Assembly (NCBI GenBank): GCA_964639965.1
Contig: CAZXGI010000005.1
Coordinates: forward strand, 314-64,313
Length of the DNA: 64,000 nt
Reading direction: 5' to 3'
Source of the DNA: an uncultured Rhodospirillaceae bacterium
Lineage (GTDB): Bacteria > Pseudomonadota > Alphaproteobacteria > Rhodospirillales > UBA2165
In this document: positions 1-64,000 of the stretch, piece by piece
Layout of the letters: every line of letters begins with the position of its first letter
How positions within the stretch are numbered: position 1 is the first letter of the stretch
Made by a program: the position numbers and the translations under genes
Notes under the pieces: model-generated
What the model was told of the DNA's origin: nothing
The model's input: only the letters and a program-made list of their open reading frames with translations
The model's database searches: none

Positions 1-682
1 TTCGGATTGAAGGCTGTGTACCCTCGTTATGGATATCCCATGCATCAAAGTTTTCTAAAGGGCCCGCGTTCATAATAATTAAAGGAGGGTGGATTATCGG
101 CCCAGCATTCATTAAAGCTCCATCTAATAAATCCGTTATCTTTTCAGCTGCAGGGTAGGCCTTCTTGATCAAGCTAAAGGCAAGGCTTGTATTCTTTGAA
201 GGATAAATACCTGTTGGCAAACGGGTTGCGTAGACACTAATGCGGACATTATCTTCCCCATGTTTACGGGCAAGGTATGGTAATGTACCAGTTTCACCGA
301 AACTAATGTTTGCCTTATTTCCGGCCTCAATTGCCGCTTTAGCATAAATATAGCCGCCAAAGGAACCTGGTGGAAGATAACCGATTTGGCCTTCTTTCCA
401 ATGTGGCGCGAGTTTTGGCGCTAAAGTATCATGGGTATAGCATGGAAGAGGAAGGACAACGAGTTCTGCATCTTCCATTGCTAGGGGCAAAGAATCTGTT
501 ACGGCCGAAATGGTGACATCGCGTTTTCCTCTGGAATCAGTTAAGGTAATAATCTTTGAATCGATAACATGCCCAAATGCAGTGGCATTTCTCCGCCACA
601 ATCTCACATTATGGCCTTGTTCAGTTAGACTTACGGCCGATGCATAACAACCATGGCCTCCACCAATTACAGCAATTTCCAT
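1..682 (-). CDS. NAD(P)-dependent opine (octopine/nopaline-type) dehydrogenase family protein, N-terminal 227 codons; gene runs off the left edge
   Basis: Absent from the ORF track because no stop lies in the window. My reverse-strand translation from the ATG at 680-682 reads MEIAVIGGGHGCYASAVSLTEQGHNVRLWRRN (GxGxxG Rossmann start). It stays open to base 1 through FGETGTLPYLARKHG and NAGPIIHPPLIIMNAGPLENFDAWDIHNEGTQPSIR, a pattern I associate with the octopine_DH family. Confidence 0.65.
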   Translation of the reverse strand, partial: MEIAVIGGGHGCYASAVSLTEQGHNVRLWRRNATAFGHVIDSKIITLTDSRGKRDVTISAVTDSLPLAMEDAELVVLPLPCYTHDTLAPKLAPHWKEGQIGYLPPGSFGGYIYAKAAIEAGNKANISFGETGTLPYLARKHGEDNVRISVYATRLPTGIYPSKNTSLAFSLIKKAYPAAEKITDLLDGALMNAGPIIHPPLIIMNAGPLENFDAWDIHNEGTQPSIR

Positions 683-830
683 AAGTAGGTACCCTTAATC
701 TTTTCAACGTATCTTTTTGCTTCAGAATTAGGCTAAATTGTTTTGAATCAATTAGCAATATTAGCCATTTTTTTTACATATAGTAATTTTATGGTTATAA
801 CTGTCATAAAATTTGGGTCTGGGTAATCAG

Positions 831-1877
831 ATGGATGAAATCACTATACGCCGTCCAGACGACTGGCATGTACATTTAAGAGATGGATCAATGCTTGAGG
901 CTGTTGTGCCATTCACGGCTCGCCAATTCTCGAGAGCAATCGTTATGCCTAATTTAACGACGCCTGTAACGTCATCTGCCTTGGCATCAGATTACCGTCA
1001 AAGGATATTAAAAGTTTTACCCGATGGACCCGCATATGCAGATTTTATTCCTTTGATGACATGTTTCCTGACGGATGAGACGTTGGTCTCTGATTTAGCT
1101 CAAGGATATGCAGAAGGTGTATTTGCAGCAGCTAAATTGTACCCTGCTAATGCTACCACTAATTCAGCACAAGGCGTAACAGATATTAAAGCGCTTGATG
1201 GCCTCTTTGAAAAAATGCAAGAAATCGGAATGCCGCTTTTGGTTCACGGCGAAGTAACCGATCCGGCGGTCGATATTTTTGATAGGGAAGCTGTGTATAT
1301 TGAGCGAGTTCTTCTCTCAGTGACTAAAAAATTCCCACAACTCAAAATTGTAATGGAACATATAACGACGAGAGACGCCGTTGAATTTGTCAGAGCCAAC
1401 CAAAACCAGTTAGCTGCAACAATTACTGCACACCATTTGATACTTAATCGCAATGATATTTTTGAAGGAGGCATTCACCCTCACCGTTTTTGCCTTCCCG
1501 TTGCAAAACGAGAGGTCCATCGTTTAGCTATTCGCGAAGCAGCAACGTCGGGTGAAGCCTGTTTCTTTTTAGGGACTGATACGGCGCCACATCCTTCAAG
1601 TGATAAAGAGAACGCTTGCGGGTGTGCTGGTATTTTTACAGCGGCGAATGCGTTGGAACTTTATACTAAGGTTTTTGAAGAAGAGAATGCATTAGATAAA
1701 TTAGAGGGTTTTGCTTCATTATTTGGGCCGACCTTCTATGGGATGAATGTGAATGAAAGTTATGTGACCCTTGTAAAAGAAAAGTCTAGAATACCTGGCA
1801 CAATATCTGTATCAGATGGTAGCTCCATTAGACCTTTCAAAGCCGGGCAAATGATTGACTGGAAATTTTTAGGCTAA
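831..1877 (+). CDS. pyrC: dihydroorotase (E. coli-like class II type)
   Basis: ORF 813-1877. The first ATG (831) gives MDEITIRRPDDWHVHLRDG with the HxH metal motif. Also KLYPANATTNS, VMEHITT and FLGTDTAPH, and a length of about 348 aa. Confidence 0.9.
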   Translation: MDEITIRRPDDWHVHLRDGSMLEAVVPFTARQFSRAIVMPNLTTPVTSSALASDYRQRILKVLPDGPAYADFIPLMTCFLTDETLVSDLAQGYAEGVFAAAKLYPANATTNSAQGVTDIKALDGLFEKMQEIGMPLLVHGEVTDPAVDIFDREAVYIERVLLSVTKKFPQLKIVMEHITTRDAVEFVRANQNQLAATITAHHLILNRNDIFEGGIHPHRFCLPVAKREVHRLAIREAATSGEACFFLGTDTAPHPSSDKENACGCAGIFTAANALELYTKVFEEENALDKLEGFASLFGPTFYGMNVNESYVTLVKEKSRIPGTISVSDGSSIRPFKAGQMIDWKFLG

Positions 1878-1896
1878 TTTTTTTGAAGGATAGATT

Positions 1897-2895
1897 TTGA
1901 CAAATAAATTCGACGCGCTAGTGCTTGAAAAGACCGATGATATTTTAACTTCGTCTGTTGAAGCTTTAAGCTTGGATGACCTCCCTGACGGGGATGTAGT
2001 TATCGCAGTTGATTATTCAACTCTTAATTACAAAGATGGTTTAATTCTCAAAGGGCAGGGTGGTTTGGTACGTGCTTATCCCCATGTACCGGGAGTGGAT
2101 TGTTCTGGAGTTGTTGAAAGTTCTGATAGTCCTAATTTTGAACCTGGTGATCGTGTTGTGCTCAATGGTTGGCGATTTGGTGAGATTTGTTGGGGTGGTT
2201 ATGCGCAAAAGGCACGGGTAAAGTCCAACCAATTGATAAAGTTGCCAAATAATATTTCAACTCGACAAGCGATGGCAATTGGCACTGCAGGTTATACCGC
2301 AATGTTGGCAGTGATGGCTCTAGAAGATCAGGGCCTTACTCCAGATGCAGAAGGAGAAGTTTTAGTTACTGGTGCTGCTGGGGGTGTTGGTAGTATTTCG
2401 ACGGCAATCCTAGCAAAACTTGGTTATGAGGTTGTGGCGTTAACAGGCCGCAATAAGGCGTCCGATTATTTAAAATTTTTAGGGGCTTCCAGCATAATCA
2501 GCAGGCAGGAACTAGAGCAACCACTAAAGGGACCTCTTTCTAGTGAGCGATGGGTGGGTGCAATCGATAATGTTGGAGGCATTATATTATCAAATTTGTT
2601 GTCCAGTATGAAGTACCATAGCAGTGTAGCTTCGATTGGCCTAGCTGCCTCTCCTAAGTTGGAGACGACTGTTGTTCCATTTATAATTCGTGGAATTAGG
2701 CTTCTTGGGATAGATTCAGTCATGTGTCCGATAGATCGAAGGATTTTAGCTTGGGATCGGTTATCAAAGGATTTGCCGCAGGACAAACTTGAGAAAACTA
2801 TAAAAGTTGCTAAATTAGCAACGATCGCGCAATACGCTGAAGATATTTTAGCCGGTAAGGTCCAAGGTCGGATTATTGTTGATGTGAATAAATAA
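1897..2895 (+). CDS. YhdH/AcuI-type MDR oxidoreductase (NADPH quinone / acrylyl-CoA reductase family)
   Basis: 332 aa with a TTG start. Contains STLNYKDGL, PHVPGVDCSG and the nucleotide-binding VLVTGAAGGVGS, and lacks the zinc-ligand Cys cluster. The architecture matches the YhdH/YhfP subgroup. Confidence 0.8.
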   Translation: MTNKFDALVLEKTDDILTSSVEALSLDDLPDGDVVIAVDYSTLNYKDGLILKGQGGLVRAYPHVPGVDCSGVVESSDSPNFEPGDRVVLNGWRFGEICWGGYAQKARVKSNQLIKLPNNISTRQAMAIGTAGYTAMLAVMALEDQGLTPDAEGEVLVTGAAGGVGSISTAILAKLGYEVVALTGRNKASDYLKFLGASSIISRQELEQPLKGPLSSERWVGAIDNVGGIILSNLLSSMKYHSSVASIGLAASPKLETTVVPFIIRGIRLLGIDSVMCPIDRRILAWDRLSKDLPQDKLEKTIKVAKLATIAQYAEDILAGKVQGRIIVDVNK

Positions 2896-2994
2896 AGACA
2901 TTCTATTTTCTTACTTTTGTATTAAATTATTGCGTAATAAGATTGGGTTACTTAATTTATGTAATGAACTAAATAATTAAAGGATATTGATAAA

Positions 2995-3471
2995 ATGGGT
3001 TTAATTCCAGACTGGCTGGTTGATGGCGTAAATGATGCATTTCCAAAAAATGTATGCCTTGTTGGTGTTGTCCTAGACGATGGGTTTGCACAAATTAGTC
3101 CAAGAGGCAGTGTTGTTGTTTATGATGAGAATACTATAGCGATATGGGATCGTGGAAGCGGAAGACCCCATAAGGGTCGAACTACTGAAACAGTTGTTAA
3201 TGGAACAAAAATGACGGTTTATTTTCGGAATCCCGAATTTGGAAGCAGAGGTGGGAATGGTCTGCTCCCTGGGGGAGGTATTGCCCGATTTTATGGTTCG
3301 GCCGAAATACATACTGAGGATGGTGAAGTTCGTGAAAAGGTATGGAATACTATGCACCCAAAAGAAAGAGAGAATGATGCTGAAAAAAAAGGATATGCGG
3401 TGTTAATCCACTTAGAACGAGCAGAACAGCTAAATAATAAACCTTTGAATGACCTCCCGGGGCCAAGTTAA
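2995..3471 (+). CDS. pyridoxamine 5'-phosphate oxidase-like FMN-binding split-barrel protein
   Basis: 158 aa. VCLVGVVLDDGFAQISPRGSVVVYDENTIAIWDRGSG resembles PNPOx-family N-terminal strands. Assigned by pattern only. Confidence 0.5.
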   Translation: MGLIPDWLVDGVNDAFPKNVCLVGVVLDDGFAQISPRGSVVVYDENTIAIWDRGSGRPHKGRTTETVVNGTKMTVYFRNPEFGSRGGNGLLPGGGIARFYGSAEIHTEDGEVREKVWNTMHPKERENDAEKKGYAVLIHLERAEQLNNKPLNDLPGPS

Positions 3472-3528
3472 ATATTAAGTAGGTGAAGACAAGCATTGAT
3501 AGCCAATTTGTCGATGTTCGATAAATTG

Positions 3529-5388
3529 TTAAGGATTTTCTGATTTTGCTATTTCAACAGACTGATTACGTTCTAACGTTTCTTTGGCTCTTTCTGCCTT
3601 TTGTTGACGAGACCACATGTCTGCATAATATCCCCCGTTTTTAAGAAGTTCTGGGTGTTTCCCTTGTTCAATAATACACCCTTTTTCTAGTACAAAAATT
3701 TTATCGACATCTATTATTGTTGAAAGCCGGTGAGTAATTATTATAGCAGTCCGGTTTATTGCTACTTCGCGTAATGATTGCTGAATCTCTCTTTCAGTGT
3801 GGCTATCAAGCGCCGATGTCGCCTCGTCAAACACTAAAATCTTAGGGTTTTTTAAAATAGTTCTAGCAATAGCTACGCGTTGCTTTTCACCTCCAGATAG
3901 TTTTAGGCCCCGTTCTCCAACACGGGTATTGTAACCGTCAGGGGTACTGGCAATAAAATTATGTATTGCGGCAAGGTTTGCGGCTTCTTCAACCTCAGAA
4001 GGAGTGGCATCAGGTCGACCATAAGAAATATTATAAAAGATTGTGTCATTAAATAAAACTGTATCCTGCGGGACGATGCCAATCGCTGCTCTTACCGATT
4101 CTTGTGTAACTTCCCGTATATCTTGTCCATCTATTAGAATACGCCCTTGGGTAAGATCGTAAAAACGATAAAGTAGTCTCGAAATTGTCGATTTACCCGC
4201 TCCAGATGAGCCAACTATAGCTATAGTCTGTCCTGATTCTACAATCAGTGATAAATTTTTAAGGATTGGGCGCTTCGGTTCATAGTGAAACGAGACGTTT
4301 TCGAGTATGACTTTACTACCGGTTAAGTTAAGTTTTCTTGCATCTGGATGATCTTTTATTTCTGTTCTTTTTTGAAGCAAACTAAACATTTCATCCATAT
4401 CGGTAAGAGATTGTTTAATCTCCCGATAAACGAATCCAAGAAAATTTAACGGAAGGAAAAGCTGAATTAGGTAGGTATTGACCAGAACAAAATCACCTAT
4501 TGTCATCGTTTTGGCCTGTACATCAAAACCGGCCATCAACATCAAAATCGTCATGCCTATCGAAATTACCGCTCCTTGGCCTACATTTAGAAGTGAAAGC
4601 GAAACTTTACTTTTAATTGCTGATTTTTCATAAGAACGCAGAGCGCTGTCAAATCGACTGGCTTCATGTTCTTCATTACAAAAATATTTTACCGTTTCAT
4701 AATTGAGGAGTGAGTCGATAGCCTTAGTATTTGCCTCACCATCCATTTTGTTCATTTGACGTCGGTATTTAAGACGCCAATCTGTGACTGTAATGGTCCA
4801 ATATATATAGATATTGACAGTGATAAATGTCACGAGTGCATACCAAATATCAAATAAACCCCACATTATTGCGCAGACCAAAATTAGTTCCAAAAGCGTT
4901 GGGATAACGTTAAAGAGCATAAAATTGAGCAGAAAATCGATACCTTTGGTACCCCGTTCCACAGCTCTCGATAATCCTCCTGTTTGCCGATCAAGATGAA
5001 AACGTAAAGCTAAATTATGTAAATGCCGGAAAGTCTTTAAGCCTGCTTTACGAATGGCACTCTGAGCTACTTTAGCAAATATTGCATCGCGAAACTCCCC
5101 GAAGGCCAGTGATAACGTGCGTGCTAATCCATACGAAATTATAATGCTGACAGGAACGATTACGATTATCGCTTGATTATCAGAGATGGTATCAATAGCT
5201 AGTTTATAAAGAATGGGTGCGCCTGCGCTTATGCCTTTAGCTAATGCAAGAAACAAAAGGGCCAAAAGGACGCGCAATCTCATCTCGAGAGCATTTTTTG
5301 GCCATAAGTATGGGAGTAAGGTTTTCAGCGTTCGCAGGTCGCTGCCAGGGTTGTGCGGAATTTTCTCAGTCGCATCTGACGAAGGCAT
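3529..5388 (-). CDS. ABC transporter, fused permease/ATPase, ATM1/HMT1 (ABCB7-like) exporter type
   Basis: 619 aa with a six-TM N-terminal half. Walker A GSSGAGKST, ABC signature LSGGEKQRVAIAR, Walker B ILVFDEATSALD. Confidence 0.9.
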   Translation of the reverse strand: MPSSDATEKIPHNPGSDLRTLKTLLPYLWPKNALEMRLRVLLALLFLALAKGISAGAPILYKLAIDTISDNQAIIVIVPVSIIISYGLARTLSLAFGEFRDAIFAKVAQSAIRKAGLKTFRHLHNLALRFHLDRQTGGLSRAVERGTKGIDFLLNFMLFNVIPTLLELILVCAIMWGLFDIWYALVTFITVNIYIYWTITVTDWRLKYRRQMNKMDGEANTKAIDSLLNYETVKYFCNEEHEASRFDSALRSYEKSAIKSKVSLSLLNVGQGAVISIGMTILMLMAGFDVQAKTMTIGDFVLVNTYLIQLFLPLNFLGFVYREIKQSLTDMDEMFSLLQKRTEIKDHPDARKLNLTGSKVILENVSFHYEPKRPILKNLSLIVESGQTIAIVGSSGAGKSTISRLLYRFYDLTQGRILIDGQDIREVTQESVRAAIGIVPQDTVLFNDTIFYNISYGRPDATPSEVEEAANLAAIHNFIASTPDGYNTRVGERGLKLSGGEKQRVAIARTILKNPKILVFDEATSALDSHTEREIQQSLREVAINRTAIIITHRLSTIIDVDKIFVLEKGCIIEQGKHPELLKNGGYYADMWSRQQKAERAKETLERNQSVEIAKSENP

Positions 5389-5588
5389 CTATTTTCCCGA
5401 ATGTTAAAGTTTTTTTTGAAATTAAGGCGCTTAATATTGTTTTACTAGTAATATTTTTTAATAAAAAAACTTTGTTAGTGAATCTTTTAAATTGAAACCA
5501 TTATTAGTTCAAACTTCCACTACTCTTCAAAGATAATAAGTTAACTAAGACCAACATCACTCATCGTTCTCGCGCAGGCCTTAATATC

Positions 5589-5909
5589 CTACTCAGTACG
5601 GTATATGAGATGATAGCCAAAGACTGTTTCAACCACGTCGCTAATCGCTCCGACTTCTAGTTCAAATGCAGCTTGATCAAATTCTGGAACCATCGCGCCT
5701 CTACCGAAATTGCCCAAGTCACCTCCTTGTCTTGCTGAAGGGCAATCCGAATGTTCACCTGCGACTTGTTCGAAAGGGGTACCATCCTCAATATTAGCTT
5801 TCAGCGCACTAATTTGTTTCATGGCATCCTCAGCCGTGAGTTGAGTATTTGCTTGAGGGGCATCTGCGTGATTAATAAGTATGTGTGAAGCACGGATTTG
5901 ATCTGACAT
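5589..5909 (-). CDS. parvulin-type peptidyl-prolyl cis-trans isomerase (PpiC-like)
   Basis: 106 aa. ASHILI start of the rotamase domain, then SARQGGDLGNFGRGAMVPEFDQAAF and FGYHLI. Confidence 0.85.
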   Translation of the reverse strand: MSDQIRASHILINHADAPQANTQLTAEDAMKQISALKANIEDGTPFEQVAGEHSDCPSARQGGDLGNFGRGAMVPEFDQAAFELEVGAISDVVETVFGYHLIYRTE

Positions 5910-6119
5910 ATTTTTCTCCTTAGTACTAAAATTATGGGTGAATTGAGGCCAAGCATAACATACTGTGGCTACACAATGGGGTTTCCTTATAGGATTGGCA
6001 CAGAATATTCAACAAGCTTTTGAAACAAATTTTAAATTAAATTGTGCACACGTGTGAGTTGTTCATGATACACCTTTGGAGGCTCAAATTATAATTGATG
6101 CAATAGCTCAATCTGAAAT

Positions 6120-6441
6120 TAAATGCCGTCGTCAGGCATCCCAAATGAGCCCAGAACTGGTATTATGCACAGTATTATTCCTAGCAAATTAAAAACAGAA
6201 GATTAGCAAACTTCATCAATATTGATTGAAAATTTTTCCGGCATGCCGCAGGCTTTTGATATGACAACTGGATACGACCGGATCGTAGATGAAGGTGAAG
6301 ATTATGCGAAACGTCTAATTGAAGTTGGTATTCCTGTAACTCAATAAGTGTCATGAAGGCATGATCCACGGCTTTATTACTATGGGTAAAGTGATAAAAG
6401 AAGCAAACGTGTCTATCTTGGAAATTGCCAAATTCGCCTAA
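6120..6441 (+). pseudogene. C-terminal remnant of an alpha/beta-hydrolase (HSL/Aes-type esterase), with in-frame stop and frameshift
   Basis: My translation gives ...SIIPSKLKTED*QTSSILIENFSGMPQAFDMTTGYDRIVDEGEDYAKRLIEVGIPVTQ* (stop at 6345-6347). It continues in the +1 frame as HEGMIHGFITMGKVIKEANVSILEIAKFA* (stop at 6439-6441). D-x-L-x-DEG...YA..L...G.PV...GMIHGF is the canonical C-terminus of fold-3 esterases. The left boundary is approximate. Confidence 0.55.
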
Positions 6442-6637
6442 GACGCTTTTGAGTTATAGGATTTACAATATCTACCTTTGGTTGATTTGTTTTTGATTCT
6501 TTTTTTTTTGTTCAGTTTTAACAGCAGATTTTGGCGAGAGTTTTCTCGTATTACGATAAGTTATTAAAAGTAAAAGTTTATAAAATTGAGCATTCTCAAG
6601 ACTACCAAAATTATAGTTTTTATGCCAGAATCTGTTA

Positions 6638-7795
6638 ATGAAGAAACTAATTATTGTGCTTTGCGTATCGCCAATTTTATTTTTTATTAGCAATAGAGAG
6701 GTGTTGGGTTTGCCTCCTTGTCCAGCACACATTAATCCTTCTCCTTCTCATTGGTCAGAGTGTTTTGGCACTTACACTTATGCAAATGGCAATAAATACG
6801 AAGGAGAATATCAGAATGGTAAACGAAATGGCCAGGGTACCTTCACATTCGCAGATGGGGAGAAATATGTTGGAGAATTTAAAGATGGTAATTATCACGG
6901 CAAAAGCATTTATACGTTCGCTAACGGTGACAAATATGTAGGACAATGGCAAGATGGTAAGTTTAATGGTCTTGGCACTTTTTTTTATTTAGCGGAGAAT
7001 GAGGTTAAAGGTGATAAGTATGTTGGCGAGTGGAAGGATGGTGAATTCTTTGGCCAAGGAAAATATTTTTATTTAGCTGCCAACGAGTTTAAAGGAGATG
7101 TTTATGTTGGTGAGATAAAAAATGGAAAGCCAAATGGACAGGGCATTTATACCTACAGCTCAAGGTCAAAGTTTGCTGGTGACTTATACAAAGGTGAGGT
7201 GGAGGATGGCAAACCCAATGGTCAGGGTATTTATACCTTTGCAAATGGGAAGAAATATGTTGGTGAATTTCGAAAAGGTAAGCAGACTGGACGTGGGGCA
7301 TATACGTTTTTTTCGCCATCACTATTTGCCGGAGATGTTTATGTTGGTGATGTTAAGGATGGAAAACCTAGTGGACAAGGGACGTATACCTGGGGTCCCT
7401 CTTCGGAATTTGTAGGTGATAGTTATACCGGAGAATGGAAGAATGGAAAAAAGAACGGACAAGGTATTTATACTTTTGCCGATGGAAGGATTCAGGAAGG
7501 AATTTGGGAAAATAACAGTTTCAAATATGCCCAAAAAACTAGGCGATCTAGGATTGTTCAGGAATCAATCGAGCAGTCAGCTGAAGTAAAGAAGGAAATA
7601 GAAGATCTCAAGAAATTACAGAAGAAAATGGCAGGATTAGAACGTTGGAATACACAAAACACTCAACGTATCAAAAATACAGAGCAGCAAAAAGAGCCTG
7701 TAGAAAATGAAAATACCAAGGTAGATCGTGATTCCCTTATATCTAAATTACAAGAGTGGTGGTCTTCTTTGTTTGGATCTAGCGATAAACCTTAG
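6638..7795 (+). CDS. secreted or anchored MORN-repeat protein with charged C-terminal tail
   Basis: 385 aa. N-terminal MKKLIIVLCVSPILFFIS hydrophobic segment, then 9-10 repeats of YxGExxxGKxNGQGxYTF. The C-terminal tail is Lys/Glu/Gln-rich and predicted helical. Confidence 0.8.
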   Translation: MKKLIIVLCVSPILFFISNREVLGLPPCPAHINPSPSHWSECFGTYTYANGNKYEGEYQNGKRNGQGTFTFADGEKYVGEFKDGNYHGKSIYTFANGDKYVGQWQDGKFNGLGTFFYLAENEVKGDKYVGEWKDGEFFGQGKYFYLAANEFKGDVYVGEIKNGKPNGQGIYTYSSRSKFAGDLYKGEVEDGKPNGQGIYTFANGKKYVGEFRKGKQTGRGAYTFFSPSLFAGDVYVGDVKDGKPSGQGTYTWGPSSEFVGDSYTGEWKNGKKNGQGIYTFADGRIQEGIWENNSFKYAQKTRRSRIVQESIEQSAEVKKEIEDLKKLQKKMAGLERWNTQNTQRIKNTEQQKEPVENENTKVDRDSLISKLQEWWSSLFGSSDKP

Positions 7796-7802
7796 GAGTT
7801 TT

Positions 7803-8654
7803 ATGAAAAAAGGTAAGTTCATATTTCTGGTAGTTTTATTCATTCTTATTTCGAGTGTTTCAACGAGTGAGCCCATTTCGTTTTCTAACTTAGAGGAACG
7901 AAATAATCTTTACTATAAAAAATCTTCCGATATACCATTTAGTGGACAAGTTAAAGGTATTAAAAATGGAAGAGTGTTTAACGGAAAAATTGTTGGTCTT
8001 TGGATAGCTTATTTGACGAATGGCAATTTGCGTTACAAAGCGAATTATAAAAATGGGAAACTTGATGGTCTATGGGAGTTTTATCACAAAAATGGTAGGC
8101 TGCATGAGGTAGGTAATTATAAGAATGGAAAAAAATATGGTGTTTGGTCCACTTATTTTAAAAATGGTCAATTAAGTTATAAGGCATCTTACAAAGAAGA
8201 CAGAGAGGACGGTCCTTTTAATTCTTATTCATCGGATGATGGCCGACTGCTATGGAAGGGTTTTTATAAGAATGGGAAAAGAGATGGGGTCTGGGAGTAT
8301 TACTACCAAAATGGACAGATAGAGATAAAGGATCATTATAAAGAAGGGAAAAAAGATGGTCCTTGGGAGTATTATTATCCGGGAGGGAAATTGCATTCGA
8401 AAGGTAGCTACTTAAATGGAAAAAAAGATGGAATTATGGAATGGTTTCACAGGAACGGTAAATTGAAAAGTATAGGAAGTTATAAAAAGGGGCGACGTGA
8501 AGGAGGGCTTTGGAAAACGTATAATATGAAAGGCCAGCTAAAAACTAAAGGCTACTATAAGAACGGAAAGAAAAATGGTCCTTGGGAGGTTTACGACGAG
8601 GACGGGCAGTTAGAACGACAAAGAAACTATATAAATGGTAAAGAAATTAAATAA
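7803..8654 (+). CDS. secreted MORN-variant (YwqK-type) repeat protein
   Basis: The ORF track starts at 7728, but the ATG at 7803 is preceded by AGGAG (7794-7798) and gives MKKGKFIFLVVLFILISSVSTSEP, a signal peptide. About 10 repeats of YKNGKKDGxWxxYYxNGxL follow. Confidence 0.8.
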   Translation: MKKGKFIFLVVLFILISSVSTSEPISFSNLEERNNLYYKKSSDIPFSGQVKGIKNGRVFNGKIVGLWIAYLTNGNLRYKANYKNGKLDGLWEFYHKNGRLHEVGNYKNGKKYGVWSTYFKNGQLSYKASYKEDREDGPFNSYSSDDGRLLWKGFYKNGKRDGVWEYYYQNGQIEIKDHYKEGKKDGPWEYYYPGGKLHSKGSYLNGKKDGIMEWFHRNGKLKSIGSYKKGRREGGLWKTYNMKGQLKTKGYYKNGKKNGPWEVYDEDGQLERQRNYINGKEIK

Positions 8655-8802
8655 ATTCAATTCTGATGCCAGCTGCTTGCCAGCGATATTTGGATGACCG
8701 TTAAAAAAATATAGAATAACTCATTGGTATTATTAAGATTATTTATTTCACTGCTGATTTAGAATATTGGAAATTATATAATATCCCGAATTTGCAGAGA
8801 TT

Positions 8803-11136
8803 TCAGGTGTCATTTTCTGTGGGTCTATGGCTGTCTGGTTTAGATGCTAATCGCAATACGAGTTCTTCTTCACGATCACGTAAAGCTAGGCGATAAGACT
8901 GTTCTTTACCTGTTTCGTAAGGTAAAGGCCATCTTTGATGGTCAATGCCGTAATATGCTGCAGCTTGCAGGGTAAAATGCGGATTTGTTAGATGAGGTCT
9001 TCCAATTGCTACTAGGTCCGCTCTTCCTGCTGCCAGTATTGTATTAGCTTGGTCCCAAGTTGTAATGTTGCCTGCAGTAATAGTTGGAATGTCTGCTTCT
9101 AACCGAACTTGTTCTGAGAATAAGACTTGGAACATACGCCCATAAATAGGTTTTGCATCTGGAGTTGTTTGTCCAGCTGAAACATTGATAATATCGCAAC
9201 CACGTGCCTTTAGAGCCTTGGCTATTTTGACAGCATCGTCTCCATTTATCCCGTCTTCACCGATCCAATCGGTTGCAGAGATTCTGACTGAAATAGGTTT
9301 TTCATCGGGCCACACCTTGCGGACAGCGTCAAGAATGCGCAGAGGAAACCGCATACGGTTATTCAGTGAACCTCCATATTTGTCTTTTCTATGGTTGCTG
9401 ATAGGCGTGACAAAACTTGACAGCAGATAACCGTGGGCCATATGTAGTTCGATCATGTCCGAACCTATTTGATTCGCCAATTTGGTTGCATATAAAAATT
9501 CAGATTCAACATCATCCATTTCACTTTCGGTCATTTCTAGAGGAATATTATTTTTAGCACTATATGGAATTGCTGAAGGTGCAATTAACTGCCAATTACC
9601 CTGTTTAAGGGGGAGATCCATCCCCTCCCATGCTACCCGCGTGGAACCCTTTCTCCCAGAGTGGCCAATTTGCATGCAAAATTTTGCATCTGAATTTTCA
9701 TGAATATAATTGATAATTTTAGCCCAGGCGTCCGAATGTTCCTCTTTATAGAGACCTGCACAGCCTGGTGTGATCCTGCCCGCTTCCGAGACACAAGTCA
9801 TTTCCGAAAAAATAATTCCCGCTCCACCCATCGCTAAACTTCCTAAGTGGACAAAATGGAAATCTCCGACCGTGCCTTCAATAGCTGAGTACATATCCAT
9901 AGGTGATACGACGATTCGATTGGAAATGGTCATTTCGCGGAGCTTAAAAGGTGTAAACATCGGTGGTGTACTTTTTGGAACAACAAATCCTTTCTCGCGC
10001 ATCTGATTTGAAAACCAATCTTCTATTTTTTCTATAAATTCGCTGTCGCGTAATCGAAGGTTTTCATGAGTTATTTGTTTTGATCGAGTTAACATTGAGT
10101 AGGCAGCTTGCAAAGGTTGTAAATCCCAATAACGGTTGGTGTTTTCGGTCCATGCAACACTAACATCTGCTGCATGTTGCGTGATTTCAACCTCAGTCCG
10201 CCTTATTACTTCAAATTTTTTTAGAGCTGTCTGGACATTATTTTCTGCAGAAAGGGATTTGTGTAAGGCAATAGCATCTTCCATTGCTAATTTGGTTCCC
10301 GACCCGATGGAGTAGTGTGCTGTGTGAAGTGCGTCTCCAATAAGAACAATGTTATTGAAACTCCAGTGGTCGCACCTTATCGTCGGAAAAGATCTCCAGA
10401 TTGATTTGTTTGGTATCAAGTTATGACCGTCGAGTTTATCTCCCCATAAGTCTTCCATATACTTGATTAAACGTTTTTCATTTAGATCTTCGACGTCAGG
10501 TTGGGCATTTTTCCATGTCGGTTCAGGGGCTTCGATAATCCAAGTTGCATAATTTTCATTAAATTGATAAGCACCTAATATCCAGATGCCGGCCTCATTT
10601 TCGGTGAAGTCAAATGTAAACGCCTGATATGGTTTTGTGCAGCCGAGCCAAATGAACTTGTTTCGGCGCCATTCAATATTTGGAATAAACTGGCCTTCAT
10701 TTAATTTTCGTATTTTGCTGTTTATGCCGTCAGCCCCGACGATTAAGTCAGCGTCTTGGAACTCCTCTAATTCTTTCACTTTGTAATTAAAATGGAGGTT
10801 AATGTCCAATTCTTGGCAACGTTCTTGCAGGATAAGCAATAATTCTCTGCGGCCACACCCACAAAATCCGTGTCCTTTAGTCCGGATTGTTTTTCCTTTA
10901 AAATTAAAATCGATTTCGTCCCAGTATGCGAACTCGTTAATAATTTTATGATATGTTTTTTCGTCTTGGGATAAAAAATTACCTAATGTTTCGTCAGAGA
11001 AAACGACGCCAAATCCAAAAATATCATCAAATTGGTTTTGTTCATAAACATCAATCGAGTATTCAGGATTTGTCTTTTTCATAAGTATAGAAAAATAGAG
11101 GCCAGCAGGACCAGCACCGACAACCGCAATTTTCAT
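8803..11136 (-). CDS. bifunctional FAD-dependent aromatic-ring monooxygenase fused to Old-Yellow-Enzyme-type NAD(P)H:flavin oxidoreductase (2-aminobenzoyl-CoA monooxygenase/reductase or salicylyl-CoA 5-hydroxylase-like)
   Basis: 777 aa. The N-terminus MKIAVVGAGPAGLYFS carries the FAD dinucleotide fold, with GADGINSKIR and LIGDALHTAHYSIGSGTKLAMEDA as hydroxylase motifs. The C-terminal half starts FTPFKLREMTISNRIVVSPM and contains HMAHGYLLSSF, typical of OYE TIM barrels. Confidence 0.8.
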   Translation of the reverse strand: MKIAVVGAGPAGLYFSILMKKTNPEYSIDVYEQNQFDDIFGFGVVFSDETLGNFLSQDEKTYHKIINEFAYWDEIDFNFKGKTIRTKGHGFCGCGRRELLLILQERCQELDINLHFNYKVKELEEFQDADLIVGADGINSKIRKLNEGQFIPNIEWRRNKFIWLGCTKPYQAFTFDFTENEAGIWILGAYQFNENYATWIIEAPEPTWKNAQPDVEDLNEKRLIKYMEDLWGDKLDGHNLIPNKSIWRSFPTIRCDHWSFNNIVLIGDALHTAHYSIGSGTKLAMEDAIALHKSLSAENNVQTALKKFEVIRRTEVEITQHAADVSVAWTENTNRYWDLQPLQAAYSMLTRSKQITHENLRLRDSEFIEKIEDWFSNQMREKGFVVPKSTPPMFTPFKLREMTISNRIVVSPMDMYSAIEGTVGDFHFVHLGSLAMGGAGIIFSEMTCVSEAGRITPGCAGLYKEEHSDAWAKIINYIHENSDAKFCMQIGHSGRKGSTRVAWEGMDLPLKQGNWQLIAPSAIPYSAKNNIPLEMTESEMDDVESEFLYATKLANQIGSDMIELHMAHGYLLSSFVTPISNHRKDKYGGSLNNRMRFPLRILDAVRKVWPDEKPISVRISATDWIGEDGINGDDAVKIAKALKARGCDIINVSAGQTTPDAKPIYGRMFQVLFSEQVRLEADIPTITAGNITTWDQANTILAAGRADLVAIGRPHLTNPHFTLQAAAYYGIDHQRWPLPYETGKEQSYRLALRDREEELVLRLASKPDSHRPTENDT

Positions 11137-11293
11137 GGGTTTACTCCTGGTATCAAGGGATTTATCTTATAACCAAGATATTCACATATTTATAATCAAA
11201 AATACAAACCTCGCTAGACTTTTATGGTGCTATAAATTTTTTTACAATCAAAATAATCAATATTCAAAAAATATTGCCTAAAGGGACGTCATA

Positions 11294-12592
11294 ATGACCG
11301 AGTTAATGCGCTTTCCAAGTTCCAGAGAAGAAATTCTATTAATCCAGAGGGAGCGCAAAAGGTTAGCGTTTGAAAGAGCTAAACAAGCTCCTTGGTATAG
11401 GAATAAGTTATCGGGTATAGATGTAAATAAATTAGATGATCCCGAGGTCTGGAGCCAAGTCCCGATACTGACTAAGGACATTCTTCGAAGGTTTGATCAT
11501 GATGAGTTTATTGAAAATTTTAATATTGCTCCTACGACAGATATCGCTGAATATTGGCGTTCCGGTGGTACCACGGGGAAGCCAGTTTTTTATCCTAGGA
11601 CGTTTGAGGATGTAAATTACGGACTAGAAAGTTGGGCCAGGACTTTTCCAGCTATTGGCATTGATTCACAAGATTTATGCCATATTTCATTTCCGTTGGG
11701 TATCCATCCAGCCGGGCAAATTTGGGCACGCAGTGCTCATCAGAAGAACGTGGGTATGAATTGGGTGGGTGCTGGAAATTCAGTGCCATCGGAGGCGCAA
11801 ATTGATTTAATACTTACCCTGAAACCCACGGTATTAATTTCAATGTCCAGCTTTGCGCTTCATCTTGCTAATATTGCCGACAATAATGGCATAGACCTTT
11901 CCAAAAGTTCGGTTCGAATTGTCATTTGCTCAGCAGAGACACTTTCGGACGCAAAAAGAGAAAAACTGGGACACCGCTGGGGGGCTGAAGTTTTTGACGT
12001 ATTTGGTATGAGTGAAGCGGGCCTGATGGGATGCGAAAGCAGTGAACATGATGGAATTCATATATGGTCTGACATGTATTATTGTGAAGTGATAGATGAG
12101 AAGTCCAGTAAAGTCCTGAATGAAGGAGAGACAGGAGCATTTTGTGTAACGCCGCTTTTTACTAATAATGCAACACCATTTTTGCGGTGGAACTCAGGAG
12201 ATATCGTTCAGATGATTGGTCGTGGTAAGAGTAAAGGTCGGATCGGCGACCTGTTCCCTATGATCCGGCATGCTGCACGTACAACCGGTTTTTTCAAGAT
12301 ACGTGGTGTTAATCTTAACCATACAGAGTTTGAGGATTTTATGTTTGGGAATGCGGAAATCAATGACTTTCAAGCAATTTTGGAGACCGGAGATGATGAT
12401 TTGGAATTAATCAGGGTTAAAATAGAGGTTAAAAGAGGTCTTGATGAAGAAAAAATTTCCAAACAGGTTGGATCAGAGATAAAAAAGGTATTTGAAGTAT
12501 CTCCAATAATTGATTTACAGAAGCCCGGCGAGCTTGCCAAACTCTTTGAAACCAGTATTAAAGCTCCTAGGTTTGTTGATGAAAGGAGATGA
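11294..12592 (+). CDS. PaaK-like (phenylacetate-CoA ligase family) adenylate-forming aryl/acyl-CoA ligase
   Basis: 432 aa. YWRSGGTTGKPVFYP is the P-loop-like AMP motif. FDVFGMSEAG is also present. The short length and C-terminal ACT-like tail are typical of PaaK/F390-synthetase relatives. Confidence 0.8.
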   Translation: MTELMRFPSSREEILLIQRERKRLAFERAKQAPWYRNKLSGIDVNKLDDPEVWSQVPILTKDILRRFDHDEFIENFNIAPTTDIAEYWRSGGTTGKPVFYPRTFEDVNYGLESWARTFPAIGIDSQDLCHISFPLGIHPAGQIWARSAHQKNVGMNWVGAGNSVPSEAQIDLILTLKPTVLISMSSFALHLANIADNNGIDLSKSSVRIVICSAETLSDAKREKLGHRWGAEVFDVFGMSEAGLMGCESSEHDGIHIWSDMYYCEVIDEKSSKVLNEGETGAFCVTPLFTNNATPFLRWNSGDIVQMIGRGKSKGRIGDLFPMIRHAARTTGFFKIRGVNLNHTEFEDFMFGNAEINDFQAILETGDDDLELIRVKIEVKRGLDEEKISKQVGSEIKKVFEVSPIIDLQKPGELAKLFETSIKAPRFVDERR

Positions 12593-12613
12593 TTCTAAGA
12601 ATTAACCACCAAA

Positions 12614-12829
12614 ATGCAGCATCAGAATTGTAAAATCTTGGAATTTGATGATTTGAAAAACCGAAGTGGAAGGCAGTTAATTTGTGAAGTTTGCCATACT
12701 AACTTTATGTGTGACAGCAATAGTGAGGTTGGTTGTTGGTGTATGACGATAGAACAAAAGGTAATTGATGAAAATTTAAAAGACTGTATCTGTGAGAATT
12801 GTCTCTCTAAAGCCGTTAATTGTAGATGA
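12614..12829 (+). CDS. cysteine-rich CWC-family small protein
   Basis: 71 aa. Pattern CEVC...C...GCWC...CICENC, with 9 Cys including the CWC signature. Confidence 0.6.
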   Translation: MQHQNCKILEFDDLKNRSGRQLICEVCHTNFMCDSNSEVGCWCMTIEQKVIDENLKDCICENCLSKAVNCR

Positions 12830-13295
12830 GTTAATAAATAATGAGAAATTCGAAAATAAATGGGTCAAGATATTGATAGATGAGTGGTTATATCAGGTAC
12901 GCATAAAGGTAAGCGAAGAGCTTTCCAATGTATTGAGGGCAGGAAAGCTAGAAGGTACATCTAAAGAAATATACAGGATAGCAAGCAAGTATGGTACTTT
13001 TCCCGTTTGTACTTACGACGCATTCTGTGACTATTGTGCAGAAGCAGAATCAAATGTGTTCGAAGAATATCCTCTATATGATTGGACGAAGAAAGTCATA
13101 GAAGATCCAGAAAAACGAAAAAAACATATTAAGTCTTTCGCCTTCTATACTGAAGATTCGCAGGTATATAAGGAAAAATTGGCAAGATCACTGCATAATA
13201 GCCTGTTACCCCTCCATGAAAAAAGTTTAATAGAGGACTTAACTCTTATAGACAGCAATCCAAAAAATAACCCCCAGCCCCCGAGAAAATTTTAG
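12792..13295 (+). CDS. hypothetical protein (no family recognised; start uncertain)
   Basis: 167-codon ORF with no in-frame ATG anywhere. The only candidate starts are GTG 12792, which overlaps the upstream gene by 38 nt, and TTG 12873. The charged, helical-looking sequence looks like real coding sequence. Confidence 0.45.
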   Translation: MRIVSLKPLIVDELINNEKFENKWVKILIDEWLYQVRIKVSEELSNVLRAGKLEGTSKEIYRIASKYGTFPVCTYDAFCDYCAEAESNVFEEYPLYDWTKKVIEDPEKRKKHIKSFAFYTEDSQVYKEKLARSLHNSLLPLHEKSLIEDLTLIDSNPKNNPQPPRKF

Positions 13296-13412
13296 CTTCG
13301 TTAATGTAGAAAAAATTCGAAATACTTGATTTAATTTTAATATTGCTAATCTAATTTAATTCTAGGGGATCCTTAGTGAAAAATTATTGCAGTTTATTAA
13401 TCGAAAAAAAAA

Positions 13413-14039
13413 TTAGCTAAGCGCTAACCAAATACCAACACCTATCATTAGGAGACCAGCAACACGATTTATTAATCGAGTATTGTTTTGTTTTTTCAGC
13501 ATCATTGCTAGTGCCTGTCCTCCAATTGCATATATCATCAAAGAAATAAATTCTATTATTAATATAATTATCAAAAGAGCTGACATTTGAGGTAAAAGGG
13601 TGACTTCGTAATTAATAAAAGCAGGTACTATCGCGATAAAGAATGCCCACCCTTTAGGATTGGCGACAGCTGTTATGAACCCTTGAACAGATAATTTGAT
13701 AAACTTAATTTCAAATGAGTGAGTTCCATCAAAATTTAATGCCAACGCCCCTCTGGAATTTATCATTTGATAACCTATAAAAACTAAATATATTCCTCCG
13801 CAATATTTGAATAGAAGAAGGGCGGCTGGGTATGACGAAATGATTGCTCCACCACCAATGACTGCTGTACCCGCTACAACCAAAACACCAATAAGTTCAC
13901 CTGCCATCATTTTCATTGTATTTCTGATTCCGATGGTGATGCCCATTGTTAAGGCGAGCGTCATACAGAGGCCAGGAGTTATAGATATGGCAAAAAAAAT
14001 GGGAATAAAATAGTATAAGAGCGAAAAGTCTATGGGCAT
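13413..14039 (-). CDS. LysE/RhtB-family amino-acid efflux permease
   Basis: 208 aa with about 6 TM segments. The N-terminus ...FAISITPGLCMTLAL... and the overall length fit the LysE translocator family. Confidence 0.75.
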   Translation of the reverse strand: MPIDFSLLYYFIPIFFAISITPGLCMTLALTMGITIGIRNTMKMMAGELIGVLVVAGTAVIGGGAIISSYPAALLLFKYCGGIYLVFIGYQMINSRGALALNFDGTHSFEIKFIKLSVQGFITAVANPKGWAFFIAIVPAFINYEVTLLPQMSALLIIILIIEFISLMIYAIGGQALAMMLKKQNNTRLINRVAGLLMIGVGIWLALS

Positions 14040-14330
14040 TTGTAATAATTAACGCTGTATAGTTTTAAACGTTTGTGCGAGGCTAATATAGAAATAACAC
14101 GGATTTTGATTCCGTTGTTGGCTAACATTGTAATTAACGTTGTACTCCAGTCAATAAAAGTACAGATAGGTAACAGTTTTTGTTATAATTTTTCCAATAT
14201 TTTAGTTCAAACTCCTCTCTTCCAGGTTGAAACTTTTAGGAAGATTTTTTTTCATCTAAGTGGTTTGGGATGTACCCATGCGCTTGACCCAACATAATCG
14301 GACGATTTCCCGTTTAAGCATCAACCGAGT

Positions 14331-15881
14331 TCATGCTGCTATTTCTGGAAAATTGATTTTGGCTGCATCAATAATAGCATTTGATGAAACTAATGTTGCT
14401 GCTCGAGCGAGATCTGAAGCAAGATAGCGATCATTTTGGATAGTTGCAATGTCAACACGTAAGCGTGCTAATACTGAATTTAATGGATTACTTGTTTTTA
14501 ATGGCGCCCTGAATTCAATACCCTGTGCCCCACAAATTAGTTCAACACCCAGAATATTATTTAGATTCTTTGTCATTCTCAGTAGGCGGCGTGCACCGTA
14601 AGCCGCCATTGATACATGGTCTTCTTGGTTTGCGCTGGTTGGGGTGCTATCTGTGACACACGGGTTGGCAAGGTGTTTGTTCTCGCTCATTAGAGCAGCA
14701 GCGGTAACTTCTGCCATCATCAATCCTGAATTCAAACCTGGTTCTGGTGTTAGAAATGGTGGAAGATTATGACTCAAAGTAGGATCCACCATTAATGCTA
14801 TACGGCGTTGAGAAATCGCACCAATTTCAGCGATGGCAAGTGCGATCATATCGGCAGCAAAGCCAACTGGTTCAGCATGAAAATTACCTCCAGAAACAAT
14901 GCGGTTGGATTTTGTTAATACAAGGGGATTATCAGTTGCTGCATTGGCTTCAATTTTCAAGGTAGTGGAAGCTTGACGCAGTACGTCCATAGCTGCACCT
15001 GTCACTTGTGGCTGGCAGCGAATGCAATAAGGATCCTGAACTCTAGTGTCTCCTTCTATATGGCTATCACGTATTTCAGATCCAGTTAGTAGAGCTCTAA
15101 TGCTACTAGCTGCTTCACACTGCCCACGATGACCACGTAAGGCGTGAATGTCTGGTTGTGTTGGTGCCGTAGACCCCATGATAGCATCGGTCGACATTGC
15201 TGATGTTATTAATGAGTTTTGCGCAGCATGCCAGGCTTCAAAAAGACCAGCTAGCGCAAAAGTAGTTGAAAACTGCGTACCGTTTATTAGAGCCAAGCCT
15301 TCCTTTGGCCCTAGAGTGATTGGGGATAATCCAGCTTTGGCCAAAGCATCAGCACTATGATAAATCTTACCATCGTATTCTGATTTCCCTTCTCCAATCA
15401 TGGCAGCAGTCATATGGGCCAATGGCGCTAAATCTCCCGAAGCACCAACTGATCCCTGTGCTGGAATTACGGGCATTACCCCTTTTTCCAACATCTGTTG
15501 GAGCAATTCTACGAGTTCCCAACGTACACCAGAAGCACCGCGTCCAAATGATATAAGTTTAAGCGTCATCATTAATCGAACAATACTATTTGGGACCGGG
15601 TCGCCTACCCCACAGCAATGGCTCAAGATTAAATTTTTCTGCAAGGTTTTTGAATCTGACGGATCAATTTTGATACTGGCTAGTTTTCCAAACCCAGTGT
15701 TGACACCATAAACTGGAACCTCACTATTGGCAGCAATATCAATCTGTTTGCAGGACTCTTCAATAGCCTTACGGCAATCAGGACTTAATCTTGTGGTATT
15801 TTCATTCCAGTAAATGTCACTCAACTGATTAAGTGAAACCTGCCCCGGATACAATGTCAATTCACCCAAATTTTCCTCCAA
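14331..15881 (-). CDS. hutH: histidine ammonia-lyase
   Basis: 516 aa. MIO-forming [15 protein letters not shown] (Ala-Ser-Gly), [11 protein letters not shown] (Ser-His selectivity pair typical of HAL, not PAL/TAL), [12 protein letters not shown]. The start is non-ATG: TTG at 15881, or TTG at 15869 after GGAGG. Confidence 0.9.
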
Positions 15882-15907
15882 AATTTCTTCTATTAAGAGA
15901 GTTAAAC

Positions 15908-16064
15908 CTAACTCCGTAAGATAGTTCTGCTGGATGTTCGATGTTCCAAATTTGTTAGATTGGGGCGTTCGTCAACCTTAATAGATCCAGTATCATCTAG
16001 GCCAAATTCTTGTGCAGCACTCTGTGTAACTGTAAGAGAGAATTTTTGTTGAATCAATCGGCTT
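15908..16064 (-). pseudogene. C-terminal remnant of an amidohydrolase, probably imidazolonepropionase (hutI-like), 5'-truncated
   Basis: My translation gives [51 protein letters not shown] ending 27 nt upstream of hutH. It resembles the amidohydrolase C-terminal pattern T.N.A.ALGL.D.GSL.VGK.ADL. A TAA closes the frame just upstream and no N-terminal part is present. Confidence 0.4.
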
Positions 16065-16454
16065 TATTTTCTGTAAAATTTTGACCTGTACTTTCACTCA
16101 ATAAAAATACTCATAAGCCATTTTTTTAAAATATTTGTATTTGGAATATTCACACCCGCTCAATGAATTATCGCACGTAACACACGGATATTGTTATATA
16201 ATTTTAACAGTGTGAAGTTACTTTGCAATTTAGGTTTGATTATTACCTCTTTCTCGCAACCTAACCATCTGAATTATCACTCCAACAATTTGATTTTTGG
16301 AGTAAACATGTCTGTTCAGACGACTTTCCCTCCTCTGGACAGCGCATGACTTATGTGAAATTATTTACCAAGGAATATTGGATCTAACTTGGTTTAGGCA
16401 AGAATCTCTATAGTATAATTTGAGTGACTATTACTATCAACGGGGTGTAGCACA

Positions 16455-17210
16455 ATGCTAGGTAGCGTAAATAAGGAAAAAAACTTGATTGGTAAAAAAA
16501 TTATATCAATTCGTGATAAGTGGCACACAAAGAATCACCCTTTATTTAAGGAATTGGCAAAAGGCAAACTGAAACTTAAAATCCTCGGCATTCATCAGGC
16601 GATGCATGCTAAATTTGTCGTTTTGGCGCTTGAGGCTTTTGGTCTTCTTTACAATAAAGGAGACTCGCAGATAAAAAAAATGTGCGTGGAAAACCTAGCT
16701 GAAGAAGAGGGAATAGTTGCACAAATTGCAGTTGGCGAAGAACCTCACGAACACATGCATATGATACACCAATTTTGTCTCGCTGCTGGTTTAAGTCAGA
16801 AAGAAATTGATACAACAGAAATGCTCCCAAGCTGGTGGGCTCGGACACTCTATTATAGATATATAGCAGATGTTGAACCAGTAGGGGTGGCCCTAGCTGC
16901 GTTGTTCACACAAGAGGGTCAACAACCTCAACTTAATAACGAAATTACGATACCCGCTCTTACTGCACATTATGGTTTTAATCGTGATGACCCAGCTATT
17001 GAGTTTTTTGTTGCACACGAGCTTGCAGATCAGGAACATTCAGAGAGACAGTTAGCGTTAGCTGTTGAAAATATTCACACCGAAGAAGAAGCCTCTCAAG
17101 CGCTAATTTGTGCCGAAAGAATCTGCCAATTACGCTGGGCCTCTGCATCAGAGATATATAATTTACATCATTTGGGTGAAGCAATACTTGCGCCCCCAGA
17201 ATTAACTTAA
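16455..17210 (+). CDS. heme-oxygenase-like diiron (iron-containing redox enzyme; PqqC/TenA/CADD-fold) protein
   Basis: 251 aa. N-terminal ...HPLFKELAKGKL..., ENLAEEEG...PHEHMHMIHQF (aa 80-107), FTQEGQ (E154), and FFVAHELADQEH = H-x3-D-x2-H (aa 188-195, nt 17016-17039). Confidence 0.65.
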   Translation: MLGSVNKEKNLIGKKIISIRDKWHTKNHPLFKELAKGKLKLKILGIHQAMHAKFVVLALEAFGLLYNKGDSQIKKMCVENLAEEEGIVAQIAVGEEPHEHMHMIHQFCLAAGLSQKEIDTTEMLPSWWARTLYYRYIADVEPVGVALAALFTQEGQQPQLNNEITIPALTAHYGFNRDDPAIEFFVAHELADQEHSERQLALAVENIHTEEEASQALICAERICQLRWASASEIYNLHHLGEAILAPPELT

Positions 17211-17367
17211 AAACAAAAAAACTGAGATACAACTAATAATATATCTTAATCACAAATTTCTTGTTCTTAAGTTTCAGTATTTCAGGGGTTTATAGATTAC
17301 TTTGGCGCTACTTTTAAGTTAGACGGTCAATATAACATGTTGACAATAAAAATATTATTTAACGGTC

Positions 17368-17380
17368 TCACTCCCACTCA
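17368..17380. repeat. exact 13-bp copy (TCACTCCCACTCA) of the guaA 3' terminus including its stop codon; candidate distal att site
   Basis: Identical in sequence and orientation to 20572-20584, which on the reverse strand reads GAG TGG GAG TGA (the last codons of guaA, ...EWE*). No gene ends at 17368. Confidence 0.6.
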
Positions 17381-17446
17381 TTAAAAATAACTCACTCCAT
17401 TTATAAGATTAATTTTTACACGCAACTCCCACATATAACCATAAAC

Positions 17447-18529
17447 TCACAAAATATTCTCTGCAATTTGTTTTGCAACCAAGTTATAACCTTTGTCTGA
17501 CAAATGGACGCGATCAACAAACAACCAGTCATTTTTATCCGGACTTGCAGCAAACAGCGCATTCATATCGTGAAATTCAATTTTATATTTTGCACATATT
17601 TCTCTTAGAGCGCCTGTAAACCATTGATAAATCTCAATATTCATAGAGTCGACATGAACACGCTTTGAGTTGCCAAGCTTGTGAATATATTCGAACAATT
17701 CCTGCTCTTCTTCCGTCTGTATACGGTCAATCCACGTCGCCAAAGGTTGCAAAATATAGACAAACCTGAACCCATCGTATTTTGCTAGGGCAGCCCATGT
17801 TCTGAAATTGTTCTCTATGGCGTGCAAGATAAGATCTTTTTGCGCAAAATGATCCTCGATCGTTTCTATGGCGACGGAAGGTTCCGGTAACATAGGAAGT
17901 CCACTCGGGTCATTTTTAAGTCGTCGACAAATAGCATTTACCAGACTGATTTTAGGTAAGTCGACATCTCCTTTACTCATGCCACGAAGGAAATAACGTT
18001 TCAATCGGTTGTAAAAAGTAGTATCGGGTATCACGCCCCTGAGTAAATGTGTCCAGTAATATACTCCTCCACCATATGACGGGTATTTTTTGTTAAAAAA
18101 GTAAAGAGCAAGATCATTTACACCGGAAAATAATATAACGTTCCGCACATTCTTGAATAGATGCCTATATGTATGATAACAAAGCAACTCTTGGGTACTA
18201 GAATATCCGCGGACACCTAGATTCCAACACGTTTGGCCAGTGTGCGACATTAAGCGCGAAGATATCGTATGATAATCGCTTGTGGCCCCACAACCCCAGG
18301 CAGTTGATCCACCCAATATAATATTACAGGGCAATGACGCATCTTTTGAAATTGTCAGCAATCTCCCTTCACCGGTATAGGAATGGCGAAAAGCGAACTC
18401 ATCGGTATTCAATACGTTGGAGCGCCATCGGGCAGCGTTGGTGAACGTCAAAGTCGGCAACCATTCAACCTTCATTGCATAATAGTCGAACAGTTGCGGA
18501 GCGTGCTTTTTTCGAGGGTCTTTAGCCAT
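17447..18529 (-). CDS. SGNH/GDSL-fold hydrolase family protein
   Basis: 360 aa. Block I variant IILGGSTAWG, block III FSGVNDL, block V DRVHLSDKGY (DxxH). Confidence 0.6.
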   Translation of the reverse strand: MAKDPRKKHAPQLFDYYAMKVEWLPTLTFTNAARWRSNVLNTDEFAFRHSYTGEGRLLTISKDASLPCNIILGGSTAWGCGATSDYHTISSRLMSHTGQTCWNLGVRGYSSTQELLCYHTYRHLFKNVRNVILFSGVNDLALYFFNKKYPSYGGGVYYWTHLLRGVIPDTTFYNRLKRYFLRGMSKGDVDLPKISLVNAICRRLKNDPSGLPMLPEPSVAIETIEDHFAQKDLILHAIENNFRTWAALAKYDGFRFVYILQPLATWIDRIQTEEEQELFEYIHKLGNSKRVHVDSMNIEIYQWFTGALREICAKYKIEFHDMNALFAASPDKNDWLFVDRVHLSDKGYNLVAKQIAENIL

Positions 18530-18771
18530 TTATAGGGCTTCCCGTATTTCTAAATTGATTTTATTTATCATGATTTATATTTATAAATAACATTTATTAA
18601 ATACGAGCAATTAAAGATTGAAAAAAGTGTTATTATTAGACCCTATGTAATATATGAAATATAATTAAACTTCTTTACTTGATCACCTTCAGCTGTATTT
18701 TAGTCTCTTTAAGAACTTTGAAAATAGTCAATCACAGCTAGTTATAACTTTAACAAGATTACTTTATAAAA

Positions 18772-19446
18772 TTAATCTTTTTTTATTCCCACACTCTCTA
18801 TCATGAGTTCACGGGTCCAGCGTAGAAACTTGTTTCTTGTTCGTACCGGCACAAAAAGAGCAATAATATCAAGTGGAATCTTTAAAAATGAATATTTCCA
18901 GGTTATAGGAAGCTGCCGAATGCGTTGGATTATGCCCGGTTTAAAACCACACATTAAATAAAGATTCCGAATCGTTTCAGTAGTAAAAGGCGTCTTATGC
19001 GTAGGATCGTCGAAAAATATTTTATAGTTAGATTCCCAATCAGGCACTAAGTTCAAAACCTTTCCATCAGGCTTTAGAACACGATAGCATTCGATTATTA
19101 ATTCTTCCGGGTTTGGCAAGTGTTCAAGAAAGCTCTTTGTATAGACTATGTCAAAACTATTATCTTCAAATGGAAGGGGTCCCTCAAACACATCATGGCA
19201 AACGAAGTTAATACCGATATTTTCGAGGTCTTTACGGAAGGTTTCATCTCGATCTAGCGCTGTAACATCAATATCCATAGAGTTAAATGATTTCGCTACT
19301 TCTCCACGCCCAGTACCAATTTCAAGCATCTTGCTCCCCGGATCGATTCCATGAAAAACCGTAAGCCTTTTTGCCAACAGATAAGGGTAATTGGTCAAAG
19401 GACGCTCTTGTGTGCTATATATTTTGGAAAGATAATTAATTCTCAT
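18772..19446 (-). CDS. class I SAM-dependent methyltransferase
   Basis: 224 aa. Motif I MLEIGTGRGEVA, an acidic residue after strand 2 (ALDRD), and FDIVYTKSFLEHLPNP. Confidence 0.8.
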   Translation of the reverse strand: MRINYLSKIYSTQERPLTNYPYLLAKRLTVFHGIDPGSKMLEIGTGRGEVAKSFNSMDIDVTALDRDETFRKDLENIGINFVCHDVFEGPLPFEDNSFDIVYTKSFLEHLPNPEELIIECYRVLKPDGKVLNLVPDWESNYKIFFDDPTHKTPFTTETIRNLYLMCGFKPGIIQRIRQLPITWKYSFLKIPLDIIALFVPVRTRNKFLRWTRELMIESVGIKKD

Positions 19447-19813
19447 GGCTTAACATTAATTCCTGGGTCGTTTTCTCAAGAACTTCAATAGCTTTCTTTA
19501 GGATACAAAAAACGCACACAGCTAGATAATTTTTTGCCTCTTTATCGTCAATTTTATCTCTTCATTTAGGTGATAAAGGATTTTTCTATTTTCGCTAATG
19601 TATTGCCACCCGTATCCGCTGTTTGCTTATCGTTGTATAACCCTTACTGCCATAACTTACAAAACATAATCCTTTTCTGCTAATATATGATTAGTTCATC
19701 TAAAGCGGTAATACTTTTATAGCGTTTCCCCTTTTTTATCAGGTTTATCTTAGTTTGAAAATACTTTGAAACTATGGAGGATTATAGCAAATCAATAGTT
19801 CTCCGATTATTCA

Positions 19814-20259
19814 TTAATAACCAATAAGTGAATTTATAAACCTTCCCGGCATAATAGCAAATATACCTGCTATAACTGTTCCTAACATCGTCCCTGCCAT
19901 GAAACCTGCATGCGTTCTGACATAACCTTTCTTGATATTTATAATAGCGATTCCCATATTAATTATTGTCCAAATAGTGAGTAGGTGAATCCAACTGAAG
20001 TCACCGTCATTTATTTCCCGTATCCAGAACGAGGGAACTGTCAAAAACTCATTATTATTAACTAAAACCATCCAACCATCCGATGTTGAGGTGTTCCTTT
20101 CTCTGAAACCAAATTTATCATACCAAGCATAATTGCCAAAACTGCTGCTATGAAATGAACCCAATTAAACATTTCAAATAGTATGAATTCTATAGTTATT
20201 GATATCAAACGATTATTCCCACTCACTAGTAACTCGGTCTCAAGATTCATGTATCTCAA
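19814..20259 (-). pseudogene. small multi-TM membrane protein gene disrupted by an 8-bp tandem duplication (possibly DUF2306-like)
   Basis: Two overlapping ORFs (20062-20259 and 19814-20164) in different frames. The junction carries AACCATCC twice in tandem (20066-20073 and 20074-20081). Deleting one unit gives a continuous ...EKGTPQHRMVLVNNNEFLTV... reading frame of about 146 aa. Confidence 0.6.
20066..20081. repeat. 8-bp perfect tandem duplication (AACCATCC x2) causing the frameshift
   Basis: Read directly from the sequence: 20061 actaaAACCATCCAACCATCCgatg. Confidence 0.9.
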
Positions 20260-20284
20260 AGACTTAGAACCACCTCAATAGCAC

Positions 20285-20304
20285 CGTGTAACTTTCGTGT
20301 AACT
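20285..20304. repeat. two direct copies of CGTGTAACT spaced 11 bp start-to-start; an inverted 8-bp copy lies at 20374-20381
   Basis: caccGTGTAACTttcGTGTAACTcactg at 20285-20304, and AGTTACAC at 20374-20381, overlapping the stop of the 51-codon ORF. Confidence 0.7.
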
Positions 20305-20375
20305 CACTGCCACGCGTTGCTGCTCACCACGATCTACCAATATTTATATAGATCAATGACCTAGCTGAACACTAG

Positions 20376-20531
20376 TTACACATCGCGCGGCGCTTGATTT
20401 TGGTTAGTCAGATTGAGTTCCAGAAGATCTGCCTCAATCTTCTTTACTCCACCAGTGTAATTCTTCATAGACTTTTCTGACAGATCGGTACTTAACTCCA
20501 TCCATTTCTTGAATTCGATTATATCATTCAT
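20376..20531 (-). pseudogene. 51-codon ORF resembling the N-terminal SAM-like/core-binding domain of a tyrosine recombinase; likely integrase stub
   Basis: Below the ORF-track cutoff. My translation: MNDIIEFKKWMELSTDLSEKSMKNYTGGVKKIEADLLELNLTNQNQAPRDV*. The pattern I-x-x-F-x-x-W...LS-x-x-S-x-x-x-Y-x-x-x-x-K-x-x-E parallels the XerD N-terminus in this window (IDIFIEMMAAERGAAINTLAAYSRDLKQFEVFM). The start lies 41 nt from the guaA stop. Confidence 0.35.
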
Positions 20532-20571
20532 AAAAATCTACCTAACATATTGATATTAAACGATAATTTAG

Positions 20572-22122
20572 TCACTCCCACTCAATCGTGCCAGGAGGTT
20601 TTGAAGTGATATCATAAACTACACGATTTATTCCTTTGACCTCATTAATAATACGGTTAGTAACACGGCCTAGAAAGTCCATGTCAAAATGGTAAAAATC
20701 TGCTGTCATTCCATCTGTTGAAGTAACCGCGCGTAAAGCACAGGCATAGTCGTAAGTTCGAGCATCTCCCATTACACCTACTGTTTGGACGGGAAGTAAA
20801 ATGGCAAAAGCCTGCCAAATTTCATTGTATAGACCGGCCTTTCGGATTTCATCAAGGTAGATTGAATCTGCACGCTGGAGAATTTTTATTTTTTCTCGTG
20901 TAACGCCTCCCGGTAGACGGATAGCAAGGCCTGGCCCCGGAAAAGGATGACGGGAGACAAATTTTTCTGGCAAATCTAGTTCCTCGCCTAATCTACGAAC
21001 CTCGTCTTTAAATAATTCTCGCAAAGGCTCTACTAATTCCATATCCATCCGATCAGGTAGACCACCAACATTATGGTGTGATTTTATGGTAACACTTGGT
21101 CCTCCATGGAATGAAACACTTTCGATCACATCTGGATAGAGCGTACCTTGTGCGAGGAATTTTGCTCCGCCTATCTTATTTGCTTCTTCTTCAAAAACAT
21201 CAATGAATGTTGATCCAATGATCTTTCGTTTTGTTTCTGGGTCAGATATCCCATTTAATTTGTCTATAAATAAATCACCAGCATCGCGATGGATTAATTG
21301 AATATTATAGTGATCTTTGAATAAACTAACAACTTCTGTAGCTTCGTTTAGTCGCATCATACCGGTGTCAACAAAGACACAAGTCAGTTGTGGACCAATA
21401 GCTTCGTGTAGCAAAATCGCAACGACAGAAGAATCAACACCTCCAGAAAGGCCACAGATAACCGTTTCATTACCTATTTGAGCACGAATATTTGCAATTT
21501 CCTGTTCTTTAAAAGCAGCCATCGACCATTTGCTTTCGCAGCCGGCAATCACGTTGGTAAAGTTCTTTAATAATGCGGATCCGTCAGGAGTATGGATAAC
21601 TTCAGGATGAAACTGAACAGCGTAAAATTTTTTCTTGTCGTCCGCTATTGCAGCATAAGGTGCGTTCTCAGAAGTGCCGACAACTTTGAAGCCATCAGGT
21701 AATACCTTTACCCGATCGCCGTGGCTCATCCATACTTGTTCTTTGTTACCAATAGTCCAAATGTCTTGAAACAAATTGCAATCAGAAATGATATTCAGTG
21801 TAGATCGACCAAATTCTCTCTCTCTTGAGTTCTCAACCGTACCGCCAAGTTGATCGACCATAGTTTGTTGTCCATAACAGATACCCAGTATAGGAAGGCC
21901 CATATCAAAGATTTCACGGGGTATTTGTGGAGTGTCAATTTCTGTGACTGAAGCTGGTCCACCGGAGAGTATAATCCCCTTTGGATTATACTCGATAATT
22001 CTTTGTTTGGTAATTTTATTGAAGGGGCGTACTTCAGAGTAAACACCACTTTCACGTACACGCCTAGCAATAAGCTGTGTGAGTTGCGAACCAAAATCAA
22101 TAATTAAAATTCGGTCTGACAT
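20572..22122 (-). CDS. guaA: GMP synthase (glutamine-hydrolysing)
   Basis: 516 aa. GATase domain with ILGICYGQQ, the ATP pyrophosphatase loop LSGGVDSS, and the canonical C-terminus KPPGTIEWE. Confidence 0.95.
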
Positions 22123-22246
22123 ATAACCTCTATTACCTTAGTGGGTTTCCAATTGGAAGAGAAATTAAATCTGGTCGAAAATATGATCCGATTATTCTAA
22201 TAAAATATATAATTCTAATTCAATTAAAGAGAATTCGAATTATTTC

Positions 22247-22831
22247 TTAATTCAAACCAAGTCTACCCGATTTCAACGCTGCTTCCAGATCAGGCCAGCC
22301 GTAGGCAATTTCTCGCACAACAGTGCCCCATAACTTTTCCTCGCGCTCACCAATTCGTTTGCCTTCCATAACTTCGTAAAAGAAACGTGATGGATTTAAG
22401 CTTAATACCCAAATAATTGCTCCAGTATACCCTTGGTCAATCAAGATTCTAAATAGACCTGCGAGCATTCTTTGTCCGTAGCCTTTGTTTTGGTAATCTG
22501 GATGAACATAAAGTGTATAAATTTCGCCCTCGAATGAACTTTTTCGATCTCTATTGAAGCCGCAGCTGCTTACACCAATAATTCCAGCTTTTTCATCTTC
22601 AATAACTAAGATTTTCTCTTCTGCAGGCCCACCAACGTGTTTGATCGCTCGAGCCCACATAACCATTTGACGTTCAGTTGACATTTCGACTAAAACTTTA
22701 TCTGGCAAAATCCCAGCGTAGGTTGACCGCCAGGTGTCAACATAGACATTGGCTATGGCTTCGGCGTCATTTTGTACAGCGGGTCGAATATTAGGTATTA
22801 GTTTTCTCCAACACAGCAGTGAAAAAGCCAT
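22247..22831 (-). CDS. GNAT-family N-acetyltransferase
   Basis: 194 aa. IRPAVQNDAEAIANVY and the acetyl-CoA motif A HPDYQNKGYGQRML. The ATG at 22831 overlaps the rsmB end by 41 nt, so the start is uncertain. Confidence 0.75.
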   Translation of the reverse strand: MAFSLLCWRKLIPNIRPAVQNDAEAIANVYVDTWRSTYAGILPDKVLVEMSTERQMVMWARAIKHVGGPAEEKILVIEDEKAGIIGVSSCGFNRDRKSSFEGEIYTLYVHPDYQNKGYGQRMLAGLFRILIDQGYTGAIIWVLSLNPSRFFYEVMEGKRIGEREEKLWGTVVREIAYGWPDLEAALKSGRLGLN

Positions 22832-24098
22832 CAGTATTATGGCGTGCTGGGGTTAAGGAAAGGTAATTGCTATCAACTAAAGCGTTGTTGGGGCATCTCA
22901 TATCAAAAACCCGCTGCCAAATCTCGGAAATGGAGAGTGCTCTAAAATTTGAGTGTTTTCGTAAAAACCAACTTATTTGTTTTTCATTTTCATCGGGTAG
23001 AACCGAGCATGTCGAATAGATTAGGCGACCTCTTTTAGCAACCAGATTAGCCGCTTGTTGCATGATTTTCTGTTGCTGCGCAATAACTTCCTTTAGTTGG
23101 GTGGCAGTTAATCGCCATTTTTGTGCAGGAGTTCTCCGCCAGGCCCCGGAACCAGAGCAAGGAACATCAATTAGCACGCGTTCTGCTGAGGATCTATGAT
23201 CCTTATAAAATACATCATTACTGCCTAAGAGATGGTGTTTTGTGATATTTGTCAAGCCGCTACGCGCTAGCCGCGGTTTTAATTTTTTTAATCGTTTTGA
23301 ATCGACATCACAGGCAATTAATGTTCCCCCATTTTTCATAGCGGCGCCTAACGCTAGGGTCTTACCTCCGCTACCTGCGCAAAGATCTATGGTTTTTAAA
23401 TTCCGTTTGGTTTCGACCAACGCAGATATGATTTGGGACCCTTCATCCTGAATTTCAACAAACCCTTCTTTAAAGGCTAGTGAATTTCGGAGATTAACCC
23501 GATTTTTAACTTTTAAACCTAACGGTGAAAACTCCGTTGGGTTGGCTTCAATTTTATCTTTATGCAGCATTTTCAGAGTGCGAGCACAACTACCTTTAAT
23601 CGTATTAACTCTCAGATTGATGCTCGCTGGTTGATTTAATGCCGACGCCTCTTTCTGGAATTCGTTCCCCCAGTACGGCATCAATATGTTGGCAATCCAA
23701 CCAGGAACTTCAGCTTTGATTTGGGGTGGATAAGGCTCGTTATCGAAACACTTTTCCGAAATCTTTTCCAGAAGTTCAATTTCAATTTTGGCTAAACTTT
23801 CAGGAGAATAGCCTTTACCATTGAATAATAAGATAATTTCTTTTAATGAAAGTTTTTTTATCAGGAAAAGATCAACTATTACCCGTATTCGTGGTATTTG
23901 AATACCACTTAACCAGTCAATGCGAGCCTTCCGGCGTTGAGTTCCATATACCTGTTTTGAGATGCTTCGACGATCTTTAGACCCAATATAACGACGACTT
24001 CGAAAATAAGAAGCGACGACATCTTCAGCTGGTGAGCGAGAAAGCTCAATTTTCTCAAGAATCTCTATGGCTCCGGCGATCCTTGCTCCTGGAGTCAT
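22791..24098 (-). CDS. rsmB: 16S rRNA (cytosine-C5) methyltransferase RsmB/Sun family
   Basis: 435 aa. NusB-like N-terminal region, SAM site IDLCAGSGGKT, catalytic motifs DVPCSGSG and YSTCS. Confidence 0.85.
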   Translation of the reverse strand: MTPGARIAGAIEILEKIELSRSPAEDVVASYFRSRRYIGSKDRRSISKQVYGTQRRKARIDWLSGIQIPRIRVIVDLFLIKKLSLKEIILLFNGKGYSPESLAKIEIELLEKISEKCFDNEPYPPQIKAEVPGWIANILMPYWGNEFQKEASALNQPASINLRVNTIKGSCARTLKMLHKDKIEANPTEFSPLGLKVKNRVNLRNSLAFKEGFVEIQDEGSQIISALVETKRNLKTIDLCAGSGGKTLALGAAMKNGGTLIACDVDSKRLKKLKPRLARSGLTNITKHHLLGSNDVFYKDHRSSAERVLIDVPCSGSGAWRRTPAQKWRLTATQLKEVIAQQQKIMQQAANLVAKRGRLIYSTCSVLPDENEKQISWFLRKHSNFRALSISEIWQRVFDMRCPNNALVDSNYLSLTPARHNTDGFFTAVLEKTNT

Positions 24099-24104
24099 AA
24101 ATGC

Positions 24105-25598
<1,494 letters not shown>

Positions 25599-25671
25599 TT
25601 AGTAGAATTGGCGCCTAATCATATAGAGAAATTTCATAAAGCCAAGCGAGTATTGTACTATATAAAGTCAG

Positions 25672-26403
25672 CTAGTTTTTGCGATAGTTTTGGGCAACAA
25701 CGAACATTTCAGCTGACCCAGCTCTGCTCGAAGGTGGTTTGGCATGGCGGACGTGGCCAAATGAAAGTTTCATATCATCAAGCAATTCTTTTTCAGTACC
25801 TCCTTGGAATACCTTTGAAACAAAGCAGCCTCCCGGCGTCAAGATTTCTTTGGCAAAATTATATGCGGCCTCTGTGAGATTCATGATACGTATATGATCT
25901 GTGGCAGGATGACCGGTAATTTTTGGAGCCATATCACTCAAAATAGCGTCTGCGTTACCACCAAGAGCTTCTTTTATAATTTTCACAGCATTGGTGCTCA
26001 TAAAATCTAGCTGAAGGATTTCGGCGCCATTGATAGGTGTCATCTCTTGAAGATCTATTGCGATGATTTTACTTTCTGTTCCAGTTCTTTCTGTGCCGAG
26101 CCGATTTACTAAAATTTGGGTCCAGCCCCCAGGGGCAGCACCCAATTCAATTACACGCATATTTGATTTAAGAAACCTGAATTTCTTATCGAGATCTTCG
26201 AGCTTGTATGCTGCTCGAGATCTTAGTCCTGCGCGCTTAGCGGCTGCCACATATGGGTCGTTAAGTTGACGTTGTAGCCACTTTGTGGAAGACAGTTTGC
26301 GCCCTCGAGCTGTTTTGACTCGCACAGTTAAGTTTCGTCCAGCTCTACCAGGTGAGGCTTTTTTATTTCTTTGATTTTTTTTCCTAATTGGGGTTTTACT
26401 CAT
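25672..26403 (-). CDS. rlmE: 23S rRNA 2'-O-ribose U2552 methyltransferase RlmE/FtsJ
   Basis: 243 aa. WLQRQLNDPYV, SAM site VIELGAAPGGWTQ, DMAPKITG and FVSKVFQGG. Confidence 0.9.
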   Translation of the reverse strand: MSKTPIRKKNQRNKKASPGRAGRNLTVRVKTARGRKLSSTKWLQRQLNDPYVAAAKRAGLRSRAAYKLEDLDKKFRFLKSNMRVIELGAAPGGWTQILVNRLGTERTGTESKIIAIDLQEMTPINGAEILQLDFMSTNAVKIIKEALGGNADAILSDMAPKITGHPATDHIRIMNLTEAAYNFAKEILTPGGCFVSKVFQGGTEKELLDDMKLSFGHVRHAKPPSSRAGSAEMFVVAQNYRKN

Positions 26404-26412
26404 TACTCGCCC

Positions 26413-27540
26413 CTAAATTCTTATTTTATCTTTTCTCAGGGTGTTTGCAGCTGGATTACCAGTAACTGGTATACCACTCTCAATCATCAATTCTAACAAC
26501 ATTCCTTCACGCAAACCCCGGTCGGCGACACGCAGTTCACCAATTGGCCACCTTTTGCATATTGCTTCTAAAATCGCACAGCCGGGAAAAATTAGTTCTG
26601 CCCGCTCGTTACCGATAGAGGGAATTTTCTTTCGATTTTCAAAACCCATTTCTGTTAACTTAATTATGATTTCATTTAGATCGGAAAATTTAAGATTAAG
26701 TCCATCGATCATAGAGCGATCATAGCGACTTAAGTTGAGGTGGACGGCTCCTAATGTTGTTATTGTTCCCGATGTGCCAAGCATTTGGACATTTTGTTCT
26801 TTAATTTTTCTTCTGATATCATTGCGGTTGCAGAAATGCGGAAGATTTAATGAAACATAACTGACCATTTTCATATAATGATCTCTATTAGTTACTGAAT
26901 TTCCTATATTTTCTATGAGCGAGATGACACCAAATGGAAGGGAGAGAACATCAAGGATATCATAATGTTCAAGTCCTTTTTTTGCCCATATTATTTCGGT
27001 GCTTCCTCCACCAATATCAAAAACAATTGCATATGTTTGGGTCGGGTTTAAGAGACTTTGGCACCCTCGAAGAGCGAGCCGTGCCTCTTCGTTGCTAGTG
27101 ATTATTTCTAATTTAAGGCCAGTTTCTTTTTCAACACGAGTGATAAATTCATCACAGTTTTCTGCACGACGACAGGCTTCTGTAGCAATGCTTCGAGATT
27201 TTATATTGTCAAATGAGTTGAGTCTTTTTGAACACGTGTTTAACGCCGCAATCGTTCTATCCATGGCGAGTTCGGAAAGAAAACCATTATTAAACAATCC
27301 CTCACCTAACCTAACGATGCGCGAGTATGATGTTGTTACATGAAATCCTTTATTTTTTGGTCGGGCTATCAGTAACCGGCAATTGTTAGTGCCCAAATCA
27401 ACAGCACCAAACATCCGAGATTTTGGTTTGTAAGCTTGTCGAGTTACATCTCGATCGTTCTGGTAAGCGTGATTGGCTTTTGAATTCTCAACCCTAAATA
27501 ATTCTTTTTTTTTTATATTATTGTACATCAGGATCTTCAT
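26413..27540 (-). CDS. Ppx/GppA-family exopolyphosphatase / guanosine pentaphosphate phosphohydrolase
   Basis: 375 aa. ASKHA-fold motifs GAVDLGTNNCRLLIA and VFDIGGGSTEI. The N-terminal 42 aa may be upstream of the true start. Confidence 0.8.
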   Translation of the reverse strand: MKILMYNNIKKKELFRVENSKANHAYQNDRDVTRQAYKPKSRMFGAVDLGTNNCRLLIARPKNKGFHVTTSYSRIVRLGEGLFNNGFLSELAMDRTIAALNTCSKRLNSFDNIKSRSIATEACRRAENCDEFITRVEKETGLKLEIITSNEEARLALRGCQSLLNPTQTYAIVFDIGGGSTEIIWAKKGLEHYDILDVLSLPFGVISLIENIGNSVTNRDHYMKMVSYVSLNLPHFCNRNDIRRKIKEQNVQMLGTSGTITTLGAVHLNLSRYDRSMIDGLNLKFSDLNEIIIKLTEMGFENRKKIPSIGNERAELIFPGCAILEAICKRWPIGELRVADRGLREGMLLELMIESGIPVTGNPAANTLRKDKIRI

Positions 27541-27793
27541 TTCTTGGTTCTATTGATCAAGAAAATACTAGCTCAGAAACTAGGGCAAAAGAAACCATTA
27601 ATTTTGAGACTGGGTAAGTTGAAAGGTTATGGGCAAGTTTTTTTCATATTTTCTGATTGTTGGCCGGGTTTTATAGATTACACACGTTTTGTTTATGAAT
27701 TTTATCTCTTTTCGAATATCTAGGCTTTGTTTATTGTGGAAAAAAAATCTAATATGTTAGTTTTTTATATTTTAAATTGCGGGTTTTTTTGAA

Positions 27794-28282
27794 ATGTCGT
27801 CTTTCAATCTCAACGTCAATGGAATAACACATCAGATTGACGCAGAGCTCGATACACCGCTTATTTTCATTCTCCGAAATCATCTCGGCTTGTTTGGAGT
27901 AAAATTAGGGTGTGGACAGGAGCAGTGCGGGGCGTGTGTTGTTTTGGTGGATGGCGAGGCAGTGAATTCATGTGTTCGCGCAGCTTCTGAATTCTGTGAA
28001 AATAAGATTGTTACCATTGAAGGTCTGTCTAAAGATGGGGAGTTGAATTCAGTACAGAGAGTTTTTATAGCAGAAGGAGCGGCTCAATGTGGTTATTGCA
28101 CCGCTGGGATCGTGGTTGCCACGACAGCTTTATTGAATCAAAACCCTAAGCCCAGCAATAAAGAGATCCAACTAGCTTTAAATGATCATTTGTGCCGGTG
28201 TGGTTCTCACCGTCGGATTCTTAACGCTATCGACCGATTAATTTGTGAAGGAGGAAAAGATGGCCAAACATCCAAGTATTGA
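27794..28282 (+). CDS. [2Fe-2S]-binding small subunit of a molybdenum hydroxylase (IorA / aldehyde-oxidase small-subunit type)
   Basis: 162 aa. Plant-type cluster GCGQEQCGACVVLVDGEAVNSC, with the second cluster in QCGYCTAG and CRCGSH. Confidence 0.85.
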   Translation: MSSFNLNVNGITHQIDAELDTPLIFILRNHLGLFGVKLGCGQEQCGACVVLVDGEAVNSCVRAASEFCENKIVTIEGLSKDGELNSVQRVFIAEGAAQCGYCTAGIVVATTALLNQNPKPSNKEIQLALNDHLCRCGSHRRILNAIDRLICEGGKDGQTSKY

Positions 28283-30416
28283 TTTGCAACCTAATGTTGA
28301 TCAATGGATTGAATTGGTTAGCGATGGTCGCATACTCCTCCATACTGGGAAAGTTGATATTGGCCAACGCATTTCGACAGCTCTAGCTCTCATTGCAGCA
28401 GAAGAGCTTAATGTAGATTATGATCGCATTGATGTTAAGCGAACTGAAACGGGTATTGATCCTAATGAAGGGTTTACAGCTGGTAGCATGTCCATGCAAC
28501 ATTCGGGTAAGGCAATACGACTAGCTAGTGCAACAGCACGAGAATTTATGCTAAAAATGGCAGCTAAAAGATTGGATGTCGATATCCAATATTTGGATAT
28601 AGATGATGGCCTGATACAGTCCCGAAGTTCAAATAAATCAATTACATACTGGGAATTGATGTCAGAAAAGAAATTTAACGTTCCCGTTGATGAGGGAATA
28701 AAAATTAAAACCCCCGACCAACATAAGTTTGTTGGAACCCGTGTTATGGCAAAAGACATGGTAAGTATCATGACAGGAGAAATGGCTTATATTCATGATA
28801 TGGTTTTAGACGATATGCTGCACGCACGTTTGGTTAGGCCACCTCATTATCTGGCTGAGCTAGAGAGTTTGGATGACCAGTTAATTTCACGTCTAATTGA
28901 AAGTAATATTCGAATGATACGTGATGGTAGTTTTTTAGCTGTTGCCGCCCAGGATGAGTATGCTGCGGTCAAGGCAGCCAAGCGAGTGGCCGCTTCAGCA
29001 AAATGGGATTTAAAAGATGGTTTGCCAACAAAAGAAATATTTGATGCGTTAACATCAAATGAACGGATTAGTTTGCCTGTTGCTCCCGGAGGGGTGCCTA
29101 TTGATGAGCCTGTAATGCCAGTCGGAGATTCATTTGGTGAATCTAGTGTCTCTCTATCGGCTCGTTTTGAAAAGCCTTACCACATGCATGGGTCAATCGG
29201 GCCTTCTGCAGGATGCGCACTTTTTGAGAAAAATAAGTTAACAGTTTGGACGCATAACCAGGGTGTTTATCCGCTTCGCGATGCAATGGCTGAGGCACTT
29301 GGGATGGAGCTCGATGATATACATATTGTGTTTGTTCCGGGATCAGGATGTTATGGACATAATGGTGCAGATGATGCCGCTTATGAAGCTGGTCTAATAG
29401 CCCGAGCTATTCCGGGTAAACCGATTTTATTAAAATGGACAAGAGATGATGAACATGCGTGGGAACCTTATGGGTCGGCAATGGTCTGCAAAATGCAGGC
29501 TAGTTTGGGAAAAGATGGTAAAGTTGTTGCTTGGTCCCATGAAAGTTATAGTGATACTCATATGGGGCGTCCCGCACCAGGTCGTTTGGGGTCTCCTGCT
29601 GAAAAATTATTGTCAACTCATTTTCAGGAAAACTCTTTGGATTGGCCAATTATGCCACCGACGATGGGACCCCATGTAGGTATCCATAGGAACTTGGAAC
29701 CATTATATAATTTTCCAAATCCTCGATTAGTAAAAAATTTAGTACGTGATTTACCGTTGAGGGTATCAGCTCTGCGTACTCTTGGAGCTTTTGCCAATGT
29801 ATCAGCTTTAGAATCGTTTATGGATGAACTTGCTGAAGCGGGAAATATTTCGCCCATTCAATTTCGTTTGAATCATCTCGATGATGAAAAAGCCATAGAT
29901 GTTATCGAGACACTTGGCAAGAGGATGTCGACTGAGAAAGCAGGTATTCCGGAGGGGTTTGGAGCTGGTATGGCTTTCGCCCAGTATAAAAATTCTGCGG
30001 CGTATTGTGCCGTAGGAATTGAAGTGGAAGTTAATGATGCCGCAGAAGTATTATTGCATCGCGCATGGGTTGTTGCTGATGCCGGAGAGGTTGTTGATCC
30101 CGATGGCTTAACGGCTCAACTGGAGGGAGGAGTAATTCAGGCCGCTAGTTGGTCTCTGATGGAGCAAGTTATGTTTGATAGTGGGGGAATTACAAGCAGG
30201 GATTGGGATAGTTACCCTATTCTCAGTTTTAATAATATTCCCAAAATTGAAACCACACTAATGGATTGCCCGGGCGAACCGTTTCTCGGCGTGGGAGAGG
30301 CAAGCTCTGGACCTACAGGTGGTGCTATTATTAATGCTATATATAATACAATAGGTCTTCGTCTTCGCCGAATGCCATTTAACCCGGATGCAATTCGTTC
30401 AGCCGCAATGAATTGA
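28260..30416 (+). CDS. molybdopterin-binding large subunit of a two-subunit molybdenum hydroxylase (IorB-like)
   Basis: ORF 28245-30416. The ATG at 28260 follows GAAGGAGG and overlaps the small-subunit gene by 23 nt. About 718 aa with GSGCYGHNGADDAA and GVGEASSGPTGGAIINAI motifs typical of the xanthine-dehydrogenase/aldehyde-oxidase Mo-binding family. No signal peptide is seen. Confidence 0.8.
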   Translation: MAKHPSIDLQPNVDQWIELVSDGRILLHTGKVDIGQRISTALALIAAEELNVDYDRIDVKRTETGIDPNEGFTAGSMSMQHSGKAIRLASATAREFMLKMAAKRLDVDIQYLDIDDGLIQSRSSNKSITYWELMSEKKFNVPVDEGIKIKTPDQHKFVGTRVMAKDMVSIMTGEMAYIHDMVLDDMLHARLVRPPHYLAELESLDDQLISRLIESNIRMIRDGSFLAVAAQDEYAAVKAAKRVAASAKWDLKDGLPTKEIFDALTSNERISLPVAPGGVPIDEPVMPVGDSFGESSVSLSARFEKPYHMHGSIGPSAGCALFEKNKLTVWTHNQGVYPLRDAMAEALGMELDDIHIVFVPGSGCYGHNGADDAAYEAGLIARAIPGKPILLKWTRDDEHAWEPYGSAMVCKMQASLGKDGKVVAWSHESYSDTHMGRPAPGRLGSPAEKLLSTHFQENSLDWPIMPPTMGPHVGIHRNLEPLYNFPNPRLVKNLVRDLPLRVSALRTLGAFANVSALESFMDELAEAGNISPIQFRLNHLDDEKAIDVIETLGKRMSTEKAGIPEGFGAGMAFAQYKNSAAYCAVGIEVEVNDAAEVLLHRAWVVADAGEVVDPDGLTAQLEGGVIQAASWSLMEQVMFDSGGITSRDWDSYPILSFNNIPKIETTLMDCPGEPFLGVGEASSGPTGGAIINAIYNTIGLRLRRMPFNPDAIRSAAMN

Positions 30417-30427
30417 TTAGATAGCAA

Positions 30428-32242
30428 ATGCCTAATAAAATTTTAAATAATATATTTGGTTATGAAACATTTCGCCATGGCCAATTAGAAGTTATAGAAG
30501 CACTAATTAAAAAAGTTAATACGTTAGCAGTTATGCCGACAGGTTCAGGTAAATCAGTTTGTTTCCAAATACCCGCTTTGATTCACGGAGGATTAACTGT
30601 CGTGGTCTCTCCGCTGGTTGCCTTAATGGAAGACCAGGTATCTGCACTGAAGTTGTTAGGCGTCGAGGCAGAGACCATCAATTCGTCTCGGACGAGGGAA
30701 GAAAATATTGTTGTTTGGAATCGAGTTGTCAAAGGCGAGGTAAGACTTTTATATTTAGCCCCAGAACGTTTGATGGCGCAGCGTATGGTTAAGGCTTTGG
30801 TTGGTCTTCCTATTTCCTTGTTTGCAATTGACGAGGCCCACTGCTTGTCTCGTTGGGGTCCTTCATTCAGGCCAGATTATGAAGCTTTAGCCAAGCTTAG
30901 AGATATTTTTCCAGATGTGCCAATTGCTGCTTTAACCGCCACCGCTGACAAATCCACTCAAGAAGATATTGTTAATCAATTATTTGGTGGCAGGGGTAAA
31001 GTTTTTGTATCTGGTTTTGACCGTCCAAACATAAACCTTGGCGTAACAATGAGGGTTAATGCAAAAAAACAATTGCTGGATTTTCTTAAAGAATACTCTG
31101 GTGAAAGTGGAATTATTTATTGCTTGTCTCGCGCTAAAACAGAGAAAACAGCGGAATTTTTGTTAGAAAATGGTTACACTGCATTAGCGTACCATGCGGG
31201 AATGACTTCTGATCGTCGTGCACAAACTCAAACTGCTTTTATAACGGATACAGAAGGGATGATTATTGTCGCGACGATAGCTTTTGGTATGGGAATTGAC
31301 AAACCAGATGTACGTTTTGTGGTGCATATGGACATGCCCGGAAATATTGAAACCTATTATCAAGAGGTTGGTAGAGCTGGCCGTGATGGCAAACATGCTG
31401 TTGCGAATATGTTTTATGGTTTAGACGATTTGCGCATGCGCCGAGTTTTTATTGAACAAGGTGGTGGAGATTCGAACCACAAGCGGCGCGAACATAAACG
31501 CCTAGATGCGCTGATATCTTATTGCGAGTCTTCCGAATGCAGAAGACATGCTTTACTAGGTTATTTTAACGAGATGCAAATGGCAAAATCGGGTTGTGAT
31601 AATTGTGATATTTGTCTTCAGCCCCCTGAAATGAAGGACGGCACCCAAGCAGCACAAAAATTATTGACCGTGGTTTTGCAAACAGGTGAATTGTTTGGCC
31701 AAGCACATGTCATTGATGTTTTATGTGGCGCAAATACAGAAAAAATTCGCTCCTTTAAACATGAGAAACTACCGTCATATGGAATTGGGCGTGACGTTGA
31801 TAAAAACACGTGGAGAACGATTTTACGCCAGTTGGTTGCTGGGGGGTATTTGAATCTTGATGTTGCTGGATATGGGGGGTTGAGCCTACTTCCAAAAGGT
31901 CAAGAAATTTTGGAAGGTGATCGATTTTTTAATTATCGAAGTGATTTGATCTCCACTATTAAGGGAAAAAAAGTTAAAAACTCAAGGAAATTTGTTTCCC
32001 AGAATGTAAGCGTTGGGCAAGCTGAATTGCTTTTGGAGTTAAAAGAAAAACGAACGGAACTTGCCAGAAAACGCCGAGTGCCTCCATATATGATTTTTTC
32101 AGACCGTTCTCTTGAAGATATGGCACACTATAAGCCAAAAGATGAAATTGCCTTTGCAGAGATTCATGGGGTTGGTGCAGCTAAACTGAGGGATTTTGGC
32201 CCTGATTTTATTGGTGTCGTTAATAGTTTTATTTATAAGTGA
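30428..32242 (+). CDS. recQ: ATP-dependent DNA helicase RecQ
   Basis: 604 aa. MPTGSGKS, DEAHCLSRWG, the zinc-binding CRRHALLGYF...CDNCDIC, and a C-terminal HRDC region (PPYMIFSDRSLEDMA). Confidence 0.95.
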   Translation: MPNKILNNIFGYETFRHGQLEVIEALIKKVNTLAVMPTGSGKSVCFQIPALIHGGLTVVVSPLVALMEDQVSALKLLGVEAETINSSRTREENIVVWNRVVKGEVRLLYLAPERLMAQRMVKALVGLPISLFAIDEAHCLSRWGPSFRPDYEALAKLRDIFPDVPIAALTATADKSTQEDIVNQLFGGRGKVFVSGFDRPNINLGVTMRVNAKKQLLDFLKEYSGESGIIYCLSRAKTEKTAEFLLENGYTALAYHAGMTSDRRAQTQTAFITDTEGMIIVATIAFGMGIDKPDVRFVVHMDMPGNIETYYQEVGRAGRDGKHAVANMFYGLDDLRMRRVFIEQGGGDSNHKRREHKRLDALISYCESSECRRHALLGYFNEMQMAKSGCDNCDICLQPPEMKDGTQAAQKLLTVVLQTGELFGQAHVIDVLCGANTEKIRSFKHEKLPSYGIGRDVDKNTWRTILRQLVAGGYLNLDVAGYGGLSLLPKGQEILEGDRFFNYRSDLISTIKGKKVKNSRKFVSQNVSVGQAELLLELKEKRTELARKRRVPPYMIFSDRSLEDMAHYKPKDEIAFAEIHGVGAAKLRDFGPDFIGVVNSFIYK

Positions 32243-32345
32243 GCAAGGTATAGGAGTTTATATTTTCGAATTGTGAGCATTTCTTTTTGAATGTGATGGA
32301 GATGTAACCAAATATTTAGTTTGGATTAAATATAAGGATTATTAT

Positions 32346-32906
32346 ATGCGTTTAAATCTTGGTTGCGGGGATGCTCGTATGGATGGATATCTGAATGTTG
32401 ATAAAGAAGCTGGATGTCAACCTGATAAAATTCAGGATTTAGAAGTTTTTCCATGGGATTTCGACGACAATAGTGTTGATCAAATTTTATTGAGTCATGT
32501 TCTTGAGCATTTAGGGCAGACCACAGAAATTTATCTTTCAATTTTGCAAGAACTTTATCGAATTAGTAAGCCGGGCGCACAAATTGATATAAGAGTACCA
32601 CATCCCCGACATGATGATTTTGTAACTGACCCCACACATGTCCGACCGATTTTGCCTGGACAATTTCATATGTATTCAAAAAGAAATAATAAAGAATGGC
32701 GCGAACAGGGAATCGCGAATACACCTTTGGCAGATTATCTTGATATTGATTTTGAGGTTGAGGATGTGACGTGGGTGCCCGATAAGAAGTGGCTAAGCCG
32801 TTTACAGGGAGGCGTAATAACTTCAGACGAACTTGCGGAAAAAGCTGAGCATGAATTTAATATTATCAAAGAGGTTCAAATTCAGTTAAAGGTAGTCAAG
32901 GAGTAA
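32346..32906 (+). CDS. small class I SAM-dependent methyltransferase (Methyltransf_11-like)
   Basis: 186 aa. Starts MRLNLGCGDARMDGYLNVD and contains SVDQILLSHVLEHL. Confidence 0.65.
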   Translation: MRLNLGCGDARMDGYLNVDKEAGCQPDKIQDLEVFPWDFDDNSVDQILLSHVLEHLGQTTEIYLSILQELYRISKPGAQIDIRVPHPRHDDFVTDPTHVRPILPGQFHMYSKRNNKEWREQGIANTPLADYLDIDFEVEDVTWVPDKKWLSRLQGGVITSDELAEKAEHEFNIIKEVQIQLKVVKE

Positions 32907-33068
32907 AAAAGCTATTTGGAGAAATAGAAGTTTTCATTTAGCAAAACATTTATGTTTTTACCTTGCATTAGGAGCTTAAATATTTTGTGTTGTATTAATA
33001 CGATTTTCGTTATTATTCTATAGCTAATCCTAGGTGATTTATTCAGTATTTTTTTTGGGGGAACGAAA

Positions 33069-35276
33069 ATGCTTTTCTTGTCGCGTAAAAAAAGACCTTT
33101 TGAACTTGGGCCATATCCGCTTGAGAGACTATCACATGACGATAGTGTTATTGTTCTGGAGTCAGATAAGCCCCGAGTTCAACGGCCTTTGCCCGTAAAA
33201 ACCCCTAATCCAAATACTTTCTCAAGGGCCATAAAAAAATATAAGACGATGTTTAGGGAATTAGGGGAGGTCGATCCTATTCCAAATAAAGCGCCGGTTC
33301 CAGATGACTTGGCATTGAGAACAAAGGATATAAAAGGGGCCGCCTATTTTTTAGACGCGTCGCAAGTTGGCATTTGCAAAGTGGGTGAAAACTCTTGGTA
33401 TGAGGGTTTGGAGACGCGGAATCATACCCATGCTGTAGTAATTGTTGTGAAATCGGGTCGAACTCCGGAGGCTGAAAATGTTGCTCATGAATGGGTTAAG
33501 GGTCACGAGATTGCTGTCGCCGAACTTCGAGCTGTTGAAATTGCTATAGCTATTTCTGAACATATTCAGTGGATGGGTTTTGAGGCTAAAGCACACGATT
33601 ATGAGGAAGGTGAAATCGATATAGATCGTTTGTCCGTCATGGCAGGCCTCGGGGTTAGAGAGGATAAAAAAATAATAAACCCTTTTCTTGGGGAAGCTTA
33701 TGCTGTCTCTGCCGTGACTACAAATTACGCGTTAAAGGAGGATGAGCCCCTTGCCCCTACTGTTAAGAATGGAAGGGGTTTAAGCTATTGGTTAGGGCTC
33801 GGGAGCGCGGTGCCTGGCATCGAATGGAACCGTCGAAACAAACGAGCGACGCATTTAAGTGCCTATCCCATGGAAACGGTAAAAAGGGTGGATAGACCAA
33901 CTACAGTTATTATTGATGACGAAGTGCCTTCTGTTCCCAAACGCGCTGAATTTTTTGCTCGCTCTGAAGCTGGAGATTTAGGGGAGAAATCCCAGATTGA
34001 ACGTAAACGTTTTTCATTTAAGCATCCATTTGCCATGTCGATGGTTAGTTTGATTAGGCGTATGGTTCCTGAACAAGACGGTGACGTAAATAGTAACGCA
34101 GTTAATGATTTCACTGATCCGGTGGCGAACGCAAAAGCAATAAAATCTGTTTCATATTTATTAGGGTCTGAGATAACAGGAATTTGTAAAATTCCGGAAT
34201 ATGCTTGGTATTCTAATCGAAAAGATGGTTCCAAAATTCCTTACAAGCATAAATACGCCGTCGTTATGTTAGTAGACCAGGGCTATGAAACAATGGAGGG
34301 GGCTTCAGGTGATGATTTTATTTCTGGTGCTCAGTCAATGCGCGCATACATGCGAGGTGCCGAAATAGCGGGGGTCATGGCTGAACATTTGCGAGCGAAT
34401 GGATTTTCATCGCGTCCACAAACAAATGCCGATTCCGATGTTATTCATGTGTCGCTCGTGCTGTGGTCAGGTCTTGGTGAACTGTCGCGCATCGGTGAAG
34501 TTGTATTAAATCCATTTATTGGTCCACGTCTGAAAACTGTTGTGATGACAACTGATATGCCACTTGAGGTTGATAAACCGATTGACTTTGGCCTGCAGAA
34601 ATTTTGCTCAAACTGTTATAAATGTGCCCGGGAATGTCCATGTGATGCAATTTCTTGGGGAAATAAAGTCATGTTTAATGGCTACGAAATGTGGAAGCCA
34701 GATGTTGAACGGTGTACGCGTTACCGACTTACTAATCCAAAAGGCCTTGCTTGCGGGAGATGTATGAAAACATGCCCACTTAATAAAGTCGTTACCTGGG
34801 AGGGGCCTTTAATGACGCGGGTGGCATCTTGGTTAGGAATAAATGCTCGTTTTTTAAAGCCAATCTTGATTCCTATTGCGGTTTGGCTTGATGATTGGTT
34901 AGGACATGGAATTCGCAATCCTCTCAAAAAATGGTGGTTGGATATGGAAATAGTTGATGGGCACGCTGTTGAACCAACCAAAGGTGTTAATCAACGTGAT
35001 TTAAATCTTAAACATAAAATAGATCCGGTCGAGCAAAAAATGGCTTACTATCATGCTAGCGATATGCCTCCACCGAATTCTGTTGAGCCAGTTATGGTGG
35101 ATCGAAAAGCGGCTCTTAAGGCAAAAGAGCTTTTGGAGACTCCTTTGGAAGCTTTGGCGCGTGTTGCTGCTGGGGGGCCAAAACCAAAACATTACATTCC
35201 AACTCCACCTCTTGAAAATCAAGAAGTCCAAATTGAGGAATTAAAAAAGAAAGATCTATGGTGGGGCAAACACTGA
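33069..35276 (+). CDS. reductive dehalogenase-like cobalamin/[4Fe-4S] protein, cytoplasmic long form (NpRdhA/BhbA-like catabolic type)
   Basis: 735 aa with no Tat or Sec signal. Cluster 1 is FCSNCYKCARECP (nt 34605-34640) and cluster 2 is C-x12-CGRCMKTCP (nt 34713-34778). It is preceded by the RdhA-core pattern IKSVSYLLGSEITGICKIPEYAWY...HKYAVVMLV...LNPFIGPRLKTVVMTTDMPL. Confidence 0.75.
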   Translation: MLFLSRKKRPFELGPYPLERLSHDDSVIVLESDKPRVQRPLPVKTPNPNTFSRAIKKYKTMFRELGEVDPIPNKAPVPDDLALRTKDIKGAAYFLDASQVGICKVGENSWYEGLETRNHTHAVVIVVKSGRTPEAENVAHEWVKGHEIAVAELRAVEIAIAISEHIQWMGFEAKAHDYEEGEIDIDRLSVMAGLGVREDKKIINPFLGEAYAVSAVTTNYALKEDEPLAPTVKNGRGLSYWLGLGSAVPGIEWNRRNKRATHLSAYPMETVKRVDRPTTVIIDDEVPSVPKRAEFFARSEAGDLGEKSQIERKRFSFKHPFAMSMVSLIRRMVPEQDGDVNSNAVNDFTDPVANAKAIKSVSYLLGSEITGICKIPEYAWYSNRKDGSKIPYKHKYAVVMLVDQGYETMEGASGDDFISGAQSMRAYMRGAEIAGVMAEHLRANGFSSRPQTNADSDVIHVSLVLWSGLGELSRIGEVVLNPFIGPRLKTVVMTTDMPLEVDKPIDFGLQKFCSNCYKCARECPCDAISWGNKVMFNGYEMWKPDVERCTRYRLTNPKGLACGRCMKTCPLNKVVTWEGPLMTRVASWLGINARFLKPILIPIAVWLDDWLGHGIRNPLKKWWLDMEIVDGHAVEPTKGVNQRDLNLKHKIDPVEQKMAYYHASDMPPPNSVEPVMVDRKAALKAKELLETPLEALARVAAGGPKPKHYIPTPPLENQEVQIEELKKKDLWWGKH

Positions 35277-35425
35277 GCAGCGTTTTATTGTTCAACATTC
35301 TGTCGTGCAAGTTAATTTGAAAAATTTTTCAAGAAAATGTTAATTAGAGTGAATTGGTACCTCTAATAATTTGTGTCATAAACTCATCCTGCGGACCATA
35401 TAATAAAGTAAGGAGATTTTACTAA

Positions 35426-36490
35426 ATGTTTTTTAAATGTTCTCACCGTGCGCCAGATGATGATCAAAAAAGTGGAAAAATTATCTCTAACGGATCTTCA
35501 TCTAAAGTTGTGGATATCCATTGTCATAGGGAATGTGCTCCAGCAGCTGAAATGATGAAGGCTGAGGCAGAGCGTGTTGGTTTTGGTGCCCTTTCCTTCG
35601 GCAGCAAACTTACAAAAGAAGTTAACCAACAACAACTGATTGATATTAAGCCCAAAATGGAGTCTTTGGATGAACGGATTGCCGATATGGATAGAATGGG
35701 TGTTGATGTTCAAGCAGTTTCAATATCCCCTTATCAATATTATTATTGGTCTGAACCGGAAGTTGGATGTGATGTATCTAAACTAATCAACAATGATCTT
35801 GCTGATGCTATTAGCAAAAAACCAGATCGCTTAGTTGGTTTGGGTACAGTGCCGTTACAAAATACTGAAATGGCAATCGAGGAGCTCAAACGTTGTGTTA
35901 ATGAACTTGGCTTTAGAGGTATCGAAATTAATAGCCAAATATCTGGTGAAGAAATATCATCTCCTCGTTTAGAACCTTTTTGGGCTATGGTTGAAGAGTT
36001 GGATATTGTCGTCTTTATTCATACGGCAGGGTTTAGCCATCCAGATCGTTTGAAGGACCATTATTTTATCAATTTGATTGGGCATCCAATAGAAGCAACT
36101 TTGGCCATTTCCCGACTTATTTTTGACGGTATTATGGAGAATCATCCAGGTCTCAAAATTGTTGTGGCACATGGGGGAGGATTTCTGCCAGCCTATTCTG
36201 GCCGTATGGACCATGCTTACCGTGCTCGTAAAGATGTACGCGAAGGGCTTCCTGAATTACCGACTGATTATCTTAAGCGCTTTTATTTCGATACTATGGT
36301 GTTTGAACCCGATCAATTAAAATATTTAATTGAAAAGTTTGGTCCAGATCATATCCTTCTTGGAACAGATTATCCTTATGATATGGGTGAACATGATCCT
36401 CTTGCCTTAATAAATAAGGTTGAAGGATTAAATGAGTTTGATTGTTCATCGATTTGTGGTGGTAATGCGCAGAAGCTCTTGAAGATCTAA
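35426..36490 (+). CDS. amidohydrolase-2 (ACMSD/LigW-type metal-dependent decarboxylase/hydratase family)
   Basis: 354 aa. VVDIHCH (HxH), VFIHTAG, VVAHGGGFLPAYSGRMDH and LLGTDYPYDMGE are the ligand pattern of PF04909-type enzymes. AAGGAG lies upstream of the ATG. Confidence 0.75.
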   Translation: MFFKCSHRAPDDDQKSGKIISNGSSSKVVDIHCHRECAPAAEMMKAEAERVGFGALSFGSKLTKEVNQQQLIDIKPKMESLDERIADMDRMGVDVQAVSISPYQYYYWSEPEVGCDVSKLINNDLADAISKKPDRLVGLGTVPLQNTEMAIEELKRCVNELGFRGIEINSQISGEEISSPRLEPFWAMVEELDIVVFIHTAGFSHPDRLKDHYFINLIGHPIEATLAISRLIFDGIMENHPGLKIVVAHGGGFLPAYSGRMDHAYRARKDVREGLPELPTDYLKRFYFDTMVFEPDQLKYLIEKFGPDHILLGTDYPYDMGEHDPLALINKVEGLNEFDCSSICGGNAQKLLKI

Positions 36491-36542
36491 TATTCGATAT
36501 GTAGCAGAATTTTTTCAAGATCAATAGCGGGGGCCGTAGCAA

Positions 36543-37343
36543 TCAATCTCTGGGTTCAGAAATACTAGATGGGTCTGTTGTGGTTAATCTTGAAGCTCTG
36601 GCTTCTTGTTTTTTGAAAGATTTTAAGCCGAAAGGGAATGAAATTATATAGAATATTAGAATGATTGTTAGGGTTAGCCATGGAGCGCTTACAGCTAAAG
36701 CTGCAACCAATCCTGCAGCTAGCATTGTTAAGAGAATAAATCTATGCTGTATGCGTAACGTTTTGAATGAGTAGGTTGGAAGCTGGCTCACTAAAAGACC
36801 TGAGACAACAAGAATAAAAATAGCGACGAAAAATGGCTCTTTTACTATGTCTGCTTTAGTTTGGAATGAGATAATCATAGGTAATAGTACGAGGCCAGCT
36901 CCCGCGGGTACAGGCACCCCGGTAAAGTAGTTTTTGGTCCAATTTGGAGGCTCAGGTTTATCAATATTAGTATTAAATCTAGCAAGCCTAAGTGCGCAGC
37001 ACACACAAAATAATAGCACTAGGACCCATCCCCATTGCCCAGCAGTTTTCATAGTCCAGAGATAAAGTAACAATGCAGGTGCCACGCCGAAGCAAATAAA
37101 ATCTGATAAGCTATCCAGCTCTGCGCCAAATTTGCTAGTACCGCGAAGAGCGCGGGCGATCCGGCCATCCAAAGAATCTAAAATAGCTGCAATAGTGAGG
37201 GAAAGAATTGCAGGTTCCCACTTTTCATCCAAACCAAATCGCATAGCTGTCATTCCGGCACAGAGAGCCAGCATGGTTAAAATATTTGGAATCATTGTAT
37301 TAAAGGAAAGGCCTTTTAATCGTCTACGTCTTTTATGAAACAT
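36543..37343 (-). CDS. pssA: CDP-diacylglycerol--serine O-phosphatidyltransferase
   Basis: 266 aa, polytopic. CDP-alcohol phosphotransferase motif DSLDGRIARALRGTSKFGAELDSLSD. Confidence 0.9.
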   Translation of the reverse strand: MFHKRRRRLKGLSFNTMIPNILTMLALCAGMTAMRFGLDEKWEPAILSLTIAAILDSLDGRIARALRGTSKFGAELDSLSDFICFGVAPALLLYLWTMKTAGQWGWVLVLLFCVCCALRLARFNTNIDKPEPPNWTKNYFTGVPVPAGAGLVLLPMIISFQTKADIVKEPFFVAIFILVVSGLLVSQLPTYSFKTLRIQHRFILLTMLAAGLVAALAVSAPWLTLTIILIFYIISFPFGLKSFKKQEARASRLTTTDPSSISEPRD

Positions 37344-38030
37344 TTATCTAATTTCTCCGCTTCTAGACGGTTCCTTGAGTTCAAAATCTGCTATCACTGT
37401 TTCTCCAGCGAAGGCTCTCTGTCCTGCGACTACTAGAATAGGAACTTGTTTTGGTAAGTATATGTCTACCCTACTACCAAATCTAATAAGGCCAAAACGC
37501 TGGCCAGTTTCGACCATTTCGTCTTCCTTTATATCGCATTTAATTCGTCTGGCAATAAGGCCTGCTATTTGCACGAATGCTATTTCCGTTTTATTTGGTA
37601 GGGTTAGGCGAATGCTTTGACGTTCATTTAATTCACTCGCTTTATCTAGAGAGGCATTAAAAAATTTCCCTGGTCGGTATGATAATTTTGAAATTTCACC
37701 CCCAATTGGGATCCGGTTTACATGAACATCAAAAACGTTCATGAATATTGCTATTCTGTTTAAAGAGTCGTTACCCATTTCTAACTCAGCCGGTGGAATA
37801 GATTCCTCGATAGTTTGAACTAATCCGTCTGCAGGGCTTATCACAAGACCTTCACGTGTTGGAGTGATGCGCTTAGGATCCCGAAAGAAATATGTGCACC
37901 ATGCTGTTATTATTAAACCAATCCAGCTAAATAGTTCGCTAAAATATGCAGCAACGACAGTTATTGCGAAAAATATTGCAATAAATGGCCAGCCAGCGCG
38001 ATTAATCGGAACAAAAATGGACTTTAACAA
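37344..38030 (-). CDS. psd: phosphatidylserine decarboxylase (short alphaproteobacterial type)
   Basis: 228 aa. The self-cleavage region is RFGSRVDIYLP. It is directly abutting and co-oriented with pssA. Confidence 0.85.
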   Translation of the reverse strand: MLKSIFVPINRAGWPFIAIFFAITVVAAYFSELFSWIGLIITAWCTYFFRDPKRITPTREGLVISPADGLVQTIEESIPPAELEMGNDSLNRIAIFMNVFDVHVNRIPIGGEISKLSYRPGKFFNASLDKASELNERQSIRLTLPNKTEIAFVQIAGLIARRIKCDIKEDEMVETGQRFGLIRFGSRVDIYLPKQVPILVVAGQRAFAGETVIADFELKEPSRSGEIR

Positions 38031-38346
38031 ATTATAACCCTTAAATTTTTTCAGTTTAACTACTTAAAAGTAATATTCATTGGAGTATTTTTGATGGTTT
38101 GTGATTCGAAAAGTTTATCAATATTCAAATTTTTTATGTTGTAGCCGGGAATTACAGCCCTCGTCAAACAATGGATTATTTTGGATTTGTTAATATTTTG
38201 GTTCATGGCATAATATGATTCTCACTTAGTAAACTAATCAATACCTAAAATAAGAAAATTTGTTTAAAAGCGGATCCACGTTGCAACTTTTTTTGTTCGT
38301 TTCAGAACTAACAAACAAATTTCGTATTATACGAATTATGTGGATT

Positions 38347-39363
38347 TCAGTTTTTCGGTGGGAGCGAGAAAACTTGGCCTGGGAAGATCATATCAGGATC
38401 CTTAATTTGATCCTTGTTAGCTTCGTAAATAACCGTGTACCTTATCCCTGCGCCGTAAACTCTTCTTGCTATTCGCCATAAGCTACGACCAGATTCTACT
38501 ACAATTAACGTTCCTGGTTTTATTCCCGTGAGAGGTGTGGACCTAGAAAATACCACTTCTACCCTCGATTTGACACGTCCATTTTTATCAACATGATCTG
38601 CACGAACAGTATATTTCCCTTGTTCTATTTTCTGCTTTGGAGTTTGATTCCATAACCCTCGATAATTTGTGACACTGCTCCCAATAAATTTTTCGTTAAG
38701 GTAAAGGTTAATGATAGAATTAGCAGGAGCTTTGCCTGTTACATCTAACTTGCCGAGGTCATCGTAATCGACCGAGTCTATAGTGACCGCCGTGGATGAT
38801 TTTGTACTTGGCTTTTGCAGAACTTCTATATGATTCTCTGGATCCTTAGGAATTTTTATTGCTAATGGCTGTTCCGGTTGATTTGTTTCTAACCCACTAA
38901 TATTCTTACCTTTTTCCGGCACAACTATGATTAAATCAGCAGTCGATACTTTAATTAATCCTTCTGGACTTGTCATTTTTAACGAAAGCTTCCGGGTTCC
39001 AGCTGTTAGAGGTGATATAGGCACAAATACCCACTCACCACGTTTATCGGCAAAAACCTCACCAATTTTTTCCCCTTGGTCAAAAATTTCAACTTTGGAT
39101 CCTGGAATGGCCCGTCCTGCCATGACAGAATCTCCTCCTGAAGTGACTCGAACAATATCAAAACTTGGTACAACAGTTTGATCGACTTCTGCTTCGTCTT
39201 TTTTTGATACGGCAACTTTGGAATTTGTCTTCAGTTCAGCTTTTTTTTGAGTTGGCGTTTCAGTTGTTAAAACGTTTTGGGGCTTTTCCAATATAAAGTT
39301 CAGTAAAATAGCAAAAATAACGCAAGCGACACCGATCGTAGCCAAAATAACTGATTTACTCAC
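38347..39363 (-). CDS. membrane-anchored LysM peptidoglycan-binding protein with two Ig-like repeats
   Basis: 338 aa with an N-terminal TM segment. Repeated G.A.PGS.V.I......G....D..G.W modules and a C-terminal LysM domain (SLWRIARRVYGAGIRYTVIYEANKDQIKDPDMIFPGQVFSLP). Confidence 0.8.
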   Translation of the reverse strand: MSKSVILATIGVACVIFAILLNFILEKPQNVLTTETPTQKKAELKTNSKVAVSKKDEAEVDQTVVPSFDIVRVTSGGDSVMAGRAIPGSKVEIFDQGEKIGEVFADKRGEWVFVPISPLTAGTRKLSLKMTSPEGLIKVSTADLIIVVPEKGKNISGLETNQPEQPLAIKIPKDPENHIEVLQKPSTKSSTAVTIDSVDYDDLGKLDVTGKAPANSIINLYLNEKFIGSSVTNYRGLWNQTPKQKIEQGKYTVRADHVDKNGRVKSRVEVVFSRSTPLTGIKPGTLIVVESGRSLWRIARRVYGAGIRYTVIYEANKDQIKDPDMIFPGQVFSLPPKN

Positions 39364-39437
39364 TTTTTATGTTTCCCTCCAATTAAGATTAGTAATTTGA
39401 TTAAGAATAATGTCAGGCCAGTGCATTGGCAATCCCG

Positions 39438-40295
39438 TCACTCCTGATTAATTGGGAATTCGATGGCGATCAAGGTAACTACTATGGCCAAGCTAAGAGG
39501 AAATAAGGTTAAAACTGCTAATTTTATAGAAGTTGGAATTGACCAGATTAGTTTTATATTCTTATGTACATATTGACAGGCGTAATCAGTGTAAAAGGCA
39601 AAGCCTAAGATGATAAATGCAGGGATTAGAGGAGGCATTTGTTCAATTAATCGTATGGCTATCATATATAAACTACCACCTCCTGCTAAAAGGATACCAT
39701 AACCGAAGTTAAGTCGCGACTTTGGCCAGGTACATACGTAAAATCCAGTCAATATAGCAAAAAGCCCAAAAGAAAGATCGCGGTCAACTGCAATACCGCT
39801 GATCCAAGCTATAGCCCCTGATCCTGCAGACGCTATTATCAAAAGGAATATACTAATACTTGCGCCAAATTCTTTGTTTGTGGCAACACGCTGAAGGCCA
39901 CCAGCAATAACACACCAGCCAAGAAGAATGGGTAGAAACCAGAAATCAATGCCTCCTCGAAACCAGCAGGCGATACCGATTCCACTAATAAAAATAACTA
40001 AAATAGGTACAGGGAATTTTCTTTCTTTGACAAAGTTAAAATCAAGTATGGCTCCGATCGCTAGTAAGCAGACCGTTGCTGAGAGGATACCACTGCTGTT
40101 AAATTCGGGTGGAAAATCTGGTGTGCCGAGGATAAATGCGCAAAACCAGGAAAAACTGATTCCAACAGATGCATTAGCCATGAAAAAACCCGATTTTTTT
40201 CGATCAATAAGATAAAGAAAGCCTGTGAGAATGATGGTTGCAATGAAAGATAGAGCCAAGGCCTGAATTATTAAAGTGTCTAAGAGTAAGGGCAT
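39438..40295 (-). CDS. polytopic inner-membrane protein, family not recognised
   Basis: 285 aa with about 8-9 hydrophobic segments and no recognisable catalytic motif. Confidence 0.5.
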   Translation of the reverse strand: MPLLLDTLIIQALALSFIATIILTGFLYLIDRKKSGFFMANASVGISFSWFCAFILGTPDFPPEFNSSGILSATVCLLAIGAILDFNFVKERKFPVPILVIFISGIGIACWFRGGIDFWFLPILLGWCVIAGGLQRVATNKEFGASISIFLLIIASAGSGAIAWISGIAVDRDLSFGLFAILTGFYVCTWPKSRLNFGYGILLAGGGSLYMIAIRLIEQMPPLIPAFIILGFAFYTDYACQYVHKNIKLIWSIPTSIKLAVLTLFPLSLAIVVTLIAIEFPINQE

Positions 40296-40570
40296 GTAAC
40301 AAGCCTAAAATGATCTAAAAATAAGCAGGGGAGATATTTAAATCTCTTTTGCTCATATTTAACTTGATTACAGCAATTATTAAACCAAAAGGTTTCAGGT
40401 TTATTTATTTTTTAAACAATATTTCGTAATTTGTTATTGCATAACGAGTATTTAACAAGATACTGGTTGATAATATCATCATTAGCATGAGACGTCTGAT
40501 ATATCCTAATTGGGGGAATCAAGGAACAATTTATAAATTATTTCAAAATTTTTTTTAATGTTATACGAGA

Positions 40571-41167
40571 GTGAATCAAAATTTGAAAAATATAAAAGCG
40601 ATTACCGTCTATTGTGGATCCAAATCGGGCAAAAAAAAGGCTTATGCTGAAATAGCCCAGGAACTCGGTGGTGAAATTGCAAAAAGAGGTATCCAGCTAG
40701 TTTTTGGGGGCGGTCGGATTGGTTTGATGGGAGATGTTGCTAACCAGGTTTTGGCTAACGGTGGAAGAGTAACAGGGGTCATACCGCATTTTCTTGATGA
40801 TCTTGAGGTAGCTCATACTGGTGTAACCGAATTAATTACCGTTAATAGTATGCATGAGCGCAAGCATATAATGTACGACAAGTCTGACGCCTTTGTCATT
40901 TTGCCAGGAGGGTTTGGCACTTTGGACGAATGCATGGAAATATTGACGTGGAAGCAACTTCAGATCCATGCTTTCCCAGTTATTATTTTGGATATAGATG
41001 GTTATTGGCAATCACTTAGGATGCTTTTTAATGATATTGTTAATGGTGGTTTTGCTCATCCAAAATCGTTAGACTTATTTACGATAGTTGACAGTGTTAA
41101 TGGTGTTTTTGAGGCCATCTCCGAGGCTCCAGAACCAGACCCTATCGTTTTGGATAGTCATTTTTAG
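40571..41167 (+). CDS. LOG-family (TIGR00730) nucleotide 5'-monophosphate nucleosidase (formerly annotated as lysine decarboxylase-like)
   Basis: 198 aa with a GTG start. Contains FGGGRIGLMG and the signature PGGFGTLDE. Confidence 0.85.
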   Translation: MNQNLKNIKAITVYCGSKSGKKKAYAEIAQELGGEIAKRGIQLVFGGGRIGLMGDVANQVLANGGRVTGVIPHFLDDLEVAHTGVTELITVNSMHERKHIMYDKSDAFVILPGGFGTLDECMEILTWKQLQIHAFPVIILDIDGYWQSLRMLFNDIVNGGFAHPKSLDLFTIVDSVNGVFEAISEAPEPDPIVLDSHF

Positions 41168-41225
41168 TATTCCACCTTATCCAGTCATGTCTTTTCACAA
41201 ATAATGCGAAATTTTTTCATTGTTG

Positions 41226-41253
41226 ATCCTCCCAGAAACGCATCCGGGAGGAT
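41226..41253. terminator. hairpin between convergent LOG and icd genes (candidate bidirectional terminator)
   Basis: ATCCTCCC (41226-41233) pairs with GGGAGGAT (41246-41253) across a 12-nt loop. No strong U-tract follows on either strand. Confidence 0.35.
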
Positions 41254-41287
41254 TTAAAGGTAAGGCTATACTAAAAATTAGCCTAGG

Positions 41288-43525
41288 CTATCCAACAATT
41301 TTGTTAAAGGTTTTGCTTGGGCGCATCGCAGCATTAATATTATCTTGCGGGGCGTGATAGTAACCACCTAGATTAACGGGGTTTCCTTGCGAAGCTGTTA
41401 ACTCGTCCACAATTTTCAATTCATTAGAGACAAGTTGTTCGGCAATTTTGCTGAAATACGCCTTCAAATCTAAATTTTCATTTTGAGCAGCAAGTGCTTG
41501 AGCCCAATATTGGGCTATATAGAAATGGCTGCCTCGATTGTCAATTTCGCCAACTTTTCGGCTAGGGGACCTATTTTTATCCAAAACTTGCCCAATTGCC
41601 TGGTCAAGGGTTTTTGCTAATACGAGTGCTTTAGCGTTGTTCTTTTTTTCACTGAGGAACTCAAGTGAAGCTCCTAAAGCGCAGAATTCCCCCAATGAAT
41701 CCCAACGCAGATGCCCTTCTTCGGTAAACTGCTGAACGTGCTTAGGGGCAGATCCACCGGCGCCCGTTTCAAAAAGTCCCCCGCCATTTAAGAGGGGAAC
41801 AATTGAAAGCATTTTTGCGCTGGTTCCAACTTCTAAAATTGGGAATAGGTCGGTGAGATAATCCCGCAACACGTTACCAGTGATAGAAATGGTATCTTGG
41901 CCGTTTTTCAATCGTTTCAGAGTAAACCGCGTAGCATCTATCAGCGACATGACCCGTATATCAACACTATTAGAGGCATACTTAGGCAGACATTTATCAA
42001 CTTTCTTGATCAATTCGGCATCGTGAGCACGGTTTTTATTTAGCCAGAAAATGGCCGGCACGCTAGTTTTACTCGCACGGTCAACCCCGAGTTTAATCCA
42101 GTTCTGGATGGCAGAATCTTCAGTTTGGCTCATCCGCCAAATATCATTTTCTTCAACGTTATGCTTGATAAGTACGGTTCCACCTGCGTCAACAACCCGA
42201 ATTATTCCATTTCCTGGCACTTTAAATGTTTGCGGGTGTGACCCATATTCTTCGGCTTTTCTTGCCATTAGACCAACGTTTGATACGCTACCCATTTCTG
42301 ATGGATTAAACGCGCCATGTTTTTTACAAAAATTGATTACTTCACCGTATATTCCAGCGTAGCTGCTATCTGGGATAACACATTTTGTGTCATGTTCTTT
42401 TCCATCGGCCCCCCAAGCTTTGCCACCAGCTCGAATAAGAGCGGGTAAAGACGCGTCAATGATAACATCACTGGGAACATGGAGGTTAGAAATACCGCGA
42501 TCTGAATTTACCATGTAGAGGTCTGGTTGTTCCTTCATACACATGTCAATATCGGCCTCAATGGCTAATCTTTGGTCAGTTGGGAGTGTTCGTAGTTTAT
42601 TAAGAAGATCGCCAATTCCTAGGTCAGGATCAACTGAAAGTTTGGCAAAAATTTTTGCGTGCTTTTCAAACACATCACTTAAGTATGCGGAAACGGCATG
42701 GCCAAAGATGATGGGATCCGATATCTTCATCATTGTCGCTTTGATGTGAAGAGAAAAGAGTGTGCCTCGTTCTTTTGCGTCTCTAATTTCTGAATCAAAG
42801 AATGACCTGAGTGTTTTAGCACTCATCATCGTTCCATCAATGATATCCCCTTCTTCAATTAGATGGTCCTCTTTTAATATTGTTGATCCGCCATTGATTT
42901 CAACAAACTCGATTTTTGCATTACCAGCAGAAGCACTCGAAACTGTAACGGATTTTTCATTTGAGCAGAAATCTCCACTGCTCATCGTTGATACATGGGT
43001 TTCGGAGTCGGATGCCCAAACGCCCATGCTGTGTGGATTCTTTTTTGCGAACTCTTTAACTGCTTTTGGCGCGCGCCTATCAGAGTTTCCTTCTCGGAGA
43101 ACAGGGTTTACCGCGCTGCCAAGTATCTTTCCATAGGTTTCTTTGGTGGTTTTTTCTTCATCACTTAACGGGTGTACTGGATATGACGGAATATTGTAGC
43201 CTTGACCTTGTAACTCGGCAATGGCGATGCTGAGCTGAGGGACAGAAGCGCTAATATTCGGTAGTTTAATTATGTTTGCGGTAGGATCTTTGACCAATTC
43301 GCCAAGTATTGCTAGATCGTCACTCTGTTTCTGTTCATCTGATAGTTTTTCGGGGAAATTTGCTATAATCCGCCCAGCTAAAGAAATATCCATAGTGCCA
43401 AATGCAATACCGGCAGGTTTAGCAAAAAACTTAACAATTGGTAAGAATGACCCGCTGGCCAGTTCAGGTGCTTCGTCTACCTTGGTGTAGATAATATCTG
43501 GCTTTTTAGAGGATTGGTCCTTCAT
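41288..43525 (-). CDS. icd: NADP-dependent isocitrate dehydrogenase, monomeric type
   Basis: 745 aa in a single chain. The N-terminus ...[21 protein letters not shown]... and overall length are characteristic of monomeric IDH. Confidence 0.9.
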
Positions 43526-43782
43526 CGTAACTATTAACTCCTAAATTTCTCAACTAAAAGTTTTCTATTTTTGGCTGGCCGATTTAACATTTGATAATTT
43601 TATTCGTACGCATAAAGTAAAACAATTCCAGTAATACAACTATTTCAAAAAAAAGATATTTTGCCAGTCAAAGTCTTTCTTTGAGGTTAGAATTCAAGTA
43701 CGAGGTTAATATTTATTTTCTAATGTATTCAATTTAAATATTCATTAAAGGGTCGTTATTATACGCTATGGTTTCAAATAGC

Positions 43783-43811
43783 TTGACTATCTTAAATTTG
43801 GGCCCTAAAAA
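43783..43811 (+). promoter_or_regulatory. sigma-70-like promoter candidate for rpmB
   Basis: TTGACT (43783-43788), a 17-nt spacer, then TAAAAA (43806-43811), about 65 nt upstream of the rpmB ATG. Confidence 0.3.
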
Positions 43812-43876
43812 TCCGCTCCAGTTCTAGTTGAGTATTTTGCCTTATTTATTTGAGGATGTTATAAAGGATTTTACCC

Positions 43877-44179
43877 ATGGCGCGTCGTTGTGATGTTACG
43901 GGAAAAGGTGTCCAGACAGGAAATAATGTCAGTCATGCGCATAATAAAACGCGACGTCGCTATTTGCCGAACGTGCAGAAAATGACTTTGTTTTCGGGTG
44001 CGATCGGTAAGGTTACGATAAAAATTACTGCAGATGCGCTGCGTTCTATTGAACATAAGGGGGGTATTGATTCGTATTTGCTTAATACCAGTAATTTAAA
44101 GCTAGCTCCAGAAGCAGTAAAGTTGAAAAAAAGAATTAAAAAAGCTATTGCGAGAAAAACAGCGTCAAAAGCGGCCTGA
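43877..44179 (+). CDS. rpmB: 50S ribosomal protein L28
   Basis: 100 aa. MARRCDVTGKGVQTGNNVSHAHNKTRRRYLPNVQ. Confidence 0.95.
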   Translation: MARRCDVTGKGVQTGNNVSHAHNKTRRRYLPNVQKMTLFSGAIGKVTIKITADALRSIEHKGGIDSYLLNTSNLKLAPEAVKLKKRIKKAIARKTASKAA

Positions 44180-44202
44180 ATATAATTAATAAAAATTTGT
44201 TG

Positions 44203-44229
44203 AACCCACTATTTAGCGGGTTTTTTTTG
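44203..44229. terminator. rho-independent terminator after rpmB (shared with convergent cobT)
   Basis: AACCCAC-TATTTA-GCGGGTT is a 7-bp stem with one mismatch, followed by T8 (44221-44228). Confidence 0.6.
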
Positions 44230-44283
44230 TTAAATGCTGAAATTTAGTTCTAATTATTAAAAATTATGATAACTTAAATAGGG

Positions 44284-46140
44284 TTAGTGCGGAGGTTTGT
44301 TTTTTTTATTATACTTTAATTTTTCATCAAATAGTTCGGTTAAATTTTGCATCATCGTGCCACCTAACTCTTCTGCATCATTAATTGTTACTGCTCGGCG
44401 ATAATAACGTGTAACATCATGGCCAATACCAATAGCGGTTAGTTCAATAGGTGTATAATTCTCAATATACTCAATAACGTCTCTTAAATGCCTTTCAAGG
44501 TAATTGCCGGGATTAACCGATAGTGTTGCATCGTCGACTGGAGCGCCATCTGATATCACCATTAAAATGCGGCGCTGTTCTGGTCGACCAATAAGCCTAT
44601 TATAAGCCCATAGCAGAGCCTCTCCATCTATATTTTCCTTGAGGAGACCTTCACGAAGCATTAGCCCTAGGTTCTTTCGTGATCGCCGCCAAGGAGCATC
44701 AGCTCCTTTATAAATGATATGGCGAAGATCATTTAGTCGCCCAGGTTTAGCTGGTTTGTTAGCTGTAACCCAGTCTTCCCGTGATTGACCTCCTTTCCAG
44801 GCACGTGTTGTGAAACCAAGAACTTCAGCTTTTACGGCACAGCGTTCCAGAGTCCTTGAAATTATATCAGCACTCATTGCTGCAACAGAAATTGGGCGTC
44901 CTCTCATGGATCCTGAATTGTCAATTAACAGTGTAACAACGGTATCTCTAAAGTTTGATTCATTCTCAACTTTATAGGAAAGAGGGTGCTGAGGGTCTGT
45001 TACAACCCGAGCTAAGCGGCCCGCATCTAAGATACCTTCCTCAAGATCAAATTCCCACCAGCGTTGTTGCTGTGCCATCAATTTACGTTGTAGGCGATTG
45101 GCTAGGCGGGAAACGACACCTTGCATATGCGATAGTTGCTGATCTAATTGGATCCGAAGCCGAGTTAGTTCTTCCGGTTCACATAATTCCTCCGCTGAAA
45201 TAATCTCGTCGTACGTTGTTGAAAATGTCCGATAGCTATTAACCTTACTTTGGTTAAATTCAGGGTTTTGGGGTTGCCCATGCATTGCTGAGGAAGGATC
45301 TTCTTCAGCTTCCTCTCCCTCATCGCCCATATCCTCTATGTCTTCTAATGTATCAGGGTCAAGACCCTCAAAGTCCATGTCTTCGCTTTCACTGTCTTGA
45401 TTTTGGCTATCTTGTTCAAGGTCCGAGTTTTCTGACTGTTCTTCATCATTTGAGATTTCTTGGTCTTCATCATGGCCTTGTTCACCTTCACCTTCAGATT
45501 CTGAAGGAAGTTCAAGGTCTTCCAAAATATCTCTGATGGTTTTGCCAAACTCCTCCTGATCATGAAGAAGATTTTTTAGCTCTTTGATTTTATTCCCGGC
45601 TTTGTCTTCAATCCAAGACCGCCAAGTGTTAATGAGTGGTTCTGCTGATTCTGGTGAGGGTTTCCCTGTTAGTCTTTCGCGTAATAAAAATCCAACGGCA
45701 TCTGCAATTTGAGATTCGTCTCGTTCTGTTACTAGATGGTAACCTTTATCCCTGCAGCGGCTCTCATGATATTCGTCTAAGTTGGAAGCAACTCCTGCAA
45801 GTACCCGTGAACCAAGTGTCTCGACACGGGCTTGTTCTGCGATTTCGAACAGTTCAGCACTATTTCCGCCGATTGGTCGTTGACGGCGAAAAGTTTTTGC
45901 GTCGTTATAGCGCAGCCTGAGGGCTATAGCATCTGCTTCACCACGAAGAACACCTAAATCTTCCTCTCCAAAGGTTCGCACTGGTGTTGGCAAGTGGGCT
46001 TGGCAGCCTTCCTCCGTTTGAGTTATACCATGAGCTCCTGGCGCAAATGCCACAGTAACGTTATCGCGGGCAGCAACCGCTTTAACAGCAGCTTCAGTTA
46101 CACGTTTTATAAGATCCTGTGTATTCTGATTTGCGGTCAT
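44284..46140 (-). CDS. cobT: CobT-type vWA-domain protein (aerobic cobaltochelatase subunit CobT homologue)
   Basis: 618 aa. A central poly-acidic linker ([15 protein letters not shown]...[14 protein letters not shown]) and a C-terminal vWA domain with the MIDAS-like LLIDNSGSM. Confidence 0.85.
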
Positions 46141-46164
46141 AAAGAATCCTTTGATGTTTAAAAT

Positions 46165-47166
46165 CTAAGAAAGAGTTACGTTTGCCGCCGATTCAGGTAA
46201 TTCCTCACCGAAACAACGCTGGTAATATTCAGCGATTATTGGACGTTCGATTTCGTCACATTTGTTTAAAAACGTTAAACGAAAGGCGAAGCCTATGTCA
46301 CCAAAGATTTGCGCATTTTCTCCCCAAATTATGACAGTCCGAGGAGACATGACGGTAGAGATATCACCATTTATGAAGCCGGATCGCGTTAGATCTGCAA
46401 GTTCCACCATCTTTTTGACAGTGTCTTGACCTTCGGAATTATCATAGGCTGGAACTTTGGCAAGTATAATTGCTTCTTCGGCATCATGTTCTAGATAATT
46501 CAGGGTGGTTACAATATTCCAACGGTCCATTTGTCCTTGGTTAATCTGCTGGGTACCGTGATATAAGCCCGTAGTGTCCCCGAGGCCAACGGTATTTGAT
46601 GTTGCAAAAAGACGGAAAAAGGAATGCGGTTTGATTACTTTGCTTTGGTCTAGTAAAGTTAATTTTCCTTCAACTTCGAGCACTCGCTGGATGACAAACA
46701 TAACATCTGGGCGTCCGGCATCGTATTCGTCAAATACTAAGGCAGCTGGATTTTGTAAACACCAGGGTAGAATGCCTTCTTTAAATTCGGTAACTTGGTT
46801 GCCATCTTTTATAACGATGGCGTCTTTTCCTATCAAATCTATTCGACTGATATGGCTATCTAGATTAACACGGATGCAAGGCCAGTTCATTCTGGCAGCA
46901 ACCTGCTCGATATGGGTAGATTTGCCGGTACCGTGATATCCTTGGATCATTACGCGGCGGTTATGAGAGAATCCAGCCAGAATTGCTAATGTTGTATCAT
47001 GATCAAACTGATATGTCTCGTCGACGACTGGTACGTACTCATTGCCTTTGCTAAATGCAGGTGCTTCCATGTCCGTCTCAATGCCAAATACTTGGCGTGC
47101 TGAAATAGATATGTCTGGTGCATCAAGCGGGAATACTCCCGCAACATTTAAATTGGTATCGTTCAT
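46165..47166 (-). CDS. cobS: CobS-type MoxR-like AAA+ ATPase (aerobic cobaltochelatase subunit CobS homologue)
   Basis: 333 aa. Walker [10 protein letters not shown] and Walker B ALVFDEYD. It lies immediately upstream of cobT. Confidence 0.85.
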
Positions 47167-47228
47167 TTTATTTATTTCCGGTTGTTAGGTGTAAAATAGC
47201 CCAGACCTAAGGTCTAAATTTATTTGTG

Positions 47229-47855
47229 TTAATTATCTTTTAGTCGTCTCATGATTAATTCATAGGCCTCATTAATCTGTTTAAACCTTTCTTCTAACAT
47301 CTTGTTTCCGCCGGTACTATCTGGATGATATTTTTTAACCAGCAATTTATAACGTGCTTTGATCTCTGAGGTTTTCATTAAAATATCAAAACCTAATATT
47401 GCGAGAGCTTTTTTCTCTTTTGGAGAAAGGGAATTTATAGCAACCTGTAGGGGAGGCCTTTTGAGAGCTTTCCCTTCGGAAAAAAAACTAAACGGGTCGT
47501 TATGATTTGCATAATCCATTCCAAAACGTTCAAAACCAACATTTGTATCGTCGTTATTCAGTACCCCACGTCTTTGGCTTTCGCCCAATGGCCAAGTTGG
47601 TCTATTCCACGTCGTGTCCGAACGGACTAAAGCATCAACTTCCTCATCGGACATGTCTTCATAATAGTTCCACGAGCTGTTGTAAATGCGAACATGCTCT
47701 AGGCAAAACCAACAATACTCACGGATCCTCTTTTTTGATTTTGGTGCGCGGTGTATTCCCTCTAATCTGCAGCTTGGCCAATCACAAGAACGGAAGCTAG
47801 GTTTTGAGAAATTTTCAGTTTCCAGAACATATTTTTTTTCGATATTTTCTACCAT
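47229..47855 (-). CDS. J-domain protein with N-terminal Cys-rich region
   Basis: 208 aa. The C-terminal J domain reads EIKARYKLLVKKYHPDSTGG...FKQINEAYELI with the HPD tripeptide. The N-terminus reads CDWPSC...CWFCLEH. Confidence 0.8.
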   Translation of the reverse strand: MVENIEKKYVLETENFSKPSFRSCDWPSCRLEGIHRAPKSKKRIREYCWFCLEHVRIYNSSWNYYEDMSDEEVDALVRSDTTWNRPTWPLGESQRRGVLNNDDTNVGFERFGMDYANHNDPFSFFSEGKALKRPPLQVAINSLSPKEKKALAILGFDILMKTSEIKARYKLLVKKYHPDSTGGNKMLEERFKQINEAYELIMRRLKDN

Positions 47856-48003
47856 AATATTAATATGGTGGCTTTTTTATTAGCTGACAAGTGACTGGGG
47901 CGAAATAATTAACAAGTAAATTCTGCTTTAAAGTCTATTATATATTTTCAAGTTAGAGCGTAGCAGGGTCAATATTATAATTAAAATATCAATGATCTTG
48001 TGC

Positions 48004-48582
48004 CTATTTATGGTTATCATTTTCTTTACAGAATTCGGGCCAAAGTCGTTTGACATTTGCGCCATTAGCATCAAAGGCATGGCAGGTATCTATCAATGCC
48101 GGACGTTTATTTTTTTCCTTGTAACTGTTGTTAGTACCTTTTTTTTCTCGCTCCTGTCGTGGAATTATTGCCTGATAGGCAGTAGTGGCAAGCGGGCCAG
48201 TAAGTAATTGATTGATATGGGTACAACCTTTTATACCACCTAAAGTATTTTTAACGTTTCGTCCCCATCCGGTAGTAATTTTTAGCCCCTTGAGACCGGC
48301 AATGCGGTCGTTGACAATGGGGCAAATATTAAAGGGTGCTGACTCCGTTATTGCTTCCGCTTTATGAACTACAAGATCTGTATCAATAGTTAAACGAACA
48401 AGCATATCATGGACGGGGGTTCCTGCGCTTACTTCGCCACGATCTAAATTAGCAAAGCTATATGTTTTTGTGTCAGTTATTCGACCTTCGATATCCCAAA
48501 GGCCATCTTCTCGTTCATATCCCATGCATCGAATTTTGCGAGTATGAATCAATTTTCTTTTCACCGGCTTTGATAATGGCAT
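48004..48582 (-). CDS. DUF2889-like protein
   Basis: 192 aa. Contains ...VHDMLVRLTID...GGIKGCTHINQLL..., a pattern I recall for DUF2889. Recalled from memory only. Confidence 0.45.
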   Translation of the reverse strand: MPLSKPVKRKLIHTRKIRCMGYEREDGLWDIEGRITDTKTYSFANLDRGEVSAGTPVHDMLVRLTIDTDLVVHKAEAITESAPFNICPIVNDRIAGLKGLKITTGWGRNVKNTLGGIKGCTHINQLLTGPLATTAYQAIIPRQEREKKGTNNSYKEKNKRPALIDTCHAFDANGANVKRLWPEFCKENDNHK

Positions 48583-48703
48583 ATTTATTCTCCGGAAAAT
48601 AAGTTAGCTAAATCGTAACATAGCTTAGAATTCTTAGGTTAATAATAGTTTTCGGTCAAATGGGAGTTGATCAAAATGTTAATTTCAAAGATAGATTTAG
48701 GAG

Positions 48704-49963
48704 CTAACTCGGCGGAGTAATGCGGATTGTAGTTATTTGATTTCGATGGCGGCGAAGTATTTCAAAACGTAATCCGTAGAACATAAATGCTTGGCCTACC
48801 GCAGGAATACGTCTAGATTCGTGCAAGATGATTCCTGCAACGGTCGTAGCTTCCTCATCTGGTAAATTCCATTCTAAATGACGGTTAAGATCGCGGATAG
48901 TAAAGCTACCTTCAACAATAAATGAACCATCGGATTGTGGCCGGAGGCTAGGCAAGGCAGTATCATGCTCGTCGGCAATATCACCAACTATTTCTTCTAA
49001 AATATCTTCTAATGTTACAATACCTTGTAGGCTGCCATATTCATCTACAACCAAAGCAAAATGTTCATGGCGATCACGGAAAGCTTGTAGTTGATCTAAT
49101 AAGCGCGTAGTTTCAGGAATAAACCAAGCTTTCGATGATAGCGAAGCAATATCGATATTAAAATTGCCTTTGTTATTATATATTGCTCTCAGGACCTCTT
49201 TAGCATGAATTACACCGATGACATTATCCGGTTGATTGCGCCACAATGGCAAACGAGTGTGTTGACTCGCTAAAACTTGATTAACGATATCTTCAGCTGA
49301 ATCCTCAACATTGATCATGGTAATAGTTTTACGGTGAATCATGATTTCACTAACATCTATTTCAGATAGGTCTAGAACGCTGCGAAGCATTGCACGCTCA
49401 TTCCGTATGGTTTTACTATCATCTTCTCCGCTTTGGTGAAGTTCAATAGCGCCTCTCAACTCTTCTGTTGTAGAGGCGGTGTCTTCATCACTATCAAGTC
49501 GAATCCCAATTATCCAAAGTGTATTTCGCGCTAATTTTTGTGTGGCAAAAGTTATTGGAGAAAATAAGAATACTATAGGACGAATAATTGGTGCGAGTTT
49601 TAGTGCTGTCCTATTTGCATTTTGTAATGCATACGTTTTAGGGAGAATTTCAGCAAACATAACCACAAGTGCTGTCATTATAATTGTTGCGTAGGCAATA
49701 CCAGCTTCTCCAAAAAACCCAATCAACAGGCTTGTGGCTAGTGCTGAGGCCAGAATATTAACTAAGTTGTTGCCAATTAGAATAGCTCCAATTAGCATTC
49801 CTTTACGCTCGTGCAATTTGTTTACCGTCTGCGCACTCTTATTGCCCTTAGACTCGAGCTGGTGCATAAGAGGCCGCGATGCGACTGTGAGGGCTGTTTC
49901 TGAACCCGAGAAAAATGCTGATAAGAATAGTAACACAGCAATAGCAACGAGAGATATTATCAT
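48704..49963 (-). CDS. CNNM/HlyC/CorC-family transporter (DUF21 + CBS pair + CorC_HlyC)
   Basis: 419 aa. N-terminal 4-TM DUF21 (FFSGSETAL), a central CBS pair, and a C-terminal CorC domain (DGSFIVEGSFTIRDLN...). Confidence 0.85.
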   Translation of the reverse strand: MIISLVAIAVLLFLSAFFSGSETALTVASRPLMHQLESKGNKSAQTVNKLHERKGMLIGAILIGNNLVNILASALATSLLIGFFGEAGIAYATIIMTALVVMFAEILPKTYALQNANRTALKLAPIIRPIVFLFSPITFATQKLARNTLWIIGIRLDSDEDTASTTEELRGAIELHQSGEDDSKTIRNERAMLRSVLDLSEIDVSEIMIHRKTITMINVEDSAEDIVNQVLASQHTRLPLWRNQPDNVIGVIHAKEVLRAIYNNKGNFNIDIASLSSKAWFIPETTRLLDQLQAFRDRHEHFALVVDEYGSLQGIVTLEDILEEIVGDIADEHDTALPSLRPQSDGSFIVEGSFTIRDLNRHLEWNLPDEEATTVAGIILHESRRIPAVGQAFMFYGLRFEILRRHRNQITTIRITPPS

Positions 49964-49981
49964 GATAGACTCAATTTAAAG

Positions 49982-51106
49982 TTACAGTTTAGATTGCTCA
50001 AAAACAATTTGTACATCTTTCATTTTTATATTGGGGGCCAAGAAGCTTTTACCAATACCTTTTGTTAGAATAAAATTAACTTTACCATTCTTGATTTTTT
50101 TGTCTGATAGCATGTGGTTTAGGAGGGATTCTGTATTCCAGTCGAATTTACGTATATCGGATAAGTTGGTTGGCAATCCCACACCAGCAAAGTGCTTGCG
50201 GGTTCGTTCTGCGTCGGATTTAGGACATAATTTTAATAGAACGGATAGATCAAAAGCTAAGCAAATCCCAATACTAACCGCTTCACCGTGTAAAAGTCTG
50301 TCGCTGAATCCTGTTTCTGTTTCTAAGGCGTGGCCAAATGTATGGCCGAGGTTAAGTAATGTCCTTACGTTTTGTTCTGTCTCATCTTCCATGATAATTT
50401 CAGTTTTAGATTTGCAACTTTTAAATATAGCCTTTTGAAGGAAATCCTTATATTTTTCATAGTTACCTTGGTAGAGAGTAGGGCCACAGTCTTCAAGCCA
50501 GGTAAAAAATTCTGAATCATTGATTAAGCCATATTTTGCTACTTCAGCATAACCGGCTAGAACTTCTCTTCTTGGCAAACTGTCTATTGTATCAATGTCA
50601 GCTATTACTATCCGTGGCTGATAAAATGCACCAATAAGGTTCTTACCATAACGACTATTAATACCCGTTTTGCCACCAACCGAACTGTCAACTTGAGATA
50701 AAAGCGTGGTTGGCACTTGAACAAAATCAATACCACGGAGAATAGAAGAGGCGACATAGCCAGTTAAGTCACCGATTACACCACCACCTAAGGCAATTAG
50801 AGCAACATTCCGATCAATTTTCATCCCCAAAATATTATTCGTTAGTTTTTCAAAGTAACTAATACTTTTGGTTTGTTCTCCAGGTGGCAATATAATCTTG
50901 CCAACATTTATGCCTGTGATTTCTAATGAATCTGCTAGAGCGTCCAAATAAAGCGGGGCGACATTATCATCTGTTACGATTATAACACGCTCACTCCGTG
51001 TAGCTGATTTAATAAAATTTCCAGCTTTATTGAGCAGCTGGCTTCCGATGATTATTTCATAACTACGTTCACCCAACGATACGTTTATGCGTTCAAAATT
51101 TTTCAA
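49982..51106 (-). CDS. aroB: 3-dehydroquinate synthase
   Basis: 374 aa. GGGVIGDLTGYVAS, VPTTLLSQVDSSVGGKTGIN and LNLGHTFGHALE. Confidence 0.95.
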   Translation of the reverse strand: MKNFERINVSLGERSYEIIIGSQLLNKAGNFIKSATRSERVIIVTDDNVAPLYLDALADSLEITGINVGKIILPPGEQTKSISYFEKLTNNILGMKIDRNVALIALGGGVIGDLTGYVASSILRGIDFVQVPTTLLSQVDSSVGGKTGINSRYGKNLIGAFYQPRIVIADIDTIDSLPRREVLAGYAEVAKYGLINDSEFFTWLEDCGPTLYQGNYEKYKDFLQKAIFKSCKSKTEIIMEDETEQNVRTLLNLGHTFGHALETETGFSDRLLHGEAVSIGICLAFDLSVLLKLCPKSDAERTRKHFAGVGLPTNLSDIRKFDWNTESLLNHMLSDKKIKNGKVNFILTKGIGKSFLAPNIKMKDVQIVFEQSKL

Positions 51107-51669
51107 TCGACATCTTCTTTTGAGTTATAAGTTGCTAACAAATCAATTATCTTTTTTGCAGTTTTGGAAGCCGTTTCATTGCTGGCATCTATTACAAGCT
51201 CAGATTGAGCGTATACAGGATAGCGTTCCGCAATCAATTTAGATAATATTTCTCTTGTGTTACCCTTGTTTAGTAAAGGGCGGCTGCTTCGATGTTTTGT
51301 TCTCTCCACTAATAAATCTAAATCAGCCCGCAGCCAAATAGCAACACCATTTTTTTTCATTTTGTTTCGAATGCTGAGATCCATATACGCCCCTCCACCT
51401 GTTGCCAGTACACAAGGCCGTTTACTCAATATACGCTCAATTACACGTCGCTCACCATCCCTAAAATATTTTTCACCAAACTGTTCAAAGATCTCTTGGA
51501 TACTGTATCCAGAGGCTTTCTCGATTTCTATATCCGTATCAATAAATGGTAAACTTACTGACGATGCAATAATGCGTCCTAATTTTGTTTTACCTGCTCC
51601 CATTAGTCCAACTAAAAAGATAAATTTATCTTTTGGCCAATTTGGTAGGTTAATAAATTCTTGTTTCAT
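51103..51669 (-). CDS. aroK: shikimate kinase
   Basis: 188 aa. P-loop GLMGAGKTKLG, then DTDIEIE and LATGGGA. Overlaps the aroB start by 4 nt. Confidence 0.9.
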   Translation of the reverse strand: MKQEFINLPNWPKDKFIFLVGLMGAGKTKLGRIIASSVSLPFIDTDIEIEKASGYSIQEIFEQFGEKYFRDGERRVIERILSKRPCVLATGGGAYMDLSIRNKMKKNGVAIWLRADLDLLVERTKHRSSRPLLNKGNTREILSKLIAERYPVYAQSELVIDASNETASKTAKKIIDLLATYNSKEDVD

Positions 51670-51977
51670 CTCATTTTTTGCCGTTTTATATATAGTTTGC
51701 AGGTATTTTAATGCTAATTTTCCGAATTTGCCGAAATATTGCCATACTTTACCAATATCATTTATTTAATTTTAGTTTATTAGATGGTAAAAATTTCTTA
51801 ACTATATAGAAAAGTAGCTTGTTCAGCTATATGTTGAATAACGGAAGTTTACACTTATGAAAAATATCTCGCGTTTAGGGCTTTTATTATCTGCTATATT
51901 TATTATTGGAGCTATATTATTTTTGTCTAAATGGGAGATTCCAGCCCCAGTTATGGAAGTTGAAAAAGTTATATCAA

Positions 51978-53891
51978 ATGATAAATTTCCTAAGTAGAAA
52001 AAGTCAATTGAGAAATTTTGCTTTAACTCTGCTAGCAAGTTTATTTTTTGCTAGTGCGATATTTACATCTGCGAATTCACAGGCTCTGACCGAGCAACCG
52101 ACCCTTTTGACGCCCAAAAAGAATTTGAAGTCATTAACGGAGAGTGAATTTTCGAAAGATAAATCTCCGTCTTTGACTTCTCCCAAGAAATTAAAGACAC
52201 CTCCTTCTGCGCGTGTTCGTACTCCAATTAAAATAAATGTAGAAAAATTAGCGAAAATTGATAGTGATTCTGTAGGAACATTGACTGAAGAGCATGGGGG
52301 ATTTGGCTTTAATATGTGGGAGGGAACAAATAGGTCTTTGGTTGAGAGATTGTTACCTAAATTACCTGTCAATTCTTCCTCGCGGACCATGCGTGCCCTG
52401 ATGCGGCGTTTATTGCTAAGCTCAGCAAAATCACCCAAAGAAGTTAATGTAACAGGTAAAGGTTCATCCTCGGACCATTCTAATTTCCAAAGTTCTGATT
52501 CTAAAGGTGAGGGAAAATTACTTGTAATGCGCATTGAACGTTTATCCGCAATGGGGGATATAGATGGTGTTTACGACTTGGTGAAAGTAGCCCCTAATCG
52601 TTCTATTGATCCAATCCTGTTGAAAAATGAGGTAGATATACTTTTTCTCTCGAATGATAATTCACGAGCCTGTGATTTAGTTTTGCGTCAAATTGGTAAA
52701 ATAGAGGTACCATATTGGCAAAAAGCATCAATTTATTGTCAGGCTCTTGCCGGAAACCATGATGAAGCGAATCTAGGGGCTAATCTGTTGCGTGAGATTG
52801 GTGAAAAAGACGAAGTTTTTTATGGTTTGATAAATTCATTGACGGGAGTTGAGAAATATAAAATTACAAGTTTGCCCAATCCCACACCACTTCATTTTTC
52901 TATGATCCGTGCTGCTAAGATTAGATTACCAAAAGATGTTACTTCCTCTGGCAACCCTGCCGTGCTCAAAACCATAGCTACTAGCCCAAATGCTGAACCT
53001 GAGTTACGTGTTGAAACGGCTGAGCGCGCTGAATCGATAGGTGTATTAGATACCGAGGTGCTTCGGCAAATTTATGCTGGTGTTACATTTACTCAAGAAT
53101 CTTTAGATAATGCTTTGTCGCAAGCAATTACTGAGCGTACGGCCTTAAGTCGGGCGCTTCTTTACCGAAAGGCGATGATTGAAAATATTCCTAGCGCAAA
53201 AGTGGAAATTCTGAGCCAGGTATTTAAATTGGCAAGAGAAGTTGGGCTATTCCAATTAACATCTCGTGTTTATTATAAAATTTTAAAAAATTTACCTGCA
53301 ACACAAGACCTGATTTGGTTTGCTCCTGAGGCGATGAGGGCTTTATTAGCAGCAGGCGATTCAGCCGCCGCACAAATCTGGCTTAACGTCATAAAAACGT
53401 CAGGTTTGGCTGATGAAAGAATAATTGGACTTCGCGATCAACTAGTTCCGTTAGCGAGGTTGAATGGGCAAATACCTGATGAGGAATGGGATAGCATAAA
53501 GATTGACAATTGGTGGAATGCACTTGCGAACAAAAACGAGAACCCGATTGATACACGGTTAATCCATGCCCGTGCGACGTTACTGTACAACTTACTGGAG
53601 GCATTAGGAGATAACGTTCCAGGGCACCGTTGGGAAGCCTTGTTAGATGGGCCGCCAAGATATACAACTATCATACCACAATCCGCCCTATGGCAGAAGC
53701 TGAGCCAAGCTGTTGACGGAGCCAAACGCGCAGAGGTCGTTCTATTTAGTTTACTGATGCTTGGTGAATTTGGGCCAACTCAAATCAATCCAATTGTCTT
53801 GCGTCAAGTCGTTATGAGCCTCAATCTTGTTGGCTTGTCAGTGGAAGCGCGCTCCCTTGCTCTAGAATCTGCGGTTGTTGCAGGACTTTAA
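51978..53891 (+). CDS. secreted hypothetical protein (helical-repeat C-terminal region)
   Basis: ORF 51906-53891. The ATG at 51978 gives MINFLSRKSQLRNFALTLLASLFFASAIFTSANSQA, a signal peptide. A Lys/Ser/Pro-rich linker follows, then about 450 aa of helical-looking sequence. Confidence 0.6.
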   Translation: MINFLSRKSQLRNFALTLLASLFFASAIFTSANSQALTEQPTLLTPKKNLKSLTESEFSKDKSPSLTSPKKLKTPPSARVRTPIKINVEKLAKIDSDSVGTLTEEHGGFGFNMWEGTNRSLVERLLPKLPVNSSSRTMRALMRRLLLSSAKSPKEVNVTGKGSSSDHSNFQSSDSKGEGKLLVMRIERLSAMGDIDGVYDLVKVAPNRSIDPILLKNEVDILFLSNDNSRACDLVLRQIGKIEVPYWQKASIYCQALAGNHDEANLGANLLREIGEKDEVFYGLINSLTGVEKYKITSLPNPTPLHFSMIRAAKIRLPKDVTSSGNPAVLKTIATSPNAEPELRVETAERAESIGVLDTEVLRQIYAGVTFTQESLDNALSQAITERTALSRALLYRKAMIENIPSAKVEILSQVFKLAREVGLFQLTSRVYYKILKNLPATQDLIWFAPEAMRALLAAGDSAAAQIWLNVIKTSGLADERIIGLRDQLVPLARLNGQIPDEEWDSIKIDNWWNALANKNENPIDTRLIHARATLLYNLLEALGDNVPGHRWEALLDGPPRYTTIIPQSALWQKLSQAVDGAKRAEVVLFSLLMLGEFGPTQINPIVLRQVVMSLNLVGLSVEARSLALESAVVAGL

Positions 53892-54011
53892 TATTATCTA
53901 GATCAAAATGATAGGTTTACCGATTTCTGTTCTTTGAATTGAATAGCTTAGATTTACATAGAAGGTGCAGTCTATTTGATTTTAGTTATTAACAGTTAAC
54001 TATAATTGTTT

Positions 54012-54959
54012 ATGCTTAAGCTTATCATGGTTAATGAAAAATATAATAAGAAAATATTAGCGTCATCTCAGATTGATATATTCATAGAAATGATGGCGGC
54101 CGAGCGAGGGGCAGCCATTAATACGCTTGCAGCATATTCGCGAGACTTAAAACAGTTTGAAGTTTTCATGCTACGTCAGAATAGGAACATCGAATCAACT
54201 GATGCTGAAAATATAAAAAAATATCTAGCACAATTAAAGTCTAAGGATAGGGCTCCGACTACTCACGCGCGTAAACTTTCCGTACTCAAGCAATTCTTTC
54301 AGTTTTTATACATGGAGCGTCAAAGATTGGACGATCCTTCAGCCGGGATTGAGGGTCCAAGAACTGGTCGCCCGTTGCCCAAATATCTAAGTGAGAGTGA
54401 AGTTGAATTACTACTAGACACTGCTAGAGGGCAATCTGGAGCGTATGGTGTGAGAATGATGGCTCTAATGGAAATTTTATACGCAACAGGAATACGGGTT
54501 TCTGAGTTGGTTAGTTTGCCCCTTGCGGCCATATCAAGCGATCGCAAAATTCTTCTAGTTAAAGGAAAAGGGAAAAAAGAACGGATGGTGCCACTTACTG
54601 CTCCCGCAATAAATTCAATAGCTGACTATTTGGATCTGCGTAAAGGTTTTTTGATTAAAGGAACGCCGTCAATTTATTTATTTCCATCCAGAGCTAAAAA
54701 GGGTCATATAACTCGTGCTGGTTTTGGAATTTTACTCAAACAATTAGCTGGTGTTGCAGGGATTGAATCGAAACGAGTTTCTCCTCACGTTTTGCGCCAT
54801 TCTTTCGCTAGTCATATGTTGGCTAATGGGGCGGATCTTAGGGCATTACAACAACTATTAGGGCACGCAGATATTTCAACGACTCAAATTTATACCCATA
54901 TACAGGAAGAGCGTATGAGGGATCTAGTGTTACAAAATCATCCTCTCTCAGAGATTTAG
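54012..54959 (+). CDS. xerD: site-specific tyrosine recombinase XerD
   Basis: About 315 aa. ATGIRVSELVSL, HVLRHSFASHML and LGHADISTTQIYTH supply the R-H-R-Y catalytic set. The start is ATG 54012 or 54027. Confidence 0.9.
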   Translation: MLKLIMVNEKYNKKILASSQIDIFIEMMAAERGAAINTLAAYSRDLKQFEVFMLRQNRNIESTDAENIKKYLAQLKSKDRAPTTHARKLSVLKQFFQFLYMERQRLDDPSAGIEGPRTGRPLPKYLSESEVELLLDTARGQSGAYGVRMMALMEILYATGIRVSELVSLPLAAISSDRKILLVKGKGKKERMVPLTAPAINSIADYLDLRKGFLIKGTPSIYLFPSRAKKGHITRAGFGILLKQLAGVAGIESKRVSPHVLRHSFASHMLANGADLRALQQLLGHADISTTQIYTHIQEERMRDLVLQNHPLSEI

Positions 54960-55006
54960 GTTAAATTATATGTTTCATATATATAATTTTTTATACGCAT
55001 ATTTTT

Positions 55007-56044
55007 TTATTCATCAGGTTTTAAATCCAACCTTCTTTGAACGGGAAAGAAGTGAAGATCAAATCGCTGGGTTATTATTCCCCATATACCCTGTGGGGCC
55101 TTCAACATAATCACTACGGCGGTTGCACCCAATAATATCAAATACCACGTTCCGTAATCTGATAACGGTTCACGCAGTAAAAAGTAAATGATCGTCCCCA
55201 AAATGGGTCCTTCGATTGTACCAATTCCCCCAATTACAACGATGAAAATAACTGTTGTTGTCCAATTGATATCAAACGCTGCGCTGGGACTGATACGAAG
55301 TTTTGTCAAAAATATTAAGGCACCAATCGCAGCAGTGCCGAAGGCCGCAAATATGTATACCAGTAATTTTGCTCGAAAATTATCAACACCAAGGCTATTT
55401 GAGGCCTCTTCGCTATCTCTGATTGCTGTTAATGCTAGTCCATGACGAGAGCGCAGCAGCAGGTAGACTATAGCGATAGTAGCAACTACCACAAATAATG
55501 CTGTCCAATAGATAGCAGAATCTCGTCCCGCGCGGGTGTTTGAAATTGATTTTACGATTGATATGGGCAGACTTTTACCCGAGCCTCCGCCAAGTGATGA
55601 AATTTGGGCAAATCCTAACAAAAATACCTCGGCCACAACCCATGTGCCGATAGCAAAATAATGCCCTCGAAGTCTAAAAACAAGAAAGGCTATGGGTAGC
55701 GAAATAATTGCGCATATTAGACCTGAAATAGGAACTGCCCAGATAGCGCCAATACCAAAATTCATTGTTAATATAAATAGCATATAACCACCTAGGCCTA
55801 CATAAGCTTGCTGCCCAACGGATACTAGTCCACCATAGCCAGCTAGCAAATTCCACATTTGCGCTAATGCGAGTATATAAAAAATTTCAACAAATAATCT
55901 AATAGTTGCCCTATCTCCCCACACAGGAAAAGAAAGAAACACTAATAACAAGATTATACCAACGACAACGCCCCCCCTGCTAACCAGTGTAGAGCGGGCA
56001 ACTTTGTAGGAGGATTGTTGTTTATCTTCTGTTCGATCAGTCAT
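55007..56044 (-). CDS. branched-chain-amino-acid-type (HAAT family) ABC transporter permease, LivM-like
   Basis: Polytopic. The ATG at 56044 (MTDRTEDK...) overlaps the upstream permease stop by 8 nt. The track ORF begins at 56068. Confidence 0.85.
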   Translation of the reverse strand: MTDRTEDKQQSSYKVARSTLVSRGGVVVGIILLLVFLSFPVWGDRATIRLFVEIFYILALAQMWNLLAGYGGLVSVGQQAYVGLGGYMLFILTMNFGIGAIWAVPISGLICAIISLPIAFLVFRLRGHYFAIGTWVVAEVFLLGFAQISSLGGGSGKSLPISIVKSISNTRAGRDSAIYWTALFVVVATIAIVYLLLRSRHGLALTAIRDSEEASNSLGVDNFRAKLLVYIFAAFGTAAIGALIFLTKLRISPSAAFDINWTTTVIFIVVIGGIGTIEGPILGTIIYFLLREPLSDYGTWYLILLGATAVVIMLKAPQGIWGIITQRFDLHFFPVQRRLDLKPDE

Positions 56045-56909
56045 CGCGGGTCCTTGGAAATAAACCATTTGGCCTGAAAACTAACACAATTAAGAAAGCA
56101 ACATGTCCGGCGAGAATTTGCCATCCAGGGTCTATCTTTGCTCCTATATTTTGAGCAATACCCAATATAATACCGCCGATCAATGTACCCCAGAGAGATC
56201 CTAGCCCACCCATAATCACTGCCTCGAATGCATATAGGAGGCGTGCCGGACCGATGGACGGATCAAAGTTTGAACGTATTGCCATTAACATACCCGCTAT
56301 ACCGACAAGAACCAAAGCGACGGCCATAGCGAGACCAAAAATATGTTTGTGATTTATACCCATTAATTGTGCCGTCGTTGTATCGTCAGAAGTAGCTCTA
56401 AATGCTCGGCCTAATCGCGTACGATTAAAGATTTGTTGTAGTAGAATAATCATTACTAGGGCCGTTATAAATATAATGATGGGGAATACTCCAATGGATA
56501 TTCCTTCTACCAGTTTTATACTAGCAGTCTCGAGAGTTCCGACTTTTAGACGTTGTGAATCAGCGGAAAATATTTCAAGTAAGACGTTTTGTATAACAAT
56601 GGAAAGACCAAATGTAACTAACAGCGGGGGTAACAAGTCATTGCCAAGTGTAAAGTTTAGGATACCACGTTGGAGCAAGTAGCCAATTAGAAACATGACG
56701 GGTAAAACTACAATCAAGCTGAGAAATGGGTTGAGGCCGGTCGCGTCGATAATAACCATGCCAATGAAGGCCGCGAGTACAATTAAATCACCGTGCGTAA
56801 TATTTACTAATCGCATAACACCAAAGATGATTGCTAGGCCAGTAGCAAACATAGCATAGAGACCGCCGGTCAGAATCCCTTGAATTATCGTATTTGCCCA
56901 CTCAATCAT
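56037..56909 (-). CDS. HAAT-family ABC transporter permease, LivH-like
   Basis: 290 aa, polytopic. Contains INITHGDL-like VNITHGDLIVLAAF. Confidence 0.85.
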   Translation of the reverse strand: MIEWANTIIQGILTGGLYAMFATGLAIIFGVMRLVNITHGDLIVLAAFIGMVIIDATGLNPFLSLIVVLPVMFLIGYLLQRGILNFTLGNDLLPPLLVTFGLSIVIQNVLLEIFSADSQRLKVGTLETASIKLVEGISIGVFPIIIFITALVMIILLQQIFNRTRLGRAFRATSDDTTTAQLMGINHKHIFGLAMAVALVLVGIAGMLMAIRSNFDPSIGPARLLYAFEAVIMGGLGSLWGTLIGGIILGIAQNIGAKIDPGWQILAGHVAFLIVLVFRPNGLFPRTRDD

Positions 56910-56916
56910 TAATTAC

Positions 56917-57615
56917 CTATCTTCCAAAATATGCGGCAGCTATTTGATCTTTAGTTAGTTCACCTGGTTTGCCGCTCAGACTAATGCGACCTTCTTGAAG
57001 ACAGAAAACTCGGTCGGCAATTGCCAATGCCTGACTTATGTCTTGTTCAACAACCAATAATGAAATCCCTTCAGCTTTAATTGTAGTGATAACATCATAA
57101 ATATCTCTAATAATGATAGGGGCTAGCCCAAGCGATAATTCGTCGCACAATAACATTTCGGGGTTGGACATTAGGGCCCGACCGATAGCAACCATTTGTT
57201 GCTCTCCACCACTCAATGCGGTTCCAGGGATGTCTTTGCGTTCTTCAAGCTTTGGGAAAAGTTGATAGACGCGGTCTAGTGTCCAATTGCCTGGTCGTTG
57301 ATTATAAGAACCAACAATCAAATTTTCCTCCACACTCAAGCTGGGAAATAATTTTCTTCCTTCCGGAACCATAGCAATACCAAGCCCTACAATGTCACAG
57401 GCTGGCTTACCTTTTAATGTCTCACCATTATAAAGAAACTTATCGGCATCATTTATTACCAGACCTGTAATTGAGCGTAGAAAGGTTGATTTTCCAGCCC
57501 CATTAGCACCAATTATCGCGACAGTTTCTTTTCTTTCAACAATGAGACTGACCCCAAACAAAGCTTGGAAGTCTCCATAGAACGCACGCATATTCTCAAT
57601 TTGTAATACAGTCAT
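56917..57615 (-). CDS. HAAT-family ABC transporter ATP-binding protein, LivF-like
   Basis: 232 aa. GANGAGKST, LSGGEQQMVAIGRAL and LLCDELSLGLAP. Confidence 0.9.
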   Translation of the reverse strand: MTVLQIENMRAFYGDFQALFGVSLIVERKETVAIIGANGAGKSTFLRSITGLVINDADKFLYNGETLKGKPACDIVGLGIAMVPEGRKLFPSLSVEENLIVGSYNQRPGNWTLDRVYQLFPKLEERKDIPGTALSGGEQQMVAIGRALMSNPEMLLCDELSLGLAPIIIRDIYDVITTIKAEGISLLVVEQDISQALAIADRVFCLQEGRISLSGKPGELTKDQIAAAYFGR

Positions 57616-58337
57616 TCTAAACTAATTCCCATATAGATCTTTTGTACTTTGGGGCTGTTCAGCACGGTTTCAGGGTCGCCGTCATCCAATTTTTCGCCAA
57701 AATTTATGACGACGAGACGGTCGACGACAGACATTAAGGCATGAACTATATGTTCAATCCAAATAATGGACGTTCCCAGCGAATGGATCTCATTTATCGA
57801 TTCAACCAGTTCCTTAACTTCATACTCCGTTAGACCTCCAGCTATTTCATCTAACAGTAGTAGCTTAGGTTTGGTGGCTAAGGCTCGCGCCATTTCCAAC
57901 CGTTTGCGTTCAAGTAGTGTTAAAGATCCAGCAAGAACATTCGCCTTATCGATTAAACCAGTACGTTTGAGTAATTGAGTGCAATTGTCGTAACTTTCGG
58001 CTTCTTTTTCGCAGCCACCAAATGTTGCACCAACTAACAAGTTTTCAAATACGGTCATGCCAACAAATGGATGAGGAATTTGGTACGAGCGTCCGATACC
58101 TTCTCGGCATCGAACGTGGGCTGACATAACCGTTAAATCTTTCCCTCTGAAGATGATTGATCCACTGTCTGAATTTAAACTACCCGTAATTAAATTGAAT
58201 AAAGTACTCTTTCCTGCGCCATTTGGACCGATGATCCCGAGTGTTTCGCCTTCTTTGAGGTGCATATCAAAGTTGTTGATGACTTTCAGTGATCCAAAGC
58301 TTTTAGAAAGATTTGCGAGTGTTAATAATTTGGACAT
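57612..58337 (-). CDS. HAAT-family ABC transporter ATP-binding protein, LivG-like
   Basis: 241 aa. GPNGAGKST and LLLLDEIAGGL. Overlaps the next gene by 4 nt. Confidence 0.9.
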   Translation of the reverse strand: MSKLLTLANLSKSFGSLKVINNFDMHLKEGETLGIIGPNGAGKSTLFNLITGSLNSDSGSIIFRGKDLTVMSAHVRCREGIGRSYQIPHPFVGMTVFENLLVGATFGGCEKEAESYDNCTQLLKRTGLIDKANVLAGSLTLLERKRLEMARALATKPKLLLLDEIAGGLTEYEVKELVESINEIHSLGTSIIWIEHIVHALMSVVDRLVVINFGEKLDDGDPETVLNSPKVQKIYMGISLE

Positions 58338-58364
58338 CTGAACACAGCCCCTGTTTCAGGACGA

Positions 58365-58393
58365 AGAGGCGTGAGATATAGTCTCACGCCTCT
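58365..58393 (-). terminator. perfect 11-bp stem-loop between the binding-protein gene and the ATPase/permease genes (attenuator or mRNA-stabilising hairpin)
   Basis: AGAGGCGTGAG (58365-58375), loop ATATAGT, then CTCACGCCTCT (58383-58393). It lies 24 nt downstream of the SBP stop. Confidence 0.5.
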
Positions 58394-58416
58394 TTAACTA
58401 AAAATGGAAATTGAAA

Positions 58417-59721
58417 CTAACCCAATAGGCCCATCTTGCCCCCTACTGGGATTTTTGGTGCCGTTTTATTATTAACAACGACAAGATCGTATTTGAATTT
58501 TTTACCTTTCACCCATTGGCCACCAACTAGGGGAGTTTTAGCCACATTTTTAACGGGCTTGCCACCCCAATTAATATTACCAACTATTGAATTGTAATTT
58601 GTGGCTGCAATTGCATCACGAATAGAGGCTGGGTTATTTACGTCTTTTGTTCTTTTTAAAACGTCGACAGCAACTTCAAATAATGCATGCCGAAAACCTA
58701 GAGGCTGTGTCCATTGTTTACCGGTTGCAGCTTCATATTCTTTACTAAATTGAGATGCAGATTTGCCAGTCAAACTCGATTTGAAGGGATGTGATGGTGT
58801 CCACCAGATTTCTGAGGAAAGACCAATGCCACGATCTCCAAGTGCTTCAATTGAAGCTGGAAATAATAAAGCTTTGCCAACAGTAACAATTTTTGGTCGG
58901 AATCCTTGCTGTGCTGCCTGCGTCCAAAAAGTTGTAAAATCTGGTGGAATCATTACACCGCTTATAATTTCAACATTAGCCTTCTTAAAGGCTGCAATCT
59001 GTGCTGAAAAATCATCTGATGGAGCCTGGTATCGGCCAGGATCAACCAACTTAAATCCATTGGCTTTGACTGCAGGTGGAAAACCAAATTTGGGATCAGA
59101 CCAAGCATTCCCATCCGAATCATTGGGCCATAATGCCCCCAATACCTTATTCGTAGGGACTGACTTCCATAGATTAAAAAACACGCTGATCACATCTTCT
59201 AGTCCCCAGAAAAAATGGTAAGTCCAATCAAAACCTTTTGCCGGGTTTCCCCCGCGACCAAAGAAATAGGGTTGCCATGGAGCATCGGAGGTTATGCACG
59301 GCGTTTCGTTTGCTTCCGCCTGATCGGCTGCGGGATTAGTAGTATCAGGTGTTCCTGCTCCCATCAAAATATCAACCTTGTTCTTCAAAATAAGTTGAGC
59401 TGAAACATCGGCACATCGATTTGGATTAGACTGCGTATCTTTGACAATTATTTCGATTGGATGAAGCGTATTGCCTATCTTTACACCGTTTCTGAGTGTT
59501 TTATTTAAGTCTGCAACGACAAAATCATCGGCCTCTGCAAAAGAGGCAAGTGGGCCCGATTTTGGGCTAACATAACCAAGCTTGATAGGCCGTCCGGCCG
59601 CATAAGCTAGGCCGGACGTTAAAACCGCTGGTGCTACAATTGCCGCGCCGGTTGCAATACTCGACGTTTGAACGAAACGCCTTCGTGTTATGTTATTGGA
59701 ATTTGGTTCTTTTTTGGTCAT
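58417..59721 (-). CDS. Tat-exported periplasmic substrate-binding protein of the Liv/HAAT-type ABC system (PBP type I)
   Basis: 434 aa. The twin-arginine signal is NNITRRRFVQTSSIATGAAIVAPAVLTSGLAYA. Confidence 0.85.
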   Translation of the reverse strand: MTKKEPNSNNITRRRFVQTSSIATGAAIVAPAVLTSGLAYAAGRPIKLGYVSPKSGPLASFAEADDFVVADLNKTLRNGVKIGNTLHPIEIIVKDTQSNPNRCADVSAQLILKNKVDILMGAGTPDTTNPAADQAEANETPCITSDAPWQPYFFGRGGNPAKGFDWTYHFFWGLEDVISVFFNLWKSVPTNKVLGALWPNDSDGNAWSDPKFGFPPAVKANGFKLVDPGRYQAPSDDFSAQIAAFKKANVEIISGVMIPPDFTTFWTQAAQQGFRPKIVTVGKALLFPASIEALGDRGIGLSSEIWWTPSHPFKSSLTGKSASQFSKEYEAATGKQWTQPLGFRHALFEVAVDVLKRTKDVNNPASIRDAIAATNYNSIVGNINWGGKPVKNVAKTPLVGGQWVKGKKFKYDLVVVNNKTAPKIPVGGKMGLLG

Positions 59722-59848
59722 TTTATGCTCCCTAAATTAAACTATTTTGTATTAATTTTCTTTATTTGATTGATGTGTAATTGGCATATAAACCTGATGG
59801 CTCATTGAATCTAGCGGGATTTGATTTTTCCGTCAACAGATGTACGCC

Positions 59849-61453
59849 TCATCGTTTTCCCATGACATGGTAACTCAACTCCCCAGGATCGGTTAAATCT
59901 GGTACGGTCCAGCCGTCAAGATCATATTCGGCAAGACAGTCCTCGGCAAATCCTCGGAATTTATCGGCATTTCCGGAAGCTTCAGCTCCAAAAAGGCAAT
60001 ATCGTCTAATTTCCTCGGTCGATCCACCGTAATTAATTTCGTAAAGTTCATGCCTACCACCAAACTCGGTGGCCACACAGTCCCACAAAAGCTTAAGTAA
60101 TTTAACTCTTTCTTCGGCACTGTAACCGTTAGAGCCACGCAAGTAGCGATCTATATAAGGTCGAATTTCAGGATTTTTAAAATCACTTGCGTGCGAATTT
60201 AGATAAATAAGTCCAGATGCTACAGTCTGCTCGATGATATATTTTACCTTGGTATAGGCCATGGTTGCTAGAATTTGGTAGGCATTCCCCGGGTCCATAT
60301 TCGGAAGCAAGTGATCACCAATCCAAGGTTTTGGATCCCTAACCATACCGTCCGAAAGGCCCCAGAATAGATTTCTCCATGCTATTACCTCTCCAACATT
60401 GGCTTGTACGCCTCGGTAATCTTTTGTCCCCCCAGCTTCAACGGCTTTTAACAGTAGCCCAGAAATAAAATCAAGTTTAACCGCTAGTCGTGTGCACCCA
60501 TGCACAACAAAACGTGGCAGAAATCCCGTTTGTGGGAAAAAATTATTTGCCTTTTCAATATCTCCGTAGACAAAAACATTCTCCCATGGAACTAAAACTT
60601 TATCCATAATAAATATAGCATCATTTTCGTCTAGCCTACTTGAAAGCGGATAATCAAAAGGGCTACCCATTACTGTTGATGTCATTTCATAAGACGTTCG
60701 GCAAATAAATTTGATACCGGGCGCATTTGTTGGGACCATAAATACGCATGCAAAACTTTTATCCTCTAAAGGTATCAATCCATGGTGAGCAACGAAGGTG
60801 TAATTTGTAAGTACAGAACCAGTAGCGACTACTTTGGCGCCAGAAACAATTATACCTGCATCAGTTTCCTTCTCAACATGACAGCAAACGTCTGTAACTT
60901 CGTTTGGGGGACGATCACGATCAAGCGGAGGGTGTATGATGGCATGGTTAATGAACGGCACACGTTCTTGGCTAAATTTGTACCAGCGCTTGGCATTTTC
61001 TTGGTAGGGATCATAAAAATCGGCATTGGCACCAAGTGTTGCTAAGAAAGCAGCTTTATAGTCAGGCGCACGGCCAATCCAGCCGTAAGTTATCCGTGCC
61101 CATTCTGCTATAGCATCTCGTCCTGCCACCGACTCCTCAACATTCTTAGGGGCTTTGAAGAAGGCATGGGTCTTACCTCTACTACCTGTATCAGTTTCAA
61201 TCAAGATTTTGTCTTTATGTTTTGGATCGTGCATGGCATCGTAAAGCCTAGCAGTCATTCTTAGCGTGTTACGAAAAGCTGGGTGAGTTGTAACGTCGTC
61301 AATTTTTTCCCCATATATAAAGACCTCACGTCCGTCACGTAAGCTTTCAATATATTCATCACCTGTCATAGGTGTAGTAGAATCAACGTCGCCAATTGTT
61401 TCGGGCAACAAAGCAAAAGCCTCTTTATCGGCTCTACTAAAAGATTTATCCAT
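59849..61453 (-). CDS. 4-hydroxyphenylacetate 3-monooxygenase oxygenase-component family protein (HpaB family, flavin-dependent)
   Basis: 534 aa. [10 protein letters not shown] and the overall length fit HpaB-type oxygenases. It lacks the N-terminal CxxxC Fe-S ligands of the related 4-hydroxybutyryl-CoA dehydratases. Confidence 0.75.
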
Positions 61454-61712
61454 TTATCCAGCTCCCTGATTATAATTGGCTATTATGACATATTTGTGTT
61501 TATATTAGCCAAGGCAATTATGTTGCCGAGTTGTCCATCGAGTCAAATTAAATAAATAAATTCTAAACAGTGAAATTTAATGCCATGCGCAGATATTGCT
61601 GTTTGCTGGATTTAAACCATTTGGTTTTGGGATTTGGAATTGTTACTAGAACAGTGGTTATTTTATGATAATTGTTTAAGTATAGAGAAATTTACGGCAA
61701 TGCTAAAAAAAT

Positions 61713-62561
61713 TTATGTTGCTAATGTTCCATTATTGTAATCTTCGACGGCTTGTTTTATTTCCGAATGAGTATTCATTACGAACGGTCCATACCGGGCT
61801 ACTGGCTCATTTAAAGGAGCTCCCTCACAATAAAGTATATTAGAGCCAAGATCTGACGCGGTGACATGAATATCACCCTCCCCCTTGAATGTGATAACAG
61901 ACGGTGAGGATATTTCTTGTATTTTTTCTTCTGAGTTTTTTATAACAATAGAGCCTTCATAGACACATAGAAAATGCTTATTATGTTTGTCTGGAGTGAT
62001 AGTCCAATTAGCCTGAGCTTCGAGAGTGACGTCAAGGATCCGGACTGGCATTAGGCTCTCTGCAGGACCTATTATTTTTTCATATTGTCCGCGGATCACA
62101 CGAACAGTCGAACCTTTTGCGCTCACTGAAGGTATTTTGGCAGCAGGTATGTCTTGGTACTTTGGTGCAACCATTTTGTGCTTGGCTGGAAGGTTTATCC
62201 AGAGTTGGAAGCCACTCATACGACCTTCTAGCATTTCTGGAATTTCGGAGTGAATAATTCCGCGACCTGCGGTCATCCATTGTACGTCTCCGGGTGTTAA
62301 TAACCCGGAGTTCCCAACAGAGTCTTCGTGCCGCATTTGTCCTTCTTGCATAATTGTTACTGTTTCAAACCCTCGATGTGGGTGATTGGGAAAGCCTGCC
62401 ATGTAGGAATCTGGATTATCGTTATCCATACGATCCAACATTAGGAAAGGGTCTATCATATCTAGTTCTGGTGTACCAACCATGCGTGTAAGTTTTACTC
62501 CAGCACCATCCGAAGTGGGCATACCAGCATAAACATTAGAAACTTTCTGAAGCACTGTCAT
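61713..62561 (-). CDS. pirin-family bicupin protein
   Basis: The track ORF extends to 62717, but that extension overlaps secA. The ATG at 62561 (MTVLQKVSNVY...) lies 1 nt after the secA stop. Contains FPNHPHRGFETVT (cupin metal motif) and GPFVMNT. Confidence 0.85.
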   Translation of the reverse strand: MTVLQKVSNVYAGMPTSDGAGVKLTRMVGTPELDMIDPFLMLDRMDNDNPDSYMAGFPNHPHRGFETVTIMQEGQMRHEDSVGNSGLLTPGDVQWMTAGRGIIHSEIPEMLEGRMSGFQLWINLPAKHKMVAPKYQDIPAAKIPSVSAKGSTVRVIRGQYEKIIGPAESLMPVRILDVTLEAQANWTITPDKHNKHFLCVYEGSIVIKNSEEKIQEISSPSVITFKGEGDIHVTASDLGSNILYCEGAPLNEPVARYGPFVMNTHSEIKQAVEDYNNGTLAT

Positions 62562-62562
62562 T

Positions 62563-64000
62563 TTATAACGCTCCGTGGCAATGTTTAAATTTTTTGCCAG
62601 ATTCACAGGGGCAGGCACTGTTGCGGCCGACTTTACCCCATGTTGATGGGTCTTCGGGGTCAATGATATCGGCACTTTCTCGAAGAAGTATTGGTGATGA
62701 AGCGATCTCATTTTCATTCATGTTTTCGTATTCACTTTCTCCAAAATGGCCGGCATAATTTGGGTCTTGGCTAATTTCAAAAGTTTCCGAACCCGTCGTC
62801 TGACCAATTTCACTCGGGTCAGTTAGCTGTATTTCCATTTGAGCTAGTATAGTTGTAATACGTTCATCCAACTCTCTCAGCATTCCGTTAAACATATCAA
62901 AAGCTTCACCCTTATATTCATTGAGTGGATCTTTCTGTCCGTAAGCTCGAAGACCAATTCCCTGACGTAGATGATCAAGTGCTAATAGGTGTTCTTTCCA
63001 AACTTGATCCAAAACTTGCAGGAGTAGGTTTTTCTCAACTTCTCGCATTACATCGAGGCCCCAATTTGCAGCTTTTTCGGCCATTTTCTTATTTGTAGCC
63101 TCTATTATACGCTCAAGAATTTGTTCATCTGCGACGCCTTCTTCTTTGGCCCATTCATCTACTGGAAGATCAAGTCCAAAAATCCGCATACCTTCTTCGT
63201 GTAGCCCTGCTGTATCCCATTGTTCTTGGTACGCTTTCTCTGGAATACAGTTGGCCACAAGACTTTGAATAACATTATGCCGCATATCTGTTATTGTGGC
63301 TGACACATCCTCACTATCCATCAATTCTTTGCGTTGTTCGTAGATGACTTTACGTTGGTCATTCATTACATCGTCAAATTTAAGTAAATTTTTTCTTATA
63401 TCAAAATTTCTTGCTTCGACTTTTTGTTGTGCTTTTTCCAAAGCTTTATTTATCCACGGATGGACAATCGCTTCGCCTTCCTCTAGACCCAACTTTTTTA
63501 GCATGCCATCCATTCGCTCAGAACCGAATATTCGCATCAAATCATCCTCAAGCGAAAGATAGAATTTTGAACCGCCTGGATCACCTTGACGGCCTGATCG
63601 ACCACGTAATTGATTGTCTATTCTGCGACTTTCATGACGCTCCGTTCCTATTATGTATAATCCTCCGGCCGCTTTTACTATTTCTTTGTCTGCAGCAACC
63701 TTTGCTCGTAGTAATTTCTCCATTTCAAGTTGTTTATCTTTATTGGCTTCTTTTTCTTGTTGTTGTTTGATTAGCATATCAATATTACCGCCGAGTTGGA
63801 TATCTGTACCCCGACCTGCCATATTTGTTGCAATGGTGACTGCGCGAGGAGCACCGGCTTGAGCGATGATAAGGGCTTCTTGCTCGTGAAAACGTGCGTT
63901 AAGGACCTTATGTTCAATTTTTTCTTTCTTAAGCAGAGCTGAAATTTCTTCAGACTTCTCTATGCTGACTGTGCCCACGAGAACGGGCTGATCCCGGTTC
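62563..64000 (-). CDS. secA: preprotein translocase ATPase SecA, C-terminal ~479 codons; gene runs off the right edge
   Basis: The frame is open to base 64000 ([17 protein letters not shown]...). Contains [10 protein letters not shown] and [12 protein letters not shown], with the C-terminal zinc motif [14 protein letters not shown]. Confidence 0.95.

Follow-up and report, generated by a model that had tools for sequence, protein, structure and literature searches.

A PaaK-type CoA ligase and a fused two-flavin enzyme, encoded divergently in the genome of an uncultured Rhodospirillaceae bacterium, form a widespread conserved module of uncultured marine and soil Alphaproteobacteria that is not peculiar to this genome. 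We consider it fairly probable that the pair is a self-contained two-enzyme module by which an aromatic acid is attacked aerobically in a CoA-dependent manner: the ligase probably attaches coenzyme A to the acid, and the thioester so formed is then probably hydroxylated and reduced by the fused enzyme. A literature search on the ligase-hydroxylase pair found no paper, and we know of no report pairing any non-phenylacetate PaaK-like ligase with an ACMR-type flavoprotein. As the pairing is uncharacterised but recurrent in many Alphaproteobacteria, it represents a variation on a known degradation strategy and not a new kind of system.

Organisation of the locus

The pair and its parts lie as follows in the window, by which we mean the whole 64-kb stretch of DNA that was analysed (basis of each assignment in brackets):

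8803 to 11136, minus strand: fused flavoprotein of ACMR/SdgC architecture (aryl-CoA monooxygenase/reductase type), 777 aa, ATG start (ORF, NF006101, Pfam)
10069 to 11136, minus strand: its N-terminal FAD aromatic-hydroxylase domain, VioD-like, residues ~1-356 (3c4a, NF053547, motifs)
8914 to 9960, minus strand: its C-terminal Old-Yellow-Enzyme (OYE) FMN barrel, XenA/YqjM-type, residues ~393-741 (5ocs, XenA)
11137 to 11293, no strand: divergent intergenic region of 157 bp, without a regulator gene (sequence)
11294 to 12592, plus strand: PaaK-type (short ANL) acyl/aryl-CoA ligase, 432 aa, ATG start (Pfam, NCBIfam, 2y27)

An earlier sequence-only reading had described this pair, and a 777-aa fused ORF and a PaaK-type ligase were indeed found on opposite strands 157 bp apart. 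Shine-Dalgarno-like AGGAG and AAGGGA can be read upstream of the two ATGs, and the very strong homology signals mark both ORFs as genuine genes and not chance ORFs. The surrounding genes encode MORN-repeat proteins, a LysE exporter and histidine ammonia-lyase, together with ORFs of 71 aa (Cys-rich, CWC) and 167 aa; as that reading had also claimed, no thioesterase, hydratase or dioxygenase is among them. A gentisate dioxygenase gene was found neither adjoining the pair nor among the scanned window ORFs, which comprised most but not all of them. The scanned ORFs likewise contained no paa-type genes, which were also missing from related loci, and none of the genes that accompany abm-type enzymes, which were also missing beside the pair.

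The fused flavoprotein belongs to the ACMR/SdgC type

Pfam searches with the 777-aa protein returned FAD_binding_3 (E 9e-11) and Oxidored_FMN (residues 393-725, E 1e-63). NCBIfam NF006101 (PRK08255; salicylyl-CoA 5-hydroxylase/oxidoreductase), a model named for the activity of SdgC from Streptomyces sp. WA46, matched it end to end with 1064.6 bits (protein residues 1-757, model positions 1-762 of 768). As this score narrowly missed the curated equivalog cut-off of 1078, the match places the protein in the architecture family and not as a salicylyl-CoA 5-hydroxylase equivalog, and as the same name is also carried by proteins of clearly anthranilate-type clusters, it does not settle the substrate. 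Like SdgC, the window enzyme would use a thioester supplied by a dedicated ligase. The N-terminal part, a class-A FAD monooxygenase domain, matched the VioD structure 3c4a (residues 1-354, E 3.5e-47) and the VioD model NF053547 (residues 2-356), and the OYE part matched PDB 5ocs (E 1e-84) and XenA (E 1e-82).

The motifs quoted in the earlier reading are all in place (VGAGPAG at residues 6-12, GADG at 134-137, GDALH at 267-271), and an alignment revealed that GxGxxG, (G/A)ADG and GDALH are conserved across the hydroxylase clade and in abm-type proteins. Also conserved in the clade is ELHMAHGYL, the His-x-x-His-Gly-Tyr substrate/proton-donor motif, which aligns with that of XenA, and the position of XenA Cys25 is occupied by Asp or Asn. 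Judged by alignment, the cofactor and catalytic motifs are intact in both proteins of the pair.

A 2,4-dienoyl-CoA reductase (FadH)-like fusion was rejected because of the domain order: here the FAD monooxygenase precedes the OYE barrel, whereas FadH-like fusions start with an OYE barrel, followed by an Fe-S site and a C-terminal FAD/NAD(P)H domain. Models for FadH/OYE-type enzymes, BaiCD and bilirubin reductase matched the OYE part only, with 67-180 bits versus cut-offs of 628-825. The full-length NF006101 match, the domain order and the tree position described below thus uphold the original assignment to the ACMR/SdgC type and not to the 2,4-dienoyl-CoA reductases.

Relationship to abm-type enzymes

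The window enzyme shares with ACMR/AbmA of Azoarcus evansii and other abm-type enzymes the N-terminal FAD hydroxylase, the C-terminal OYE barrel, a length of ~770-800 aa, all cofactor and catalytic motifs, and a CoA ligase partner; abm-type clusters are those of Azoarcus evansii and Arthrobacter sp. Rue61a pAL1 and homologous ones in Thalassospira, Ruegeria, Sulfitobacter and Ralstonia. A neighbour-joining (NJ) tree was built with proteins from Arthrobacter Rue61a pAL1, Ruegeria, Thalassospira, Sulfitobacter, Ralstonia, Rhodococcus and Streptantibioticus, SdgC not being included. The ligase-linked hydroxylases, which are 54-81% identical to the window protein, were monophyletic in 100 of 100 bootstraps, and their clade was sister to the proteobacterial abm-type enzymes; the abm-type enzymes as a whole are 45-51% identical to the window protein. 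The window protein groups with proteins from aryl-CoA clusters that have been validated or assigned by context. The tree includes the Arthrobacter Rue61a pAL1 protein, and the ligase neighbouring that hydroxylase has measured anthranilate-CoA ligase activity (PMC3534580).

The surroundings of the two types of enzyme differ. Operons of the abm type contain a long ANL ligase, enoyl-CoA hydratase, acyl-CoA dehydrogenase, SDR, thioesterase and RidA, and often kynA/kynU, whereas the window pair is without the SDR, enoyl-CoA hydratase, acyl-CoA dehydrogenase, thioesterase, RidA and kynurenine-pathway genes of these clusters. The contrast with long ANL ligases drawn in the earlier reading also stood, as the abm-type clusters inspected carry an AMP-binding ligase of ~540-550 aa of the benzoate-CoA-ligase type versus the 432-aa PaaK-type ligase of the window; AbmG is a benzoate-CoA-ligase-like protein of 65 kDa (PMC8388817).

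The ligase represents a conserved clade distant from PaaK

Pfam identified AMP-binding and AMP-binding_C_2 domains in the 432-aa ligase, a short ANL architecture. Its best NCBIfam matches were the PaaK models TIGR02155 (143.5 bits versus 646.3) and NF041878 (172 versus 700), the scores being about a quarter of the cut-offs. Residues 9-410 aligned globally, N-terminal region included, with the PaaK1 structure 2y27 (E 3.6e-34), and the PaaK-like relatives 6hdw and 6siw were detectable at E 6e-19 and 2.5e-15, respectively. Identity to true PaaK or to any characterised enzyme was 27-28% at most. A query with the ligase recovered 2683 homologues, the best 120 listed being at least 63% identical, and homology places the window ligase in a clade that is tightly conserved but uncharacterised.

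The P-loop SGGTTGKP, FGMSE and the C-terminal Lys423 are invariant in an alignment of this clade, and these elements, like the short ANL architecture, are shared with B. cenocepacia PaaK1/PaaK2 (PDB 2Y27/2Y4N/2Y4O). An invariant His138 stands in place of PaaK1 Phe141, and the inserted stretch Gln142-x-Trp144-x-Arg146 does not vary within the clade either. The hydrophobic aryl pocket of PaaK1, which reportedly consists of Tyr136, Phe141, Ala147, Ala214, Ile236 and Pro245, corresponds in the window ligase to F133, H138, A145, A214, V236 and M245, plus an extra Q142. Given an identity of 27-28% and a pocket that seems to differ from that of PaaK1, we rate an aromatic substrate of the ligase as no more than likely. 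PaaK-like ligases acting on ring carboxylates are documented (2-naphthoate and 2-phenanthroate ligases, NatL2/AjiA1), and these together with 2-hydroxyisobutyryl-CoA synthetase demonstrate that activation of ring carboxylates and polar acids is within reach of the PaaK scaffold (PMC8388817); the ligase type alone thus has precedent, although all of these enzymes are farther from the window ligase than PaaK.

The two genes are conserved together

The best 80 of 240 species-level genomes with the ligase, whose ligases are 59-83% identical to that of the window, were surveyed for a hydroxylase within 10 kb. The fused enzyme was present within this distance in 65 of the 80 loci and divergent from the ligase in 62 of those 65. 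Among the 73 informative loci, the pair was present in 65 (89%) and the ligase occurred without a hydroxylase within 10 kb in eight, which bears out the proposed co-conservation of the two genes. In 52 cases the gap between the genes matches either an empty spacer or a single MarR/winged-helix gene, and more examples of the pair were found on metagenome contigs. Pairing is kept down to ~59% ligase identity, in lineages of both marine and soil origin whose other neighbouring genes are unrelated. Pairwise identities of the ligases and of the hydroxylases were correlated (r = 0.89, reached by 0 of 2000 permutations), and co-inheritance of the two genes is tight. No thioesterase, hydratase, dehydrogenase or ring-cleavage gene was co-conserved with the pair in the ~65 related loci, and Liv-type ABC transporter genes flank it in several.

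Proposed function and alternatives

From its family, the PaaK-type ligase would adenylate an aromatic carboxylate and then transfer it to CoA. As the fused enzyme is homologous to 2-aminobenzoyl-CoA monooxygenase/reductase and to salicylyl-CoA 5-hydroxylase, its FAD domain would then hydroxylate the ring of the aryl-CoA using NAD(P)H and O2, the most likely position being ortho or para relative to an amino or hydroxy group that activates the ring. Indirect support for such a thioester substrate comes from the conserved CoA-ligase-type gene next door. The OYE/FMN domain could act on the hydroxylated product in the manner of ACMR and reduce its non-aromatic tautomer, or else it may be idle, in which case an aromatic hydroxy-aryl-CoA would leave, the product that SdgC reportedly releases. 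Later steps, either thioester hydrolysis or beta-oxidation-like ring processing, would be encoded away from the pair. The most likely candidate substrates are amino- or hydroxybenzoates, namely anthranilate, salicylate, or 4-hydroxy- or 4-aminobenzoate, possibly halogenated in the marine lineage. A more far-reaching version, which we regard as rather unlikely, is that the pair constitutes a so far undescribed aerobic route, dependent on CoA, for some aromatic acid that is neither anthranilate nor salicylate; in marine Rhodospirillaceae this acid may be a halogenated hydroxy- or aminobenzoate. In that lineage the ligase is in translational coupling with a mini reductive-dehalogenase-like gene, and a full NpRdhA homologue is encoded in the present genome. 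In this version, dearomatisation or hydroxylation of the ring would require no enzymes beyond these two, and the product would pass to general metabolism.

The pair could instead belong to the anthranilate (2-aminobenzoyl-CoA) pathway as already described, a non-orthologous PaaK-type ligase having taken the place of the long ANL ligase AbmG; its anthranilate would come from the breakdown of tryptophan/kynurenine, and the downstream abm genes would be located elsewhere. The sister position of the window clade to proteobacterial abm-type hydroxylases at ~50% identity would fit, as would the integrity of both flavin domains, which are needed for ACMR chemistry, and the JGI automatic annotation of homologues as 'anthraniloyl-CoA monooxygenase'. 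We nevertheless consider it unlikely, as SDR, enoyl-CoA hydratase, acyl-CoA dehydrogenase, RidA, thioesterase, kynA and kynU are not co-conserved with the pair over ~65 loci, none of the abm-type accompanying genes adjoins it in the window, and a clade set cleanly apart (100/100 bootstraps, at most 51% identity) is typical of a change in specificity. Very unlikely, in our view, is an arylacetate substrate in place of a benzoate, in which classical PaaK chemistry on 2-hydroxy- or 2-aminophenylacetate or indole-3-acetate would lead to a hydroxylated arylacetyl-CoA, for example homogentisyl-CoA. To our knowledge, every characterised member of the fused family acts on benzoyl-type thioesters; Amidohydro_2 genes, presumably encoding decarboxylase-type enzymes of hydroxybenzoates judging by their family, adjoin members of the hydroxylase clade; and the exchange of the reported aryl-pocket Phe of PaaK1 for an invariant His, with polar residues added, also speaks against arylacetates, even though among characterised enzymes the ligase is closest to phenylacetate-CoA ligases and the closest solved relative of the monooxygenase domain, VioD, hydroxylates an indole ring.

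It is also conceivable that ligase and hydroxylase merely share a divergent control region and are functionally independent, the hydroxylase receiving its thioester from another ligase and the PaaK-type ligase serving a different process, perhaps together with the Trypsin_2/PDZ gene found after it in at least 13 loci, whether or not the hydroxylase is present. The eight ligases lacking a nearby hydroxylase are scattered through the ligase tree, and loci of Xanthobacteraceae have a long ANL ligase as well, situated between the two genes. Two members of the hydroxylase clade are without a PaaK-like ligase: the first adjoins an AMP-binding ligase of 618 aa and a gene of the enoyl-CoA hydratase/hydrolase type (ECH), the second an ECH-type gene only. 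Against this stand the adjacency of the two genes in 89% of informative loci, with ligases as little as ~59% identical and unrelated neighbours, the congruence of the ligase and hydroxylase distance matrices, and the agreement of ligase followed by aryl-CoA hydroxylase with the reaction order of characterised homologous pathways, and we give independence only a slight chance of being correct.

The divergent spacer

Next to the ligase, relatives usually have a regulator of the MarR, winged-helix or AraC type, the MarR and AraC assignments being confirmed by Pfam; regulator genes of the MarR or winged-helix type are situated between ligase and hydroxylase, as is often the case for MarR, and are co-directional with the ligase. 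The regulator gene has been lost from the locus in this genome. In its spacer, TTTAYAATCAAAA occurs twice as a direct repeat (at 11189-11201 and 11241-11253), and TATCTT-N6-AAGATA (11163-11180) forms an imperfect palindrome. As a promoter-consensus scan of the spacer gave no enrichment over shuffled sequences, a regulatory role of these elements is one that we only infer. Elements like TATCTT-N6/7-AAGGTA occur in the spacers of four related loci (L003, L007, L009 and L011).

A divergent gene pair on ordinary chromosome

The pair comprises a gene for a 777-aa fused flavoprotein, hereafter the hydroxylase, and a gene for a 432-aa PaaK-type ligase. Our ORF analysis found both at the coordinates proposed in the sequence-only reading, 157 bp apart, and the flavin-binding motifs named there are present in the hydroxylase as VGAGPAG (residues 6-12), GADG (134-137) and GDALH (267-271). 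A Shine-Dalgarno-like sequence precedes each ATG (hydroxylase, AGGAG; ligase, AAGGGA), and both gene starts are sound because the alignments of homologues begin at residue 1.

The gene pair and nearby features
8803..11136, minus: fused flavoprotein (hydroxylase) gene, ORF of 777 aa, ATG start
11294..12592, plus: ligase gene, ORF of 432 aa, ATG start
12614-12829, plus: Cys_rich_CWC ORF of 71 aa (PF14375, 29 bits), starting 22 bp past the ligase stop
12792-13295, plus: ORF of 167 aa without a family match, overlapping the 71-aa ORF
14331-15881, minus: bona fide histidine ammonia-lyase (699 bits vs 524)
16455-17210, plus: CADD/Haem_oxygenas_2-family protein (TIGR04305, 68.5 bits, under the cut-off)

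It had also been claimed that no ring-processing genes are adjacent, and indeed a thioesterase, a hydratase, a dehydrogenase and a ring-cleavage gene are all absent beside the pair, which is adjoined by two MORN-repeat genes, the 71-aa and 167-aa ORFs, a LysE exporter and the histidine ammonia-lyase. The two small ORFs are common only to same-species contigs and the closest relative, L006 (one of the species-level ligase loci fetched for comparison), and probably lie outside the module core. The histidine ammonia-lyase and the CADD-like gene were considered as module parts and rejected, as they are not kept beside the pair in other loci. The consecutive MORN-repeat genes (6638-7795 and 7728-8654, plus strand; PF02493, E = 4e-47; PF07661, E = 3e-36) are convergent with the end of the hydroxylase gene. 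The region is ordinary chromosome, with genes for IMP dehydrogenase, GMP synthase, RsmB, RecQ, monomeric isocitrate dehydrogenase, CobS/CobT, shikimate kinase, an XerC/D-type recombinase and a SecA fragment; scanning the window for tRNAs and Rfam families returned no matches.

The hydroxylase belongs to a discrete clade

Pfam identifies FAD_binding_3 and Oxidored_FMN (residues 393-725, E = 1e-63) domains in the hydroxylase, and the NCBIfam model NF006101, "bifunctional salicylyl-CoA 5-hydroxylase/oxidoreductase", covers residues 1-757 with 1064.6 bits, just below its equivalog cut-off of 1078. There is no solved structure for any fused homologue; the N-terminal half resembles VioD (3c4a, E = 3.5e-47) and the C-terminal half XenA/YqjM-type Old Yellow Enzymes (OYEs; 5ocs, XenA, E about 1e-84). 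The OYE His-x-x-His-Gly-Tyr motif is intact (ELHMAHGYL), and the position of XenA Cys25 is Asp or Asn in the window hydroxylase clade. As judged from sequence, the fold assignment is unambiguous. The protein had been read as akin to the 2-aminobenzoyl-CoA monooxygenase/reductase (ACMR, AbmA) and salicylyl-CoA 5-hydroxylase (SdgC) rather than to 2,4-dienoyl-CoA reductases, and domain order and HMM scores exclude the latter: FadH/OYE-type, BaiCD and bilirubin-reductase models fit the OYE part only, with scores far under their cut-offs, and FadH has its domains in the opposite order.

Among PLSDB plasmids and chromids, the top hydroxylase matches are just 45-51% identical, and their surroundings differ and are richer in genes. 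The order in Thalassospira, Sulfitobacter and Ruegeria pomeroyi is hydroxylase, SDR, MarR, enoyl-CoA hydratase, acyl-CoA dehydrogenase and an AMP-binding ligase of ~540 aa, with RidA, a thioesterase, and kynA or kynU after or around these clusters in some records; Ralstonia shares this order with the SDR unlisted, in a record that is incompletely annotated. For Rhodococcus and Arthrobacter sp. Rue61a pAL1 (NC_009453) the neighbours include a long ligase, a thioesterase, a cupin, an FAH-family hydrolase and RidA, joined in Rhodococcus by kynA, and anthranilate-CoA ligase activity has been measured for the pAL1 ligase (PMC3534580).

In a neighbour-joining (NJ) tree of 63 sequences (770 columns), with comparators from Arthrobacter Rue61a pAL1, Ruegeria, Thalassospira, Sulfitobacter, Ralstonia, Rhodococcus and Streptantibioticus, all ligase-linked hydroxylases formed one clade in 100/100 bootstraps, sister to the proteobacterial proteins from such anthranilate (abm-type) clusters, with the actinobacterial ones more basal. 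Three extra clade members, from long metagenome contigs, were placed in this tree: one is again divergent from a PaaK-like ligase, the second adjoins a 618-aa AMP-binding ligase, an enoyl-CoA hydratase/hydrolase-type (ECH) gene and two Amidohydro_2 genes, and the third is adjoined only by an ECH-type gene. The pairing is thus strong but not obligate.

The ligase diverges from true PaaKs

The ligase contains AMP-binding and AMP-binding_C_2 domains (Pfam), and its top curated matches, to PaaK models, score 143-172 bits where the cut-offs are 646-700. Residues 9-410 align to PaaK1 (2y27, E = 3.6e-34), and identity to true PaaKs is 27-28%; PLSDB plasmids hold no orthologue, their top matches being true PaaKs at 28% identity. 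Invariant in the ligase clade are the P-loop SGGTTGKP, the FGMSE motif and the C-terminal Lys423. Phe141 of PaaK1, which we take to be an aryl-pocket residue, aligns with a His138 that is invariant in the clade, as is the adjacent Gln142-x-Trp144-x-Arg146 stretch; together these residues point to an acyl pocket more polar than that of PaaK. The PaaK-like clade is known to include 2-naphthoate, 2-phenanthroate and 2-hydroxyisobutyrate ligases as well as NatL2/AjiA1, Thauera has a 48-kDa 4-hydroxybenzoate/4-aminobenzoate ligase, and AbmG, the long ANL ligase of the anthranilate clusters, is a 65-kDa enzyme of the benzoate-CoA-ligase type (PMC8388817).

Ligase and hydroxylase are inherited together

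Searching with the ligase returned 2683 homologues, the best 120 of which are at least 63% identical, and many of the ligase-bearing contigs apparently recur among the hydroxylase matches. Querying a single representative genome for each of 185,579 GTDB species with the ligase alignment yielded 240 confirmed relatives, and the best 80 of these 240 loci were compared across 10-kb flanks of the ligase. Almost all are MAGs, from marine Rhodospirillaceae and other Alphaproteobacteria, soil Xanthobacteraceae and Hyphomicrobiales, and a few Burkholderiales. The comparison revealed by tblastn a gene 54-81% identical to the window hydroxylase within 10 kb of the ligase in 65 of the 80 loci, upstream and divergent in 62, as in the window. 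With seven loci too short to judge, the co-conservation anticipated from the single sequence is upheld in 65/73 informative loci (89%).

The gap between the genes is under about 300 bp and gene-free in 24 loci. A middle class of 28 loci comprises 26 with gaps of about 560-770 bp and two of about 310-320 bp; any gene called in the larger of these encodes a MarR or winged-helix regulator and runs in the ligase direction. Ten loci have gaps of 2.5-3.1 kb, which in Xanthobacteraceae hold a GST, a winged-helix regulator and a long ANL ligase. All-against-all ORF clustering of the fetched loci found no further widely shared gene, the next commonest neighbours, in at most 16 loci each, being ABC-transporter components and MarR-type (15), winged-helix (14) and Trypsin_2+PDZ (13) genes. 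Pairwise identities of ligase and hydroxylase correlate with r = 0.89 over 47 loci (0/2000 permutations as high), which shows long co-inheritance and is not proof of interaction, as vertical descent alone would suffice.

Ligase and hydroxylase might instead be independent neighbours, a reading favoured by eight loci that have the ligase and no hydroxylase despite 10 kb on each side, and by the Trypsin_2/PDZ gene found 3' of the ligase in 13 or more loci. We consider this improbable, given 89% adjacency amid otherwise unrelated neighbourhoods. Ligases without an adjacent hydroxylase are scattered across the NJ ligase tree, so uncoupling occurred several times.

Several locus variants were observed. 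The Trypsin_2+PDZ gene (~340 aa, cytoplasmic-looking) lies 3' of the ligase with or without the hydroxylase (L001, at 11343-12416; L002, L022-L024, L027, L033, L035, L037, L042, L044, L045, L056, L095). In L064, L082 and L084, one with 10 kb on both sides and two on shorter contigs, the fused hydroxylase was not found near the ligase and a stand-alone 484-aa OYE-family gene (Oxidored_FMN, E = 1e-35; 844-2298 in L084) takes its place, divergent to the ligase; in L080 a stand-alone OYE-family gene adjoins the fused enzyme. A long ANL ligase (553 aa) lies directly upstream of the PaaK-like ligase in a soil lineage of Xanthobacteraceae and related MAGs (L050, L051, L053, L067, L074, L080, L081), with the order hydroxylase, GST, winged-helix regulator, long ANL ligase, PaaK-like ligase in L050, L053, L067 and L080. 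Two ligase types in one cluster recall the two-protein activation by SdgA/SdgB reported for Streptomyces.

Proposed function and significance

From the chemistry of the two families, the ligase would form the CoA thioester of an aromatic acid, and the FAD domain would use NAD(P)H and O2 to hydroxylate its ring. Reduction of the non-aromatic tautomer by the OYE domain may follow, as in ACMR, or an aromatic hydroxy-aryl-CoA may be released, as in SdgC, and further processing would be encoded outside the locus. The most economical guess at the substrate is an amino- or hydroxy-substituted benzoate. A plain anthranilate pathway with a displaced ligase is less likely, being weakened by the complete absence of the abm accessory genes and by the clean separation of the hydroxylase clade; we think it quite unlikely that the substrate is an arylacetate.

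To our knowledge, CoA-dependent ("hybrid") aerobic aromatic pathways serve only a few substrates, namely benzoate, phenylacetate, anthranilate and salicylate. The superfamilies of both proteins are known, and a ligase feeding an aryl-CoA flavin hydroxylase/reductase is also the logic of the known CoA routes for anthranilate and salicylate. What is new is the discrete hydroxylase clade, its dedicated and tightly conserved PaaK-type partner ligase, and a two- or three-gene module without co-localised downstream genes; a full-text literature search found no description of the ligase–hydroxylase pair. Automatic annotation calls the proteins "phenylacetate-CoA ligase" and "anthraniloyl-CoA monooxygenase" or "salicylyl-CoA 5-hydroxylase", names that probably misstate what the organisms bearing the pair consume. 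Identifying the substrate would correct these annotations and could reveal a dissolved aromatic acid that these bacteria take from seawater and soil. For the ACMR route the downstream chemistry is still incomplete, and GapMind leaves the route out for lack of knowledge (PMC9007349).

The divergent spacer and regulation

The spacer contains an imperfect palindrome, TATCTT-N6-AAGATA (11163-11180), with look-alikes of the form TATCTT-N6/7-AAGGTA seen by visual comparison in the spacers of L003, L007, L009 and L011, and a direct repeat, TTTAYAATCAAAA, that occurs twice (11189-11201 and 11241-11253) at 52-nt spacing. Both could be candidate operator or -10 elements. A promoter consensus scan of 8500-13500 gave 13 promoter-like sites against 14.0 expected, hence no enrichment, and a terminator scan of the same interval found none convincing after either gene. 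In tblastn of the window with one representative per type, MarR-type, winged-helix and AraC-type genes were unmatched, as were GST, long ANL ligase, HAD and Trypsin/PDZ genes. The window lineage lacks the regulator, whereas the closest relative, L006 (83% ligase and 81% hydroxylase identity), retains it as a MarR gene at 5403-5861, and an AraC-type gene adjoins the ligase in another lineage. The regulators in relatives, along with Liv-type transporters beside several loci, are consistent with a catabolic or detoxifying unit that responds to its substrate.

A dehalogenase lead and other aromatic-type genes

In six close marine Rhodospirillaceae relatives (L003, L009, L011, L013, L014, L015), a 330-aa Fe-S protein resembling a "mini" reductive dehalogenase (RDH) or QueG is encoded 3' of the ligase. 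It matches the catalytic half of NpRdhA (4RAS, E = 3.7e-27), a catabolic, cytoplasmic reductive dehalogenase, and scores 105 bits with TIGR02486, under the cut-off. The window has no RDH-like gene directly after the ligase, and tblastn with the relatives' gene matches only a distant 735-aa ORF, which scores 181.4 bits with TIGR02486, above the cut-off of 160.35.

RDH-like genes and their neighbours
11302-12294 in L003: 330-aa Fe-S protein gene, starting 3 bp past the ligase stop
32346-32906: 186-aa ORF without a family match, flanking the NpRdhA homologue
33069-35276, plus: full-length NpRdhA homologue, 735 aa (4RAS, E = 1.8e-197, residues 3-704)
35426-36490: Amidohydro_2 gene, flanking the NpRdhA homologue

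The NpRdhA homologue and its flanking genes could form a small organohalide/hydroxybenzoate unit, some 20 kb away from the pair. With RDH-like genes near the ligase in relatives and this homologue in the window, halogenated aromatic acids are worth considering as substrates.

The window also encodes, at 27794-30416 (plus strand), an adjacent [2Fe-2S] subunit and 723-aa molybdopterin-binding subunit of the xanthine-dehydrogenase/aldehyde-oxidase family; none of the scanned genes beside them was identified as an FAD subunit, and the arrangement looks like the isoquinoline/aldehyde oxidoreductase type. Elsewhere, pirin and a Liv-type ABC transporter with a binding protein and two permeases are encoded next to a flavin-dependent oxygenase component that is HpaB-2-like (687 bits; cut-off 885).

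The HpaB-2-like region
55007-59721, minus: Liv-type transporter
59849-61453, minus: HpaB-2-like oxygenase
61713-62717, minus: pirin

This region is possibly another aromatic-acid uptake and hydroxylation unit.

Follow-up and report, generated by a model that had tools for sequence, protein, structure and literature searches.

A CADD-related protein of the heme-oxygenase-like fold, probably an O2-activating dimetal enzyme, encoded as an accessory gene in a variable genomic slot

The locus

The window analysed here is a 64,000-nucleotide stretch of a contig from an uncultured Rhodospirillaceae bacterium. The gene under study occupies positions 16455-17210 of its plus strand, where an open reading frame with an ATG start encodes a protein of 251 amino acids, exactly as the initial annotation, made from the sequence alone, had claimed. 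On the combined evidence of the ORF, Pfam, an AF2 model, Foldseek and dN/dS, the coding sequence is assigned to the heme-oxygenase-like diiron oxidase/oxygenase (HDO) family (PF14518), and within it to an unnamed subfamily related to CADD. The gene is intact, real and under strong purifying selection, with a dN/dS of approximately 0.04 relative to an 84%-identical homologue (locus L014). An identical protein with the same neighbours occurs in two independent metagenome assemblies, and all 46 residues that are invariant in the alignment of its relatives are present. For two other proteins of the window, a look-up by exact sequence gave no match.

As the initial annotation had it, the gene is monocistronic, since the upstream hutH gene is divergent and the downstream GDSL-like gene convergent, both on the minus strand. 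The AT-rich spacers described there are also found, at 34.6% GC over 573 bp upstream (15882-16454) and 28.4% GC over 236 bp downstream (17211-17446, before the GDSL-like gene), against 40.7% for the gene itself. The upstream spacer is common to the HDO gene and hutH and presumably serves as the HDO promoter region; promoter-like sites within it did not exceed shuffle expectation, and no terminator-like hairpin was found in the downstream spacer. A tblastn search of the flanking spacers for a decayed partner gene, using all neighbouring ORFs of relatives as queries, returned chance-level matches only.

This gene lies in a species-variable slot of approximately 11.8 kb (8803-20571) that runs from a conserved pair of genes (385 and 283 amino acids) to guaA. 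The sibling MAG loci L096-L098 share synteny with both flanks and lack the interior, in keeping with the variable region proposed earlier. Besides the HDO gene, the slot holds an orphan hutH and genes for LysE, a methyltransferase, a PaaK-like ligase, a GDSL-like protein and a salicylyl-CoA 5-hydroxylase-like protein, the last of which scores 1062 bits with NF006101 (cutoff 1078). No att-like site was found: positions 12500-22500 contain imperfect repeats of 14-20 nt at chance level, the window holds no tRNA, and none of the slot genes encodes an integrase. Where a hut truncation had been noted, hutH itself is full length and passes TIGR01225; it is just without other hut genes.

Three other readings of the surroundings were rejected. 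The slot does not read as a defence system, given that PADLOC returned no match for the HDO or GDSL-like proteins and a generic methyltransferase-domain match only. The methyltransferase gene of the window (18772-19446) is not an orthologue of the one that follows the HDO gene in the relative locus L001 (21% identity over 100 residues, E = 0.009), and an Amidohydro_2 gene further along the window (35426-36490) is not the displaced counterpart of the Amidohydro_2 genes beside the relatives' HDO genes, since it has only the superfamily in common with those Amidohydro_2 genes (22-28% identity).

Family and fold

The protein matches PF14518 (Haem_oxygenas_2) over residues 71-228 with 46.6 bits (E = 4.4e-12), well above the gathering score of 28.9. 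In a phmmer search of the PDB it retrieved three sequences labelled '4-aminobenzoate synthase' or CT610 (CADD) with E-values of 5e-10 to 3e-9, and a profile of the subfamily retrieved CADD and a second '4-aminobenzoate synthase' entry, 9PJ4, at E-values of 8e-17 and 1.3e-13. The 9PJ4 entry is probably NePabS, the pABA synthase of N. europaea, as the peptides quoted for that enzyme match it apart from one K/Q difference. When the NCBIfam models were scanned at E<=10, the sole match was TIGR04305, the CADD family, at 68.5 bits against a cutoff of 200.

The AF2 model is all-helical and confident (pLDDT 90.5, pTM 0.86), and predicts a seven-helix heme-oxygenase-like bundle. Its top four Foldseek matches are CADD chains (TM 0.74-0.76 / 0.86-0.89, rmsd 2.7-2.9 A), the best being CtCADD (TM 0.76/0.89, rmsd 2.7 A); PqqC, TenA, UndA, BesC and PolF rank behind these. 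In sequence as in fold, CADD is the nearest relative with a solved structure. The profile check suggested with the initial annotation gave Haem_oxygenas_2 above its cutoff, TENA_THI-4 below and no PqqC model, and the HDO-fold assignment made there stands.

Metal-ligand positions

We take the metal ligands of CADD to be Glu81, His88, Glu142, His174, Asp178 and His181 (structure 1RCW). The window protein aligns with these at E84, H100, E154, H188, D192 and H195, respectively, and all six are invariant in the 32 aligned relatives, so that the full set of three histidines and three carboxylates read earlier from the sequence is borne out. All four of the motifs named at that time are present on the plus strand. 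AEEEG (residues 82-86; 16698-16712) contains E83 and E84, both invariant in the relatives' alignment, E84 also being conserved at >=90% in 36 diverse proteins. HEHMHMIH (residues 98-105; 16746-16769) carries H100 and sits after a 12-residue insertion specific to the family. FTQEGQ (residues 151-156; 16905-16922) supplies E154 and has Q153 in place of CADD Tyr141. The three remaining ligand positions fall in VAHELADQEH (residues 186-195; 17010-17039), whose H-x3-D-x2-H spacing matches CADD H174/D178/H181 column for column, in agreement with the initial annotation. Across the 36 much more diverse CADD-related proteins, conservation at >=90% is limited to the start Met, P29, G37, G112, Q156, G174 and the six ligand histidines and carboxylates. 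Taken together, the confident model, the fold match to CADD and the retention of all six ligand positions indicate that these motifs are real and were rightly read.

That the six side chains would meet at one dinuclear site is suggested by homology. The first Glu and the first His lie 15 residues apart in the window protein, compared to six in CADD, and the insertion before H100 is modelled as a loop (residues 85-99) that holds the lowest-confidence internal blocks of the AF2 model, with mean pLDDT values of 69 for residues 81-90 and 60 for residues 91-100. In view of this gap and this loop, the ligand histidine may be either H98 or H100.

Distribution and gene neighbourhoods

The window protein and these relatives make up a compact, unnamed subfamily, which is present in at least 413 species-level genomes. 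The best 80 relatives all come from MAGs, mostly of Alphaproteobacteria, and copies 65-66% identical to the window protein occur in MAGs of Terriglobia. Literature searches on PF14518/Haem_oxygenas_2 and on PqqC-like proteins in catabolic gene clusters turned up no description of the subfamily, and none of a catabolic cluster that includes a PqqC-like protein.

The relatives' neighbourhoods were compared by six-frame ORF clustering, leaving out clusters 1 and 2 (merged overlapping-frame ORFs), and adjacency was counted from Pfam matches of ORFs within 400 bp of the HDO gene, 61 loci having such an ORF. Amidohydro_2 proteins are adjacent in 11 of these 61, in two different arrangements, the large subunit of a Mo-hydroxylase in eight and UbiD in six. 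Within 6 kb, GlnA-like proteins were found in 19 of 84 loci, VanA-type Rieske proteins in 13 and FAA hydrolases in 12; 19/84 is the highest frequency of any neighbour family, and these are raw counts from related MAGs that are not independent. The neighbours vary; those that recur in the relatives include decarboxylases of aromatic acids (Amidohydro_2, UbiD), FAA hydrolases and Mo-hydroxylases. None of the relatives' recurrent neighbour families adjoins the copy in the window, and the window locus is not syntenic with that of any relative. Based on this lack of synteny, the variable slot and the similarity of the Terriglobia copies, the HDO gene is an accessory gene that moves horizontally and lies outside any fixed operon.

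Alternative functions

The initial annotation had offered two roles, the first being the patching of a vitamin-precursor pathway by a CADD-type p-aminobenzoate (pABA) synthase, which would sacrifice its own residues to feed folate synthesis in a genome without pabABC. In favour of this role, CADD and NePabS are the nearest characterized relatives by sequence and fold, and both have the six metal-ligand positions and the H-x3-H-P-F motif of helix 1 in common with the window protein. The residues that are consumed, however, are missing. Tyr27 of CADD is cleaved to yield pABA, and the Y27F mutation abolishes pABA formation (PMC9522330); a lysine (Ct Lys152 / Ne Lys159) acts as the amine donor (PMC11965152, PMC13108848), and Tyr25, Tyr41 and Lys159 are essential in NePabS. 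The Tyr27 position is Phe31 in the window protein, within the helix-1 signature of the subfamily, WHTKNHPLF (residues 23-31; 16521-16547, plus strand), and it is Phe in 32/32 relatives, equal to the dead mutant. At the Lys152 position stands Thr165 (codon 16947-16949, plus strand), the relatives having T, V, I or L and never Lys (32/32). CADD Tyr47 is replaced by His51, which is His in all 32, and the position of Ct Tyr43 and the essential Ne Tyr41 is His47 in the window protein and Tyr in 21/32 relatives. In a wider alignment, the sequences that have both Tyr and Lys, those of the genuine CADD type, group apart and at a greater distance, being only 21-23% identical to the query, and the TIGR04305 score falls far short of its cutoff. 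Folate genes are absent from the recurrent neighbours in 84 relatives' loci and from the scanned ORFs of the window, no THF, TPP or other Rfam RNA was detected in positions 13000-21000 at E<=1, and three MAGs carry two HDO copies each, which also argues against such a role. The lack of both the Tyr27 and Lys152 equivalents points to an uncharacterized subfamily and makes folate patching by the window protein unlikely, so that we would give this explanation very little weight. A place in the metal-free TenA/PqqC branch, as a thiaminase II, an enzyme of HMP salvage or a PQQ synthase, is highly improbable as well. Many relatives bear the name 'PqqC' from automatic JGI pipelines, TENA_THI-4 scores 21.7 bits, barely below its gathering score of 22, and PqqC and TenA structures are matched by Foldseek at TM 0.63-0.78. 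The TENA_THI-4 match, though, is confined to the N-terminal half of the protein; the PqqC and TenA models of NCBIfam give no match even at E<=10; and neither pqqA/B/D/E nor thiamine genes occur among the scanned window ORFs or the relatives' neighbours, nor is there a TPP riboswitch in the interval scanned. The window subfamily has the complete, invariant 3His/3carboxylate set that marks the metal-binding branch, and CADD ranks clearly above PqqC and TenA in sequence and fold. The pathway context that the initial annotation had named as telling against an HDO was thus not found.

Self-sacrifice of a new type could also be envisaged, in which a CADD-like cluster modifies another protein-derived residue or a partner protein by radical transfer. 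The subfamily is the clade nearest to CADD, its invariant aromatic residues W23, F31, W127, F184, F185, Y173 and W228 could conceivably provide a hole-hopping path, and its stand-alone, context-independent distribution resembles that of a self-contained enzyme. Against this, Phe, His and Gln stand in place of the redox-active tyrosines of the CADD relay, there is no sign of any modification, and the invariant Arg and His residues point instead to the binding of a small polar ligand, which leaves this idea scarcely probable. More weight, though still well short of an even chance, belongs to a biosynthetic tailoring HDO that, like UndA, BesC, SznF, HrmI, AetD or PolF, would convert an amino or fatty acid to a secondary metabolite or unusual building block. 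In some marine relatives the flanking genes are an isochorismatase-family gene plus a methyltransferase gene, or else arginase-family and amidohydrolase genes, and both a methyltransferase gene and a GDSL-like gene lie in the window slot. Among the annotated neighbours in the window and the relatives' loci, however, there is no NRPS, PKS, RiPP or other recognizable biosynthetic cluster; the HDO gene is monocistronic in the window, where the methyltransferase is not orthologous to that of L001; and UndA, BesC and PolF are far weaker structural matches than CADD.

Proposed function

The explanation that we favour, and consider reasonably likely overall, is that the window encodes an orphan, CADD-related HDO, a dimetal enzyme that oxidizes a free small molecule and is specified by a mobile accessory gene. 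Such an enzyme would probably activate O2 at its dimetal site to transform a free small molecule, perhaps an aromatic acid. Of the two roles offered by the initial annotation, that of a new oxidative reaction is the candidate left. The protein would bind two metal ions (Fe2, or Fe/Mn), and the reduced cluster would, like those of other HDOs, form a peroxo-level intermediate in its reaction with O2. This intermediate would then oxidize a free small-molecule substrate rather than a side chain of the enzyme itself, the substrate presumably being held by the family-specific polar and aromatic residues R20, W23, H51, W127, W128, R130, Q153, R198, R227 and W228.

As to the substrate class, a carboxylic acid with an aromatic or heteroaromatic ring, or a close derivative of one, is a tentative suggestion, to which we attach a limited probability. 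It derives from the repeated occurrence of the relatives beside genes for non-oxidative decarboxylases of aromatic acids and other genes of aromatic catabolism, and from the presence of salicylyl-CoA 5-hydroxylase-like and aryl-CoA-ligase-like genes in the window slot. A bolder version, which we think rather unlikely, is that the members of the subfamily would be the first HDOs with a catabolic role. As CADD-like dimetal oxygenases capable of multiple turnovers, they would carry out a new O2-dependent step on free carboxylates of the aromatic or N-heteroaromatic kind, working together with Amidohydro_2/UbiD decarboxylases and with Mo-hydroxylases; hydroxylation, oxidative decarboxylation and ring or side-chain cleavage are examples of such a step. 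The HDOs characterized in the cited literature are all biosynthetic, making natural products or, in the case of CADD/NePabS, pABA for folate (PMC13108848), and a catabolic role is therefore without precedent there.

Implications

Among the HDOs, which number more than 10,000, only a dozen or so have been assigned a reaction, and deorphanization is the bottleneck of the field (PMC13108848). No well-populated clade is nearer to the suicide enzymes CADD and NePabS than the present subfamily, and because the subfamily keeps the cluster ligands and has lost both sacrificed residues, it offers a natural comparison for asking what makes a catalytic HDO single-turnover. If true, the catabolic reading would show how the self-sacrifice of CADD, on a Tyr side chain, is related to conventional catalysis in which the phenolic substrate is free. 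A CADD-like match in a marine genome without the Tyr/Lys pair is no evidence for non-canonical synthesis of a folate precursor, and the 'PqqC' names that automatic pipelines have given to many relatives call for the same caution. For the host organism, what is described here is one accessory gene in a variable slot adjoining guaA.

Comparison with known systems

CtCADD (CT610; PDB 1RCW, 8VA9) and NePabS have the same seven-helix heme-oxygenase-like bundle as that modelled for the window protein, identical 3His/3carboxylate positions including H-x3-D-x2-H, and H-x3-H-P-F in helix 1, at 19-23% identity. Unlike CADD, the window subfamily has the 12-residue insertion that sets its first Glu apart from its first His, and the relay residues differ, with Tyr47 replaced by His, Tyr141 by Gln and Tyr170 by Phe (the last also being Phe in NePabS). 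R20, W23, W127, R130 and R227 are invariants specific to the subfamily, and W128 and R198 are conserved in it at >=90%; these lie outside the likeness to CADD and NePabS. The next-best matches after CADD are the structural-genomics proteins Sden_3740 (PDB 3DDE) and SSO2700 (PDB 4LQX), which have the same fold at about 16% identity (profile E-values of 4e-4 and 6e-3, respectively; Foldseek E-values of about 2e-6 to 1e-5); their functions are unknown, and they therefore contribute no functional information. PqqC and TenA also have the fold, and the N-terminal part of the window protein is weakly similar to TENA_THI-4, but PqqC and TenA are metal-free, whereas the window subfamily has the full ligand set.

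PF14518 and the fold are also common to the window protein and UndA, BesC, SznF, HrmI/BelK, AetD, SktA, RohS, FlcE, PolF and MboA. UndA, BesC and PolF match the window model much more weakly than CADD does (Foldseek E-values of 2.5e-5 to 3e-4, 10-15% identity), and no substrate-turning-over HDO of the UndA type was retrieved by PDB sequence searches with the window protein or the family profile. The genes of these enzymes belong to biosynthetic clusters, and their substrates are amino or fatty acids, contexts not seen for the window subfamily. The ligand set of the subfamily agrees with the 3H/3C pattern of most HDOs (PMC13108848), and most of the HDOs that turn over a substrate have such a 3H/3C dimetal site; activation of O2 for reaction with a free substrate, as in these enzymes, is the model that we propose for the window protein.

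The HDO gene and its product

The gene for the heme-oxygenase-like diiron oxidase/oxygenase (HDO), an ATG-initiated open reading frame of 251 codons at 16455–17210 on the forward strand, is genuine and maintained: two marine metagenome contigs assembled independently of each other encode the identical protein amid the same neighbours, and comparison with an 84%-identical homologue (locus L014) gives a dN/dS of about 0.04 at nearly saturated synonymous sites. The N-terminus of the protein aligns with those of its homologues, which makes the assigned start codon credible. All motifs quoted in the initial annotation are present (AEEEG, residues 82–86; HEHMHMIH, 98–105; FTQEGQ, 151–156; VAHELADQEH, 186–195). 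In profile searches, the Pfam model PF14518 (Haem_oxygenas_2, "iron-containing redox enzyme") covered residues 71–228 and passed its gathering score (46.6 versus 28.9 bits), TENA_THI-4 fell slightly below its cutoff (21.7 versus 22 bits), and the CADD-family model TIGR04305 was the sole NCBIfam match at E ≤ 10 (68.5 bits versus a cutoff of 200). The only PDB sequence matches of note were CADD, the p-aminobenzoate (pABA) synthase of Chlamydia (1RCW, 8VA9), and a second "4-aminobenzoate synthase", 9PJ4, with E-values of 5e-10 to 3e-9 by single sequence and of 8e-17 and 1.3e-13 by family profile.

An AlphaFold2 model computed from an alignment of 32 relatives is all-helical (mean pLDDT 90.5, pTM 0.86), and Foldseek against the PDB ranks four CADD chains first (TM 0.74–0.76 for the query and 0.86–0.89 for the target; rmsd 2.7–2.9 Å), followed by 3DDE (a protein of unknown function), PqqC, 4LQX, TenA homologues, UndA, BesC, and PolF, which upholds the proposed HDO fold. 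Internal confidence is lowest in two blocks over residues 81–100 (pLDDT 69 and 60); a loop is modelled at residues 85–99, separating the first Glu from the first His, and holds a 12-residue insertion relative to CADD. The predicted ligand His may be either H98 or H100.

Conserved putative metal ligands and lost sacrificial residues

Aligned segments of CADD (residues 17–209) and 9PJ4 were rebuilt from HMMER output and joined to the family alignment. The residues that we take to be the metal ligands of CADD in 1RCW (E81, H88, E142, H174, D178, and H181) correspond here to E84, H100, E154, H188, D192, and H195, all invariant in 32/32 relatives, and by homology the six would meet at one metal site. 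From a search of 1.84 billion representatives, 36 CADD-related proteins were taken for a broader alignment, in which conservation reaches 90% or more of sequences solely at the start Met, one Pro, three Gly, one Gln, and the same three His and three carboxylates, which equate to the 3H/3C ligand set described for most HDOs (PMC13108848).

The residues consumed by CADD fare differently. The pABA ring comes from Tyr27, which is cut out of the backbone, and the Y27F substitution abolishes activity (PMC9522330); the amine is donated by Lys152, and NePabS, the pABA synthase of N. europaea, requires Tyr25, Tyr41, and Lys159 (PMC11965152, PMC13108848). Tyr27 is replaced by Phe31 in the present protein and by Phe in all 32 relatives, Lys152 by Thr165 (Thr, Val, Ile, or Leu in the relatives, never Lys), and the relay tyrosines Tyr47 and Tyr141 by His51 and Gln153, each likewise constant in 32/32. 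Tyr and Lys occur together in the broad alignment only in P0218, P0221, P0222, P0228, P0230, P0236, CADD, and 9PJ4, a separate, more distant group 21–23% identical to the query.

Size and distribution of the family

A word-indexed search returned 205 proteins, of which 17, the majority taken from metagenome assemblies at ENA or JGI, are 63–85% identical to the query and a large set is 46–55% identical; JGI pipelines have named many of them "PqqC" automatically, and NCBI uses "iron-containing redox enzyme family protein". Across 185,579 species, represented by one genome each, a relative is encoded in 413 stretches, with two copies in a few genomes. The best 80 of these 413 are all MAGs, mostly labelled Alphaproteobacteria (Rhodospirillales/Rhodospirillaceae, Stellaceae, Defluviicoccus, Paracoccaceae) with a few other lineages, and three MAGs hold two paralogues at distant positions (L042 and L058, L061 and L084, L043 and L088). 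Two copies from Terriglobia (Acidobacteriota; L017, L019) are 65–66% identical to the query and thus closer to it than most alphaproteobacterial copies (46–52%), which indicates transfer of the gene between phyla. In an exhaustive profile search the family is compact, with only 45 representatives at E ≤ 1e-30, and related subfamilies form a graded series down to the CADD-type group. Invariant or near-invariant positions specific to the family are R20, W23, T25, H51, W127, W128, R130, T152, Q153, G155, R198, Q199, R227, and W228; several Arg, His, and Trp residues round a dimetal site suggest that the ligand would be small, polar or anionic, and possibly aromatic.

Genomic context

The host belongs to the Rhodospirillales, is marine and uncultured, and has about 40% GC; its GuaA (20572–22122) shares 99% identity with an NCBI "Pseudomonadota" MAG protein and about 85% with proteins of Rhodospirillales MAGs. 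The gene had been placed in a variable region, correctly so, since the interior of this slot (8803–20571, about 11.8 kb) is replaced between syntenic flanks in three sibling MAGs by about 3 kb, which hold a PMT-family glycosyltransferase gene in L096 and L097 and small ORFs in L098. The flanks are Ppx-FtsJ-IMPDH-RsmB-GNAT-GuaA on one side and, on the other, a 283/385-aa pair followed by an ABC transporter. Two overlapping forward-strand ORFs (6638–7795 and 7728–8654; 68 nt shared) are kept as a pair in the siblings at 79% and 73% identity and match no family except for a weak LIC20035-adhesin similarity in the second. The distal att-like site proposed initially was not recovered: no credible att-like or boundary repeats were found, the whole window holds no tRNA, and no integrase lies among the slot genes.

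Within the slot, a salicylyl-CoA 5-hydroxylase/oxidoreductase homologue is followed by a PaaK-like CoA ligase, a 167-aa ORF, a LysE-type exporter, hutH, the HDO gene, a GDSL-like gene, a methyltransferase, and a small membrane ORF. First in this order is a 777-aa FAD/OYE fusion (8803–11136, reverse strand; 1062 bits versus a cutoff of 1078 for NF006101, the model of the bifunctional enzyme), divergent from the PaaK-like aryl-CoA ligase gene (11294–12592, forward), and the two may form a CoA-dependent module for aromatic-acid hydroxylation. The histidine ammonia-lyase gene hutH (14331–15881, reverse), which adjoins the exporter gene, is not truncated but full length (TIGR01225, 679.6 versus 539 bits) and is an orphan, with no hutU, hutI, or hutG beside it in the window. 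The 360-aa GDSL-like protein (17447–18529, reverse) matches GDSL/SGNH hydrolase models over its last ~50 residues only; for the remainder, Pfam, NCBIfam, and PADLOC yield no family. As initially described, the HDO gene is monocistronic, with a divergent neighbour on one side and a convergent one on the other, and is flanked by long AT-rich spacers of 573 bp (34.6% GC, shared with hutH) and 236 bp (28.4% GC). These contain no detectable gene remnants, no excess of promoter-like sites, and no terminator-like hairpin, and no Rfam RNA was found around the gene.

The window ORFs scanned include aroB and aroK and revealed no pab, fol, or pqq genes; chorismate is presumably made by the host, given the first two. 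At 49982–54959, these genes, for DHQ synthase and shikimate kinase, precede one for a Xer-type tyrosine recombinase, and they show a predicted shikimate pathway in the organism.

The family is without a fixed operon, no neighbour family exceeding 19/84 loci in six-frame ORF clustering. Among 61 loci with an ORF at most 400 bp from the HDO gene, many of them from related MAGs, an Amidohydro_2 gene is adjacent in 11, on the same strand and either 44 nt downstream (6 loci) or 56–71 nt upstream (5 loci); a divergent gene for the large subunit of a xanthine-dehydrogenase-type Mo-hydroxylase is adjacent in 8; eight loci have a NAD_binding_2/DUF1932 dehydrogenase (these genomes are close relatives, their HDO copies being at least 90% identical), and six a convergent UbiD. 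Within 6 kb lie GlnA-like proteins (19/84), VanA-type Rieske oxygenases (13/84), and FAA-family hydrolases (12/84), as well as MFS transporters and isochorismatase-family hydrolases. The window's own Amidohydro_2 gene (ACMSD/LigW-type; 35426–36490, forward), in the conserved part, is not a displaced partner, as it is only 22–28% identical to the relatives' HDO-flanking genes.

One cluster is conserved in Alphaproteobacteria from soil and wastewater (L031, L043, L045, L056, L057, and L061, at about 7500–17000 in each; annotated from the L011 copy). It starts with the divergent Mo-hydroxylase large subunit (none detected in L056), continues with HDO and Amidohydro_2 on one strand 28–44 nt apart, and ends with genes for FAA hydrolase, an MFS transporter, a GlnA-like protein, a VanA-type Rieske oxygenase, and a MetE-like protein. 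Among the closest marine relatives, the set of neighbours differs from one to the next: isochorismatase and methyltransferase by an integrase; DUF899; arginase family and amidohydrolase; glutamine synthetase; an arylsulfotransferase-like protein; or Mo-hydroxylase. The first set is a same-strand trio with HDO in the middle, the SAM methyltransferase after it, and gaps of about 30 nt (L001, 7281–9395; also L016), near the edge of an integrated element, about 600 bp upstream of integrase, AlpA, and S24-peptidase genes, with one small opposite-strand ORF between.

Interpretation and significance

The best-supported reading is that the protein is an O2-activating dimetal HDO (Fe2 or Fe/Mn) that would turn over a free small molecule, in an unnamed subfamily that branches nearest the CADD/NePabS suicide enzymes. 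Since Amidohydro_2 and UbiD enzymes typically carboxylate or decarboxylate aromatic acids non-oxidatively, the neighbour pattern, with counts uncorrected for background and many MAGs related, hints loosely at the metabolism of aromatic or heteroaromatic acids, a tentative substrate class. That the protein might be the first HDO with a catabolic role, with free aromatic acids as its substrates, is less likely again. A biosynthetic tailoring role on amino or fatty acids, in keeping with the characterised HDOs named in the literature examined, every one of which is biosynthetic, is about as doubtful.

The initially suggested CADD-type pABA synthase, to which kinship with CADD would point, is very improbable: the sacrificial Tyr, whose change to Phe inactivates CADD (PMC9522330), and the amine-donor Lys are replaced in the query and its family, and TIGR04305 stays under its cutoff. 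Slightly slimmer are the chances of a metal-free PqqC/TenA-type protein, to which the near-cutoff TENA_THI-4 score and the "PqqC" labels would lean against six invariant ligands, and of a self-modifying enzyme of a new kind.

The superfamily, fold, and ligand motif were already known, and databases label the relatives generically; new is only this fairly widespread, uncharacterised subfamily, separable from pABA synthases by two positions. These findings would not surprise a specialist and open no long-standing question. The subfamily is nevertheless a reasonable target for deorphanisation, since reactions are known for only about a dozen HDOs (PMC13108848), those named in the literature examined all being biosynthetic. 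CADD and NePabS carry the sacrificial Tyr/Lys pair; this subfamily has lost it, together with most of the relay tyrosines.
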